A stretch of DNA of 64,000 nucleotides, taken from contig OZ038379.1 of the NCBI GenBank assembly GCA_964036045.1, forward strand, positions 52,576,001 through 52,640,000, written 5' to 3'. The notes beneath the pieces are model-generated. The model was not told the DNA's origin. It made no database searches and saw only the letters and a list, made by a program, of their open reading frames with translations. Positions within the stretch are counted from its first letter, which is position 1. Each line of letters begins with the position of its first letter. The translations under genes and the position numbers were made by a program. Source of the DNA: Eutreptiella sp. 'Long Island Sound 2002' (Eukaryota > Protista > Euglenida). Below, piece by piece: positions 1 to 64,000 of the stretch.

Positions 1-1847
1 CCGGGTGGAGTGGGGGGACGGCGGGGGCCGCACCAACCTAGTGAGGGTAACGGAGCTTGGGCGCATGTTAGGGCATGACCCCAACGTGGCGCTCTTGGTG
101 TTGATGGGGTTGGGTCGCTGGGAGGCAAAAAGGCATTCATGGGGCTGGACGTGCAGCGTGCACGGTGGGCGAGGGTGGCGGAAGAGGGGGACCGCAGCAA
201 CAGCAACAGCAACAACAGCAGCAAGAGGAGCAGCTGCTACTACAGCAGCAGCAGCAACATCAGTGGTGGTGGGAAGCCCCCCCCCCCCTTGCCAAGGGCA
301 TACCAAAGCCCCCTTCGGAGCCCCAAGAAGAAGGCGAGAGAAATTTTTTGAGAATGAGAGCGAAGGGGAAAAGGACCCCCACCCCAAAGCCAAGAAGGCC
401 CCTAAACCCAAACCCCAACCCAAAACCAAGGCGAAGCCCGCCCCACCCCCCTTGCGAGTAGGGGTCGCGACCCCCGAGGGAACACGTTGGGTGTGGGGGA
501 CACCCGGTACGTCCCTTGGGAGGAAGGGGGAACCATCAGCCAAGTGACGGTGCTGGCGGACTGGGATACCGACCTTGGGCCCCACAAATGGTGGGTGCTG
601 TCCCAGGGGTCCAATGGGGCTGGTGGGAAGAAGGGGAAGGGGAAGAGGAAAGAGGAAGGAGGGGGGCACCTTCCGGGTGCCCTCCTCCATCCTCTTCGCC
701 ACCCGGGAGGAGGCAGAGCAGCACCTCCGGGAGGTGATGGAGGAGAGCGAGGGGGGACAAAGGGGATGACAAGGGGGGGGGGGGGGGGTGACAAGGGCGA
801 CGACAAGGGGGCCGGGGGTGACAAGGGGGTTGGCAAGGGGAGGAAGGGGGGGTGGAAAAGAGAGGGACACAAGGGGTGACCGAGGGGCTTCCGGGAGCAA
901 GGATGCGCCCCGGCAACCCCCCAACAAGAAGTGGTGACCCGTGTGTCGCGACTCGCGAAAGGGGGCTGGGGGGCCAACCATGCTAATTGGGCTAACCCTC
1001 CACCAAGTGACCCGGTGCCTGCCCGCCAAGGTACCCTCCAAATGACCTATGGGGTAGGGGGGGTAACATGGGTAACTAGGGGGGGGGGGGGACTCCGTGA
1101 GCTCGATCCAGCATCGTGATTGGCCACGGCTGGCCATGGTAGCCGGGGCAGCTTCTCTTTGAGGAGTGGCGGAGCACTATACATATCGTTGTGCATGAAG
1201 GGATGCGGTGACTTAGGGAAGTGAGCATGTGGTCCAAAAAAAAGAACCCTCCACTCTTGGTTCGCGGCATCGAAAAATGGCCGCTCATAGCCGCTTCCCC
1301 ACCTACGCGTGGTGTGGATTCAAGAACACGATCTGGGGAAGAGGATTTTGCGTGCAGGGGAGGCCTGGTAGAGCAAGAAGAGGGAACCCGGCACTCAAGG
1401 GTTTGGGAAGACAAGGGAACAGGTGGAAGACGAGGGAAGAGGTGGAAAACGAGGCAAGAGGCGAAAAACGAGGAAAGAGGTGGAAGACGAGGGAAGAAGT
1501 AGAAATCGAGGCACTAGAAACATACTTCAACATCACCATAGGCAAATAGTGCCACCGCACAGCAACACAAATCAAGGCGCATGTTGCCCTGATTTTGGTC
1601 ATCCGGCAAACCAGCAAGGCGGAAAGAGCGCTCCACGACCGCGCTGGAAACTAGCATCCCAAGCAATGCCACCACCAGTTCCCGTAGCGGAGCCGCCAGG
1701 GCTGACCAAAATTGCATTGCGTCCCCAACTTGCTTGGCCTTTTGGCTATCCAATCAGCCCACATTTTGTCAGAGAAACCGTAGACCTCCTTATTTTTCTC
1801 ACACGTTGTATCACGGAGTGGCAGTTGCTTTGCATCAAATACCTATA

Positions 1848-4800
1848 AATTTGGTGTAGGGATGTGTCGCATCAGAACTCAATGCACCTGTTGGCCCCTG
1901 CTTGTGTGCCAAGATTTTTTGACTTTTAGTATGATGCATGCCATAGGTCCAAGTGTCCCAAATTCTGCACCTATTGGCCCCTGTTGATATGCCAGGGATT
2001 TTTCAGTTTAAACGGATGCATGCCATAGGTCCCAGTGTCCCAATTTCTGCACCTGTTGGCCCCTGCTGGTGCGCCAAGAAGTTTCAATTTCTAGTCTAAT
2101 GGGCGGTGGGAGGTGACTTGCAACGATTGGAAAAAATTGAGTGTCTCCTTGTGCTTCACCGTTTGCACTTCAAACTCAGCCACCACGTTGCAAACACCTT
2201 GCTTCAAGGCCTCGGGAGTAGATGCTTGCATTCTTTTCAACGCCTCCAAGACCCTCAATGACCAATGGGGTTCTTTTGCAAAATTCTTGAAAGACTAGAA
2301 GTGGGATGCCCATCGGAGTGCTGCCCCCATCGCCACTGTCTTGACACGGGACCGCAAAACATAGATCACGGTGGCAAACTCTTGTCTGTGGTCTACTGCA
2401 AATGCCAATTGTACGATAAATTCTCTTTCGGAACAGTCCAATAACTCATGCATCGTCTTCATTTGAAAACTTTTCTCCTGCTCCCTCGGGGACAAATGTG
2501 ACCACTCAGCTACACGCAGTGATGCCAGAATTCAATGTGTTGACACCACCATTCTGCACATTGCTGCCACACCGTCCATCGAGTGATCACCCACCAGGGG
2601 GGAACGGAGCGTCTCACCCCGTTTGCAGCCAAAAAAGCGAACCAACGGCAACGGCGGGCTGCATGGAGTTTCGGGTTTATATACGCTCGTGCGAAAATGT
2701 AAAGGTCGGAGACTTTCTTTAACCCCGGAGTATTAAGAATAGTCTTGGCAATGCTGTTCAACGTGTGGGCAAGGCACACTATGACACGTGCTTTTGGGGA
2801 GAGTTCTGATACAGACCTCACAATGGCAGCAACAACGGAAGCCCCATGACCAACAAACGCCGCAATCTCGGATGCGGCCAGCCCCAAGCGCCCAAGGGCA
2901 TCAAAAACCGTACAGTCGAATTCCGTGTGCTCAACGCCTATGAATATAGCACAGCCCACAGACCAGAAAGCACCACCGCATCACCGCATCGGTATGCATA
3001 TACAAACACACACCCTGGCCCAGCCCGGCGAATGATACCTTAGTTTGAAACCATGCATTGAAGTGCCGCAATGTCCACAACATATGGGGTGCGCCGCTGG
3101 AAGCGCTCCGCTGGAACCCCCCCCTTCTAGCAGAAAATTTGATCACATCTTGGTTTCCCGCACAAAACCTGTTGACTTGACCTAATGCACCCCCAAATGT
3201 CTTACACTATGACCCCCTTGCTAGTACAAATCTTGGCCGTTCCCGGTCACCCCGCCTTTGTGGAGCACTGGGGGGCACAAAAAACGCTCGAACCCCTGCT
3301 AGAACCCCCTTCTAGCGGGCTTCCAGCGACTTTTTAGGCCCCCTTCTAGCGTTGGAACCCCCGCTGGAACCCCCTTCCAGACCCCCTTCCAGCGCTGGAA
3401 GGGGGTTCCAGCGGGGGTTCCAGCGGGGGTTCCAGCGCCGGAACCCCCCCTTCCGGCACATACCCCAACTTCACAACAACACGGATTGGGGCCACAAACA
3501 CATTCAATGTGGATTGACTTGTTCAGCACAACATCCTTGCCGATCAACGGCGTTGTCGTTTCAAAAATGCATGACCCTTGCGTGCCACATAGTGACGCAA
3601 GCCAATTTGCATGGTCTCCATGTTGAGGACATGGCGCAAGCCCCGTTTTGACACACGGGGCTTTTGTAGCGACCATCCACGCATGGAGTTTTTCACCTGT
3701 ACCTTAAATTGGCGGTGCCGGTGTTCGGCCGGCACACTTGAAAACAAATATAACGTGCGATATTTGGCAAGGAAGTAGTGGGAATGGGCCACAGTCCAAT
3801 GGACCCATGGTGTGGGCTTCCAACCCAACGCTTGCCAACATGTGCCAATGCTTTGGCACAAAGTTTTGGCATACGCCACCTCAACATCTGTTAGGGGTTC
3901 CTTCTTACGCCATAGCTTTTGAAGTGCACAAAAATCGCGCAAAAAAACAGCAACTAGAACATACATACGTACACCGTTGCAAACAATAGTTGGAAAGTGG
4001 GTTTGGAGGGCGGAGATAATCGGTAATCGGGAGATCGGTGCTGGAACCCCCGCTGGAACCCCCGCTGGAACCCCTTCCAGCGCTGGAACCCCCCCCCTTG
4101 CCGCGCTGGAACCCCCCCTTCCAGCGCTGGAACCCCCCCCTTCTAGCGCTGGAACCCCCCTTCCAGCGGAGTGCTGGAAGGGGTTCCAGCGGGGGTTCCA
4201 GCGGTTTTGAACCTACCTTAAATTAAGCACCCGGGCAACGGCACACCTTGTTTCCACCACAAACGAACACCATACACAACATATTTGCACCCCGAGTGAA
4301 TGTCTAATGGTAACCTCCACCCACCATGTGTGCCAAAATGGGGGGGGGTTCCAGCGGAGCGCTTCCAGCGGCGCACCCCATACGCCTCAGACCCATGGCC
4401 AACAAGTACATCAACAATGGCATTCCCGTAGTCATCAGTCCTCTCATCAAAACCCGGCCAAGTTTGCGGGACCTCCTTCAATCCTTCATGTGTCCGCCGT
4501 CGACGAATAGCACGTGAGTGCTCACCATACACCGTCACCGTTAAAATCATCGTATCCTTGCGCAATGTAGAGGCTTCATGCACACAACCTTCTACCTGCG
4601 TGTATTTCTTCAAAAATTCAGCAATTGACGGATGATCAAATTTCTCCAGGGGTATCCTAGCACCCAAAAAAGCAGCGGCAACATCCACATTGATATTTGC
4701 AATAATCTCGGGCCGCGTCTGAGGTGGAGTGCCACCGTCAGACTCCTTCGCCAAAGCTGCCCAAAATGGCAGATTGACCCCTGATTTGCTCTTCAACAGG

Positions 4801-5469
4801 TGCTTGGCGCCTACAAAACAATCGAGGAATGTAAACACATTTCACACGTCCAGACAGAGGCAACGGGTCCAAGGATGGCGGTAGGTACCCTTGAACTTGG
4901 CCTCGAAAGAGCGGCATACGAGGCGTAGATGGCAAGGATTGGAAACTTTCATGTCACCGCTTGCCACATTGTTCTGGTCATGGTGGACTGGAACGCTGCA
5001 GCATATCCACCACATGACACATCACGATCGTCAAAGACACCAGGGTGCTTGGATGCCCGCTGAGTAGCAGTAACCTTCGTACAATAATGACTCGCAGCCC
5101 TTGCCTTCTTTGCACTTGGGTTCTTTTGTTTTGGAGAGGATGCAGGTGCCTTCCTTTTCCCTATGGAGACGAAGAGCGAAAGGACAAAAAAAAGGCTTGC
5201 CACATAAAGAGCACAAGGATACATACACAGGCCACAAAGAGGACTTCTGTAACTTGCACTAGTAAACCCAACCTTGTGGCAGAGCTAGCCCCCAAAACAG
5301 CACAAAAACAACCTAAGAATAATGGTACTTTTTGTTCTCAATGCCAAATAACGGTTAAAAAATCGGTGAAAGTTACGAGCAAGGTACGGATCATAATCCG
5401 GGCCTGTCGTAGAGGAGGATCATAAAGCCCACAACAACACCGACTGATCGCTCACAACCCACACCAATT
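1848..5469 (-). mobile_element. Degenerate hAT DNA transposon (CGGBP1-like transposase), interrupted by a nested element
   Basis: Fragments TATQRASKHPGVF (5224-4949), IPLEKFDHPSIAEFLKKY...DERTDDYGNAIVDVLVG (4838-4383), VCLAHTLNS and VITRWTVW (2959-2510); imperfect TIRs 1848-1875 / 5444-5469; ~60-bp subterminal repeats 1883-2080; no 8-bp TSD seen. Confidence 0.75.
3085..4380 (-). mobile_element. Element Z: 1.3-kb non-autonomous TIR transposon with TA TSD and a Transib/Chapaev-type C-terminal transposase fragment
   Basis: TIR TGGGGTGCGCCGCTGGAAGCGCTCCGCTGGAACCCC at both ends; TA at 3083-3084 and 4381-4382; GCTGGAACCCC arrays at ~3290-3445 and ~4040-4200; ORF 3544-3966 contains KPTPWVHWTVAHS...FSSVPAEHRH. 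Confidence 0.8.
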
Positions 5470-7949
5470 CTTTATCAGATTGACAGCCTTCAAGGGCCCT
5501 GAATAAGCCATGTGAACCCTAAACGCTCATCAACTACGGTTCCTTGTGTATCCTTAAGCAATTGCTTGCCACTGGTCCACCCTGAGTGCCGTGCACGAAG
5601 GTTTAATTCATAAACTCGGCCTGAGATCCCAAAACCCGACTATGCTTGCCCCTTGAGTGTGGGTTTGCATGCACCCATCCCCTGCAGCAATAAATGCAAG
5701 CAGCCCTCGGTGATGGCAACATCAGCACAACAGCTATCGCTTGGATAGTGCAGTGACATGGATTAACACATGCACCTCTCCACAATATGTGTCCCCCATG
5801 CAACCCATTGAAGCTTCCGCATTGCAAAGCATTATCGTGACCTTGATTACTGCTCGGCATGTATTCCTCGAGACACATGAAATGCCATGTGCAACAGCGT
5901 GAATAGTTTGCTAGCAGGGGAACAAATGGAAACTGCACAACGTACTGACCACTGCCCCTTGACCCTCATCAACCCTTCGTAGGCGCCCTCTTTCCTTCTC
6001 GCCAATGCTCATCCGCTCCCAAACCCCCATGAATCACCGGAACCTATGACTTTGACATGGTGCACTTCTGCCCAGGTTGTTGAGTGAGTACTCAAGTGAC
6101 CCAGATTAAAAGCAAATTGTTAGTTTCAAATTTTGAATAAATGAACGGGTTAATATATAAATCGGCCAAATATTAACAAAGTGACGTTCGATTTTTTTTG
6201 TTTGGGTCATTTGTACCCTTTTTTTTCATGCACATATGGCGACCTCCAAGGGGTGTTATGTGGTACATTGCTGCACAAAAGGATAGTGGAGAGGTTCCAA
6301 TGTTGGGCGGTTGGGTGTCTTGGGCACCCCCCCTTCCCATTGCCCACTATCCTCCCCACTCCCCACACTCCCCACACTCCCCACCACCATCTTGTCCAGT
6401 GTAGCTTGTGTTATGTGTTTCTCTCGGGACACCCTTCTTCAGCTTAGCATGACGCTTACGCGTTCGAGTGGGGCCAAGAGTTTGCGTGACCCTTTGGTCT
6501 CACAAGTCCTTGGTAGGTGGGTGGCTTCCTCCCCTTTCGCTCGGGGCCGTTGGGCCGAGGCCACGGAGATTACCAACCTCCCCAGCATTCGCAACAAGCA
6601 AATGGCGACGATGAAGCGGTATGCCTCCCTCCTCTTCCCGGCCCCGGAACTCATTAGGCTACTCATGGACTTGAATGTCCCCAAGCTCAGCTTCGGCCAC
6701 GTGTCAGAGATCACACAAGACAAAGCACCAAATCAGTTCAACAACACACCTCTGGCTGATCAACACTTCAGAGTGCTGCTACCGCCCTCGGCGTTGTCAA
6801 TAGTATCAATTGCATAAGAATGTATGGCCAAAATGCCACAGGCCTTAGTGGACACTGTCCAAGGAACCCGCTGAGCCTTCGGGACACCACACAAACCCAA
6901 GCTCACACTAGCATGCACACATGTGACAGAGCATGCAAGTCGCCACAATCTCCTTAAAACATTAGACAAACAATACCCAAACCACGCTGCCAAATTCCAT
7001 CGGCTCCCGCCACTGAAACACACGCCTTCATTCCACTCTACAAAAGGCGGGGGTGGGGGCGGGTGGTGGGAACACAATAAATTTTCAACAAATTTGTACA
7101 CAACAATAGATGTAATCCCCCGTTCAAGAAAGACAAGTGGGCAAGTAAAACAAGGGATCACACAAGACAAAGCACCAAATGAGTTCAGCAATACACCTCT
7201 GGTACTCCTCATCCTCTCTTCCCATATCACATGAACAAAGCGTGACACCACGACACCAACCAAACCCGCTGCTCACCATGGAAATCAGCGCCGGCCGCTC
7301 AGCAGCTAAACAGCCACGGCGCCCGGCGCCAATATGCCAAAGCAACACACCAAAATGCTTACATGAGCTCACATCAAATGAAATATATATGCCACAGGGC
7401 GCACGAGCATCTGAGAGCCTTGCACGCAAATGTATCGCAACTGTACACCCCCAATCAGGCAGTTGGAGGATAGCGATACATATATGGCGCAAGTGCCCAC
7501 GCGCACGCGCCAACGATGCGTGCAAAGGTGGCTACCGGCATACTTAACATCGGGGCTCCCCTACGTCTTGAACAGTTGCTCGGCGTGGCATTGGAGGCGC
7601 TGCCCCAAGTCTTTTGCTGCCAACTCCAACAGCCCGGGCGCTTCGTCGCGCGCATACACGCCGTCAAACACCAACCGCGCCTGTGTCTCCAACCATATGC
7701 GGCGCACCGGTCTCCACGCCAATCGCCTGGCCCGCACTGCACACATGTGTAGACACGCACGCTCGCGCCTACGCTCCAGGGCCTGCGCCGAACGGTGGTG
7801 GTGCTGGCGGCCCCTGCGGTGCCGGCGGCTCCGGCCACGACGTGGCATATGACGACGCGGCATATGAATGGACGCTATGCAAAAAAAAGAAGCACCCCAA
7901 AAAAAGAGGTACTACAGGATCAAACCATCCACCTGCTGCACTTCCTCTG

Positions 7950-9900
7950 GATGATGAAGTAGTAGGCTCCACAAACGATAAGCCTGGCTACGCACACGCT
8001 GCATACTAGACTAATGATTTGAATCCGTCCTACTTGGCGGATCAGCCGGTTGTAATACCCCTAGCACCAAGTGCACCTCCACAATCAAGGGATGTTGCGT
8101 CAGACGCAACACGAAGGCACGCAACAGTCGCTAATGCCTATTCAAACACGTGGTAGCTCTCAGGGACAAAAATTGGCACGCCGCCACTTGAGAATCGGTC
8201 ACTAAAACAACATAAAACCATCCCAGTCGCACAGCCAACCGTACCAACGAAACCAAAATCCAAAGCTCGGCACTTTGCCGTGTGTGCCTTTCCAAGGGAA
8301 TAACCCGCGAACGAATACCCGATAGCTTCGGTATAAAACCCCTCCCCCGGTATCACATAACATCCAGCGCCGCATCACCAAACATCACACAGTGACGCAG
8401 CGCCAACAAATCAAGCACCGCCGACAGAGAATGGCAAATCGCAATACGCGCCAGCGCGGGCGGCTCCCATGGAACCATACACCGGACAATAGCAGTACAT
8501 AGCCCATGGAGTACTTTGCAAGGCGTGGGGCGCCCAAACCCCCCCAACCGGTCACAGCAATAGCTTCCTGCAACAAGGGGGCCCCCTCCCAAATGCGGTC
8601 GGAAATGCCAGTGGATGAACCTCAAGGCCTTTGAAAGCAAGCGGGATGACGGGCGGGATCGGGTGGCCAAACGCAACCAGATGTTAAACATCTGTAGAAC
8701 AGCCTGTGGGTGGGACCAGATCATGCGCACACCTAGGTTGACGTATTCACCTAAGAAAAAAACCTTAGTAATTGGCTCCGGGGTGCTTATAGCCGACACG
8801 AGGAACCCTGCCTCCTCCAAGGCCCGCACCACAGGCATTGTGATGGCGCAAAAACGCACCGGGTCTGGCTCTAGGATGAGAAAATCATCCAGGTAGTGGA
8901 AAAGTAGGTAACCATCCGGTATCAAGGGCCGCACGATATGGCTTAGGGATGTCTAGCAAAACATCGGGGAGTGTTTCCCCCCAAATGGCATCCGGGACAT
9001 ACAAAAAATTCTATCCCCACCCTCCCACCGCAAACGGAAACGAAAAGCCCTCGCATGTCGTCGCGGCAATGTAAAGCTCCGGCAGGCATTTTCCAAATCA
9101 ACATGCGCATAGATCAACGGTCTATTCGCCGGCCACTCCGACTTGCGCGAAATCTGCTCCCACCCATCCAACGAGAAGGACGCCGGCCTCTGCAAACGCT
9201 CATTCAATTCCACCAAGTTAAAAATCAGCGACACTTTCTCGGTGGTCTTAGGTATTATGAAACGTCAGCACGTGGCCCTCGGTGGGCAGCCTCTATCCAT
9301 AATGTTCACCACCACCCCGTTCAGGAGCCAACGAACCATGGGTAAAACTATGTTCTCCATAGTCAAGGACTAAACATCGCGAGGCAAGGAAAACTATGAA
9401 ATAGAGGCCTCAAAATTTGTAGGGGCTAGCTGATGCCACAACTCGTCAAATATCTCATAATTACCTACCGTACCCAGCCCGAGCCCAACCAATTCGGGAT
9501 CCACCTTGCGCAACTCAAGCATAGGTGATGTGGATAGGTGCAACCACGCATCCCAAGAGTCCGAAGTAAAATCCTCCAGGACATCAAAAATGACATCCGG
9601 CGCCAACGTGAGTCCAAAATCGTCATAGGTGACAAACATTCGCAGGATACACATATGCAGGCGCTGGATAAGCAACAACACACTTCAAGACAACGCCCGG
9701 TGAAGCCAAGGCTGGAAAGAAAAGAACATACCCAAAAAACCAACAAACAGTGGTACTGGGTCACACCTAACATACAACGGGTTACACCCACGCAACGGCC
9801 ACACACCTTGATCCGACGGGGCAAGCACCTGCAAGGACCCCCGCGCCGATCTCAGCACAGGGTCACAGGCAGATGGGATTCCGCGAATCACTCCCTCTGG
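7950..9900 (-). pseudogene. Degenerate DIRS/Ngaro-type RT-RNase H
   Basis: RFIIPKTTEKVSLIFNLVELN, VDLENA, RMPFGGKHSP, HYLDDFLI, FLGEYVNL and FGDAA motifs across frameshifted ORFs 8953-9234 and 8353-8934. Confidence 0.75.
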
Positions 9901-10530
9901 GCGCACTTCCAAGAGACCCCGCCACCCCCCTCACTCGACCCCGCCCCTGTGCCCTGGCCCTGCCGCTTACTTTGGGGACGCAAAGGCGCTTTGGGGGGGG
10001 GGGGGGGGGCGTGAAAGCCCACCAGGTTGCCGTCTCTTGGGGGTAGGCCGGCGGGTCCTCGCAGAACCCAAGCCCACCGACGCGCTCGCCGCACGATGCC
10101 GTCGGATAAGTAGGGACCAACAACCATCCTGTTGACCCTCGTTGTGTTGGTGCCACCTCCACCTATCGTACCGACTCCCGGGGCCTGGGCAGAACTCCTG
10201 GCACGCCTCGCCCGCTTTGCTCCAACCCCGGTCGGAGGTTGGGATCCTCGTGTGAACTCTGCGGAGACGGACTCGGATGTTGTGGTGGCGGCGGAGACAG
10301 CCGGTGCACCCCGGGCAGACGCCGGGGACTCTCCACACCCGGAGGACGCGGACGAAACACGCCGTATAATCAGAATCAGATCCAGCTCCTTTTGAGCCTC
10401 CGCAATATCCATATCAGCAAGAGATACAACACGCCCCGCGCGGACAGATACCACCGACGCAGCACCGGTGGTGGATCTCTCAGATTTGGCATACATGGCA
10501 TCGACCCACAGGTCCGCCAAGCCCTTGGTA

Positions 10531-13500
10531 CCTGTATGAAAGGTAGTTTTGTTCATCATAAATGGTTTTATGAAATATGAACGGATTTTGCTCTTGCTAG
10601 GGTACCCGTGGGCCATTTTCGTTCAAAATTGGGGGGGTTGGGTCAACACCCTTGAGGTGAGTTTTTTTCGTCCGCCGGGGGGTTTTTGGAAAGTTTGCCA
10701 TTTTCGCCAATTGTTGAAAATTATGAAAACATCCTCCCCTGTTCATAATTCCGTTCATAGTTCAGTTCATAATTGAGAACTCGTTTTATGAACGCGATGA
10801 GCCTTTTATGAACGCGTTTTATGAACGGATGCACAGGCACACAAAAATCGCTCAAGCTTCAATCTTTGCTCTACTTGCTTGTCCTTGCTTGTCCTTGCTT
10901 GTTCATGCCGCCCGAAACCTCAAGGCTGGGGCCAGTTGGGTCATGCCAAAGGGGGGCCGTGGCCTAGGTTTCACCCCCGTCCGGGGCCTAGGCATGGGCT
11001 TGGGCAGGTGGTTGGCCTGCGGGTTTGGCCGGGGGGTGCGCTAGGGCATCCACCTCCATGGGCCCACACAGCACCTCCCCAGCAAAGCCCCCCCCCCCCG
11101 GCCGAGAAGCCCAAACCCCCCGCCGTGCCCCCCCCCCCCCCAAACCCACGCAACCCAAAAAGCCCCCCCCCTCCGAAGCGCAAGTCCTGCAAATCGGGCA
11201 GCAGCTCATCGTCGCACTAGGCACACCCCGATGGACATGGGAAGGGGTTGAAGGGGAAGCAGCCGCGGCAGCAAAAGAGACGCGAGGAACCCCCCTCTTT
11301 GGAGGGGGATTAGTCACCTCACCCCCTGCTTGGTGAACAGGTGTATGTGCCCTACACCGATGGTGTCTACGCGGGGGTTGTAACCTCGGTTGCGGCGGGG
11401 TAAAGGGGGAGAGTGTGGGTGGAACACCCAGGCGAAAAGTCAATGTTTCGGGTTGAGCGGCATCTGTGGTATGCCTCTCATGCTGCAGCAGTGACCCATT
11501 GGGAGCAGCCGAAGGCTGCAGCTGTAGGTAAGAAGGCCGCCAAGGCCAAAAAGAAGCCTAACCCCAAACCGGACGGTGACCCGCCGGTTGAGCCGGCCCC
11601 CAAGCCAGCTAATCCTGAACCCAAGCCTGAGGCTGAGCTGGACAACAGGATCTTCTCGTCAGCACAACCCTTCCACCCCAACTCCCCTAGGCTCGCCCAG
11701 CAGGGCGTATTCGCCGCCCACGTGTCCGTTAGGCGGCGGGAGCGCTTCCACTCCCGCAGCCCGGAGAGGATGGCGCATCCCCTTTGGGGGTTGAGGAGCA
11801 GCAGCTGGTACGGGGCGGACAAGGCGATGCTGAACTCGGCGGTGCCCAACCGGTACCGGATGCAGACCCCCGCGACCTCCGCCGGGTTCACTTCCACGTC
11901 CACGACCTGTGACAGTGCCGTTCATCCCGCGTCCATAAAACACGTGCATAAAAGGCGTTCATGGTTCATAAACGGGCAGTGCAGGGTTGCTGAATGATGA
12001 ATGTTGAAGTATGAACGAATTATGAACGAATTGTGAACACACATACCTCAAAATCCGGTTCTGGTCTGATAGTCCCCATGGTGCCTAGGGCAGTCCGCAC
12101 ATTCGCAGCTGCGCTGGGAGGGGTGCCCTGGGGGGCGCCGGGGGGGCCGTGGTGCTGCTGGTGGCCGGGGCTGCGCGGCCAAAGGGCTTGATGGGGCGCG
12201 TGATGGCGAGGCCCTCCACGGCCCCCTCGTACGAGGCCTCCTGCCCCGGGTCATACACCCCCCCCAAAATGGATTCCGACTGGGGGATGCACTCCAACCT
12301 GTGCCCGGAGCGTTGCAGCTTCACCCACCCCCTTTACTCCCAGTGGAGGAACAACAGCTCCCAATGGGAGCCCCGCATCAAGGCCCCCCGTGGCCCCGAA
12401 AAAACTTTGGACTGCGTCAAATCCCCACCCCCAATTGGTTCAGGGATGGGGGATAGGGGCTTTCCCGGCAGGGACTTCCATGCCCATACCCCCCCCGTGT
12501 ACCGCAAGCCCCCCCCCCCCCCCCTCACCCGTGTTGTGGATGCGGTGCCGCAAAAGGCGGCGAAAGGCCAAGCGCAGGGTGACATAAGTCACCTCGGGGC
12601 TCGAAAAAGGGGGGGCATCGGGGGAGTACCCACTGTCCAGCGCTCCTTGCGCCCTGGGAGGGTACAGCACGTTGCGTTGGTTGGCGTGGCTGAGGCCCCA
12701 CGCATGGCCGGCCTCCCCCTCAACCACGGGGTCACGACCAAAACCCCTTCCCCCCCCTGCGCCCCCCCCCCCCCCCTGCCATGTCCTCGATCTCGGCCTT
12801 CACCTCCTCAATGTTGGCCACGGCCTCCTCCTCCTTCACCCCCCTCCCGCCCACTGCCTCCTTCTTCTTCCTCTTCTCCTCCTTCTTCTTCTCCTTCTTC
12901 CTCCTCTTCCTCTCCTGCTCCGAGGAGTCTGTTGACTCCTCACTCGAGGAGTCGGCGGCGGGTCGGGAGGCGAGGTGAGCGGCATGGGGTTGGGGATGGG
13001 CTTGAGGAGGCGGAGGAGCTTCAGGTGGAGGTGGAGGTGGAGGCTCAGCTGGAGCTGGAGCATGGGCTGCCAGTCGTGGCTCCTGTGGACATGGGGGACG
13101 CTGTTCATAAATCGTTCATAAAAGCGGTTCATAATTCATCAGTTCATAAATCCGTTCATAATTCATTTATGAGGGCAGTTTCGGTTTTATGAACGCCGAA
13201 TTATGAACTCAATATGAATGCGAACAACAACACACAGACAGCATGCCACCACGGCCAGGGTCGCCTTCTGGCTCTCCTCCGGCAGCTTCCTCAGCTCGGC
13301 GGCGTCCATGGATGGGCGAAGAGTAATAAAGCTGGGTCGCAGAGGGCACGTGGGTGGAGGGTGCTTGGGGGGTGGTGCTTAGAAGTGATGCGGCGGTGCA
13401 CGCCGCAGTGAGTGGGATGATATAGTGCAACAACGGCAGGTCAAAGGTTAGAAACCACCATTCCCAAACCTGCTGGACGACCATTGCTTCCCGTTCCACT

Positions 13501-15301
13501 GCACTCTTACCCGCAGGCCCACTGGAACTATGCCCGTTGTATCCCTTGTTCAAAATGTAATCCCACCCCACATGCATCCCCACTCTCGAGCATGGCATAA
13601 GAGTCCTCTTCTAGGAACAACAAATAGTGTGACCCCGACTCCCCGCACAGTGTTCCCGACACGCAGCAGCAACAGGTCGGCACAAAGGGCGTGGCACAAC
13701 CGGAATCGGCGAGTACAAAGTGCGTAGCAATTTTCGCAGCCCTACAACCGCTTGCCACATGGGGTCCTCCTCGACGTATGCAAGCAGCGGTGCAATCTGC
13801 TCCCAGGCCCAGAACACGTTGCGGGCCTCCTCCCCGTCCGGTGCGTTGTGCGCCCCCAACCGCACGCCACACCGGCTGCGGTACAGAATTTTTTGTACCT
13901 CCCCTGCAACCTCAGGGGGAGGATTTCCCACCTGGGCCTCCAGGAAGGCCACGAAGAGCCTCCCGAAGGCCATGCAACGGTGCAAAATGCACAAAAATAC
14001 CCGGTTTCCGGCTATGACCAGCAACGGCTCGCCGGTGCATCCTGCCGCATCCAAACTTTTGCGGGTCACCAGATAGCGACGATGATTGTTCGCATCCGAC
14101 CGTGTTATCCTCCGAGCAGCGACGCCATTCCAACGCTTGGCCGTGTTGTCACGCACGGCCTCGTTGAAAATGCTCCCCACCTGGGGAACCACGCCGATGC
14201 CCAGTAGCCGCCGGAGCGACGGCTGGTCCCCACCAAGGAGGAACGCTGCCGGCAACCAGCTGTCGCACCAGTAAAATTTTTTGCAGTCAATAATTGACTG
14301 CAGGACCTGTGTTCATAAAAGGTGTTCATAATTCGTGTTCATAAAACGGGTTCATAATTCATAAATCGGCAGCACGGCGTTTTATGACGGCAGTTTTCAA
14401 ATTGTGAACGCGCAAATTATGAACAACTTATGAACACGAAAATGCAGACTACAAACCTGTAGCACCTAAGCCCAAATTTGGCCCAGGGCAACCATATCAT
14501 TGTCCCCCGTGGCGGCCATGCCGATAACCCATAGGAAGGCGGGTGTGCGCGCCTTTTCTCCGTGGTTTAATAGCCCCACCGATAGCTGCGACCAACCGCC
14601 ACGGGCGCAAGGATACCCGTCACCCCGCACCACAAGGGTGAGGGGGCGGGTCCAGTCAATAGACTGGCATAGGGCTGGCCGGGATTGCACGTATTGTGCC
14701 CACGACCCCAGGGGCCAGCGGCGATCCGACGATGGGGGGTCGGCACATTCCACCGGGGGGGAGAACGCAAGCGGAGCGGTCAATGACTTCCACGTTGCGT
14801 CAAGTTGGTCCCGTGTGGGGATGGGCCGTGGGAAGGGCAGCGGGCGGTGTAGGTGTCGCCCCGGCGAGTGATGTACTCAGACAACACGCGGAAGCCGGAC
14901 CGGGGTGCACTCAACTCCAAAAGGAGCCCTATAAAATAGGGTGCGGGAAAGAAGGCCTCCGCATACGTACGGATGGCCTGCACCTTGGTTTTGTGGACCG
15001 CTGGGAGCGGAGCGTGGTCCATTGCCTCCGTAAAACGGGCCCGGATGAGGGGGGACGATGACATCCATTGGGCCAACAGGCCGGAACACTTGCTGTCCCG
15101 AAGACTGGTGGCACCACTGAGCCGAACAAGCATCATGTTCAGCTCCGTGAAGACGGAGGGAGGATAAGACATACCGAAATCCGTGGACAAAGAAGCGTTC
15201 GTAAAAGCTGTTCATAATTCATGGTTCATATATGAACCGTTTATATATGAACCGTTCATATATGAAAAATGAATTATGAACCATACTACTTTTCACACAG
15301 G
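10531..15301 (-). mobile_element. Element X: 4.8-kb TIR transposon, TA TSD, CCTGT...ACAGG ends, spliced Transib/Chapaev-like transposase plus accessory ORFs
   Basis: Imperfect ~27-bp TIRs CCTGTATGAAAGGTAGTTTTGTTCAT / ATGAACCATACTACTTTTCACACAGG; TA at 10529-10530 and 15302-15303; transposase motifs VVRGDG, LLGGDQPSLRRLLG, LCILHRCMAFGR, DGEEARNVF, HYLLFLEED; TTCATAA/TTATGAAC arrays. Confidence 0.8.
13209..15190 (-). pseudogene. Element X transposase (DDE, RAG1/Transib/Chapaev-like core), multi-exon and disrupted
   Basis: ORF pieces 14780-15190, 14466-14783, 13611-14255 and 13209-13598; a motif array at ~14310-14440 separates two of the pieces; putative D1 (RGDG) and D2 (GGDQ) visible; catalytic Glu region frameshifted. 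Confidence 0.65.
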
Positions 15302-15303
15302 TA

Positions 15304-17125
15304 CCTAGGGAGAGCACAACCAAGCCCCCAATCAGTAGCTTGGATGCCAACGGGCCACGGCAGCTCCAGTGCCCCAACCACTGCAGGGTCAAAATACCCC
15401 AAAGCGTACTCCAGAGCCGTGGCTAGCCGGCGCCACCGCGCCCACCAAAGGAAGTAGGGGACGTTGGGGGAGGGGTGGAGGAGGCAGCGCCCCCCCCCCC
15501 GCCACAGGCTGTGCCACCGGTGACCCGCCTACGCGGAGTCGCGGAGGAGGCTTGCGAAGGTCTTCTCGACTGCCTCAACCCCTCCCCGAAGCAACGGTTG
15601 ACCTTTAGGCATGCAACAGGTCTGGGCAAAGGCCATGACGAAACGCACCCAAGACCGTCCCCACCCATAGACCGGCCTTCGCACCTCTCGATGACCGCCC
15701 AATTTGGTCGTCACGAATAGGACCACGGAGTCCCTTGCCAGTCATGCTGGGAGTTCCCGGCGCCGCGGGTCAGTATGGGACAGACCACGTCAATTCTCCA
15801 CAGGTACGTCTCAGCCGTTCGGGATGCTGAGGATGTCCAACTGCTTCCGGATTGTGTGCGGGCCATCTACTAGAGATTTGCGAAGTCGAGCAAGCCCACG
15901 CCCGGGCAGCCGTACCTGGAACCATACTGACTCCGTCTCCTCTGGTCCAGAGCGTCATCACCACAAGAGCAAATTGTGGCAGCTCTTGCTTGCCTCGGTT
16001 GGTTGCTTTTTCTAAGTGTGTCTGAAGCGCTGTGCATCACAGCGTGTCATCAAGCGACGACCGCGGTGCCCTCGACCCCTCGAAGCCAGCAATGTGGACA
16101 ACACAAATCGGTACCTCGTACGGGATTTGGGTGCCCATCCCTGCACGCCCACGGCTGCCACCCGATACGAGCCCACAGCCGCCATCACCATGGCCGGGCA
16201 GGCCGTCGCCGCCCTAAAGGTCGGCCCTGGAGCATGGGTGGGCCCAGCACGTAGCTCCCCGCGACCAACTGCGAATCCGAACACCAGCAGGGCCACCCCC
16301 ACCCGGTCCGGCTGCAGAGGTCGAGGACCAGTGGGGGCATTGGAAGTGCCAATGCCTCAATTGCTCTCGCGGGACATTTGCTTTGGTGCATCTGTGACAG
16401 TCACCCGATGGCCTGGCGGATAACGGTATCCACCTCCCCTTCTTCGACACCCAATGAACGACGCTATGTCGCATGGCGACGTCGATGCCCTTATACTTGA
16501 AAGACGGACAGCCCCTCTAGACGGCCTCCGACCAGATCAACGCATCCAGCGAGTTTGCTGGGTCCGCTCGGTTGTTGTCATCCGACACATAGCGTCGGGC
16601 ATACGTGTGCCGCGAGTCGAGGATGATACCCCACAGCCTGCATGATAAGCGGTCTCCTCGTGGACATTCCATGGTGTTGCCCATGACATCGGACGGTCGA
16701 AGTGGCGCAACATCAACCGAGCGCACGTGGTCACGCAAGGCTTCGCCCGACTGCCTCATCCAACTTGCCACTCTGTCGCCTCCCAAGAAATGCTCCACTG
16801 CCGCCAGGCTCAAGTCCAATACAGCCTTGCGCTAAGCGACTACCAAACCCTCCAAGCGTGCCTACAGATGTCCAATGCTTCCTGTTGAGACTGCAGAAAA
16901 GCTCTCATCTCATCCGCAGTCATCTGCATGGTGTCGAGCACTGCCGAGCCGCTCCCAGGGCTCGATAGGTCTTGGTTGGGGCCTTTAGATGACGAGCTTT
17001 TAAAAGGGGACTTAACGACTTGCATGCTGCGTCAACAATGACACAATAAATTTTCAACAAACCTGTACACAACAGTAGATGTGATCCCCTTTTCAAGAAA
17101 GACAAGTGGGCAAGTAAAACAGGGG
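15304..17125 (-). pseudogene. Degenerate tyrosine-recombinase retrotransposon remnant (RNase H then YR)
   Basis: KIYCVIVDAA (RNase H start), YVSDDNNRADPANS (RNase H end), WAPKSRTRYRF (YR N-terminal-like), SFGGRGGAG...LQWLGHWS (YR C-terminal-like); 17047-17125 is also homologous to 7079-7156. Confidence 0.5.
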
Positions 17126-17149
17126 TTCATGTGTTGCTGGGGGTCCGCC

Positions 17150-20100
17150 TACACGGCCGTAACGGGCCGCCCGTCCCCCCGGCCCATCCCCACTCGGGAG
17201 AAGTTCGTGGACACGTGGAAGGAATTGGCCACCCCCCTTGAGCTACCGCCACCTGTGTCCATCCCCGACCCCCCTATGAGTGGCCTCTCTTGGCCGCTAC
17301 AATCGTGGGCCAAGTACGTCCAATGGCGTCCCTCGCTAGTGGACCACATTGACTAGACAAGGCCCCTCAACTTCATCGTGCGTGGGGATGTGTACCCATA
17401 CGCCGGTGGTAGTTGGACCCAACTCTCCATCTCAACCACGGCGTACGTGGCCACACACCCGTGTACTTGTGGGTGATAGGGATGGCCGTGTGCGGGGACA
17501 AGAGCATGGCCACACTAGTAACGAAATGGGCCGGGAACTCGCAAGCTTTTGGCCCATTCGTTGTTTGTCAATGTTTGCGTTAATTTCTCAACATTAATAT
17601 CTGGTTTTCGGCCAAGATTAACACCGACTGAAAAATTAACTTAACCTTAATCTCCAGAAACTAATCCAAATATCAACCAATGTCTTTTGCAAAGGTATTG
17701 CCGTCCATACCCGAGTGCAAGAAGTTTTATGGCGTTGGGGGTCTCCACCTGCCGCCCCCCGAGGAGTCAAGCAAAAACTCCTCGGATAGGCCGCGGAGGG
17801 AGAAGAAGGAGAAGAAGAAAAAGAGGAAGGAGAGGAGGGAGAACGGGGCAAGGAGTCAAGGAGGGGCCAGCCTGCCGGGAGGGGGGGGTGGAGGAGAGGG
17901 GGGGAAGTGGTGGACGCGGGATTTAGGGACGGTGCTGGGGACGGGGACACCGAGGGAGAGGAAATTGAGCAAGTGCACCACCCCAAATGCAAGCCCCCCG
18001 CCCCCAGTGGCTCCTCAAGGCCCTGGGCCCCACATGCGCTACCGCTAGGATGCCGGGGGCGGTCGCCTGCTCAGCCCGGGATCGTGAGCAAGGCCGCGCA
18101 GGGGACCAGCCAGTTTTATCCTCCCCCCACCACAACCACATGACGGTCCTAAGGATTTTCCGTCGGCGATTGCGGTGCCTCATTAGCTGTCACGGCGAAT
18201 CCAACGGCACATGGGGGAAGGATGGCATCAGTGGGGGGATTTGGGTCTACAAACCCCACTGTGGAGCCCCCCTCTACCCCCTTCCTGAGGAAGGCATCAG
18301 TGTAGGCAGTTTGCCTGCCGTCAATTTGCTTTTTGACCCACGCCCTTTCCGTTTCCAAACGGCCCATTACTCGGTGCTACTGCAGCACTGGTGCCAGCCG
18401 GGGTAGCGCTAGCAGTGGCGCCGGGAAAAGGCCGTCTTGTTCGGGCCGATGTGGGCCACAATCCTGCCCCTGCCCAAGCCAGTGCACGACCCTGGGTGTC
18501 AGGCCTCCTACGAAGGGGTGCTGCCCAACACCTAGCTTTTCAAGGGGGCTGTGAAGGCCGCCAACACGGCAAAACCGGCGGCCCCAGCGCGCGAGGCTGC
18601 CAAACCGGCGACCCCGCTGAGACCCCCAGTGCGGCATCGCTGTTCCGAGATGCCATGGGGGCGGTGCAGACGCAAGGCACCCAGGGAGCCTTCGAGGTAT
18701 GGTGCCTACATGTAGATTAGATTTTAGGTCGCGGACGTTATTTTCTCGAGATTAATAAATAATTCTTGTGCCGCTGCTGCCCATATTAAAAGTTAAAGGT
18801 TAATATTAATGTCGAAAAATTAATACATTTGCCGCAAAAATTAACCTTGTCAATGCTCTTTTTGTGTGTGTTTTTTTAGGTTGTGGACGTTCTGGTGAAT
18901 GCCACACACGCCAAGCCCGTCCGTTTAGCCTGGAGAGATGCGGAGGGCACCCCGGAAGTACCCCCGGGTGCCCTTCATCAAATAGTGTCCCGAGATCCAC
19001 CCTTGGGCGTTGCCATCCTTCGTGGCCTACGTGCTGACGTGAGTGAGAGACCGTGTGGGCGGTTTCCGACTCGTGGGTCACGCCCAACGACAGGAATGCC
19101 AGGGCGCTCGCTCTTCTTCGCCGTGGTATCCCCCCCATCCTTTGGGGGGTCGGCGGCCTTGGTGGGGGGGGGCTTGTGGGCGGTGGTGGGCTTGGGGGCG
19201 GGCATGGCCTTGGAGGCCTTTGCGGGGGGGGGGGGGGTAGGAGGGAGGGGGCTTCCTTGGTCTTTTTGGCCCAGGGCATCGCCCCGTCATCCGACTCGTT
19301 GGACTCGAAGGCGAAGCGCTTTTTTTCCGCGGGGGGGGGGGGGGTTGGCTTGGAGTGGGGGTTTTGGAGTGGTGGTGGATGCCCCCGCCTCCTCCTCGTC
19401 GCTTACCCCACCGCCTCCCATGGCCCCCCACAACTCTTCACCCCCCGTATAACCCACCTCCGGCATGCGGGCTCAGCGGGCCGGAAATGACGCGCATGGT
19501 CGCCCACGTTCCCTACGCCTCAAAGAGAAGGGCACCGTGCACGGTGTCCATGGGCGGAAGGGTGGTGCTGTTTGGGTGGAATACCCAGGCAGCACCACCC
19601 TTTCCAAAGTGGCCTGGCAGCTCTCCTTCCCCACCGCCGAGGAGGCCGAGCGGCATGCGCAAGATGCCCAAGGGGGGCAAGGGGGCAACAAGAACCCCAA
19701 GAAACCCCCCCCCCCCCGCCCCCGCAAATCAAGAGACTAACCCCCCGACTAACCCCGTAAAGGACCCGAACTCACCCACCGAACCCACAAACCCAAGTAA
19801 CCCCCCATCCGGACGCACAAAGATGTGGGACCCCGCTACAGGGCCCCATGAGGTGTGAGGGCCCACATAGGGACCCAATAGGCCACAATGCCCATGCACA
19901 TCACGCATGCACGCTCACACAGTGGGTTCCATGACTTGTTGTGCCATTGTAGGGAGGGTTAATATTTGCGGCAGTGGGTTAATTTTTGGCAGGTTAATAT
20001 TAACGCCGGCGACTCATTAATTTTCAGTTTCTCAAATATTAATCCAAAAATTAAAATCAAAATTAACGCCGAGAGTCATTTTAACATTGTTTTTACAGCC

Positions 20101-20280
20101 ACACTGGTAGGACCCCCCAACCAAACCCCGGGTGAAAATGACACCCAAACCCGTAAGGCAACCCGTGGGTGTCGTCATTTGCATGCAAAACCCCTTTACG
20201 CCCTCAAAAAAGCTGAAACTTTCCGTTAACGTGTTAATTTTTGGTCAGATATTAAGAGTTTTGGTTTTAACTTGGGTCAG
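17150..20280 (+). mobile_element. Element Y: truncated relative of element X with TTAAT/ATTAA arrays
   Basis: WPLQSWAKYVQWRPSLVDHID*TRPLNFIVRGD aligns by eye with X WPLGSWAQYVQSRPALCQSIDWTRPLTLVVRGD; shares the FE|VVDV intron (18697-18879); arrays at ~17570-17680, 18720-18860, 19950-20100 and 20220-20280; termini not resolved. Confidence 0.6.
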
Positions 20281-20735
20281 GCAAAAACATGGGGGGAATG
20301 AAAGGTTGTTTGGCTGCAGATTCTGTACATTTGGGGTGCTTGGGTGTGGCATAGATTCTCTTTATGGGAGGCATTGAGACTACTGCGCGGTGCGCGTGGT
20401 GTGGGTCCGCACCCCAACACTGCTGCCCATACGTCTGTCGACGAGAACGGGGCACGGCGCAGACACAATAAATGCAACCAGCGCCTGAAAGATCATCTGG
20501 AGGCACATCTTCAGAGCGAATGCTTCAAATAAAGCGCCACCCTTGGGACTGACCTCCTCATACGCATGTCACCTCCAAAGGTATGCCCACAACTTTTTAA
20601 ATATCGGTTCGACTTCTTCTGGGCGCCCTCCGATAACCACCCCCCAAAAGTAACAAAAAGGGCCTATGGTTTATAAAGGGGCCAGCGCTGTACAGCTCAT
20701 AGGACCTCAAGCCACCCAACCTGGACCCACAAAAC

Positions 20736-21189
20736 CTGTGCAGCACCGCGCACTCGCGCAGGTAGTCAGCGATGTGCTGAACCCCATAGCTTGTGATGCC
20801 GCACCCACTGAGGTCCAGCGCGGTGATGTAGACGTTGCTCCGGAGCGCGCTTGCCAGCACCGCACAGGCGCTGTCGTCAAGGGTCGCACGCTTGGCCCGG
20901 GGAGTGTCCTCCACAGGCGGGCGCAAGTCGAGGCGCCGCAGCGTCGGAGCGTTGGCGCGGATGAGCGGGATTGCCCGCTTGAGCGCAAGCGGGTACCGGT
21001 TCATGAGCACCGCCGCTTCCAGCGCCTTAAGCGCCGGCAGCGTCACTTTGTTGGCGCCGCTGCAGTCCAATTCCGTCAAGACATCATTGGCGTTAAGGGC
21101 GGCGATCAGAGCATCGATGCCGACATCCGTGATCGCCTGGTTCTGGTACAGATTTAGGCTGGTGAGGGCCTGATTCACGTGCAGAATAC
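20736..21189 (-). CDS. LRR protein exon 5 (gene continues; next exon not found)
   Basis: Acceptor TTCTGCAG|GT completes a phase-1 Gly (FLAG|ILHVNQALTSLNL); best donor CACAG|GTTTTG (phase 2), alternative GCG|GTGCTG 10 nt earlier; ITALDLSGCGITSYG repeat. Confidence 0.85.
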
Positions 21190-21475
21190 CTGCAGAAGGG
21201 AGAGTCATTGGGGCGAGGCACAGAATCATGAAGCGCTGGGGCTGCAGCGTCGCCGATTAGAGACACCCCCTGGCTGACGGCATATCGCTTGAACAACTCG
21301 TGGGGGTATGACGTGACATTCAATGGAATGTGCCGCTCAAGCGCGAGCCCGGCGGTCGAACGCTGAGGATTGGACGAGATCACAAGCGGGTGGCTGGCAC
21401 TCGTCAGTCACCGGGGGTTGGGCCCCAGCCGCCAGCTGGGGGACAGCCGAGAGGGGGGGCAGGGGGGTGGGGGGG

Positions 21476-24400
21476 CAGAGCTGTTTTACTATGCACTCCA
21501 ACGCGTTGGAGTTACTACGCTACTACATTACTACGCACTCCAGAGCGTAGTAATTTACTACGCACTGGAGTTTGTAGTAATGTGGTAATTTACTATGCAC
21601 TTGGGTGCATAGCAACGTGGTGACGTAGTAATTCACTGCGCATTGGAGTGCGTAGTAACGTAGTAACGAAGTAAGGAGTACCGTAAAAATTAACCAGGCA
21701 CTTACTACGTGTATTAAGTGTGTAGTAAGCCTAGTAAGTGCATAGTAAATTTAATACATGCATAGTAAGTTTAGTAAGTGCATAGTAAGTGTGCTAAGTG
21801 TGTAGGAAGTGCGTAGTAAGTGCGTAGTGAGTGTAGTAAGCGGGTATTGCTTGCCCTCAATGAATTTCAATGCTGTGTAGACATGTCATCAGGATCAGCA
21901 GAATAATGGGATGTCATCAGGAGCAGCAGAATAATGGGAAGGAGCAATTGCATTTGAATAATACAAGATGTTGAATCATGATCAACAATTTGTGAAGACA
22001 GTGAGCACACTGAAGATGGGGCCATTGAAGACTTGGGAGCAGTGTTCAGATAGTTTCCAAAAATCTGGGTACCCACCGTGAAATCCTAGTGTTTCAATGA
22101 CAGTGACATCGACAACCACATTGACAACATTGGCAGTGACAGTGACAATCACAGGTCTGTTGGTTGATAGTTGGTTGCCTGTTTGCTTTGCCCTGTGCAT
22201 GCAAGTGCATCATTCAGTGGGGTCACCCCTTCAGAGTGGGGAACCTAGTCTGTGTAGTGTCGACCGCCAACTGTCTACCCCCCCCCCCCTCTCCTTGCTC
22301 TTGGCTCTTCTGCTCTTTAAAAGAATGAAACGGGGGCCTGCAGCAATGTCTCTTCTGCCTGGAAAACAATTTTTTGCAGGAGCACGTGCTATTTTCATTG
22401 TGGCATTTTTTTCCAATTTGTTAAATGACACTGTGTGCAGGGCTGGTGCCTGGGCTGGTGCCTGGGTGGGGTGCGAGAGGTTTTTCACCGCGTGTGGGGG
22501 GGCCGAGAGGACGCTCGGGCACCAACAAGTCAAGGAGAGCGAGGCTAAGGGGTACATTGTCTTACTTCAAACTTCAGGCACCCCATACAAGCCTCTCGGT
22601 CCCTCCCCTGCCGGCAACCCCACTTGCTTTGGCTTTGTAAAGGAATTGGTTCAGGAAAACCTCAATATAGGCCACAGAGTACAGAATCATTGAGCTGCAA
22701 CATTATGCAAACCCCCTGCCCCCTATGTTGTGTTGTGCTGTGTCGTTGCACTTTGCTTCCCCCAGTATTCTTGTGATGCGATTCCTTCTCTTCGTGTTGC
22801 TTTGCGCAAGATTGAATATCACAGTCTATGGTGACATAGAGCGGAACCGAGAGTTTTCTTCTGCACCATACAATGAACATGGTCGAATCCAGAAATAATG
22901 CCAACTGTGTTTCGTGTGTGCTGATCCTATGGCTTCAAGCGAAGGGATTTTTGTTATACTTTCCTCAAACTGTGCCCACCCACTGCCAAACGGAGCCTCC
23001 AAGCCCAACCGCAGCCCAGCCCCCAGCCCGAAGCCCGACCTTCGACCACCGCCCACCGGGACCCAGGACGCACAACTATCTCAACACTGCTTGGGAGACT
23101 TTGAAGACTTTGAAGATGCAATGGTATTTTTCAAGACCTAAGCAACTCACAATTTGACTTGAAATTGGATGATGTTTTGTCAATTCAATGGTACGTAATG
23201 TTGCGTTATTTGTGGCCTTGTGTTATTCAATGCACTTCCATGTTTTATTAAGGTGTGAGGTTGAATGTGTTAACTGTGGGTGGCCCTTGGATTCCTCGGG
23301 GCAGTGCACAAAGGGCCGCATGTGCGTCAAATTTGTCGTGCTCATTTCGATGACTATGGTCATTGCAACTGTGGCTGGACCATTTTTGAGAAGCCCTACC
23401 CCCCCCACCCGCAGAATATCCGCGCACCACATGAAAGCGGTGAATAGTCCGTAGACACTGTGTGCTACATGTCAACTCGGTCTGCTAATTGTAGACATTG
23501 TGTGCATGTTGTAGACACAAAGTGCAAATATCAAGGAAGAGGCCAAAAGCCCCCTTCAAAAAACCGGTCCTACTCCTACATGTACCCGCGCAGCACAGGA
23601 AGGCGGTGAGTAGTCTGTAGACACTAGACACTGTCTGCTAATTGTCGACCCTGTGTGCATGTTGTAGATGCAAAATGTCACTATCAGGGAAGGGGGCCAA
23701 AGGCCCCCTTCAAAAAACCGGGTGTGGTCCTACGTTTACCTGTGCACCACAGGAAGGCGGTGAATAGTCTGTAGACACTGTCTGCTACATGTAGACACGG
23801 TCTGCTAATTGTAGACAATGTGTGCATGTTGTAGACACAAAGTGCAAATACCAAGGAAGAGGCCGAAGGCCCCCTTCTAAAATCGGTCCTGCTCCTATGT
23901 TTACCAGCGCAGCACAGGAAGGCGGTGAATAGTCTGTAGACACTGTCTGCCACAAGTAGACGCCGTCTGCTAATGGTAGACACTGTGTGCATGTTGTAGA
24001 ACCGAAGTGCCAATATTAGGGCCCCGAAGGCCCCCTTCAAAAAACCGGGTGTGCTCCTACGTTTACCCGTGCACCACAGGAAGGCGGTGAATAGTCTGTG
24101 TACACTGTCTGCCACAAGTAGACGCGGTCTGCTAGTTGTAGACACCGCATGCATGTTGTAGACGCCAAGTGTAGTAAGTGCACAGTAACCGTAGTAAGTG
24201 CGTGGTATTTTTGGTAAGTGTGTAGTAAGTGCATGGTGCATGTATATTATGCGTAATAAGTGCACAGTAAGGACGTAGTAAGCATAAGTAAATCGCAAGT
24301 AACTGTGGGGGTACTTTACTACGTTACTACGTTACTGTGTTACTAAGCTACTACGCTACTGTGTTACTACGCTATTACGTGACTACGCACTCCAACGCGT

Positions 24401-24543
24401 AGTACCGTAATACCGTGGTAAAATATTACGCCCTTTTGTGTGCAGTAACGTAGTAATGTAGTAATTTACTACGCACTGGAGTGCGTAATAACGTCGTAAC
24501 ATAGCAATTCCAACGTGTTAGAGTGCATAGTAAAACAGCCCTC
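21476..24543. mobile_element. 3.07-kb foldback-type non-autonomous element in LRR intron 4
   Basis: Ends CAGAGCTGTTTTACTATGCACTCCAACGCGTTG / CAACGTGTTAGAGTGCATAGTAAAACAGCCCTC are inverted; ~350-bp TACTACG/CGTAGTA arrays at each end; flanked by G runs. Confidence 0.75.
23437..24160. repeat. Tandem ~160-bp minisatellite, about 4.5 to 5 copies
   Basis: GCGGTGARTAGTC anchor at 23437, 23603, 23757, 23922 and 24084. Confidence 0.9.
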
Positions 24544-24854
24544 GGGGGACCAGTTCCTTCAAAGACCTCCTGCTCTGTGCAAAGGTGCCCCTGGAATATG
24601 CCCTATGCACTCCCTGCGGGGCATCCGCTTTCCCGTCACAGGAGGCCCGGGATGCACCACACGACTCGCCTTGTCCGTACAGCCGACTGCCTCGCCGTGC
24701 GCTCACAGAGGTCGTTGCATCGCCTTATCGCGCCGCCTGATACCGCGACTGCAGCTGCGACAATTAGAGCAGCCAGGGGCGTCCCTTAAGACTGAGTGTC
24801 ACACGCCAGCAAGGCAGCACCTGCGGCCGGCATTGGCTGTGCACTGTGGTGTAC

Positions 24855-25173
24855 CTGCCAAGAAACGTACTCCACGGTCTGTAAAATCCTGAAAGCTGAG
24901 ATTTAGGGTCGTCAGGTTGGTGTTGGCCTGCAACACTTGGAAGAGCAGCTCCGCACACAAGTCATCCAGATTCTGGAGCTTCGGAGGCGCCGGAGGGACA
25001 CAGGCGAGCGCCTGGTCCGCAAAACTGATCTCCGTCAGGGTCTCATCGTTGGCGCGCAGTCGCGGCAGCAGTTTCTTGAGCTTCGTGGGGACACGGTTCA
25101 GTGTGATCGCATTTTTCAGCTCCGTCTCCATTTTGGAGGACAACCCATTGCCCGAGAGGTCCAGCTCCACCAC
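24855..25173 (-). CDS. LRR protein exon 4
   Basis: Acceptor TCTCTCAG|GTG, donor GCAG|GTACAC (phase 1); 319 nt; VVELDLSGNGLS...LTTLNLSFQDFTDRGVRFLA. Confidence 0.9.
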
Positions 25174-27410
25174 CTGAGAGACGAATGCGGGGGGCTGTGG
25201 AATGCTCTGTAGACAGGGCGGGAGGGGATGGGGCTGTTGGGCTTGGAGGGCGCCCGTCAGGATTGATCACTTCTGTTCAACTGGCACCACCACCACCACC
25301 ACCACTATTACCGCAAACACCACCACCACCGTCCCCATTCACAAGTTCCACGAATCAACCACCTCTGCGGTCTGTTTGGGGGAGAATGGGATGGCAATCC
25401 CACTGCTCGGCAGGGCTGGAGTGGGTGCAGCGGAAATATGAAGTGCTCTTGATGCGTACTGCAGCACCGCCAGTAGGCTTTGCCTCCGTGCCAGCAGTAA
25501 AATATTGGGAACACGCTGGCTCACTTCGCATCCCACAATTCCCAACGCTCACACTCCCGTGGACCCCCAATAGACAAGATGTGAGAGGCCTTGCCTTGCG
25601 CAAGAACAGGCCACTGCTTGGTGACCTTTGGGGGGGGTGGGGAGGGATGCAATTCCAGACCCACCCACGCACCCACATCCGAAAACTTGCCCTCAGGGGG
25701 TTGCTGCGATTGACTACAGAGGCCGGGCATTTTCGACACAAGGGACGTCACGAAGCAATGACCTGAAACATCCGGTGAAGCTGCCCATTTCTGGGGTCCA
25801 CCCGTCAAACATCGTGTGCGCGCACAAAAAAACGCACCTCGAACATCAGTCAAGCGGTTGCTGCCTGTGACAAAACATGAGGCCCAAGAGCAATTGCAAC
25901 TGAATTGCCCTCTACGACGAAGCCGTTCATGGCAACACCAACAACAAAGACAGCCCCACCCTTGCTCTCCTTCGCGCCCCGTCCCCGCCTCCATTGTGCT
26001 CGTGTCGCCCGTGTTTGCAACTTCGATATCATGTTTGAGTGTGAGTTTGACGTCCGGTGGAATCTACTCAACTGTTGTCGGATAACCGTGCTAACTTTCA
26101 TACTTCAGTGCGCAGTGGGGGGCCAGGGTTTTGCTCTGTTGCTACGGGCACGCCGCATCCCAAACCGCAGTGCCGAGTCATATCCAGGTCAGAGACACCC
26201 AGACACTTGTCGCATGCAGTCTACCGAAATTCCAAGTATCGAGGGGTGGTATTACCGTGTGGTCTGCAGCACTCTTACAACAGGCATAAACGGGGGGGGC
26301 TTGTTTCAACAAGATGTCCACCAAGAGCCTCAGGAACGATTCACTTGGAAGCATGTAACGGTAGCACATTGTTTCCCACGTCTGGCACTCACTCAGGGGG
26401 TTTCCCACACCCAAATCAGGGAGTCGAATCATTTTTGAAGCACCATCATCGTTCTTGCGTACCATACCATACCACGAGGGGGCGGGAAGTGGGTCCATGA
26501 AGGCTGGTGCACTATGGTGCAGTGTCAAGTGCCACGTCGTTTGTGACCTGCTTAGAGGCCAAGGTCATTTGGGGGGGGGGGAGTGAGTGTGGGAGGGTGA
26601 GGGGGGATAGGCGGATGCAATTTTGTAAGTGACAGTGGGATGGTTGCCCCACGCCCCCATGGCGTCGACCCCACCACCACCCTTCATCACCCCCAAGCTG
26701 TGAAGCTGGGATGATCACCACCAATGTGGGAAATTGTTTCACAGGGCCAAGCGCGTCCCAACTTGCTTTGACAAGTCCAAACATGAGGCGGGACATGCTC
26801 CCACGGTCCATAAACAAGTGCTGCTTCTAACCCTCATCTCTCCCATCCAGCGCCTGTATGCCTCACATTCAGACATTCCCAAGATGGTGAAAATCGGAGG
26901 GTGCTCACCACCACCAATGTGGGAAATGCACCACAGGGCCGGGTGATTCCGGGTCCGAGCTCGGGGGGGGGGGTCTGATTCCCAGCTGATCCATGTGCAG
27001 AGCAAGGCAGTGGGCCCGTTCCCTGTACCTGTCCCACCCATCACCCTGGCGGTGGTCCTACCCTGAACTTTGGGGGGGGGGGGCGCAACCAAAAGCATTG
27101 GAGGCAGCTGTGCACACCCGTGAAGAGAGTCCCTTTGGGGCACGGGCACCCATCATTGATGTCCGCCAGACACCCTCTGTAGCCACTGGAGTCCCAGGGA
27201 CCAAGGGAGACCTTGTGACAAGGCAGATTGTTGCATAATGTTTTGAATGCGCCGGGGGGGGGGGGGGGGCAACACCCCCTCCTTTTTTTTGGGGGGGGGG
27301 CGGGCAGCTCAGGGTAGACCTCCCTGTACGCCAAAAAGTTTGGTGCGTGCACCAACAGACTGCTGGCACACAATAAACAACAGAATACTCGCCACAAAAC
27401 ACTGCCCCAA

Positions 27411-27480
27411 CCACCACCACCACCACCACCACCACCACCACCACCACCACCACCACCACCACCACCACCACCACCACCAA
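27411..27480. repeat. (CAC)n microsatellite in LRR intron 3
   Basis: Uninterrupted CAC run starting about 10 nt past the donor; explains the spurious poly-His/Gly/Val ORFs. Confidence 0.95.
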
Positions 27481-27490
27481 CATTGAATAC

Positions 27491-27829
27491 CGAGTCGTTG
27501 CGCTCCAAGGCGATGACCAAGGCGCGAGCGCCCTCATCACGCACGAAGTTGTCCTTCAGATTGACAGTTGCAAGGAAGTCATTGATTTGCAGCAGCTCCG
27601 CCAGGGCCTTGGCCCCCTCTGGGCCAATGAAATTGTCCCGCAAGTCCAAAACCCGCACAAATGTATTGCTGCGGAGGGCGTCCGCCAGCAACAGTGCGCT
27701 AAGATTGTTGTAGTACGACTTCAGGTCCTCCGGGCGCTTGGTCACAGTATTGCCCACAGTACCAGAGCTGGCGCCGCACAAGCGCAGCTCCAGCAGCGAG
27801 GCGTCATTGGCCATGATCATGGGCAGCAC
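27491..27829 (-). CDS. LRR protein exon 3
   Basis: Acceptor TGTTGCAG|GTG, donor TCG|GTATTC; 339 nt; joins ELKQ|VLPMIMAND and ERNDS|VVELDLSGN in frame. Confidence 0.9.
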
Positions 27830-30800
27830 CTGCAACAGAGGACCGGAACAAGAAGGGGACAGCAGTGAGTCAACCGGCTGCAAGAAGGGTGTCAACCGGG
27901 CAGGCACCCCCTGCCCTCTCCGGGCCATCTCTCATAGAAGAGCTTGGGTTGTGGTCAGAAATCTCCCACCATCTAGGCCACACTCAAAACGCGTGTGAAT
28001 TGTGGCTACAGAACCCTCCTACAGCATCCCTTCCAGGGTAGAACCTAAACACACCACATTTGAAACCATCTTTGAGTGGTAGCGGGCAAACACATGAATA
28101 CTATGTCCCACAACTTGTGCAGCCTACAAGCCCTTGGTCTGGACAGACGGCCAAATGGTTGAACTGTGCATGTACTATTCTCAAGGCACCCCCATATGGG
28201 GCACGGCTGGCAGTCAGATCTCTCCACCAGGGCTCGTCCTTTTTTATGTGATTTAATGGCATGTCTGGCAAACACTAACAGACACCATTTGGTGTGGGTT
28301 GCCATGTTACCCAGACAATGGCATGATGGGGGAATGCCTGCATTGCAGACACCTTTTTGGAAGCATTTCCCCATAAAAATGCCCCATTCCTCCCTCCCAT
28401 AAACGGTGCATTGGGCTGAGATACCTCAGCAGGCACCAACGGTTGAAGCATGCCGCGGCATGCCGCAGCACCTGATTTTGTGGCCTGTTGGTGGGAGTTT
28501 TGAAGCATGCCGCAGCATGCCGCAGCACACTGAAAATTCGGTTCAGACCAAAATATGAATTCCATCTCTGAGCCGTCAATCAGCAGAGATGGCTGGTACT
28601 CTAGTGGTAAAATGCAGCGTCTGTGAATGAAAGGTCCCTTGTTCAATTCCTGGAGCTCGCAGTCTGCAGCAACACAGGCAGAGACAGCAGTGCTCTGTCC
28701 CACCTATTTTTTTTCCTTTTTGCTGTGTTGTGCTTTGACAGGTCCTTGTTATTTTCACTTTGTCTTCTGATGTCTACAGTTGAACCCACTGACGAGGGGA
28801 AACACAACCCAAGAGGAACAAGGAGACAACCAGGAGTACTGCAGATTGTTTGGGCAATTGAAGAAGGCATCGGGCAGTTCCTATGTTGTACAGACACCCA
28901 GGGTGAAAGTCAAAATGGGAAATTTTATTGTACTTTCTGTGCAGTTTGGCTGTCATCAAAGGGTGCCATCTTGAAGGACCGTGTTTGGGTAAAAACAACA
29001 AACAACCAGATGACCACTCATGAAATGATTCTGCTGTGTCCATCTTTGCAGGGTGTCAGGAGATGCATTGCTTTGTGATTGATGTTATGTTTTGCCACCT
29101 TTGCAGCTTTTTGGAAATTTGGGTTACCCCCCACCAATGGCTTGAAGCATGCCGCAGCATGCCGTAGCATGCCGCGGCACAGCAAATTCTGGGGGACCGT
29201 TGGTGCCTGCAGCGACAAACTCCCCATGTTCTTTCCACTGCCCTCGCAACTTATCCATGTCCTTGCCCATGTCCTCAATCCTCATTTGGATCTCCCCTAT
29301 GACTTGGGGTGGGGTGTCTCTCACCTACAACCCCCACCACACACTGCAAAAAAACCCATCTTTTGTCGAAAACACACCGAGAAACAACAATTGCACACTG
29401 GGCTCAGCACAAATTGGATGTTGCAGTCACCATCCCATCCCAACAAGCCCCTACCATCAGCAAATTGCTGCCCAGTGTTGTGCAAGTCAATTGTGTTGCA
29501 AGATTACACGGCCACCCAGCTCCATGCTCCCCTTGCCTCCAATAATGATAATCATTCCCGTATCCTCTGCATATCTTGCTTTCAGAATTCCAGCCATTTC
29601 CAGCCAAGTCATGGCAGATCACCACCATATGGAAAGCACTGGGGACCCGTTGTACTGAGTCCTGATCACCCTGAAACAATGGCACAAGCAGGCACTTTGT
29701 GGCATGGGCTGCTCACTATGCATCTCACGGGTCGCCTTGCCGTTCTTTCTGTACCTGTTGTTCTGACAAGAGTTTGCAAGCAAACAGGTATGAGAGGATG
29801 GGTATGGTGTCTGCTGACAAATCATGTCAGGTGGTTTCGGAGGCGGGCGCGGGCTTTCCTCGTCAGTGGCCCCCACACCTGAATCATCTCAGTGCACCCT
29901 TGGGCACAGGGGGAGGGGGGGGGGGGTTGTGAAGAGAGAGGTGGGTGTCCAACAAATGCTGGTTCGGGATCCAGTGACCGAGGTCATGTCTTTTGTATGA
30001 CCTCCAGGTCATTTGTGGGGGAGGAGGGTGCAGTTTTATGGAGGAGGGTAGAATGCTTGTCCTGGAAGAGGACGGGGCAGGGGGGGGGGGGGGATGAGAA
30101 AGGCAGAGTATGTTTGCCGGTTGGTATTTCCTGTCGCACACACTTGATTGTGTAGAGGCGTGCCTCCAGACTGTGGCTGAAGGGAGTGGGGTAAGACCTA
30201 CTAAGGGTGAGCAAAGCGAAAGTGTGCATAGAAGAGAGGGGAGGTGACCAGAGGGCCGGGGGGATGGGAAGTTTAATAATGCCGATTTGTGGGAAATAGT
30301 AGTGGGAGATTAATCCAGCTGTCTAAGGATAACCACTTCAAAAAGCGGCACAGTGCGCCGGGAGGGCACGTGTGCCCGCTTAGTCAAAGTGTGGCCAGGG
30401 GGAAGGAGGGCACTGGGTCCTTGCATACTGGTGTCTGTATTTTGAGCAGTGTGTGCTGAGTGTTGCCGTGCATTATCACTTGTTGTGCACTTTCACTGCC
30501 GACAGGCTTGAGGAGCAAGACCCATGTGGCTATGCCAAAATCACATCATGGTGGGACTTTCACATTGGTGGCCCTGGTAGTCGGGGCAGCCACTCCATGA
30601 CTGCGAACCCCATTGCTTCTGACCCGGGGTCTAGCTCTTGACAAGGGGCAGAATGCCTTGAAAATGTGGCGCACCTCTGATGGGCAACACGTGGTGATCC
30701 ACCCTGTGTCACACACCCCACATCAGTGGTGCCAAGTACCCTCTACACCTCACAACCCCGGCGGCGGAGGAGTAAGGAGGCGATGGAGACGGACTGCTAC

Positions 30801-33800
30801 AAATGTGAGCCGTCCCAGCCTCTTGGATCCCTTATACCCCATCTTTTAGTGTAGAGTCAGTGGCATGTCCCCACAAGCGCTTTTGCAGAGCACTACTGTT
30901 TGTCATCGGCTGAGCGGCATTCCCCCTCTCTCCGCGGCAATACGACATCCGGTCTGTGACATATCAGTGCTCACCATTGCAACTGAGCATTGATTGCAAT
31001 GGTTGATTGCAATTTTTCTTATGATGTATGGTTTGAGGCTTGGGTGTGAAAAACTCACTCACCACCGACCTCGCGCCCCGCTTGCCTTGCCGATCTCCTT
31101 TCCTATGCACCCCTTCTACTCTTGCTAGGTAGCCCCCAATTGCCCTATTGGATGCATTGTGTGCACGCCACTTCCAGTGCTTCCCCTAAATTTTAGCCCC
31201 AAGTTCAAGTGCTAATCAATGTGTAGCGCACAAGCCACACAGAACAATTTGGACATGCGCAGTGGTGCTAGGGCTAGTAGGGGAAGGGGTTCCATGAAGG
31301 CTAGCAGGTGACCGTGTCGTACAACCAATGTCCACATGCATGTGCGTCGTATGACTTGCTCGTTGGCCGAGGTTGGTTCTAAAGGAGTGTTGGGGAACAC
31401 TTAATGCTTACTATGCACGGTAGTCACACCGTAGGTCAGGGTAACAAGCTTCGGGGGTAGCATGGCCCACCCACCCATGACAAGACCCGGCGGTAACAAG
31501 GACACCGGAGATGCCGATGCTTCCCGTGACAGGTTCAAAAAATTGGTATAAATCTAGCCTTGTGCTTTTGTGTTTTCTGGGGAACAAGTAGATGCGAATA
31601 GACCTATAGATAGTGGGGGACAGAATCAAAGCAGTTGACAAAAAATAATGAACAATCCATATTTCGAAGTGATACATTTTTCCACAAGCTACTAGACGAT
31701 ACTTTTCTTGCATGAAAGCAATCCAATTCATGTTATACTTTTCTGTGCCTCTCCATAGCGAAAAAGAGCATCAATCTAGCTTGTCAGATTACTCCTCTTT
31801 ATGCTCTCTATGATTAAAAAAAGAAAATAAAGATAAGCAACCAAAACGGATACAACAACAAAATCTTACACAAATGCCGACAAAACCAAATAGATAAGAT
31901 AGTAAAAACAAATATACAGTAATTCATGGCATCAGTTTTGTGGCTAGGCTGGAGGAGGAATCGCTACGCTCCCCCTTCCCGAGCCTAGAAAGGTTTTTTG
32001 CGACTCTCGGTTGTCGGAAGTGCCAAAAATTGTGCACACCATCATCAAACCAATGAAACCCCCGGTGGACTGAAGTAATGCTTTTCTCCTGTCCAAGGTC
32101 CCAAAGAACAATGTTCGGCTTCAGTTGACACTCAAACGAAACAAAGGCCATGGGTGTTCCACTACTTGAAGCTTGGTGGTGCAACGGTGAGAGTTGGAGG
32201 GAGACCCACGTTTCCGTGACACTATTTTTCCAAAATTGACAACTCGAAAAGTGCAATCCAAGATGATTTTTTGCCTAGAGCTGCAAGCGCTCATTTTTTC
32301 TTGTCTCCAATAATTGTTGACACCCCATTCCAGTGCTTCCAACAGGTTTTTTTTTTGTTCAATAAGACAACCGGGCCCATGCTTTACGGTGGTCGACCGA
32401 TACTGAAATGAGTGCAAATCCTCAACTCGGGAACCAACCACATTGTAGCACTTGACCAAGCAACCCGCCGCCATTTCTAAAGTCTTTTGGTCCTTGCTAC
32501 ACAACCATATCTGTTTTGGTTCGTGGAGAAACCACACGTGATCACATGAATGCTTAATTGAACAAGCACCATAACATTTGTCGAAGCGGAACCTAGCTAT
32601 AATGACAAAAAATATCTTGTGGCGTAATTTTTGCAACGAACACTGGGAATTGCCAAATACTATCCCCCCCATCATTTTCTTCTACATCTCTCAAGGATCA
32701 TTTTGTGCTTTGCCCTAAGCCTTAACTCCACGACATGTCCACACGCTGCCCTTGGGGGGAGAACAAAAATGGCCCAAAAACTCAGCTTGTTCTTGCTGCT
32801 AGCACCATGCTCCAACACCCTCCAAAAGACAGCCCCCGTCCTATGACCTTATGAAGGCACATACAAAACCATGTCGTAGGGATCGAAAAGCATTAGTAGG
32901 GCTTCGAATCTCCGAGGTTGTGGCCTGTCAACTCAATGATGTATTTGGGCGGCGCAAAGTTTTGTATGATCCACAATTGGAGGGGAAAAAAGCGATTTTT
33001 TTTTACCGAAATCGGTCTCCCTCCAAGGGTCTTACCTCGGCACCACTAGGGTGTTCAGACCTAAATTTTTTTTTTCTGCAACCATTGGAGCTGACCGCAT
33101 GCCATGGTGCTTGAATCTGAGCCAGATGAGCCACCATCACGTGGCAATTCTCGACGCCAGTTGACCCGCATTTCAATTATCGTGAAATTTTCTCAACTTG
33201 AATGCTTCACCAAACAGCGAAATCGTATCGGCTTTTCAAAATTCAAAATGCTATGCGGATCATTTTTCAACGCCGTTTACAAATATGCACTTGGATTGGG
33301 ATTTTGCGCAATGTTATTCTTGGCTGATCTAAGACTGTATTTCAGAATTTCGCAAAACGAAAAAAATTGCCTTTCTAACCTAGTAGCCACCGCTCTACCG
33401 TTTGCGCATGTGCCTTCGGTTTGTTCCGGAATGTGCATTTGGGTATTAGTGAGAGAGCGCATGTCCCACGGTATAATCAGTGGGGGTCAGCTTTCGCTTC
33501 CTGGGTAGTAGCGGGGCCCCTCCCCCACTATTTGGACGTAGTGTGTGCATAAGGTACGCTTGGGCAATTGGCTTTAATGCATACAGACACGCCAAAGACA
33601 CCGGAACACAAAAGTACCATGCAGGTTGATGGATTGACACCATCACTCTCCACAAAGGAGATGCTACGGTCCCAGCTCAATGTGCAAAGCGTGGTAGGGA
33701 ATCCCACCCTTCAAACGTGGTTAAGGAGGAGGGACGTCATCTCCTCGGTCACAAGTAGCAACCCCCAATGCCAGACCTTCCCCCATACTCCTTGGATATG

Positions 33801-34893
33801 CATGACCGTACATGAATCCTCAGCCATGCTATGGTTGTGTGCAGGTGTGTAAAGTGTGTGCGGCACTATGTGAGCGCAAACAAAGTGTCGCTATTTGTAC
33901 CATGTTTCGGTTCATTGCAAGGGGTGGGCAAAGGTTGATGAACTAGCACAACACGACGTATTCCAAAAAAATAGAAAAAAAACGTACACTCCAAATGCCC
34001 AACGCGTCGCACAACGTTTCTCCAATTCCCCCACCACAGCACCACATTGCCCCACCATCACATGTTGTTGCCTGATCCCCTACATTGTAGGGTGCCCAAT
34101 CCTATGACATAGGCATTTCGCTGCGTTTCGTGTTTCAATTGTTGGAACAACTACTGGTCATCAGGTGAGCAGACAGGTTCCGATGACAAAGTGCCCTCAG
34201 AGCATGAGGTCAAGCTCGACCCATAGTGGGAGTTGGAGCTGGACTTGGACTTGGAGCTGCAGTCAGAATTGGAGACGCAAACAGTGATCCGCGTCCTGGT
34301 TTTGCACCAAAGGCTTGCTGCATTTGTTGCTTGATTGTTGTAGTGCCACCCCTCAGAATTGCACCTGTGGCGCCCACTTCCCTGCCAGCGCTGCCAGGCT
34401 TCTCTCAGACCATGAAATTTGGAGGATGGTGACCCCACACCTGACTTGCGAAATTGTAGCACAGGGCCCCGCAGCATCAAGTGCCATGCAGTGGCCGTGT
34501 GCTGCAGTTCTAGGCATATTGCCGACGGTGTTTATGGTGGAGTGTGCCCAGTATGCTATGGGTCAAGCGGTAGCTGGTTTTGTTCGGATTGGTGAACCCT
34601 GCAGCCCCAGTGCAGAGCTGTCAACAGCGGGGCGAAAAGAAGGGGTGGGTGTAGTACAGCATTGAGTCCGTTCCCTGTAACTGTCCTGCCCATCACCCCA
34701 GCAGTGGTCCTATCCTGAACTGGGGAGCCCTGGAACTCCGGGCGATACCGGGGCTGTGGGTCCATCAGACAGTGATGATGGTGCGGAAGCTTGGGGGCAG
34801 GGGGGTTTCAGGGGCAACTCCTGTTCTGAAGCACATTACCCGGCATTTTGGATCCTTAAAGGGGGGGGATGCCCGTGTCCCAGGCCGCAGAAC

Positions 34894-35433
34894 CTGCTTG
34901 AGCTCGTTTGGTTGCGTATTGAGGGTAAGGGCCGCATCGATCTTCCGCAGCAGGACATCGTTGATGTCGTTGCCGGCGAGGGGGAGGCTGCGGCACAGGT
35001 TGTTGTGCTCCAGCGCCTCCAGCAGTGCGCGCGCCCCCGCATCGCCGATCTCGTTGTCCATCAAATTCACCTCCGTCAAGGTGTCATTCTGCTGGAGGAG
35101 CTGGGCCAGCGCACGCGCCCCGTCCGGACCCACGTGGTCATTGCGGAGGCCGATGGACGTGATGGTGCTGTTGCGCTCCAACGCCTGCAGCACTGGGATG
35201 ACCCGCGAGTCCGTTTTGAAGTTGTGGTCCAAAATCAGGGTGCGCACGTGTGTGTTGACCTCCATCGCATCCGCCACCATCATCGCCGCGGCGTCGTCGT
35301 AGACCAGCGCCTGGGTGTTGGGGCCACTGAGGTCCAAAATGTCCACGTCTGCGGCGTTGCGCTGCACGGCTGGCAAGAACTGCTTGAGGTCTGGGGGCCG
35401 CATGTTGAGCTCCAGCCAATACAAGATGCGCTC
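34894..35433 (-). CDS. LRR protein exon 2
   Basis: Acceptor TTGCACAG|GAG, donor CAG|GTTCTG; 540 nt, phase 0/0; ITSIGLRNDHVGPDGARALAQLL and LTEVNLMDNEIGDAGARALLEAL repeats. Confidence 0.9.
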
Positions 35434-35635
35434 CTGTGCAACGGAAAAATCCCGCACACACACATTGAGAACCACGAGACAAGAATAGAGCAAAGAAAAG
35501 CGGTTGGAGAAACTCCCCAGGAACTGCAGAGCAGTCCTAGACGTCTTTCAGTCTGCCGAAGAAAGCACAGTGCACAGTGCAATGCTTTGCAGGCAGAATG
35601 TTCTTCACCAGACCTCAATAAATCCACGGAAAATC

Positions 35636-35667
<32 letters not shown>

Positions 35668-36089
35668 CACACACTTGTGTGTGTCATAAGGCTAGGCGCC
35701 TTTCTGAAGCAGTGATCAGGCAGGGTAGAGCGGCTAACAGCTAATTGTCTGTAGGAGTCATGGGCGAAAGCAACTGTGCACCAACCTGTCACCACTAGAC
35801 CGTAGAGGGGAAGGATGGCTCTGGCATTGCAGCATCATGTACATGCCGACGATTTGTAGCCCACGCGGCCCATGTGCGCGCGCGCAAACACACGTGCCAT
35901 ACGCGACAAACAGGCCGTGAGTGGAAAAAGCTTGATGTACTGGACTTCATCAGGTGCATGCCAAAGAGAACGGAAGCAACAGCGAGTGTTCATGAGCACT
36001 AGGCACCTTTCTGCAAGAAGGAGAGTACGACGCTGTACAGTAGCTCCAGAGGGCAGCCTGCATGCGGTGCACCCCATCACCAGGGCGAA

Positions 36090-36150
36090 ACAAACACACG
36101 CACACGCACACGCACACGCACACGCACACACAAACACGTACACACAAACA

Positions 36151-36187
<37 letters not shown>
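36090..36187. repeat. (CA)n/(CACG)n microsatellite; further tracts at 35637-35672 and 39109-39145
   Basis: Direct observation. Confidence 0.95.
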
Positions 36188-36190
<3 letters not shown>

Positions 36191-36834
36191 AAAGACAACG
36201 CACACTCGCAAACATGCACAAACCACATCCGTGGCCCAAGGAGACCCCCCCCTGTCCTCCCCACGTGGACTGAAAGGGCTGTGTAAGTGTAGGTTGCGTC
36301 CAAAAGCAGTGTAGGGTGCCTGGGATAGTACATTCGCGTGTGTCCGGGCATGAAAAGGCTCTGATTTGTTTTGAAAATTCTGATGCAGTCCGAATGCCAT
36401 ATTCATTGCAATTCTTGACAACCGAGGGAATGAGCAGCTGCAGTGAGATCACTATGCCCTGGTGCCGCATGCACACATCGAACGGGATACAGAACAACTA
36501 CAGCTCCGTCAACAGGACCATTAAAAAGTGCTCTCCCTTGCACAGCAGCAGGCTCTGGAAAATGACGCCCGCCGGCACGCACAAAGATCAGCATGCACGG
36601 ATGCATGCGACGAGAACTGCAAACCACGAAAAAAGTAGTGAAGTGATGGACAGAACCATTTACTCAGGACATCTAGATGGGCGCGTGATCAGTGACCAAC
36701 AGACAACAACAGCTGTCTGCGCGTGCTCATCGTGTGCGGCGACAAACAGCAAAACGCGATTGGGATTGAATTTGTCGATGTGACACCCGCAGCCCACACA
36801 CAAGGACATGCAGAAGAACATCCCTCTTACACAC

Positions 36835-37194
36835 CTCAGCCGCAGGCCCCAACATGCCACCTTCGCAGCCCAGGCGCACCAGCGACGCGTTCGTCTGCAG
36901 CGCTTTAATGAAGGCGCCGCCGCCGGCGCTGGTCATGGGATTGCCAGAGATGTCCAAGTGCGTCAGGGCCGTGTTCTGCAGGAGCATGTCAGCCAGGAAT
37001 AGCGCGCTCTCATCCGTCAGCGCATTGTCACTGAGATCCAGTTTCTGCAGGAACACGTTGGTCTTGAGGGCCTGGGCGATGTAGCAGCAGTCAAGGTCGC
37101 GCAGGCCTTTGCGGCTCAGGGCCAATGCCTTCAACTCCGGCACGTTCTGCCGGATTCGTGAGACGCAGACCTCCGTCAGCAAATTGTTGTCCAT
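36835..37194 (-). CDS. LRR protein (tropomodulin/RNI-like repeats), exon 1 (probable start exon)
   Basis: ATG at 37194 with an in-frame TAG just upstream; 120 codons MDNNLL...GPAAE containing LQKLDLSDNALTD and LTHLDISGNPMT repeats; donor GAG|GTGTGT, phase 0. Confidence 0.85.
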
Positions 37195-39108
37195 GGCCCC
37201 AGTCGGACCCTTCTGGGCTGACGGCTGCGAGGGCTACTGAGGAGCGGTGGTGCGGAGGCGGATCCGGTTTCCAAAGAAGCACCACAGCAACAGAAGGCCA
37301 AAGCCTGTGCAAAGAGCTACAGGACGGTGTCATGGACGGCGAGGAAGGACAACCGGGTCTCAAGGGCGCAGAAAGGGTGGGCGACAGGCACCACGAAACA
37401 AACCAGAATTGGTCCAGGTGTGTCTCACCAGGGGTGAAATGAATACATGATGACATGATCACAAATGAGTCCTCCTTGTTTCTCTCCAGGTTTCAAACAA
37501 CATTAAACCAATACAAAACGCAACGAAACGAGTCGACTGGAGCCGAAACAGGTCGGCTCGGTCAAACATGTAGGAGTGGGGGGTACCCAAACCCACAGAA
37601 CCCTAACCCTAACAGTCAAAACCAAAAGACCCATGATAAAAAAAAAGTAGTTTGAAGCTCAAAAAGGAGCAAAAGAGTGAGAAACAGACCAACAACAGCC
37701 AAACCGAACGACAAACAGACACTTCACTGCACTGACCTACTAGAGACTTGTACATTGGCTCAGACCCCTCATCCTGGAGCATTGGCTGCCAGTGTCTTGG
37801 CGAGGACGTGCAGTATCTTTGCACAACAACATTGTGCCTTCCTCTGCAGCACATTGCAATCTGCCACAAACCACGTGGGACTTCCTGCAAGGGTGCAGGA
37901 AACGTGCGAAGAGTTCATCAGGAAACACAAGCACTGGCACAAAGGTCCCACAAATAGCAAAAGGTGGACTAAATGTAATGAAATGAAGGTGAAAAGTCAC
38001 AAAAACCTGTGCAGTGAGGGGACACCAAAGCCCATACAAGCACGGTTCGGATGGTGCTAGGTATGCTGACCAGATTAGAACTGCCAGCGTACAGTGCGCG
38101 GACTGCTGCCTCTGCAACAAATAATCTACAGGTATCTTCAGTGATCCCAGGGATTTTCTTCCTTCTCCCATCTGGCCCCATCATCCATTGATCCGCCTCC
38201 TTAACTTGATATCAGAACCCCACTCTTCGCAAGAGGTGGACAGGTGCCTATCATTTGCCACATCCGATTGAGGAAAATCAGTTGTGTGCCTGAAACATAC
38301 ACCGTCCTCCAGAGTACTACACAAGCTGATCGGATCCCAGTTCGTAAACTGAGCATAATTGCCCCACTCTCATTAGTGCCACTCTCAAGCGCAAACCCAG
38401 CGATGGTCATGGGTTACATATGCCCGCACTATTACGGTTTTACTCCTTTACTTTGCAATCCTGCAGTTCCGTCGGTCGGGACGGGCACGGAAGCTCAAGA
38501 GGGCACCTGACAGGCAACAGAAGACTGGCAGGCATTGGCCTGCTGATGGTGTTTCTTGTTCTTCCTGCGTGCTCCCGGCTCTGGCGGCAATACGCCCTCG
38601 AGGACGGCATGCCTGTGCGCGCATTGGAAAATGCTTTCCCGACAATTGCTGGGTGCAGAGGGCGGGCGGCTGGGCTTCCAAAGACATGTGTACAGCGCAG
38701 TTCACAGGGGCACTCACAAAATAAAGGCCTGAGAGCCCGGTCTGTGAACTGCTGGGTGCAGAGCTACCCTGCCCTGCAGACTGCCCACCCTGCCCTACGC
38801 ACGGAACCTCCGTTCCTTTGGACCTACAGTTCCGTCGGTTGGGGGGGGGCAGAGAAGCTCAAGAGTGCAAGTGACAAGCAACAGAAGAGTGGCAGGCATT
38901 GGTCTGCTCATTGGTCTTCTGATGGTGTTTCTTGTTCTTCCTGCATACTCACAATAAAATGGCGAGTGTATGCGAGCCAATATAGGGCGGCGCCACTCGC
39001 CTGTCCGAGCCGCCCTGGTGCTGGGAGGCCCTGGGCATTGCTGCAGGGGTTGCACACCCACCATCAGCAGGTGCTGAGTGGGCAGAGAAAACGATTGCCC
39101 GTCCTGAA

Positions 39109-39143
<35 letters not shown>

Positions 39144-39155
39144 CGCATGTCTCAA

Positions 39156-39900
39156 TCACCCTGGGCGAATAGTTTTGGGGAGCGGCACTGAGGTGAAGAA
39201 CGCCTCAAATGACGTTGGTGCGTCCCCGTGTGGCGGAGTGGCGTTGCTCAGCCTCGCAATGGTGGCACTACGTGACGCCCCTCGTGAAAGGCGGCTCAGG
39301 GGGTCCGCGGGATTGCAGGCGGACAGAACCCGAAAAATAGAACGCGTAGGCCACTCTAGGCCCACAGCCAATATCTACGTCGTAAGATCGTATGCGGGCC
39401 AACAGATTCTGACCTGGCGCACAGAAAAGAGCTTTGGAGGCGGGCTGAATCATAATCTATCCCTATGGAGATGGAAGACAGGCGGTTCCCCACCGCCCCC
39501 TTCATGGCGGCATAAATGGCATAGAGTTCGGCTTGCTGGAGGGAAGATTACCACTTGGGGCAGGTGTAGGAGCGGTATGTGTGTGGGCCCGCCCCCCCTG
39601 ACCCCGGCCCCGAACTCATCCCATATCATGGCCGTGACATGGAAGAACGGGAACGTACGCCGAGGGGAAGCCGTGCTCCGCTACAAGCCGTGCTTGGGTG
39701 GCTGTAGACCGCGCCAACGTGCGAGTTAACCAGTTGCAGCTTGAATTCATGCTGCGGTAGGATCCAGCAAGGAAATGGGCTGCCCCTCCCATATTGCCCG
39801 CCACTGTTACGTTACTCAGGATTCGTTCCAGAGTGAGGGGGCACGCGGCCACAGGAGTGTCGGCCCACCCCCACATCTTTAACCGTTCCGCGAACAAGGT
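39156..39900 (-). pseudogene. DIRS-type RNase H remnant
   Basis: RVLSACNPADPLSR matches the V.S..N.AD.LSR RNase H C-terminal motif of YR retrotransposons. Confidence 0.45.
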
Positions 39901-41895
39901 AGCCTACACGGTGCGGTGCTCCGTTAAAGAATGACACATACCATACCGTTTGTGTGTCTGCTTGTCCCAACAGCCCCCTGACAACTTGAGAGTTTTCATG
40001 AACAATCTAGCTTCATAAGCAATATCCTCCGTGAGGCAGGGTATATCCTTTGCCACCTGCCGTGCTTTTGCCCACATCACCTCAGAGATAGAGTCACACA
40101 CTTTCTATACCCCTAAGTGGTTCAATAGCGCAACCGGTGTGAACTTGGCGGACTCAAAGTCCGCTTGGGGGACAGTCATCAATTTTAGAGATCGATATAG
40201 GGCTTGTACCCGTTGAATGATTGTATCCCGCTGAGGGAGGAGTTCGTTCCGGGCATTAGTAGTGAAGATGGGGACAAGTCAGGGTCCGAAGACAGTTTCC
40301 GACTGCTCAGGGTGACGAAGGATGAGATGTCCCGTTGTGTTCAACAACGGTGGTTCACACTGTGACTCCCCCTAGAGCTTAAGGCATGCACACTTCAATG
40401 CTTTCACCCTTTGGAAGACTATCTCACGTACTTGGGAATATCAAAGCCCTCAAGAAGGCAAAAGCCCTCACCACACCCTTCTATGGAAAAAGCTAGCACT
40501 AATTCACAAAGGGCTTGTAGCACTTCAGCTGTCCATCTGGATACTAGGGGGAAGGTGTCAGTCTGTGTCGCAGCGCTTGCCTTGGTTCCCGCTAGTGGGA
40601 CACACGTCAATGAGTGCAGCAGCCATTTTTTCACGGCCTTCAAGGATGGTCATTCCCAACACAATGTGTCTACACAGTTTGGTCACACCGCGGACAAATT
40701 TCCTCTTCGTGAGATGGAAGGTGAATCACCCACCTACACAGAAGCACCACCCCCCAATCTGTGCGCACACCTTTACTCACCTGGCAGAACAGCTTGCCAA
40801 AGAGTTGTGGGTGCACATGTTTTTCACAAAGTGAGAAGAGGAGGAGGAGGTTTTCAACCAGAGCTTGCAGAGCCCATCCTTGCATCATACATAGCATCCC
40901 ATCTTTAAAAGAAAGGGTATTGTGCTTGTCCAGCTTGTTATTCAACAAGATTTCCCAATTTAAGGTGCATCCCCCCGAAAGGGGTTTTACTACTTGAAGT
41001 TGGCCCCAAGATCCAACCCTAGTGCTTCATTCGCTGCATCGCTGATTGCCGGGGACTGGGCCGTGAAACCCGGCGTTTGCGCACAAAGTGCTTTTGCAAA
41101 GTCTTACACTTGCCTGCTGTTTGAAGTGTCGGGCTCCAGGCACTGGTGGCTCAAAAATACAGCGGAATTCGCCCACATATGGCGGTGGTTCTCCGCACTC
41201 CGTGCAACAGGTGGACCTGTTCACACAATGTCGCCCTTGTGCTTAATGTATGTTGGATAGTCTCGGAAGGGGTGGGTGTGTGCGTGTACGCAAGCAAGCG
41301 GGATACAAAGAAAATTGTCGTCAGCAAAATGACATTTCCGAGGATAAGCGCGAGGAGGGCAGAACATTGTGTGCTAGGAAGGTCACAGGACATATATGAC
41401 TAGTCACGCTTGCATCTTTGGGTGTTGTCCGACAACATGCACCAAAAAGTGGTCTCCCCCTCCCCTTCGTCTCGTACCCACCCCACCTTTCTACCCTTCT
41501 TTGCCCCGATTTGGTGTGTGACCTCTCGGTGGGCTGCCCACTCCGAGATTACGGATAATGCTTTACTATGTGGCCGGGACTCTCTGTCTGCTTCGTTTTT
41601 ACCCGAGTAACCGCTGGTCTTGTCATGCAATGCTATGTGCACACGCGTGACGTCATTTTTTCATCATGCATGCTAATTCACCTTGGTTTCTACTTGGGAC
41701 TCTGTCCATGCATTTTGCGAGCCTGCTGCCTACCAAATTCTATTGCCTTCGGCAGTGCTCCTCAAAGAGAGGCTGACAGTCAGCCAATTAGTCCCTTAGC
41801 CAGGCCAGCAGTTAGTCAGACAGAAACACACAGTTTGGGTTTTTTGTCAGTGGAAGACGCGGCCCCAAGTAGTGGGGAGATGTTGCACCTTAGAA

Positions 41896-41965
41896 CAAGC
41901 AGTGGCCGAATGGTCATGCAGCCGACCGGTCTTTAGGGTCAGCGGTTCGAACCCCGGTCGAGCGA
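41896..41965 (+). ncRNA. tRNA-like Pol III promoter (SINE head or tRNA pseudogene)
   Basis: A-box TGGCCGAATGG at 41903 and B-box GGTTCGAACCC at 41944 with tRNA-like spacing; acceptor and T stems do not pair well. Confidence 0.55.
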
Positions 41966-42999
41966 ATATGGCGCCGCTGCTTCTGGTGTGGAGACGGTTC
42001 TTCATCTTAGGCGTCACAAATTGCCCGCCCACCCACTGGTGCTATGGCCCACAAAACTCCGTGTTTCAGGCAGAAGAATACTGGCAGAAAACATGTGTCC
42101 TTTTTGGGGTACCCCTCTCCCCTCGGTGGCAAGTTACAAAATAAAATAGTGTAGTTCAAATATATGTAATAATTGGGTTCTATGACTGCACACAAATTCT
42201 ACAAATACACATGCCAAATGACTAAAAATGATGTTCTTTTTAGCAAACGGCCCATAGGATTTCACAGGGGGGGGGGGGGGGGCTACCATTCCTGTTACTC
42301 CTTGATTCCAGGGTCAACGAATAACACACCTCAATGCCAGCATGACTAAGATGACAAACAACCTACATCGGAACATTAAAAAAGCGAACCCAAAGCATAT
42401 TCTTGTATTTCGTATTCTTATGGAGCTGGCCGAAATTTCGCCCAGCTTTGTCACAAACAGCAAAATACATAGGCTTATTTACCCAAACAGGCCAAGCTAG
42501 CCGAAATTTCGACGGCTCCTTCCAAAGTAGTAACGTTGTCAGGGAAACCGGTGCCCGTGAGAGCAAAGGAGTACAGTGAGCACAACAACAATGATAATCG
42601 AAGCATCAAAGTGAAAAAAGCTTGTCAATTTTTGTGTAATACTTGCCACATGAACAAGTGATGCTGAACAACGCAGTAGTAGACAATAACCATATGGAAA
42701 AACCATTGCAGATGCAAAAGTTGGCAGTAAATGAGGCCAGACTTCATCATGGCAGAAAATACAATGGATATCCTATGATATTACTGATCCCTTCGGAATA
42801 GGAAGTGGCACACTGCATAGCGGCCACATTCGAAGCAATTTCCAACCTGTTGACTCATAGGAATAGATCCACCGATGTCCACATACCGTGCCCCTTCCCG
42901 TAGCATGAGATTGACAGGGAGCAGGCTTACCTGTATAAGATGTGTGAGACACATTGCTCACGACTTCGTGAGCTTAACCCAAGCCCCATTGCACACCGA

Positions 43000-43803
43000 T
43001 TCTGCAACAAGGCCTCAAAGGAGTGCCCATTGGGGGCCACGTGGCAGGCCACTGTGCAGAATTGTGGGCCTGTGTGGGGGAACATCTCGCATTCTCGCTA
43101 ACTTCAGATGACATATAGCACAAACAACAGGCATGGCAGGCGGCCCTGAACATTAGTGAGGCTCTCCGGCTGAGTGTCACGCTCCCGGGAGCAGACACTT
43201 TTATATGTGCCGATGATGGTCGAGGAAAGGACGTGTTAGGAGGAGTGTGGGCAGCAAAAGTACATAAAGGTCGACCCTGACAACACCCGACGTCAAGGGC
43301 TGGATGGATAGTGGAACCCCTTCTTGGGCCTACTGACAGGGATGACAAGTGAAAACACATACATTTCGATTTTATCCACCACTCTGTGGGACTAAGCTCC
43401 AAGGGGGCTGGTGCAGCACATCCTACGCCATCCCCCCCCCCCCCCCCAACGCGACACTGAGCAGGCACACGACTTTCTATCGCAGATTGCCCCATACGAA
43501 ATCGTGCTTGCGGAACTCGGTGTGCAGCCTGAGCCACCGAGCCTGATATACCTCTGTGTCCTGCTAGGGCGGCACAGAGACAACATTTGTATCTTCATGA
43601 TTAACAACCCAGATAGGCCGAGGGCACATTTGCTCACCAGCATAATGGCCCGCCTGATGTCTGTTTGCAAGGTTCCCCTCAAATGGGAGGGGCACAGGCC
43701 CGCTGTGTGGGCAGGATGGCACACTCGCACCATTGCAAAGACACTCAGGCTTCTCCATAAAGGTGTTGTTCTCCATGTCATAAGCGAAGACCTAAGCCGG
43801 TGA
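43000..43803 (+). pseudogene. Penelope-like RT fragment (motif C region)
   Basis: LLGRHRDNICIF (YxDD-like position), VPLKWEG, and LRLLHKGVVL homologous to LRLLRKGVVL in ORF 51830-52156. Confidence 0.45.
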
Positions 43804-44349
43804 AAATGGAGTTGCTAGCTACCAGCCACAACACCAAATGCACAGAAAGTCATTCCGGGACATATGTGTACACAATGCAAAAGCAAAACGAGCAAAAGGC
43901 TCAACAGTGTTTTCAGAACAGCGCTGATGCAGAAAACTCCGTGGCATGTGCTGCCCTATCAGGACGCGCACAACTAATTGAGGTTGCTTTTTCTGGGCTT
44001 GGGCTTCCAAGAATATGCCGTGGCATGGTGGGCAGCACCTGCAAACCGGTTCGTAAACACCCCTGGGCTGCAGGGATGCTTGAGGCTGAGGCCTTGATTA
44101 GCCAATGGTACAAACAGGGCAGGGAAAGAGGCGGAACCACACCCACACACAACCCATAGGTGTCATGAAGATCACACGGGAAGAGGTATGAAGGTATGAT
44201 GGGGGCGACGTCACATCCAAAATGGAACGGATCCCATCTCATAACAATGCCGACCTCTTATGCACTAAGCACATGAAATTCATCCGTGACGGATGAGCAG
44301 TAGGGGTCGCGTGCTTTGACCTATGTAACGCAAAGGTGAGTGTCTTATC

Positions 44350-44658
44350 TCATCGCTCTCGGCTCACCCTGCTGATGGCAAAGTCGACGGCGTGCGGGCA
44401 GTCTTCTTTGTCTGTTTTCCAGTACTTATTATCAATGTCTTCCTCGTGCACGTGGATTTTCAATCTATCCCTTTGTATCCGGTTGGCTGCATGTACAACA
44501 TCCCTCACTCCGAGCATCGACGGCAGCGCACGTGTGTCGAGGGTTATGTACATTTCATTCAGTAGCAAGCTCAGACATCTACCTTTCAGCTTGGCCGAAT
44601 TTTGCACCACAACAAAGGTAAAGGCCAAGATGTCCCGCCTCTTAATCACTGGAGGCAT
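44350..44658 (-). pseudogene. Penelope-like RT fragment (motif A region)
   Basis: PPVIKRRDILAF...AKLKGRCLSLLL...EEDIDNKYW aligns with PPLLKRRIVFAF...AKLCGKTLRLL in ORF 52446-52766. Confidence 0.5.
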
Positions 44659-45130
44659 GCATGTTGGTTTTCCATTTCAGAGCGGAAAAAGCTTTTGGAG
44701 ATGAGGGATAGAAACGGGAGTTCTTCTTGCAGCGCACATGGCCACATTTTGGTGTTATCTCTGGCGTTTGGCGTTGTGGCTGTGCTCTGGCACCTCTCCG
44801 TGTGGTTCCTGCCCTGACTCCTGCTTTGTAAAGATCTGCAATTCACTCAAGATTGCTGCCTCGCACAGATCCCGTGTGTGGTGTTTCAGGTGGCTGAGGT
44901 TGTGTGATGTGGCCAATCCCAGCACACCTTTAGCCGTGGCACGTTCTAGGATCTTGTCGGGCGCCGTCACTCTGGCATTTTTCTCTGAGGTGCCCCAGCC
45001 CCACACCACAAGCTTTCCTCTGATATAAGACTTTCCAGTGCATGTGTTTCCTAAAGTATCATGCATGCCCCATACATGCGGTACAGATGTTTGTCCCAGC
45101 AACCCCCCCCCCCCCAGCCGTGCTCATGTA

Positions 45131-46044
45131 CCTGTCGTACCATATCTCTCTGGGACATCCGTTCCCTGCCAACACGGAGCGTTTTCACATTTTTTCAGAC
45201 TTTTCTCAACTTTTGGTCTAATGCACCAAAATGTCGTCACCTTGGGGGGGGTTTGTGTATGCTTTTCGAAATCTGTGAGAAAACGCCGTTTCAGAAGTGT
45301 ATGGGTTGGGGGGGGGATAGGTGACCATATTTTTGAGTACCGAGGCCGAAGTTTTTGGCGTTTCAGGGTTTTCGGGCCTCAGGCTGCTCCGCTCACGCGT
45401 GGGGGACACCAACTCACAGGTTTTCCCCTGGGTGCTCCGACATATTGTGGAGTTGGAGCAAAGTGAAAGGAGGTAAATGGATGCATTTTGATGTGCTGAA
45501 TCCAAATATTGTGGTCTCATGTCCCAACTTGACAGCCTGTTCGAGAAATTCTGCCATCTTTGATTTCTTGCACTCTGGTGAGCTTGATGTTGCAAGTTGC
45601 ACCAGGCATCACCCGGGTGTCCAAGGTAGTTATTGGTCAAAGTCTTCAACATGTTGGGATCTTGTGGGGACCCATGTTGCACATGTATTCTACACATCAA
45701 ATGCAACAAATCCACCCGAATGACTTGACCCTCATATGCCCATATGTTGGAGTAATGGGGGTAGGGGTGCGGTGCAGTCTGTCTGAAACCAGACTAGAAC
45801 AGGCAAAAAAACCCCAACCTGTCAACGGTAACGGCCAATTTTCGAAAAAATATGGTTCCGGACCCCCCCCTAACCCATACATCTCCGAAAAGCCCTTTTC
45901 AAGGGCTTTCCGAATATACCCCACATACCCCCCCCCTTTGGGACACTCAGCGGGCACAAATGAGGCGACAAACGCACCAACCCCTGAAAACGCTCCGTGT
46001 TGGCAGGAAATCCGGTGTCCCAGAGAGATATGATAGGCACTAGG
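45131..46044. mobile_element. 914-bp MITE, TA TSD, CCT...AGG ends
   Basis: TA at 45129-45130 and 46045-46046; ~55-bp well-matched TIR (CATATCTCTCTGGGACA...CCTGCCAACACGGAGCGTTTTCA) with patchy similarity out to ~210 bp. Confidence 0.85.
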
Positions 46045-46552
46045 TACGAGAAAATCTCAAGAGGAATCACAAAGGACATTGGCCCGTCACGATAAGCAAC
46101 GTACCGGGGCAAATTATTTCGGAAGGGGGCAGTGGAACAAATGGCAAGGAGATGGGTTCTGGAAGTAGTCTTGCGGGCACTAAAGGACTTGGCAAGCAAA
46201 CAAGCAGCAGGGCACTGCACGGTGTGCATATTCCTTTGGCTACCATATGCGAATATTTTCACAACCGGTCCACCGGTCTTTGTTAACGCACCGTTTCGGC
46301 TAGGCAAAATGACCAATTGTTCAGTTGAGACCGTTTCACACCACTTTAGCTTTCTGTAACCAACCGGTTAGTTCGGGGAGACCGGTCGGACCGGTCCGAC
46401 CGGTCTTTGCAAACTGAACGGACCGGACCACTTTAGCACACTTTGGAGCACTTTGTGATGTGTGTGTAGTGTGTGTGCGTGTGTTGTGTTGTGCGTGTTC
46501 ACACCTTTGCACAGACATTGCAATGCATGGGAGTCAATCCTCAATTCATGGT

Positions 46553-47912
46553 TCATTCATGATGGTCCGCAAAGCATTCGACGTGTAGATAGCACCCACA
46601 TGCTTTGCACTTGTATCGAGTGGTGCCCATCCCACAATGTACACAAGCGCCCCGCTTCCCAACCACTATTGGTACATGCTTGTCCACCACCTCAATTTGC
46701 CTTGCCGGAAAAATGTATCTCATCAACCTCCATTGCCAGTCAAACATTGTTTCACCCCCCGGACTAAGGCGCAACGCTTGGCATGACGTAAATGCATTTG
46801 TTGCCGCTATCCTTAACACCATCCCCCCAAGTGCCTTCCACCATGATTGAAACCGGTGCTCTTCCCGGTGTTGTAAGCACATTTGGTTAAACGTATCCAC
46901 CCCCGGGGCAAACCTACGGTAGTTGGCAATTATCCCCGGTAGGTGGTATCGTCCACTTCGGTGTGGGAGCGAACCTCCGGTCAAGCAATTGGTTAGTAGT
47001 GGTACCACCTTTGCCGGCTTGCGCCCCACTTTGGGGTTTTTGTATACCGAGAGTGCATACCGATGTTCCTTGTACCACCGTGTTCACATCCCCCGGGTCT
47101 AATCCAACGTTCCCATCTTGCACCAAAGCACTTGTGGAAGTGAGCATCAAGAACGGACGCTCTTGTGCACTTAGCATCGCCGCCGCATCATGAGACCCAA
47201 AGAATGAGTCCGCCACAAGCACCTTTCCGGGTGGAGTCACATCATTCCAAAGTTGCACGATTTCAAAGGCATCGTAGTGGCCTGCAAACCGGCTCCGTGA
47301 CTCCGGACCCACACGAGGGGCTGCACCACGGTACAAATACACGTGCCAAATGCAATGGCTTTGTGCGTCGCACAACGCGTACAGTTTCACACCGGTGCTG
47401 TGAGGCTTGCGCAGTATGAACTGGCGGATTACAAACAACCCCTTGTGGGGGACCACGGTCTCATCCCCGCACACCACGTCACCTAGTTCCCATCCGCCTT
47501 GCCAGTGCATCGTGCACAGCTCAATCAACGCATCCGCATCCGGGTCCGCAAGTCGCTGCAGCACATAAAACTGTCGCCTGCTAGGAAACAGTTCCGCCAT
47601 GTATGCATTGTAGTGCATACACTCTTTGTCCCACACATCATCTATTCTGCGCGGCTGCAGCATGCCCAAGCCAATTCGAAACAGCACGTACCGCGGAAGA
47701 AGGTCCACTAGGTCTACCCGGTTGGCCTCTTCCAAACACAGCGTCATGGCCTCCAAAATTGGCTGGAACATGAAGTTCCAGACAGCAACGGGGGTCCTGC
47801 CATCCTCGGTGCCCTCGAGGAGGCTGCGCCCTTTGCGGAGTTCGTCTCCAGAATCCCATCGGGCCTCTAGAGGGGCCAGGGGTCTTGGTTCCCATGGTGG
47901 AGCAGCAGGCAT
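46553..47912 (-). pseudogene. piggyBac DDD transposase with C-terminal Cys-rich domain, one frameshift near 47072
   Basis: VCGDETVV, RKPHSTGVKLY, VADSFFGS, GVDTFNQ and C-terminal CVHC...YKCKACGCYLHVECF; ORFs 46914-47912 and 46553-47029 join via YKEHRYALSVYKNPK. Confidence 0.9.
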
Positions 47913-48377
47913 GCCTAAAAAAAAAAAACAGAATACAAGCTTTTGCAGACCAGTTTTGGCAAACTACCCTAAACCGTTCAGACCGCTTCACTTTGGATCA
48001 CTTTATCCACAGACCGGTCGGACCGGTCTTTGCAAACTATTCTAAACCGTTCGGACCGCTTCACTTTAGATCACTTTATCCACAGACCGGTTGGACCGGT
48101 CTTTGCAAACTACTCTAAACCGTTCGGACCGCTCCACTTTAGCACACTTTAGACTTTCTTTGAGTTAGCTACTACTTTTTGCTCCCAAACTGAGGTAGGT
48201 GCACCCGGCAAACCAAACACGCAGCAGAAAATCATGGAATCATGGAATCCTGAAATCGTGGAAATGTTGCTGGTGTCCCATCAAGCACATACGGCCCACC
48301 GGCCACACCGACAGGACCGACCAAAACAGTTTGTCGAGAAAATCAAAAAGGAAAAAGCAAAAACCGGGAAAACGAGT

Positions 48378-49620
48378 TACTCATTCTCGTTATCGTTCTT
48401 CTCTTCCCCGTTCTTCTTGTTGTTGCGGGCCTCCAGCTGCAGCGCGAGTCGCGCTTGTTGTGCGGCGAAGGCCGGGGTGATTCTCATCCCCGGAATCCCG
48501 GCAGCAGCAGCAACGGATGCCGCCTACAGCTGCAGTGCCTGGGTGGAGGGCTCCTGCAGAAACAGTAAGTAAAGTGGTTTCAACCGAACGGACCGGTACA
48601 CTTCGTGACACTTCGTTCAGTGACCGGTCGGACCGGTCTTTGCAAACTGTCGTAAACCGGTCGGACCGGTCCACTTTAGCACACTTCACACGAAGACCGG
48701 TCGGACCGGTCTTTGCAAACTGTCCTAAACCGTTCGGACCGCTTCACTTTAGCACACTTTAGCACACTTTAAAACGCATTGAAGCACACGCATGCCTGAG
48801 TTCCGGGTTCTGGCTGGGCGGCATCGTGTTGCTCGGCGATCGGCTCCTCTGCGCCTGCCTGCTCCGCTTGCACTTCCTGTTCCGGTTCCGGTTCCTGCGG
48901 TTCTTGTGGTTCTTGCGGTTCCAGAGTCGGCTCCTTCTTGCTCTTCCGGGCCTCGTCCAACTCCTTTTGCAACTCCTTCAACCTCGCCTCCAAGAGCGAG
49001 GTCTCCGCATCCTTCTTTTTGCGTGCACGCGCGGCCTCCTCACGGCGTCGGGCCTCCTGCAGACCACAGACCACAGTGCTGACTCCATGCATGCACAAAT
49101 GTAGGCTAGCGGACCCCTGGACACACACCTCCATTGCACGTTCGGCTTGGATTCTTTCCTCCTCTTGTCGTTCAAACTCTTCGCGCGCCTCTTCTTCCTC
49201 GGCCAACCTCACCTTCTCCGTTTGTTCACGGAACCAACCGACTGTCCGCATCTCTTCAATCTGCTCCCCCAACGTCTTGGTTTCGGCGTGTGGTTCATGC
49301 CAATCACTTGTAGGAAGGGTACCCCCACGGACCTGAAAGTGGCACGGCAAAGGGGGGAGCGAGTTGCGCACACAACCACGAACGGCCATTGGGTGCTCCA
49401 TACCGTTTACGAGCTCGAATTCGGTGCGTTGCAATTCCCGTGTGAGCCGGTCCATGGTCTGAAGGTGCATCGGCATTTCCGGGTGAACGGTCTTTTGAGC
49501 GGGTGGGGCGATGGGGACGTGGCGCGCGGCGGGCCCGGCGGGCAGGGCGGGCATGTCCATGTCGGGCTCATCCTTGATCCCCAAGCACCTGGGACACGTT
49601 GCAGCCCCTTGCAAGACCTT
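48378..49620 (-). pseudogene. piggyBac-borne spliced coiled-coil gene (exons 49620-49129, 49056-48796, 48553-48378)
   Basis: 72-nt GT-AG intron 49128-49057; GC-AG intron 48795-48554 joins EPGTQ|EPSTQ in phase 0; one premature TAG in the last exon; ends ENE*. Confidence 0.55.
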
Positions 49621-49879
49621 CTTTGTGGAGAAATGGAATAAAGTGTGCTAAAGTGAAGCGGTCCGAAGGGTTTACGACAGTTTGCAAAGACCGGTCCGAC
49701 CGGTCTTCGTGTGAAGTGTGCTAAAGTGGACCGGTCCGAACGGTTTACGACAGTTTGTACAGACCGGTCCGACCGGTCTTCGTGTGAAGTGTGCTAAAGT
49801 GAGCCGGTCCGAACGGTTCGACGCAGTTTGCACAAACCGGTCTGAGTGGTCCCTGTATCAACTAAACTAAACCACACAC

Positions 49880-50767
49880 CTGCGTATTCCTCGTATTGGG
49901 GACCACCGGCTTGACGAAGGGGATCCATGCACTTGCGCTGCGCCACGATGTAATCCGAGCGAATACACAGAGGACCACGAAGAATGCTGTTCGGGCACTC
50001 GAACATCAACTGCAGCGCTGCCGCCAAAAGTGTCTTGGCGTGGGGTTGGCCACAGAGGCATTGCCGTACGTGTTGCCCAAGCCTTGGCAAGGTGGTGCCA
50101 TACGCCTCCAACGCGTTGTTCATGCGCATCTCTTCCACCGACCTCTCTTCGTCCTCGGTGGAGGCCTTCCTGCCTTTCTTGCTTGTGCGGGGCGACGAGG
50201 CGGACTCACTAACCTCGGCTTTGATTTCCTTGAAAAATGGGACCGGCAACCGTCTTTTGGTGGTGTGCTTCTCCTTCGCCGGCTTCTTTTTCTTCCTCTC
50301 TTTCTCTTCCTCCTTTGCCTCTTCTTCCGGGATCTCCATCACGCTTTCTCGCTCCTCCTCCTCCTCGTCTTCTTCGTCCTCTTCTTCCTCGTCCTCGTCT
50401 TCGTCTTTGGACTCCTCGTCCACTTTCCGTTTGCGGGACTGCGCTGCTCGGGCCGCAATTCTCTGCCCCGGAGTAGAAGTCTTTGCCTCCACGATCACCC
50501 AACATCCGATGACGTCCTCCGTCACAAAGTCCAGGTCGCCTTTGGAGATGTTTCTCTTCAGGTTCCCGGTCTTCGGATCCTCCGTGTAGTACATTGTCCC
50601 TGACAGGGACATCTTGCCCGACCCTTGGCTCTCGCACTTCCCGGTGTAGCGGCCGCCGTGGGAGCCCTTCAACAGCAGAACGACGCGGTCACCGGCCCGT
50701 ACCTTCTTGAACGACGTGGGCACGGGCGTCTCACCATCCTTCACGCCTGGGATCTTGGAGCCGGCGC
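49880..50767 (-). CDS. piggyBac-borne exon P1: SH3/KOW-like segment, acidic tract and Cys-containing segment
   Basis: Acceptor TTTCAG|GC (phase 1), donor GCAG|GTGTGT (phase 1); about 296 open codons inside the TIRs. Confidence 0.6.
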
Positions 50768-51829
50768 CTGAAACAGGCATTAGAGAACACTAAGCAACAA
50801 AGCAGGGAAGAGCGGTCTGACCGGTCCTGTGAAAAGGCAGCAGGAAGCAGGGGACCGGGAGCGAGGTTCGGAAGACCGGTCTGACCGGTATGCATGAAAC
50901 TGTTTGAACCGATCTGTTTTCTTGCTAATGGTGCATCCCACCCATCATGCATCATGCAAACACCCAAGAGGACATGGGAAGCAAAGTCTGTGTATGTGTG
51001 TGTGGTTTGTGCATGGTGTGTGGTGGCGTGCATGCTGCAACGAGCGCGCAAAGGTAGGTTTGGGAGGCAAGTGTAACAAAGTGCTCCAAAGTGTACCGAA
51101 GTGGTCCGGTCCGTTCGGTTTGCAAAGACCGGTCCCACCGGTCTCTGAAACTGGTCTCACTGTTTTTCTCTGAAATACTATTGAGTCTAAGAAAACCACC
51201 AAAACCATCATTTCCGCCACGTTCAAAAACCCTTGACCCAATCCTTTGCCAGAAATTGATAATTTTCCCCACAAGACCAGACCGGTCCTCCGTCCGGTCT
51301 GGTAGCCAAAGGAATATGCGGTAAGCTTGGGTTAAACCAATCTAAATGGTGCTCTAGAAAATTGTCACCCATATGCCCCGACCTGCTCCGGCCCTCGCTC
51401 TTTCTTGCTCTCTTCGCCCCTCTGCACACCCACCGGTGTGTCCCGGGCATCCTCTGCCATCATACTTTTTGATCCTGTGTGTCGTGTCATGCATACATCA
51501 CTGCCCGATGAGGCTCGTATCCCGTGTCAAGTGTCCTTGTGTTCATGCACACATGCTGCACGTCCCGGGCCCTCGACTTGAGACCAGGTCACTCAATCCC
51601 TTGCGTTCACTCGCGTGTGTATGGATCACTCGCTCCCCATATCTGTGGGCCACGTCTGCATCCTTAGGCCCGCACGTGGGTCACACGTTCGCATGCTGTG
51701 AACATTTTGGGACCTTTGGTGTCTCGCACTATGCTGCTAGGGTCACTTCCCTGGTTCGTCCGGCGTGTTCCCTGCCCTCTTTAGACCAAAGTTCAATCAA
51801 TGCCTTGGCACCCGCGCTTGGAGGGCATA

Positions 51830-53486
51830 CTATTTCACAAACCTATCCAGTTGTGGCCTCCACCACTGGTGGCCATAGCTTGTTATACCACTCCAGAGAC
51901 TCCACTCCAGAGACCGCATGTTCGCAGACACGTCATGCCATGTGATTGTTAGCCACAATGATTTTTGCAACAGGGCTGACATTTGGCCCTGCATCACCTT
52001 GCTTCCATTTGGCGCCGTGGATGGCAGCCATTTGGACCATTCTGCCAGGTCCTCATCATAGTGACTCAAATCCAATACCACTCCTTTGCGCAGCAGCCTA
52101 AGCTCACCGGTGGGTGGGATGCTGGGCCTGCCGTGTGTCTTCTCTTGGACGCCCACATATCGCCAAGCAAGTGATGTTGAGATGCATCATGCATACAAAC
52201 AAATACTTCTGCTCCCATCAGCACAGCTTCTACATCCCAGCGAAGCTTCAGACCTGTCTATGGCTCTGAACCCACCAAAAAAGCCCTCTGTTCTGCATGT
52301 ATGGCCCATAGCTCTGCGGTTAGCCCTGCCAAGTGTCCTCCAATGGGGGCACCGCGTCTCCCTTGCATCAGTACAACGCGGCCAAAGACGGCCACAACAT
52401 TGTGAAAGAGATCCCACTGTACAAAACTGAGGACCTCTTTTTCAGTCAGGGTTCGGTATTCCTCGGACGTTGACCCTCCCAACCAATCAAGCGTCTTATC
52501 GCCTCCTTTATGCAAGGCAAAAATAAGCTCTTGGTCACACCATGATGCCCGTGCTGTCCCCATGGCAAAGCGTATGGCATCCATGCATCCATGCATACCA
52601 GGTCCCGCATCCCCACAACCACCGACAAGCCAATGGAGGTCACGGCTACACTCGCATAAAGAGAATTCGGCAGCAGCCGCAGTGTCTTGCCACACAGCTT
52701 GGCAAGACTCTGCACAGCTACATTCGAAAAAGCAAAGACAATGCGCCGCTTCAAGAGCGGGGGCATCCGGTGCTCGTTGGGGCGCTACTTCATGAGGGAA
52801 AAGGCTGTTTAACAAATTGGGGGTTGTATCATGTGTGCTCGCTCTACACCCACCTACCCTGCCCTGGGTGCGGCCCCCTTCGCCGGCTCATGGTTGTCCA
52901 CTGTGTCACACCTCGGCATTTCCTCCCTGCGTTCTGCCTCATGCACTCTAAGCCACAGTGTCTGTATGCTGAGTGCTGTGGTCTTATGCTTTGCCATCCC
53001 CAGACAATGTTTGTGTGCAATTTCGAGGATTCCTTGTGTTTGTGTTCCTTGTATGACTTTACCAAGGTCCAGTAAATGTGCATTGCATTGGTCATCAACC
53101 CACCCCCATACCGTAAAGTGCGTCCCCAACAACACGTCTCGGAGTGCATGTTCATTCTCTAGGGCGGTACAAATGCAACACATGTTGAATAGCCTCTTTT
53201 CCCAGCACCCACCCAGCAAGTTGAGACCATGCAGCACCGTGGCTTGATTATGTACACTGTCACCTACCAGCTGAGGTGACTTGTCTCTCAATTTTAGTAG
53301 GTGTAGGTCGCTCATATGGTACAGTCTGTCGCTAAACTCGTCCAACCCTGACTCGGAAAAAACTGCTGGCATGCTGACGTCACGTTCTCCGGCATTTGTG
53401 CCTAATGAAAGGTTTTGTATAGTGTGACATGTTTGGCGCACATTCAATCTGAGCTTTGATTGTGTGGGTATCAGCGCTTGCCGCAC
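51830..53486 (-). pseudogene. Degenerate Penelope-like retroelement RT (largest fragment)
   Basis: LNLLGGCWEK upstream motif, RT motif-2-like KRRIVFAF, and QGRRGAPIGGHLAGLTAELWAIHAE (motif B); frameshifted; catalytic motif C appears deleted. Confidence 0.5.
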
Positions 53487-54848
53487 ATGCTACGCAAAGG
53501 GGTGGTCTCACACGTGGTTGCACTCGTCGCAGCCTCAAGCTCTGTGTATCGCAGCACTGCCTGCCATTACTCGGCAAACCTACATATCACATATGAGCTG
53601 GTATTCGCCACACATGAGAACTGTGCAAAAAATACGTGTGCATGCACGTTGTCGGCGATGCATATCCTGAAGTAGGGCTTGCAAAAGTACCTGCCTGCTA
53701 TTATCTGACATATCCTAGCTCATACCCCATGTGTCTCTCCACCCCCTCCCACTACAGCAATCTTTATTTGCACGCGCGGTGCAGATTATCCGCTACCCAG
53801 TTGGGTGCCTGCAGTCTCTTGCTTCATCTAATTACATCGCACACTCGCGTAACCGGCGCCGGCGCACATGTAATGGTACACTCCATCAGTCGCTGCATTG
53901 GTCTTGGTAAATCCGTCCTGTTAATCACTTATGTCTCTTCACCTGTGGTTTCACCGGGTCTGTCAAGGGCAGCATTGGAATGACGAGTCTGCGTGGTACG
54001 TGAACACCAAACTCTTCCCTCACGAGCTTTGTACACCTCCTTCATAGTTCTTCAAATTGCGGTGCATTCACATTCCCTTTTGAAAAATTTACAAGATGGC
54101 ACAGATCTCCGGCGCTAATCAGATTTGTCTGTGGATTCAGCACTGTGTTGTCCTTCAGTGCCATGGACTTACATTTCCCTTAGACTGGATTCACCACCTT
54201 ATTAATCAGGGACTCCCATAGCACATTTGCGAAGTCCATGCGCGGTGCAACCTCGTTTGTGGCCGCTGAGCCGTAAGGCCCGCCGTTTGCTATCCGGCAG
54301 CGGGGGTGGAGCCCCGCTGCCGCCATCGCCGTTCCACTCTGAAGCTGACCGGCAATGGTTATGTTGGCGGATTGGCCCTGGCATACATGTGGCAACACGC
54401 GCGTTTTAGAACGAACCAAAGGCACATTTGGGAATGGCAGGTCGGTCCCTACAACCCTATAGTCGGGTTTTTCTTCCTTGGCCACAACCCGGAGATCCGG
54501 CAAAAAATAGCAAAAAATGAAACTTCACTAAACCCAATTTCGATTGCATTTTTGTGAACGGCATCGAAAAACGATTGAGACAGCATTTAGAATTTCGAAA
54601 AACTGATCTGATTGCACAGCTTGGCAAAGGGTTCAAGTTGGGGGGGAAATCGAAATTCTTGAAACACGGGGCATCTGGCAAGCGTACTCACCAGGAGCCT
54701 GCCCCGCAGGTGACTAGGGGAGGAAGTGGCACGGTGCAAGCACACACAAGCACAGGTGAGGTCCACTCTTCTCTGCCGGCACTGTACGGAAAAACTCCCG
54801 CACTCTTGGCGGTGACGGTGGTCGGCGGACGGTCCCAAAGTATGAATA

Positions 54849-56429
54849 TTATAGCGACTCCTCGGACTCTTCTTCATACATTGAGTCACTAGAGTCTACC
54901 TGCACATGCTGATAATCAAAACGTGTGACACGTCGCCCACTAGAGGAAGTAGACAACAAACGTGGTGCTTTACATAAAGAAAAAGGAGATGAAGACCTGG
55001 TTCTCTTTCTCTGCACAGGGTTGGGAAGGGAGGGCTCACCTGTGCTTGTGTGTGCTTGCACCGTGCCACTTCCTCCCCTAGTCACCTGCGGGGCAGGCTC
55101 CTGGTGAGTACGCGGCACGTTGCTCTCACCCACAATCTCAGGTGAGGTTCTGTGCACCATAAAAGAATTCAAAGCTTCACGCGCCTCATGAGAAGCGCCA
55201 ATCCTCAAATAGTGCTTGGCAAATGCTTGCATGTTGTCCCACAAACCAATTGTACTCACGACCTCGCTGGGCAACCCAAGCTGTCGGTAAAAATCCACGA
55301 AGGCGCCTCTAGTGGTGTGCGGTCCAAACACGTCAACGGGGACACCAAAACGTTTTAGCTCAGGACGAACCAAGCTAGCTATAGTGTTAGATGTCAAACC
55401 TGTGAAAGGTCGCTTGAGCGTGACAAGCAAGGGCCCACCCGGAGGCACTTGTTTAGAGGTTAGTGAGACATACTGCTGCAAAACATGCCATGGAGAATAA
55501 TTGGTATCGCGTAAAACGAGCACCTCTTCCCACCGAAAATTTCGCTGATTCTTTCGTCTAACAACAATGAAACGTCGCTCCCAAATGGAAGAAAGGTCAC
55601 GGCGAACTCGCGATAAGTCAATAGAGCGAAAAAGACCAAGGAAACGCCAAAGCAAAATTAACTTCAAGCGAAGTTGTGCAACTACATTATGATCATACGA
55701 GGTATTGAGAAAAGCCATAAACACTGGCATGGGGTCCCAAAAAGCCGCATACTTGGGTTCGGACTTATTCCAAACCTTTCGGTAAGGAGCAATCAAAGGA
55801 TGAAACTTGATCTGATCAAATCCAGGAATCAATAACAAGGCGCAATATGCGTTCAACGCATTGGATGGAGAAAAGGAATGCATATCAATCAAAAGCCCAA
55901 CAAACGCATCAAGAGGGGAATGCACGGTATAGCCACGGCGCACGGCCATGGCGTAGAGCAACGCAAACGCTGAATCATAGCGCCGCGGTGGTGGCTTCCT
56001 CAAATGACTCGAAATTTGAGCCTCCGAGAATCCCCGGGCTTGAAGGATTTCCCTGATAAAAGAATGCAAAGGAGGGGAACTCTTAGCCTCGGCATGGAGT
56101 CCAGATGGGCATTCCTGTAAAGGCCCCAACGAGGCATTATCTTGAGAACTGGCGTGCGCCTCACGTGCAACGCTGTTAATAGGGGCCACCATGACTCGGA
56201 AGCCCACATTGGAACTACTGTCATTGAGAGAACGTGTGGATTGTCCCTTAGGCGGTGCAACCAGGCCCCTATGAGAGGCCACGGCGGGTGAGCGAAAACG
56301 TGATTGACATGAGAAAGATCGCACGCTAGAGCGTTCACCATCAACGCCTGGTGATGGGGCCAACGGGAGACAAAGTGAGGTAACAGGGCGGTTGCCGGAG
56401 ATGCAAACATGTCGATGACGGGACGACAA
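54849..56429 (-). CDS. DIRS tyrosine recombinase
   Basis: Catalytic R (LFRSIDL), HxxR (PHTTRG), GLW and Y (KHYLR) present in an open frame. Confidence 0.9.
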   Translation of the reverse strand: MSSRHRHVCISGNRPVTSLCLPLAPSPGVDGERSSVRSFSCQSRFRSPAVASHRGLVAPPKGQSTRSLNDSSSNVGFRVMVAPINSVAREAHASSQDNASLGPLQECPSGLHAEAKSSPPLHSFIREILQARGFSEAQISSHLRKPPPRRYDSAFALLYAMAVRRGYTVHSPLDAFVGLLIDMHSFSPSNALNAYCALLLIPGFDQIKFHPLIAPYRKVWNKSEPKYAAFWDPMPVFMAFLNTSYDHNVVAQLRLKLILLWRFLGLFRSIDLSRVRRDLSSIWERRFIVVRRKNQRNFRWEEVLVLRDTNYSPWHVLQQYVSLTSKQVPPGGPLLVTLKRPFTGLTSNTIASLVRPELKRFGVPVDVFGPHTTRGAFVDFYRQLGLPSEVVSTIGLWDNMQAFAKHYLRIGASHEAREALNSFMVHRTSPEIVGESNVPRTHQEPAPQVTRGGSGTVQAHTSTGEPSLPNPVQRKRTRSSSPFSLCKAPRLLSTSSSGRRVTRFDYQHVQVDSSDSMYEEESEESL

Positions 56430-56457
56430 TGAGGGGACATGACTTGAAGAAGACGGT
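56000..56457 (-). CDS. DIRS pol C-terminal DNA N6-adenine methyltransferase-like domain (3' part)
   Basis: IDMFAS...FVSRW...VFAHPPWPLI...VVPMW...WWPLL, the pattern of the DIRS-associated Dam-like domain. Confidence 0.75.
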
Positions 56458-56461
56458 TATA

Positions 56462-57904
56462 TCCGTGGCATGGGCCCGAGGATATCGGCAGATATCCGTG
56501 GCATTGACCCGGGATACAGCAGCGGTGATATCCCGGGTCAATGCCACGGATATCTGCGGATATCCCGTCGCAGGGTAAGTCATGAAAAAAGTAAATTAAT
56601 CGCCGCCAACAATCCAATCACCTGGGTCACCGCAAAGACAAGGATAGGGTTGAAAAGGCCGCTGAGATTCTTTCGCGGTACCATAAAAAGGAGGAAGGTG
56701 AAAGCGGAACCTCCTAATGCTGCTATTGCTATGCCTGCTTCTCCTAAGGAAGAGAAGGCGTGACCAGTCTTTGGGTGCCAACTGCATTCTTCTTAATTGC
56801 TTCGTCACAACATTAGCATTGCATTTCCTTTTTCACCTGGACTTCCTTTTTCACCTTTTTTTGGGGTTTTTCTCAAATGCAGCCTGGGCAAAAGGAGATG
56901 GAATGCCCAACAAATCTTGACTTATTGGGGCCTTGGTAGGTGTTGCTGGGGCGGCCCATGCACGAGAACAGTACATCTCACGTTCATATACAATGCTCTC
57001 CTTCTCATTGAGCTCACGTACAGGCTCTTTCTCACTCAATTGTGTCAACGGGAAGGTTTCATACTCCTCTTCCGCAGTTAGATCAATGATCATCTTTGTA
57101 GAGGATGGAGAAGGTGTCCGGTCCTTCCGTTTCTTCTCTACTTTAACTGGACTGAGGCTAACATACACAATGTGTGAAAAGAAAAGTGCGCACAACGCAC
57201 CATGCACCCCTAAGTTGACTGCCGTGTGTCCCATGCGTTGCGCCGGCCAAACCACTCAACAACCACGAAACACCCTTTCGATCATAGGGGGAATGTTTGC
57301 CCGGCGCGCGCCCGGCGCGCTACTTTTCTATTAACTATCCCGACTTCAGCCCCAGATTTACCCTCTCATGGAGAAGCCCCCCAAGTAGACCACATTGCAC
57401 TGCACACCTTCCCTACAAAGCATGTTGCAAAATAAAGCAGGATCTGTGATTTCAACCACTCCAACTGTCATTTGTAGTGTACTTAACAAACAACATTGGT
57501 CCCACAAGTGTGGGTGTCAATACATTCATTACAATAGTGCTCCTTGCACTCATCACAAACTGCGACGGTGGAGCGCCGTTGGCAACACAACACACAAAAG
57601 ATTGTCCCGGTTTGAGACAAATCACACCTTGTACCCGTGAGAGAAAACACGTTTCGGATTTGTTCTACTCCAATTGGTGAGGCATCAAGGGCCAGGGAAG
57701 GGTTGCGCGCAAGGATCCCGGGTCAATGCCACGGATATCTGCCGATATCCTCGGGCCCCTATGCCACGGATATAAGAATTGTGCCAACTGCCACGGATAT
57801 CTGCGGATATCCCGGGTCAATGCCACGGATATCTCCCTCCGGTCGATATCCGTGGCATTGACCCGGGATATCCGCAGATATCCGTGGCATTGGCACGATT
57901 TTTG
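56462..57904. mobile_element. 1.44-kb compound insertion with GCCACGGATATC terminal arrays, TATA-flanked
   Basis: TATA at 56458-56461 and 57905-57908; ~60-bp inverted ends 56457-56516 / 57714-57775; adjacent 132-bp palindrome 57773-57904. Confidence 0.8.
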
Positions 57905-59543
57905 TATAGAATACCTCCAGGCTTAGAGAGTACTCGGAAGGGTCGAACGCCCAACGCGAAATCTCGTCGGCCTTCATTGATTTTGATGGGACTAGGCGGG
58001 GCTGAATCTGAACCTCGTTCAAGCGAAGCCACTGCAAAAAGGGACGAAGGAGCGCGTTGAGACGCGCTACCTTGCCTCCGGACTTGCTTAGGTAAGAAAA
58101 AGCGACCGAATTGTCTATGTCTAGCAAAACAAAATCTCTTGGACGTGCCAACGACATGGTGGTGTGTATCGCCGCTTCTAGCTCGTGATTGTTTATGTGC
58201 GTGGAAAATTGCCAAAAGTCGTGTACGACACGAGAGGGACACTTTAGGTCTAACCCGCCCCAACCAATTGGCGTGGCGTCCGAAGCCAAATGCACTGCAT
58301 GCTGAGGAATTGCGCGAAGAAACGGGCGACCTGGCCACTCGGTTAGTAACTCCTTGATGAGGACCACTTGGTCTCGGAGCTGTTGAGGGACGGGATGTGA
58401 CACGTCCCAACCCAACGCCGCATGGCGATTGACAAATGCGACCAAAAGGTCTGAAAAGGCGCAGAGGGCGGGAAGGGCAGGTAGAAGAGACCGAAACCGG
58501 CCTAGAATGGCGGCCACCTTGCGAGGCGTGACCACCTTCATGGTGAGGAACTTTCCCGCTTCCCTGCGATAACCCTTTCTTTTGTGATGAGGCACTAACA
58601 AGAAGCCTTTTCGCATGTCCAATTCTAAGCCGAGCGCCTCTAAGTGCTGCACGGGATCTAAGAGAGACTTGGTGAAGTTGATTACCAATCCGGCGTCCTG
58701 CAAATCTCTTAAAACCACTGGTCTCATCTTGTTGAGGTAAGCCTTCGACGGCCCGAAAATTAGTAAGTCGTCCAGATATATGAAACACACGATGCCGAGG
58801 GCTCTCCATCGGCGGGTGAAAGTTTTCATGACTTGGGTCCACAAAAACGGAAGGTAGTGGAGCCCGAAGCAAGCGCTGCGGCATTGGAAAACTTGAGATC
58901 CTATTTGAAAATTCAAAAGGTCTTCGAGGCCGGGCTCTAGACCTAGATGGAAGTAAGCGTGTTTGAGATCTATTTTCATTGCCCAATGGCCCTTCACGAG
59001 AAAAGGAAAAATGGTGCTCCAATTGTGAAGGCGGAAGTAAGGAGGGGGTCGTAGACAACGGTTCACTGGAATGCAATTGAGAATGAAACGGGGCTTGGGT
59101 TTGTAAACTACGAACCACGAAAGCAAGTTGGGAACTGCCCCTGAGCGCAACCGCACGGCGTGAACGCCCAAATATTCCTCCATAAGCTTGAGAGCGTCTT
59201 GAACCTCCTGTTGTGAGCGAGCCACGTGAGGAAACTGCCGATGGGGGGGTGGAAACACCCAATCTGCTGGAAGACCGCGACGGATTAACCGCACTACTTG
59301 AGGTGTGGCATGCGCTTGCCACCAATGAAGACGGCGGCGAAGGCGCATGAACAAAGGCTCGTGAGAGTCATTGGGAACCAACATTGGAGGGGTTGGAAGA
59401 CATGCCTTTTCCTCCGCCTTTGGAGTAACTATTGTTGTAATAGTAGGGCTTTTGACCCCAACCCTTTCCTTTTCCGAATTGTCGAAAATTAGAGCCCCAT
59501 GACCCTTTGCCACCCTTACCACCTTTTCCACCCTTAGGTGCAC
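57905..59543 (-). CDS. DIRS pol, RT-RNase H (5' part, up to the insertion)
   Basis: WFVVYKPKPRFILN, KIDLKHAYFHL, ACFGL, YLDDLLI, LASDATPIGWGG, HINNHELEA, IDNSVA, VPSKSMKADEISR. Confidence 0.92.
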
Positions 59544-60348
59544 CTGTACGAGAGAGGCGGTTTATCTTGTGAGCAAGATTGGCGGCGGCAATTTCTTCTT
59601 TATTGAACAATTGATTCGGTTGTGTGACCGAACCACGAACACTTTGTGTCTTACGAAAATCACAAATGTTTTGTTCAAGATCACTCAAGAGATGAAAAAC
59701 TTGCAAAAGCTTAGTAAAAGTATCCTCACCATCATCGGAAAGGGAAACAACACCCAAAATTCGCAATGCATGAAGGAGTTTTTGTTGCCAACCTTTATGG
59801 ACTCTATCAACTAAACCTTTGCCATCGGTTCCATGGTTATTATCTTGTGCCTTACGGGGAATAACGTCAATTATTGGAAGGTCGTCCAAGGCCTTCTTTA
59901 AATCAAAACGTGCGCATTCGGGGTCGCGAGAACGATTCCAAGCTTCAAGAAATAAACCTTCAAGAGACCACTCTAAATCATCATAAGGTAAATCCAAACC
60001 ATTTTCATCATCACCTTCAATAGGTAAAGGCGGGCCACCAATAGACCCAACTTGAGTATTTGAACTCGGCACATCGGCCAAACCCATAGCGGCTTGTGCA
60101 ATAGAATCCTCTAAGTTGACGACGGAGTCCACATTCCTGACGGTAGCCAAAGCATATAAAAATGCTTCTTTATATTTGTTCAAGTCTACCGTGACTACGG
60201 CCACCTTGGATAAAGAATAAACCAACTGGGCCAACTTGGTAGGCCGTAATTTAGTAACCCAGTGGCCCAAACCATTGTTCAGAATACCAGTTTTCCTCAA
60301 TTCAACCAAAGAATTCAAGGATAACCATAAATCCCGACGGGTAACCAT
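59368..60348 (-). CDS. DIRS gag-like ORF1 (326 aa)
   Basis: Open frame directly upstream of and overlapping pol; helical core with a G/K-rich C-terminus. Confidence 0.7.
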   Translation of the reverse strand: MVTRRDLWLSLNSLVELRKTGILNNGLGHWVTKLRPTKLAQLVYSLSKVAVVTVDLNKYKEAFLYALATVRNVDSVVNLEDSIAQAAMGLADVPSSNTQVGSIGGPPLPIEGDDENGLDLPYDDLEWSLEGLFLEAWNRSRDPECARFDLKKALDDLPIIDVIPRKAQDNNHGTDGKGLVDRVHKGWQQKLLHALRILGVVSLSDDGEDTFTKLLQVFHLLSDLEQNICDFRKTQSVRGSVTQPNQLFNKEEIAAANLAHKINRLSRTGAPKGGKGGKGGKGSWGSNFRQFGKGKGWGQKPYYYNNSYSKGGGKGMSSNPSNVGSQ

Positions 60349-60808
60349 AGTAGTCCCAGAACCCGGAAAATTCAGTGTGGCTGGGGTCCTCCAATAGTGA
60401 AATCACCATATCCGACGTATAACTTGAATAATCCATCAGGCTTGAAAATAAAGTTGAATAGGCCCAATTCAACACTACCCCACCAAATCAAGGAATCCCG
60501 GACAAAAAGTCTAAGTGTGAAGAGATGATGCGGATGGCCCAAGGGACCCTACGGGATGACAAAAATGCGATCTCTTCACACTTGCCTAGTGTTAGGGGTG
60601 GTTTTTCGGGCAAAATCGTGACGGATGGCACACCCAGCACCCTGCTCTGTCCAAATCCCTCTGAAATGACAAATGCTCACATCATGCAACAATGTAGGAC
60701 ACAATGTAATGTCGATTTCTTCGATTTAGTGCACATAAATGATCATCCAATGTCTTTCAACCATTGCAATCACATCGGTAGTCCGATTTGCCCCCCACAC
60801 ATGTGTCA

Positions 60809-60832
60809 TTAGGGTTAGGGTTAGGGTTAGGG
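60809..60832 (+). repeat. Interstitial telomeric-type (TTAGGG)4
   Basis: Four exact copies; degenerate copies near 60591 and 60919. Confidence 0.85.
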
Positions 60833-60986
60833 TCTGCTAAATTTGCTTTTACTCCCAAAGGGCCCACCATTATCATAGAGTTCTCCCTTGTACCAAAGAA
60901 AAGAGTAGGGAACCATCATTTAGGGCTAGGGTTGGTTCCTCCGCAACACCACATTGGCTCCAGTTCACGGTTAGGCTCATTCCACC

Positions 60987-63590
60987 TCACCCAAGCTCGT
61001 TGCGCTCGTCCCGGAGCTTGCCAGCAGTAATGCAACAATTGACATTGTTGCGCACCAACAAAGTGTTTACACCATGAAGCATAGCAACTTGTTGATTCAC
61101 GCAATGCCTCGACCGTACACGGATGCGGTTATGGTCAGCGTGTTGGGATTCCATGGGTTCTTCATCAGCATACCCGCAAAATTTGTGGTGCATGATGAAT
61201 TGGATCCCATGGGTTAGGGCAAGGTAAAGCTTAGGGGTAGGCTTCTCGTTCGGGAAGTTGCATGCAAAGAAACCCGAGAAGCTGGCGGCGCGAACAATGA
61301 GCATTTCAATGAGGTGAGGGTTAGCCGTGTAATCAATGCTACCCCCCATCAGGCGTTGCAGAGCCGCCCACTTTGTGAATCGGTGCACCCATCTCTGCCG
61401 AACTCGCAAGGCAGCTTGGTACTCCACATCGCGCTTAAGGTTAGACCCAACCAATGCATATGCAAATCTCTTGTCCTGCAACCGGAACTCAAGATCCGCA
61501 ACATCATCCCACCGCCCTTGCCTTTTGGCCTTGCGGATTTGGTTCTTTAGAAAACTGATTCGTCCACGGAGAGCGACAACTCTTCTCCGTTGTTCCGACC
61601 ACCGCCGCAAGCAAGGCTCACTAATGGCTACGGCTATGCGTTGTGTGCAAAGGAGCTTGCAATATTTGCCTATGTAGGCATGCCCAAAATAGGCAGTTTT
61701 TGAGATGCCAAAATGGGCCAACGCAGCCTTGTATGCTTGCACATGGATTCCGTCTGCCTTACTATAGCTCACCTCGGCCTCATGCAACTCACGCTTTGCG
61801 GTTTCCAGGGCCTCATTGGCAATGCCATCGGCATTTTTCAACCTACGCACCTCTTCCTCCTTCTCCGGCAACTCATTTTGGGTTGCCACATCTCTCCACA
61901 AAGCACGTCTCTCCCGTTGCTTGCGGCCTTCTCCACGAGTGGGGAGCCACCCATACCCTTCGGCCTTGGCAAGAAAACGATCACCTATGCGATCCCTTGC
62001 TGCAATAGCCTCTGATGCCACATCATTACACATGTCCTCAACACTTTCCCTCAGTGCAGTCAACTCGGCCATGCTTTGCTGCAACACATCATGGTGTGCC
62101 TTCGCGGCACGTTCCTTTCCCTCTACCACCGATTGCAAGCGCTCTACTTCCTTTCGGGCCTCTCTACGTTGTGTGGTCTCCGTTTGGGTCTGCCCTTCAT
62201 CATCCAATGCACAATAGAAAGCTTCCAATTCTTGGCAAGACTTGCCAACAATTCCCAAATTGTTGTGAACGGGGGCGGGGACAACATACATCGCGCCGAT
62301 GTTAAAGAGAGGGTCACCCTTTGTTACACTTGAGCACGCAACACTATTCTCATGCCTCTTCTTTTCCCCCTGCCCCAAGCGAACACGCTCCCTCTCCAAG
62401 TCAGCATAGTTGGCTGCATCCTCAACTATTTCATGCCTTTGCCTCGTCCCCGCCCAAATCCAACCCACAATCTCGCGATATTTCGGATGCATTGCACCAA
62501 CGCGCCCATCCACGAATTGAAAAGGGGACACGCTTTGGTACTTCCCCAAGACGGGGCCACCTGGAATGCGACCGGGAACAAGGTCATTCAACACACTATA
62601 ATCCAATGCATTGAAAAACGTAGAAGATGCACCGGAATGACCATGCAAAGTAGACACCATAGCCATATGGAGTGTGCCAAACTTCGGAACCTTCATCACA
62701 ACATGTTCGCGAGGTTTGACCTCTTTGTAAACCTTGGACTTCAAACGCCCCAAATCGGAGGTGTCTCCTTGAGAGGTCCACTCCATAAAGTCCCGCATCA
62801 AATTCGCACGCCTCCGAATTTGTCTATCACCAACGTCCATTTTTTGAGGAAGAGGCACGTTTAGAAACACCTTTGGTCTCCCGCCCGTTGCAACAGTAAG
62901 CGCATCAAACCCTTCCAAATTGTATGTCGCACGGGAGGCAAGTTGTTGAAATGCCTCTTGTTCCATGGCATCCAAAGGTGTGCCCTTTGACCGTGCTTTC
63001 CCCACAAAAAAATAGTTCTTCTTCAACCCACCCATGGCAGCTGCCAAGCGCAAGAATTTGCTTCGCCAATCCACCTCTTTAGCCTCTTCCAAATCCTCTA
63101 ACAAATCGGCCTCCGGCCGGGCCATTTGCCACTCTTCAAGTTGAGATAGCAAGGCCTTTAACTCTCGTGCCATAGGTGGTTCCTTAGATTTGGATTTGGA
63201 AGAGGGTGTGGCAAAAAGTAATGCCTTGGGGACGATGGCCTTGTGAGGGGTGGAAAAAGAAGAATCAGAAGAAGGTGTGGCGATTTTCTTTTGAGAGGGC
63301 TCATTTGGGGAAGGGGAAGGCTCCAAAGGGCGCTTGGAGGACAATTGGGTGTCCCAAACCTCGGAGTTCTTACCCTCAGGAGTGGTAGGCACCCTTTGTG
63401 GCAAGTTCAAATCACATTGCCTACAAATTACAAGCAACTTGGTAATTTTCTTGGCTGTGGCCATGGCAACACCATCCGCAAAATCAATGTTCCTTTCCCT
63501 AGGAGTCAACTCACGGCACTCCTTCCAAGCAAACCCTTTGCGGTGAGCCACACACCAACCTGCGGTGGTCTTGAAGGTTGGCTTGTCACC
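60987..63590 (-). CDS. Chapaev/Transib-like (CMC group) transposase-derived ORF, ~870 aa
   Basis: PLFNIG...VPAPVHNNLGIV, a long coiled coil, GISKTAYFGHAYIGKYCKLL, TPKLY..LTHG...GYADEEPMESQH..HN; probable acceptor TTTGCAG| near 63590. Confidence 0.7.
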   Translation of the reverse strand, partial: GDKPTFKTTAGWCVAHRKGFAWKECRELTPRERNIDFADGVAMATAKKITKLLVICRQCDLNLPQRVPTTPEGKNSEVWDTQLSSKRPLEPSPSPNEPSQKKIATPSSDSSFSTPHKAIVPKALLFATPSSKSKSKEPPMARELKALLSQLEEWQMARPEADLLEDLEEAKEVDWRSKFLRLAAAMGGLKKNYFFVGKARSKGTPLDAMEQEAFQQLASRATYNLEGFDALTVATGGRPKVFLNVPLPQKMDVGDRQIRRRANLMRDFMEWTSQGDTSDLGRLKSKVYKEVKPREHVVMKVPKFGTLHMAMVSTLHGHSGASSTFFNALDYSVLNDLVPGRIPGGPVLGKYQSVSPFQFVDGRVGAMHPKYREIVGWIWAGTRQRHEIVEDAANYADLERERVRLGQGEKKRHENSVACSSVTKGDPLFNIGAMYVVPAPVHNNLGIVGKSCQELEAFYCALDDEGQTQTETTQRREARKEVERLQSVVEGKERAAKAHHDVLQQSMAELTALRESVEDMCNDVASEAIAARDRIGDRFLAKAEGYGWLPTRGEGRKQRERRALWRDVATQNELPEKEEEVRRLKNADGIANEALETAKRELHEAEVSYSKADGIHVQAYKAALAHFGISKTAYFGHAYIGKYCKLLCTQRIAVAISEPCLRRWSEQRRRVVALRGRISFLKNQIRKAKRQGRWDDVADLEFRLQDKRFAYALVGSNLKRDVEYQAALRVRQRWVHRFTKWAALQRLMGGSIDYTANPHLIEMLIVRAASFSGFFACNFPNEKPTPKLYLALTHGIQFIMHHKFCGYADEEPMESQHADHNRIRVRSRHCVNQQVAMLHGVNTLLVRNNVNCCITAGKLRDERNELG

Positions 63591-64000
63591 ACCTGCAAAC
63601 AAAAAGGACACAACAAATTGGAACTCTAAATTGTGGCAATGACGAAATCGGAAATGCACAAGGAAGCATGTCACAAAACTGTTCCCAATGCCTTGGACAA
63701 TCGTGATTCAAATTGAACAACAAAGACAACCCTCACACACCAGGACCATAATGTCATCATTCATGCCAAAATCACAAATTACCCTTGAAATCGCAACTTG
63801 ACCTTGCTAGATTTGAACATATGATAAGCACAGGCCATACCTTCGGACATATTGGTGAAGTGCGCCACAGCCAGAAAAGCTACGAAACCAAGTGCCAAGC
63901 ACAACCAAAGGCGACACATGAAAACAAGGTCTGCGATACAGTCATTCATTGCGAAACACGACAAATGGTGCCAGAAACGCTCGCAAACAACTAACAGTCA

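Follow-up and report, generated by a model that had tools for sequence, protein, structure and literature searches.

Classical TIR transposons carry arrays of short motifs inside their ends, e.g. the AAACGG hexamers of Ac, the 12-bp TnpA motifs of En/Spm and the THAP sites of the P element and Galileo. These sites for the transposase or accessory proteins are confined to the subterminal few hundred bases. In the anti-silencing system of VANDAL21 (Hi) and VANC from Arabidopsis, arrays are bound by an element-encoded protein, as demonstrated by both ChIP and EMSA (Hosaka et al. 2017, PMC5735166). VANDAL belongs to the Mutator-like elements; it has three genes, with VANC as a dedicated protein, and its motifs form tandem repeats that all point the same way (PMC5735166). 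Here we describe two elements, X and Y, in a 64,000-nt stretch of DNA from the euglenid Eutreptiella sp. 'Long Island Sound 2002' (the window, to which all coordinates refer unless a locus is named). We regard X and Y as dead copies of two sister families of TIR DNA transposons and propose, with belief and doubt in about equal measure, that their arrays are docking sites for the element's own protein.

Element X (10522 to 15310, minus strand, as are all its features) is a decayed full-length copy of a RAG1-like TIR transposon with terminal inverted repeats, CCCTAGGTACCTGTGTGAAAAGTAG and CCCTTGGTACCTGTATGAAAGGTAG, at both ends. It is 87% identical to L001:4947-9460 across its entire length, and it is dead, with a nonsense codon, frameshifts and an inversion. 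Its 5' subterminal GTTCATA array (island A, 15205 to 15301) contains 5 motif copies in 87 nt and is followed by exon 1 (14457 to 15172), which codes for the first catalytic-D region (VVRGDGYP) and carries a frameshift near 14870 as well as the nonsense codon (14467-14465), a TAG that reads CAG in L001 and L003. Exon 1 is alignable over its full extent with a third subfamily, Z (L002), and with L010, and its last two thirds (14876-14469, from ...PFPRPIPTR) share about 58% amino acid identity with Y. Intron B (14298 to 14456; 159 nt; CAG/GTTTGT ... CTGCAG/TC, slashes marking junctions here and below) holds 3 forward then 5 reverse motif copies. Exon 2 (13250 to 14297) comprises the second D, a C..H motif, the E of the triad and the RAG1-like helical C-terminal part, with GGDxPW, CILHCxMAxGRL, APDGEET and DVVESLNxxLK as conserved motifs in the alignment. 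Island C, i.e. intron C (13083 to 13249, borders approximate), again holds 3 forward then 5 reverse copies; X, L001 and Z share a G/GT donor candidate, and the low-complexity start of exon 3 leaves the continuity of the frame ambiguous. Exon 3 (12047 to 13082) is Pro-rich, continues with a Lys/Glu-rich stretch and a conserved block, and changes frame at long G runs. Beyond intron D (11907 to 12046), exon 4 (10846 to 11906) runs from VVDVEVN into a small β-rich C-terminal domain; its part 11062-11641 is inverted relative to L001, and P0264 is an intact homologue of this exon with 334 residues. The element closes with island E, an array of 6 motif copies beyond the coding region (10720 to 10845), and with island F and the 3' terminal inverted repeat (10522 to 10612).

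Element Y (17139 to 20284, plus strand, as are its features) is a decayed member of the RTTAAY family, 69-82% identical to the full-length L011:6842-11960. It is 5'-truncated and internally deleted, having no counterpart of L011:8058-9438 (exon 2 and island C), and with the catalytic exon missing this element is dead, too. In island b (17546 to 17703; 4 RTTAAY), the homologue of intron B, both splice sites are mutated (GT to CT, AG to CG). Intron c (18697 to 18879), the homologue of intron D in X, precedes exon 4 (18880 to 19858), which ends ...GPHEV before the stop codon, comparable to ...GSQEV in Z and P0264. An array past the stop codon (island d, 19944 to 20098) contains 7 RTTAAY, and island e with the degraded 3' terminus (20182 to 20284) completes the element.

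The preliminary description had placed the same intron in both transposon genes, and both of its intervals proved exact. On the minus strand, X intron D spans 140 nt with GT at 12046-12045 and AG at 11908-11907, and on the plus strand Y intron c spans 183 nt from the GT at 18697 to an AG ending at 18879, both in phase 0. The conserved flanking residues it had named, DFE/VVDVEVN in X and AFE/VVDVLVN in Y, were likewise recovered (translated in full, ...TIRPEPDFE/VVDVEVNPAEV and ...TQGTQGAFE/VVDVLVNATHAK). The coding sequence is interrupted at this point, with conserved protein on either side; an unspliced reading stays open for 8 codons in X and for 7 in Y before a stop, and the intron D lengths of 140, 194 and 173 nt are no multiples of 3. 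The same phase-0 GT-AG junction is found in X, Y, L011 and Z, Y intron c being the positional homologue of L011:10374-10546 (SFE/VIDVVVN) with motif positions in common. A word search for a relative lacking intron D returned only pieces of exon 4 from the same family. Judged from these features, both intervals probably correspond to GT-AG spliceosomal introns and would be spliced. Assignment to the nonconventional or intermediate introns of euglenids was rejected for both because of the GT-AG borders and the absence of a significant fold (code from PMC12501133). As had also been proposed for X and Y, each intron D (X, Y, L011 and Z) is filled with the word of its own family; the content has been turned over completely while the position was kept, and the word is the one found at the ends of the respective family, in X beside the terminal repeats. 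X intron D contains 3 exact GTTCATA and mutated copies, namely TTATGCAC, TTATGGAC and GATGAAC, where L001 and L003 keep an intact TTATGAAC; Y intron c contains 5 RTTAAY.

Intron B can be followed further. It has the same position and the same donor hexamer in X, Z, L011 and L010, and the same position with the donor GTTGCT in L013. Across the spliced junction, the protein aligns gaplessly with P0189 (from L006) and P0259 (from L012), which read on continuously and have no intron B; on this sequence comparison, B is an intron. In L006 and L012 intron B is absent, yet arrays flank the exon. Altogether, the related loci from public assemblies form seven subfamilies with 27-88% protein identity, across which the island layout is largely kept.

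The AlphaFold model of exon 2 (pLDDT 77) was compared with the PDB by Foldseek, and the top 43 hits are all RAG1 or RAG1L (best E 1.2e-5, TM 0.45-0.49 by query), followed by HzTransib with an E of 0.09; the Atlas feature search likewise pointed to RAG1 clusters. According to this model, the transposase core encoded by exon 2 is folded like the catalytic and C-terminal region of RAG1. In Pfam, neither a RAG1 model nor any other family matches any exon, and a PDB profile search found amphioxus RAG1L only at an E of 0.54. Near-invariant residues are candidates for the DDE triad, i.e. the D in RGDxYP (exon 1), the D in GGD (exon 2) and the E in VESLN. A 5-bp target-site duplication was seen at none of X, L001 and L011, where the flanks read CT/CT, TG/TG and TA/AT, respectively, and a TIR start of the CACWRTG type is absent, the TIRs opening with CCCTAG or CCCTTG. 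No DNA-binding domain was identified; the exon 1 model had a low pLDDT of 44, and Pfam gave no match.

The family words are restricted to the islands, i.e. to the subterminal region at either end, to introns B, C and D and to the stretch behind the stop codon. The X islands (805 nt) contain 28 copies of GTTCATA, as compared to none in the other 3966 nt of X and 2 in the 59 kb outside, and dinucleotide shuffles of the islands contain 0.2 copies on average and 2 at most. Similarly, the Y islands (634 nt) contain 18 copies of RTTAAY (shuffle mean 1.9), and the exons of Y (2579 nt) contain none. Exons have at most 1 motif in 2.6-4.2 kb, which is clearly incompatible with an equal density in exons and introns. 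The preliminary idea of introns as motif stores stands insofar as the arrays of the own family are present; these arrays are, however, not peculiar to intron D and fill all non-coding islands. The words of X, Y and Z are mutually exclusive between the elements, and the seven subfamilies have seven different words, each starting with GTT: GTTCATA (X), GTTAAT (Y), GTTTAA (Z), GTTTCTAG (L010), GTTTCGATC (L013), CGTTCTAC (L006) and GTTTGAA (L012). Within the X family, 47 of 59 spacings between neighbours of the same orientation are 11-15 nt. When two diverged Y lineages are aligned, identity is 85% in motif columns as compared to 61% in the other island columns (Fisher p 3e-8), a difference that may be overestimated, since repeated motifs can serve the aligner as anchors; similarity within a family reflects descent, because the copies are mostly dead. 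An unrelated piggyBac element (Pfam DDE_Tnp_1_7, E 2.7e-12) at 46.3-51.4 kb of the window has the same layout, with its own GACCGGTC arrays between the exons and at the ends and none in the exons.

By analogy with VANDAL/VANC of Arabidopsis, putative binding by an element-encoded protein, i.e. a function as docking sites, is the most likely reading of the arrays in our analysis. Such an element would have a single gene for a RAG1-like DDE transposase of about 1300 residues, divided into four exons of about 1 kb each, and its AT-rich islands would be the two subterminal regions, three GT-AG introns and the post-stop spacer. The arrays, built from a word of 7-8 bp that in X commonly repeats at about 13 nt, and often consisting of a forward and then a reverse block, might be bound by a sequence-specific part of the element's own protein, either within the transposase polypeptide or in another product of the same gene. 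The putative sites would occupy every stretch that is free of coding constraint and, being distributed along the whole element, would enrich the protein on its own copy. This may serve cis-preference and the pairing of the ends, or a family-private activation and anti-silencing as with VANC. If the binding specificity drifts, arrays and ends would change together, leaving each subfamily with a private word. Gene conversion among the islands, i.e. concerted evolution, could also homogenise the words without any protein.

An unlikely, though serious, alternative is that the arrays act in splicing: forward and reverse blocks would pair in the pre-mRNA and join the splice sites, as in the structured (intermediate or nonconventional) introns of euglenids, and the word would match the ends since the introns arose from, or are homogenised with, subterminal repeats. 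Introns that require pairing close to their ends are abundant in Euglena (PMC12501133), which counts in favour of this explanation, as do X intron B, X intron C and Z intron B, which fold far better than dinucleotide shuffles (z -4.3, -4.4 and -3.2, respectively). The homologues of intron D, however, fold no better than shuffles (z -0.3 in X, +1.6 in Y and -0.1 in Z), and islands b and d of Y have no strong fold either (z -1.1 and -0.6). Moreover, identical arrays are located where nothing is spliced, i.e. in the subterminal regions and the post-stop spacer, the borders are GT-AG instead of following the N3CAG...CTGN5-6 code, and a need for pairing explains neither the use of one word across all islands of an element nor the universal GTT start.

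The islands might also be nested insertions, i.e. MITE- or introner-like miniature copies derived from the same family, inserted into the parent element, spliced out and without function for it, which we regard as distinctly improbable. Introners made from TIR transposons are documented (PMC9860276, PMC12130899), each internal island resembles a left-end array fused to a right-end array, and the absence of intron B from the two most distant lineages, from which it follows that at least one intron was gained or lost, speaks for such events. Against them, the island positions are conserved between families down to 31-50% protein identity, TIR cores are present at the two ends of the element and never in internal islands, and there are no target-site duplications around the islands. 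Solo arrays outside element copies, too, are lacking in the approximately 170 kb of window and loci, a small sample relative to the genome. Least probable of all, by our estimate very much so, is that the islands are not introns but intergenic promoters or terminators with a family-specific transcription-factor site between several separate genes: the segments between islands are about 1 kb each, gene callers of the prokaryote type report them as separate ORFs, and an ATG stands in conserved context just ahead of island C in X and Z, but exons 2 and 4 are open straight from the AG and share no conserved start codon, copies that look alive have kept GT and AG, the junction of exons 1 and 2 is continuous in P0189 and P0259, and a DDE enzyme needs its three catalytic residues (D in exon 1, D and E in exon 2) in one polypeptide.

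If docking is indeed what the arrays are for, introns can serve a transposon as storage, so that recognition sites for its own protein extend over its full length and the coding sequence stays untouched. In that case, the seven subfamilies would form a natural series: the specificity of DNA binding would have changed in step with some forty sites per element, always with a GTT start, and the co-evolution between protein and sites could be studied in a compact system. The arrays also bear on the use of accessory sites beside the cleavage site by RAG1-type enzymes, and the link to hairpin-forming introns is a testable route from transposon ends to introns. We may even speculate, as a long shot, that RAG1-like and piggyBac superfamilies of this lineage independently filled all their own introns with arrays of their end-recognition word, which would serve both as protein docking sites (for private cis-recognition or anti-silencing) and as fold-back stems aiding intron removal, the array units being a possible source of the structured introns of euglenids.

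Compared with known systems, the exon 2 protein shares the fold of RAG1, Transib and ProtoRAG (RAG1L), with acidic and Cys/His positions conserved, whereas the TIRs start with CCCTAG instead of the CACWRTG heptamer and the protein has long extra C-terminal exons. As in introners (PMC9860276, PMC12130899) and the structured introns of euglenids (PMC12501133), the introns are made of inverted repeats resembling transposon ends, some forming strong hairpins. Unlike introners, the islands lack TIRs and target duplications and lie at conserved positions in the transposon's own gene, and unlike euglenid structured introns they have GT-AG borders, the two introns described at the outset showing no significant fold. 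With classical TIR transposons they share many short, family-specific putative protein sites inside the ends and adjoining the TIR, but instead of remaining subterminal the arrays return at intervals of about 1.2 kb along the interior of the element, within each of its introns. The closest parallel is VANDAL/VANC, where related families likewise differ in their word and dense family-specific arrays likewise fill introns and terminal or intergenic non-coding parts and are absent from exons. Unlike in VANDAL, the transposase is RAG1-like and not Mutator-like, no VANC-like protein is recognisable by Pfam in any of the exons, and the putatively bound arrays often consist of forward-then-reverse blocks of a word that also flanks the TIRs. 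If our reading is correct, the VANDAL/VANC principle extends from plants and Mutator to RAG1-like and piggyBac elements of a protist.

The two introns that had been proposed for X (10522-15310, minus strand) and Y (17139-20284, plus strand), i.e. for two decayed copies of sister families of a putatively RAG1-like TIR transposon, are bordered and sized exactly as the preliminary description had it. In X, intron D runs on the minus strand from the GT at 12046-12045 to the AG at 11908-11907 (140 nt), reads ...GATTTTGAG|GTATGT...GTCACAG|GTCGTGGAC and has the translated flanks TIRPEPDFE | VVDVEVNPAEV, and its positional homologue in Y, intron c, extends on the plus strand from the GT at 18697 to the AG ending at 18879 (183 nt), reads ...GCCTTCGAG|GTATGG...TTTTTTAG|GTTGTGGAC and is flanked by TQGTQGAFE | VVDVLVNATHAK. 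Both junctions are in phase 0, and read-through meets a stop after at most 8 codons. GT and AG are kept in four elements from three subfamilies, all four of which also share phase 0 and conserved residues on either side, and the interiors cannot be aligned between elements except for each family's own word, i.e. its short family-specific motif. Thus, conserved position and flanks combined with a content replaced by each element's own motif are indeed found. Retention of D would break the frame at three of the four intron lengths, and a search for an intron-less relative with exon 4 of Z, a third subfamily, yielded 7 pieces, all from the same family. On this comparative evidence D may reasonably be regarded as an intron.

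The motif arrays said to be held in these introns are present far above shuffled expectation, but they are not special to an intron and constitute a property of the whole element. X occupies 15310 to 10522 of the minus strand and contains six AT-rich non-coding islands about 1.2 kb apart, namely a 5' subterminal island, the internal islands B (14456-14298), C (about 13249-13083) and D (12046-11907), island E after the coding region (10845-10720) and a 3' subterminal island, and in each internal island GTTCATAA is present first in forward orientation, in about three copies, and then in reverse orientation, in three to six. The X word GTTCATA occurs 28 times in the 805 nt of islands, where dinucleotide shuffling gives a mean of 0.2, is absent from X outside the islands (3966 nt) and has 2 copies in the 59 kb of window beyond X; in the X family, same-orientation neighbours lie 11-15 nt apart in 47 of 59 cases. 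In Y, four islands carry RTTAAY (typically GTTAAT), which is found 18 times in 634 nt vs 0 times in 2579 nt of exon, and the word of either element is absent from the other. Exons and introns are thus far from equal in motif density in both elements, as the idea of intron-held motifs had implied.

With X exon 2 as query, a word search returned 198 ORF pieces, every one of them from large contigs of a single ENA assembly; an exhaustive search starting from a less decayed relative gave 525. Thirteen loci were fetched for comparison. L001 and L003 are X-family copies with the same islands and word as X, L001 being 87% identical to it. The L003 copy is truncated in its 5' part by a retroelement (reverse-transcriptase ORF, Pfam RVT_1, L003:4777-5679), and several AT-rich islands with AAAATGG / CCAAAA arrays at L003:1-2550 appear to belong to yet another repeat family. 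L002 holds the nearly intact Z, whose protein is about 50% identical to that of X and whose islands match those of X in position and are filled with GTTTAA(A), of which 20 copies fall within islands and 1 in the rest of the element. Exon 1 of Z starts with ATG, comprises exactly 241 codons and ends CAG|GTTTGT, exon 2 is open from the AG, and intron D (GAG|GTGTGT...CTGCAG|GTC) reads GFGE|VKDVVV; in a sister copy of Z (P0264) exon 4 is one intact 334-codon frame that ends QEV-stop just before island E. L011 is a full-length Y-family element in which none of the six islands is missing and intron D lies at SFE|VIDVVVN, and its exon 1 protein represents 93 member sequences. Other samples contributed three further subfamilies. 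In L010 (36% identity), the codon position and the GTTTGT donor of intron B are unchanged and the intron is filled with GTTTCTAG/CTAGAA arrays; in L013 (about 31%), intron B is again found there, with GTTTCGATC arrays inside; and L006 (32%) lacks intron B and carries CGTTCTAC arrays flanking a 1.45-kb exon. The latter arrangement recurs in L012 (about 28%; from the assembly of L001-L005), i.e. no intron B and GTTTGAA arrays flanking a 1.45-kb exon. In total there are seven subfamilies with seven words, all starting with GTT.

Intron B may be judged against relatives that do not have it. In Z, a GT-AG splice would join ...WAENLQ to SIHDCKQF, and the ORF proteins of L006 and L012 (P0189 and P0259) read ...WQHNLSAIQAIIDG and ...WAHNLERIQHVLDNG continuously, with an alignment that is gap-free across the junction, so that the comparative evidence for B being an intron is good. 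The borders of island C are approximate; X, L001 and Z share a candidate G|GT donor, but whether the frame continues into the low-complexity beginning of exon 3 is ambiguous for X-family copies. All searches and folds were carried out exon by exon.

X and Y, about 58% identical in protein sequence over the last two thirds of exon 1, are both dead. In X, the frame is shifted near 14870, CAG has become a TAG nonsense codon at 14467-14465, some motif copies of intron D bear point mutations and, compared with the sister copy in L001, exon 4 contains a 580-nt inversion (11062-11641), which places the small C-terminal beta domain in antisense orientation to the gene. A similar inversion separates Y (19144-19494) from L011:10743-11118, and the long G and C runs that bracket the inverted segments in X and Y/L011 could mediate inversion or confuse assembly. 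Y is missing its 5' end as well as island C and all of the catalytic exon 2, and the splice sites of its intron B homologue are mutated (GT to CT, AG to CG), while intron c keeps both. A different deletion derivative, P0263 from the Z family (assembly of L002), joins mid-exon 2 to the last 20 nt of intron D, its junction reading ...KENTEAV-PACTPLQ-VKDVVV. Homopolymer G/C runs of 12-16 nt coincide with reading-frame changes of exons 3 and 4 in X, Z and L011 (window 12500-12530, 12745-12775, 11070-11145 and 19140-19360; L002:7600-7980); they may stem from length errors of the assembly or from decay, or be sites of slippage, and one such site is read through in a single frame in Y.

No exon of X, Y or Z matched Pfam, PDB sequence searches with single exons gave chance matches only, PDB profile searches reached RAG1L at E 0.54 with no match for exon 1, and a structure prediction of exon 1, aimed at a DNA-binding domain, had a pLDDT of 44. 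For the exon 2 product, an AlphaFold model was built on an 18-sequence alignment (pLDDT 77), and the top 43 Foldseek matches of this model in the PDB are RAG1 or amphioxus RAG1L chains (best E 1.2e-5; TM 0.45-0.49 by query), followed by Helicoverpa Transib (E 0.09); an Atlas feature search likewise pointed to RAG1. Thus, the transposase is predicted to be RAG1-like in fold, and it is not classed as Transib. Exon 1 contributes the conserved block RGDxYP, and exon 2 the blocks GGDxPW, CILHCxMAxGRL, APDGEET and DVVESLNxxLK. The elements end in a small beta-rich domain (...VVWVxxPDNPELYEVPRGLLF..., window 19465-19740 and 11413-11560, both plus strand), and a piggyBac element in the window starts with a comparable one (50480-50760, minus strand); Pfam matches neither. 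The TIRs start with CCCTAG or CCCTTG, those of the X family 9 nt further out than a CCTGTG start (CCCTAGGTA / CCCTTGGTA; window 15302-15310 and 10522-10530, L001:4938-4946 and 9461-9469). A reading as TA-inserting elements was rejected, as the TA lies inside the longer TIR starting CCCTAGGTA and flanks vary among copies; since the true flanks are CT/CT for X and TG/TG for L001, any target duplication would be at most 2 bp.

Do the arrays matter? In the alignment of Y with L011 (69-82% identical), identity is 85% at columns where either copy has a motif and 61% at the other island columns (Fisher p 3e-8), although the aligner may anchor on repeated motifs. Architecture provides the stronger argument: no island has kept its sequence across the seven subfamilies, and one intron was gained or lost, yet every non-coding interval still contains dense arrays of one private word that is common to the ends. 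This is the pattern that binding sites stored in introns would be expected to produce, a reading that is partly supported. A role of the forward and reverse blocks in pairing with each other to aid splicing appears unlikely. X_B, X_C and Z_B (islands B and C of X and island B of Z) fold far better than shuffles (z -3.2 to -4.4), but the claimed introns and the Z homologue do not (z -0.3 for X_D, +1.6 for Y_c, -0.1 for Z_D), and arrays are also present at sites without splicing; with z near 0 or positive, the hairpin as a general explanation was rejected for the claimed introns. That the islands are the family's own miniature derivatives (MITEs) nested in the parent is still less probable and was rejected, because TIR cores are found at element ends only and no free (solo) arrays occur in about 170 kb sampled; moreover, island borders lack target duplications and island positions are conserved between families down to 31% protein identity. 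It is most improbable that the islands are intergenic promoters of separate genes, as relatives read continuously from exon 1 to exon 2 and the predicted catalytic triad is split across exons.

The array layout of the RAG1-like elements is also that of the unrelated piggyBac element of the window (46300-51400, minus-strand gene, Pfam DDE_Tnp_1_7, E 2.7e-12), in which GACCGGTC palindromes and CACTTTAG units lie between coding blocks and at the ends (about 46380, 48012-48095, 48591-48705, 49689-49836, 50819-50883, 51127 and 51280), with 0 copies in exons and only 7 in the other 58.9 kb. The window's large ORFs are fragments of transposons or LRR sequences; RNI-type leucine-rich repeat ORFs at 20597-21229 and 27041-27928 (both minus strand; Pfam LRR_6, E 2e-8 and 6e-8) are the sole non-transposon coding signal seen, and a reverse-transcriptase ORF (RVT_1) lies at 57759-59543 (minus strand). 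An Rfam search of the window and a search for a spliced-leader pattern gave no match.

Classical subterminal repeats, e.g. those of Ac, En/Spm, P and Galileo, are restricted to the element ends. Introners are host-gene introns derived from transposons (PMC9860276, PMC12130899). In the literature, we found no description of end-word arrays in introns of a RAG1-like or piggyBac transposase gene, nor, outside VANDAL, of motif arrays in transposase-gene introns, and the nearest described system to the arrays of X and Y is VANDAL21/VANC of Arabidopsis.
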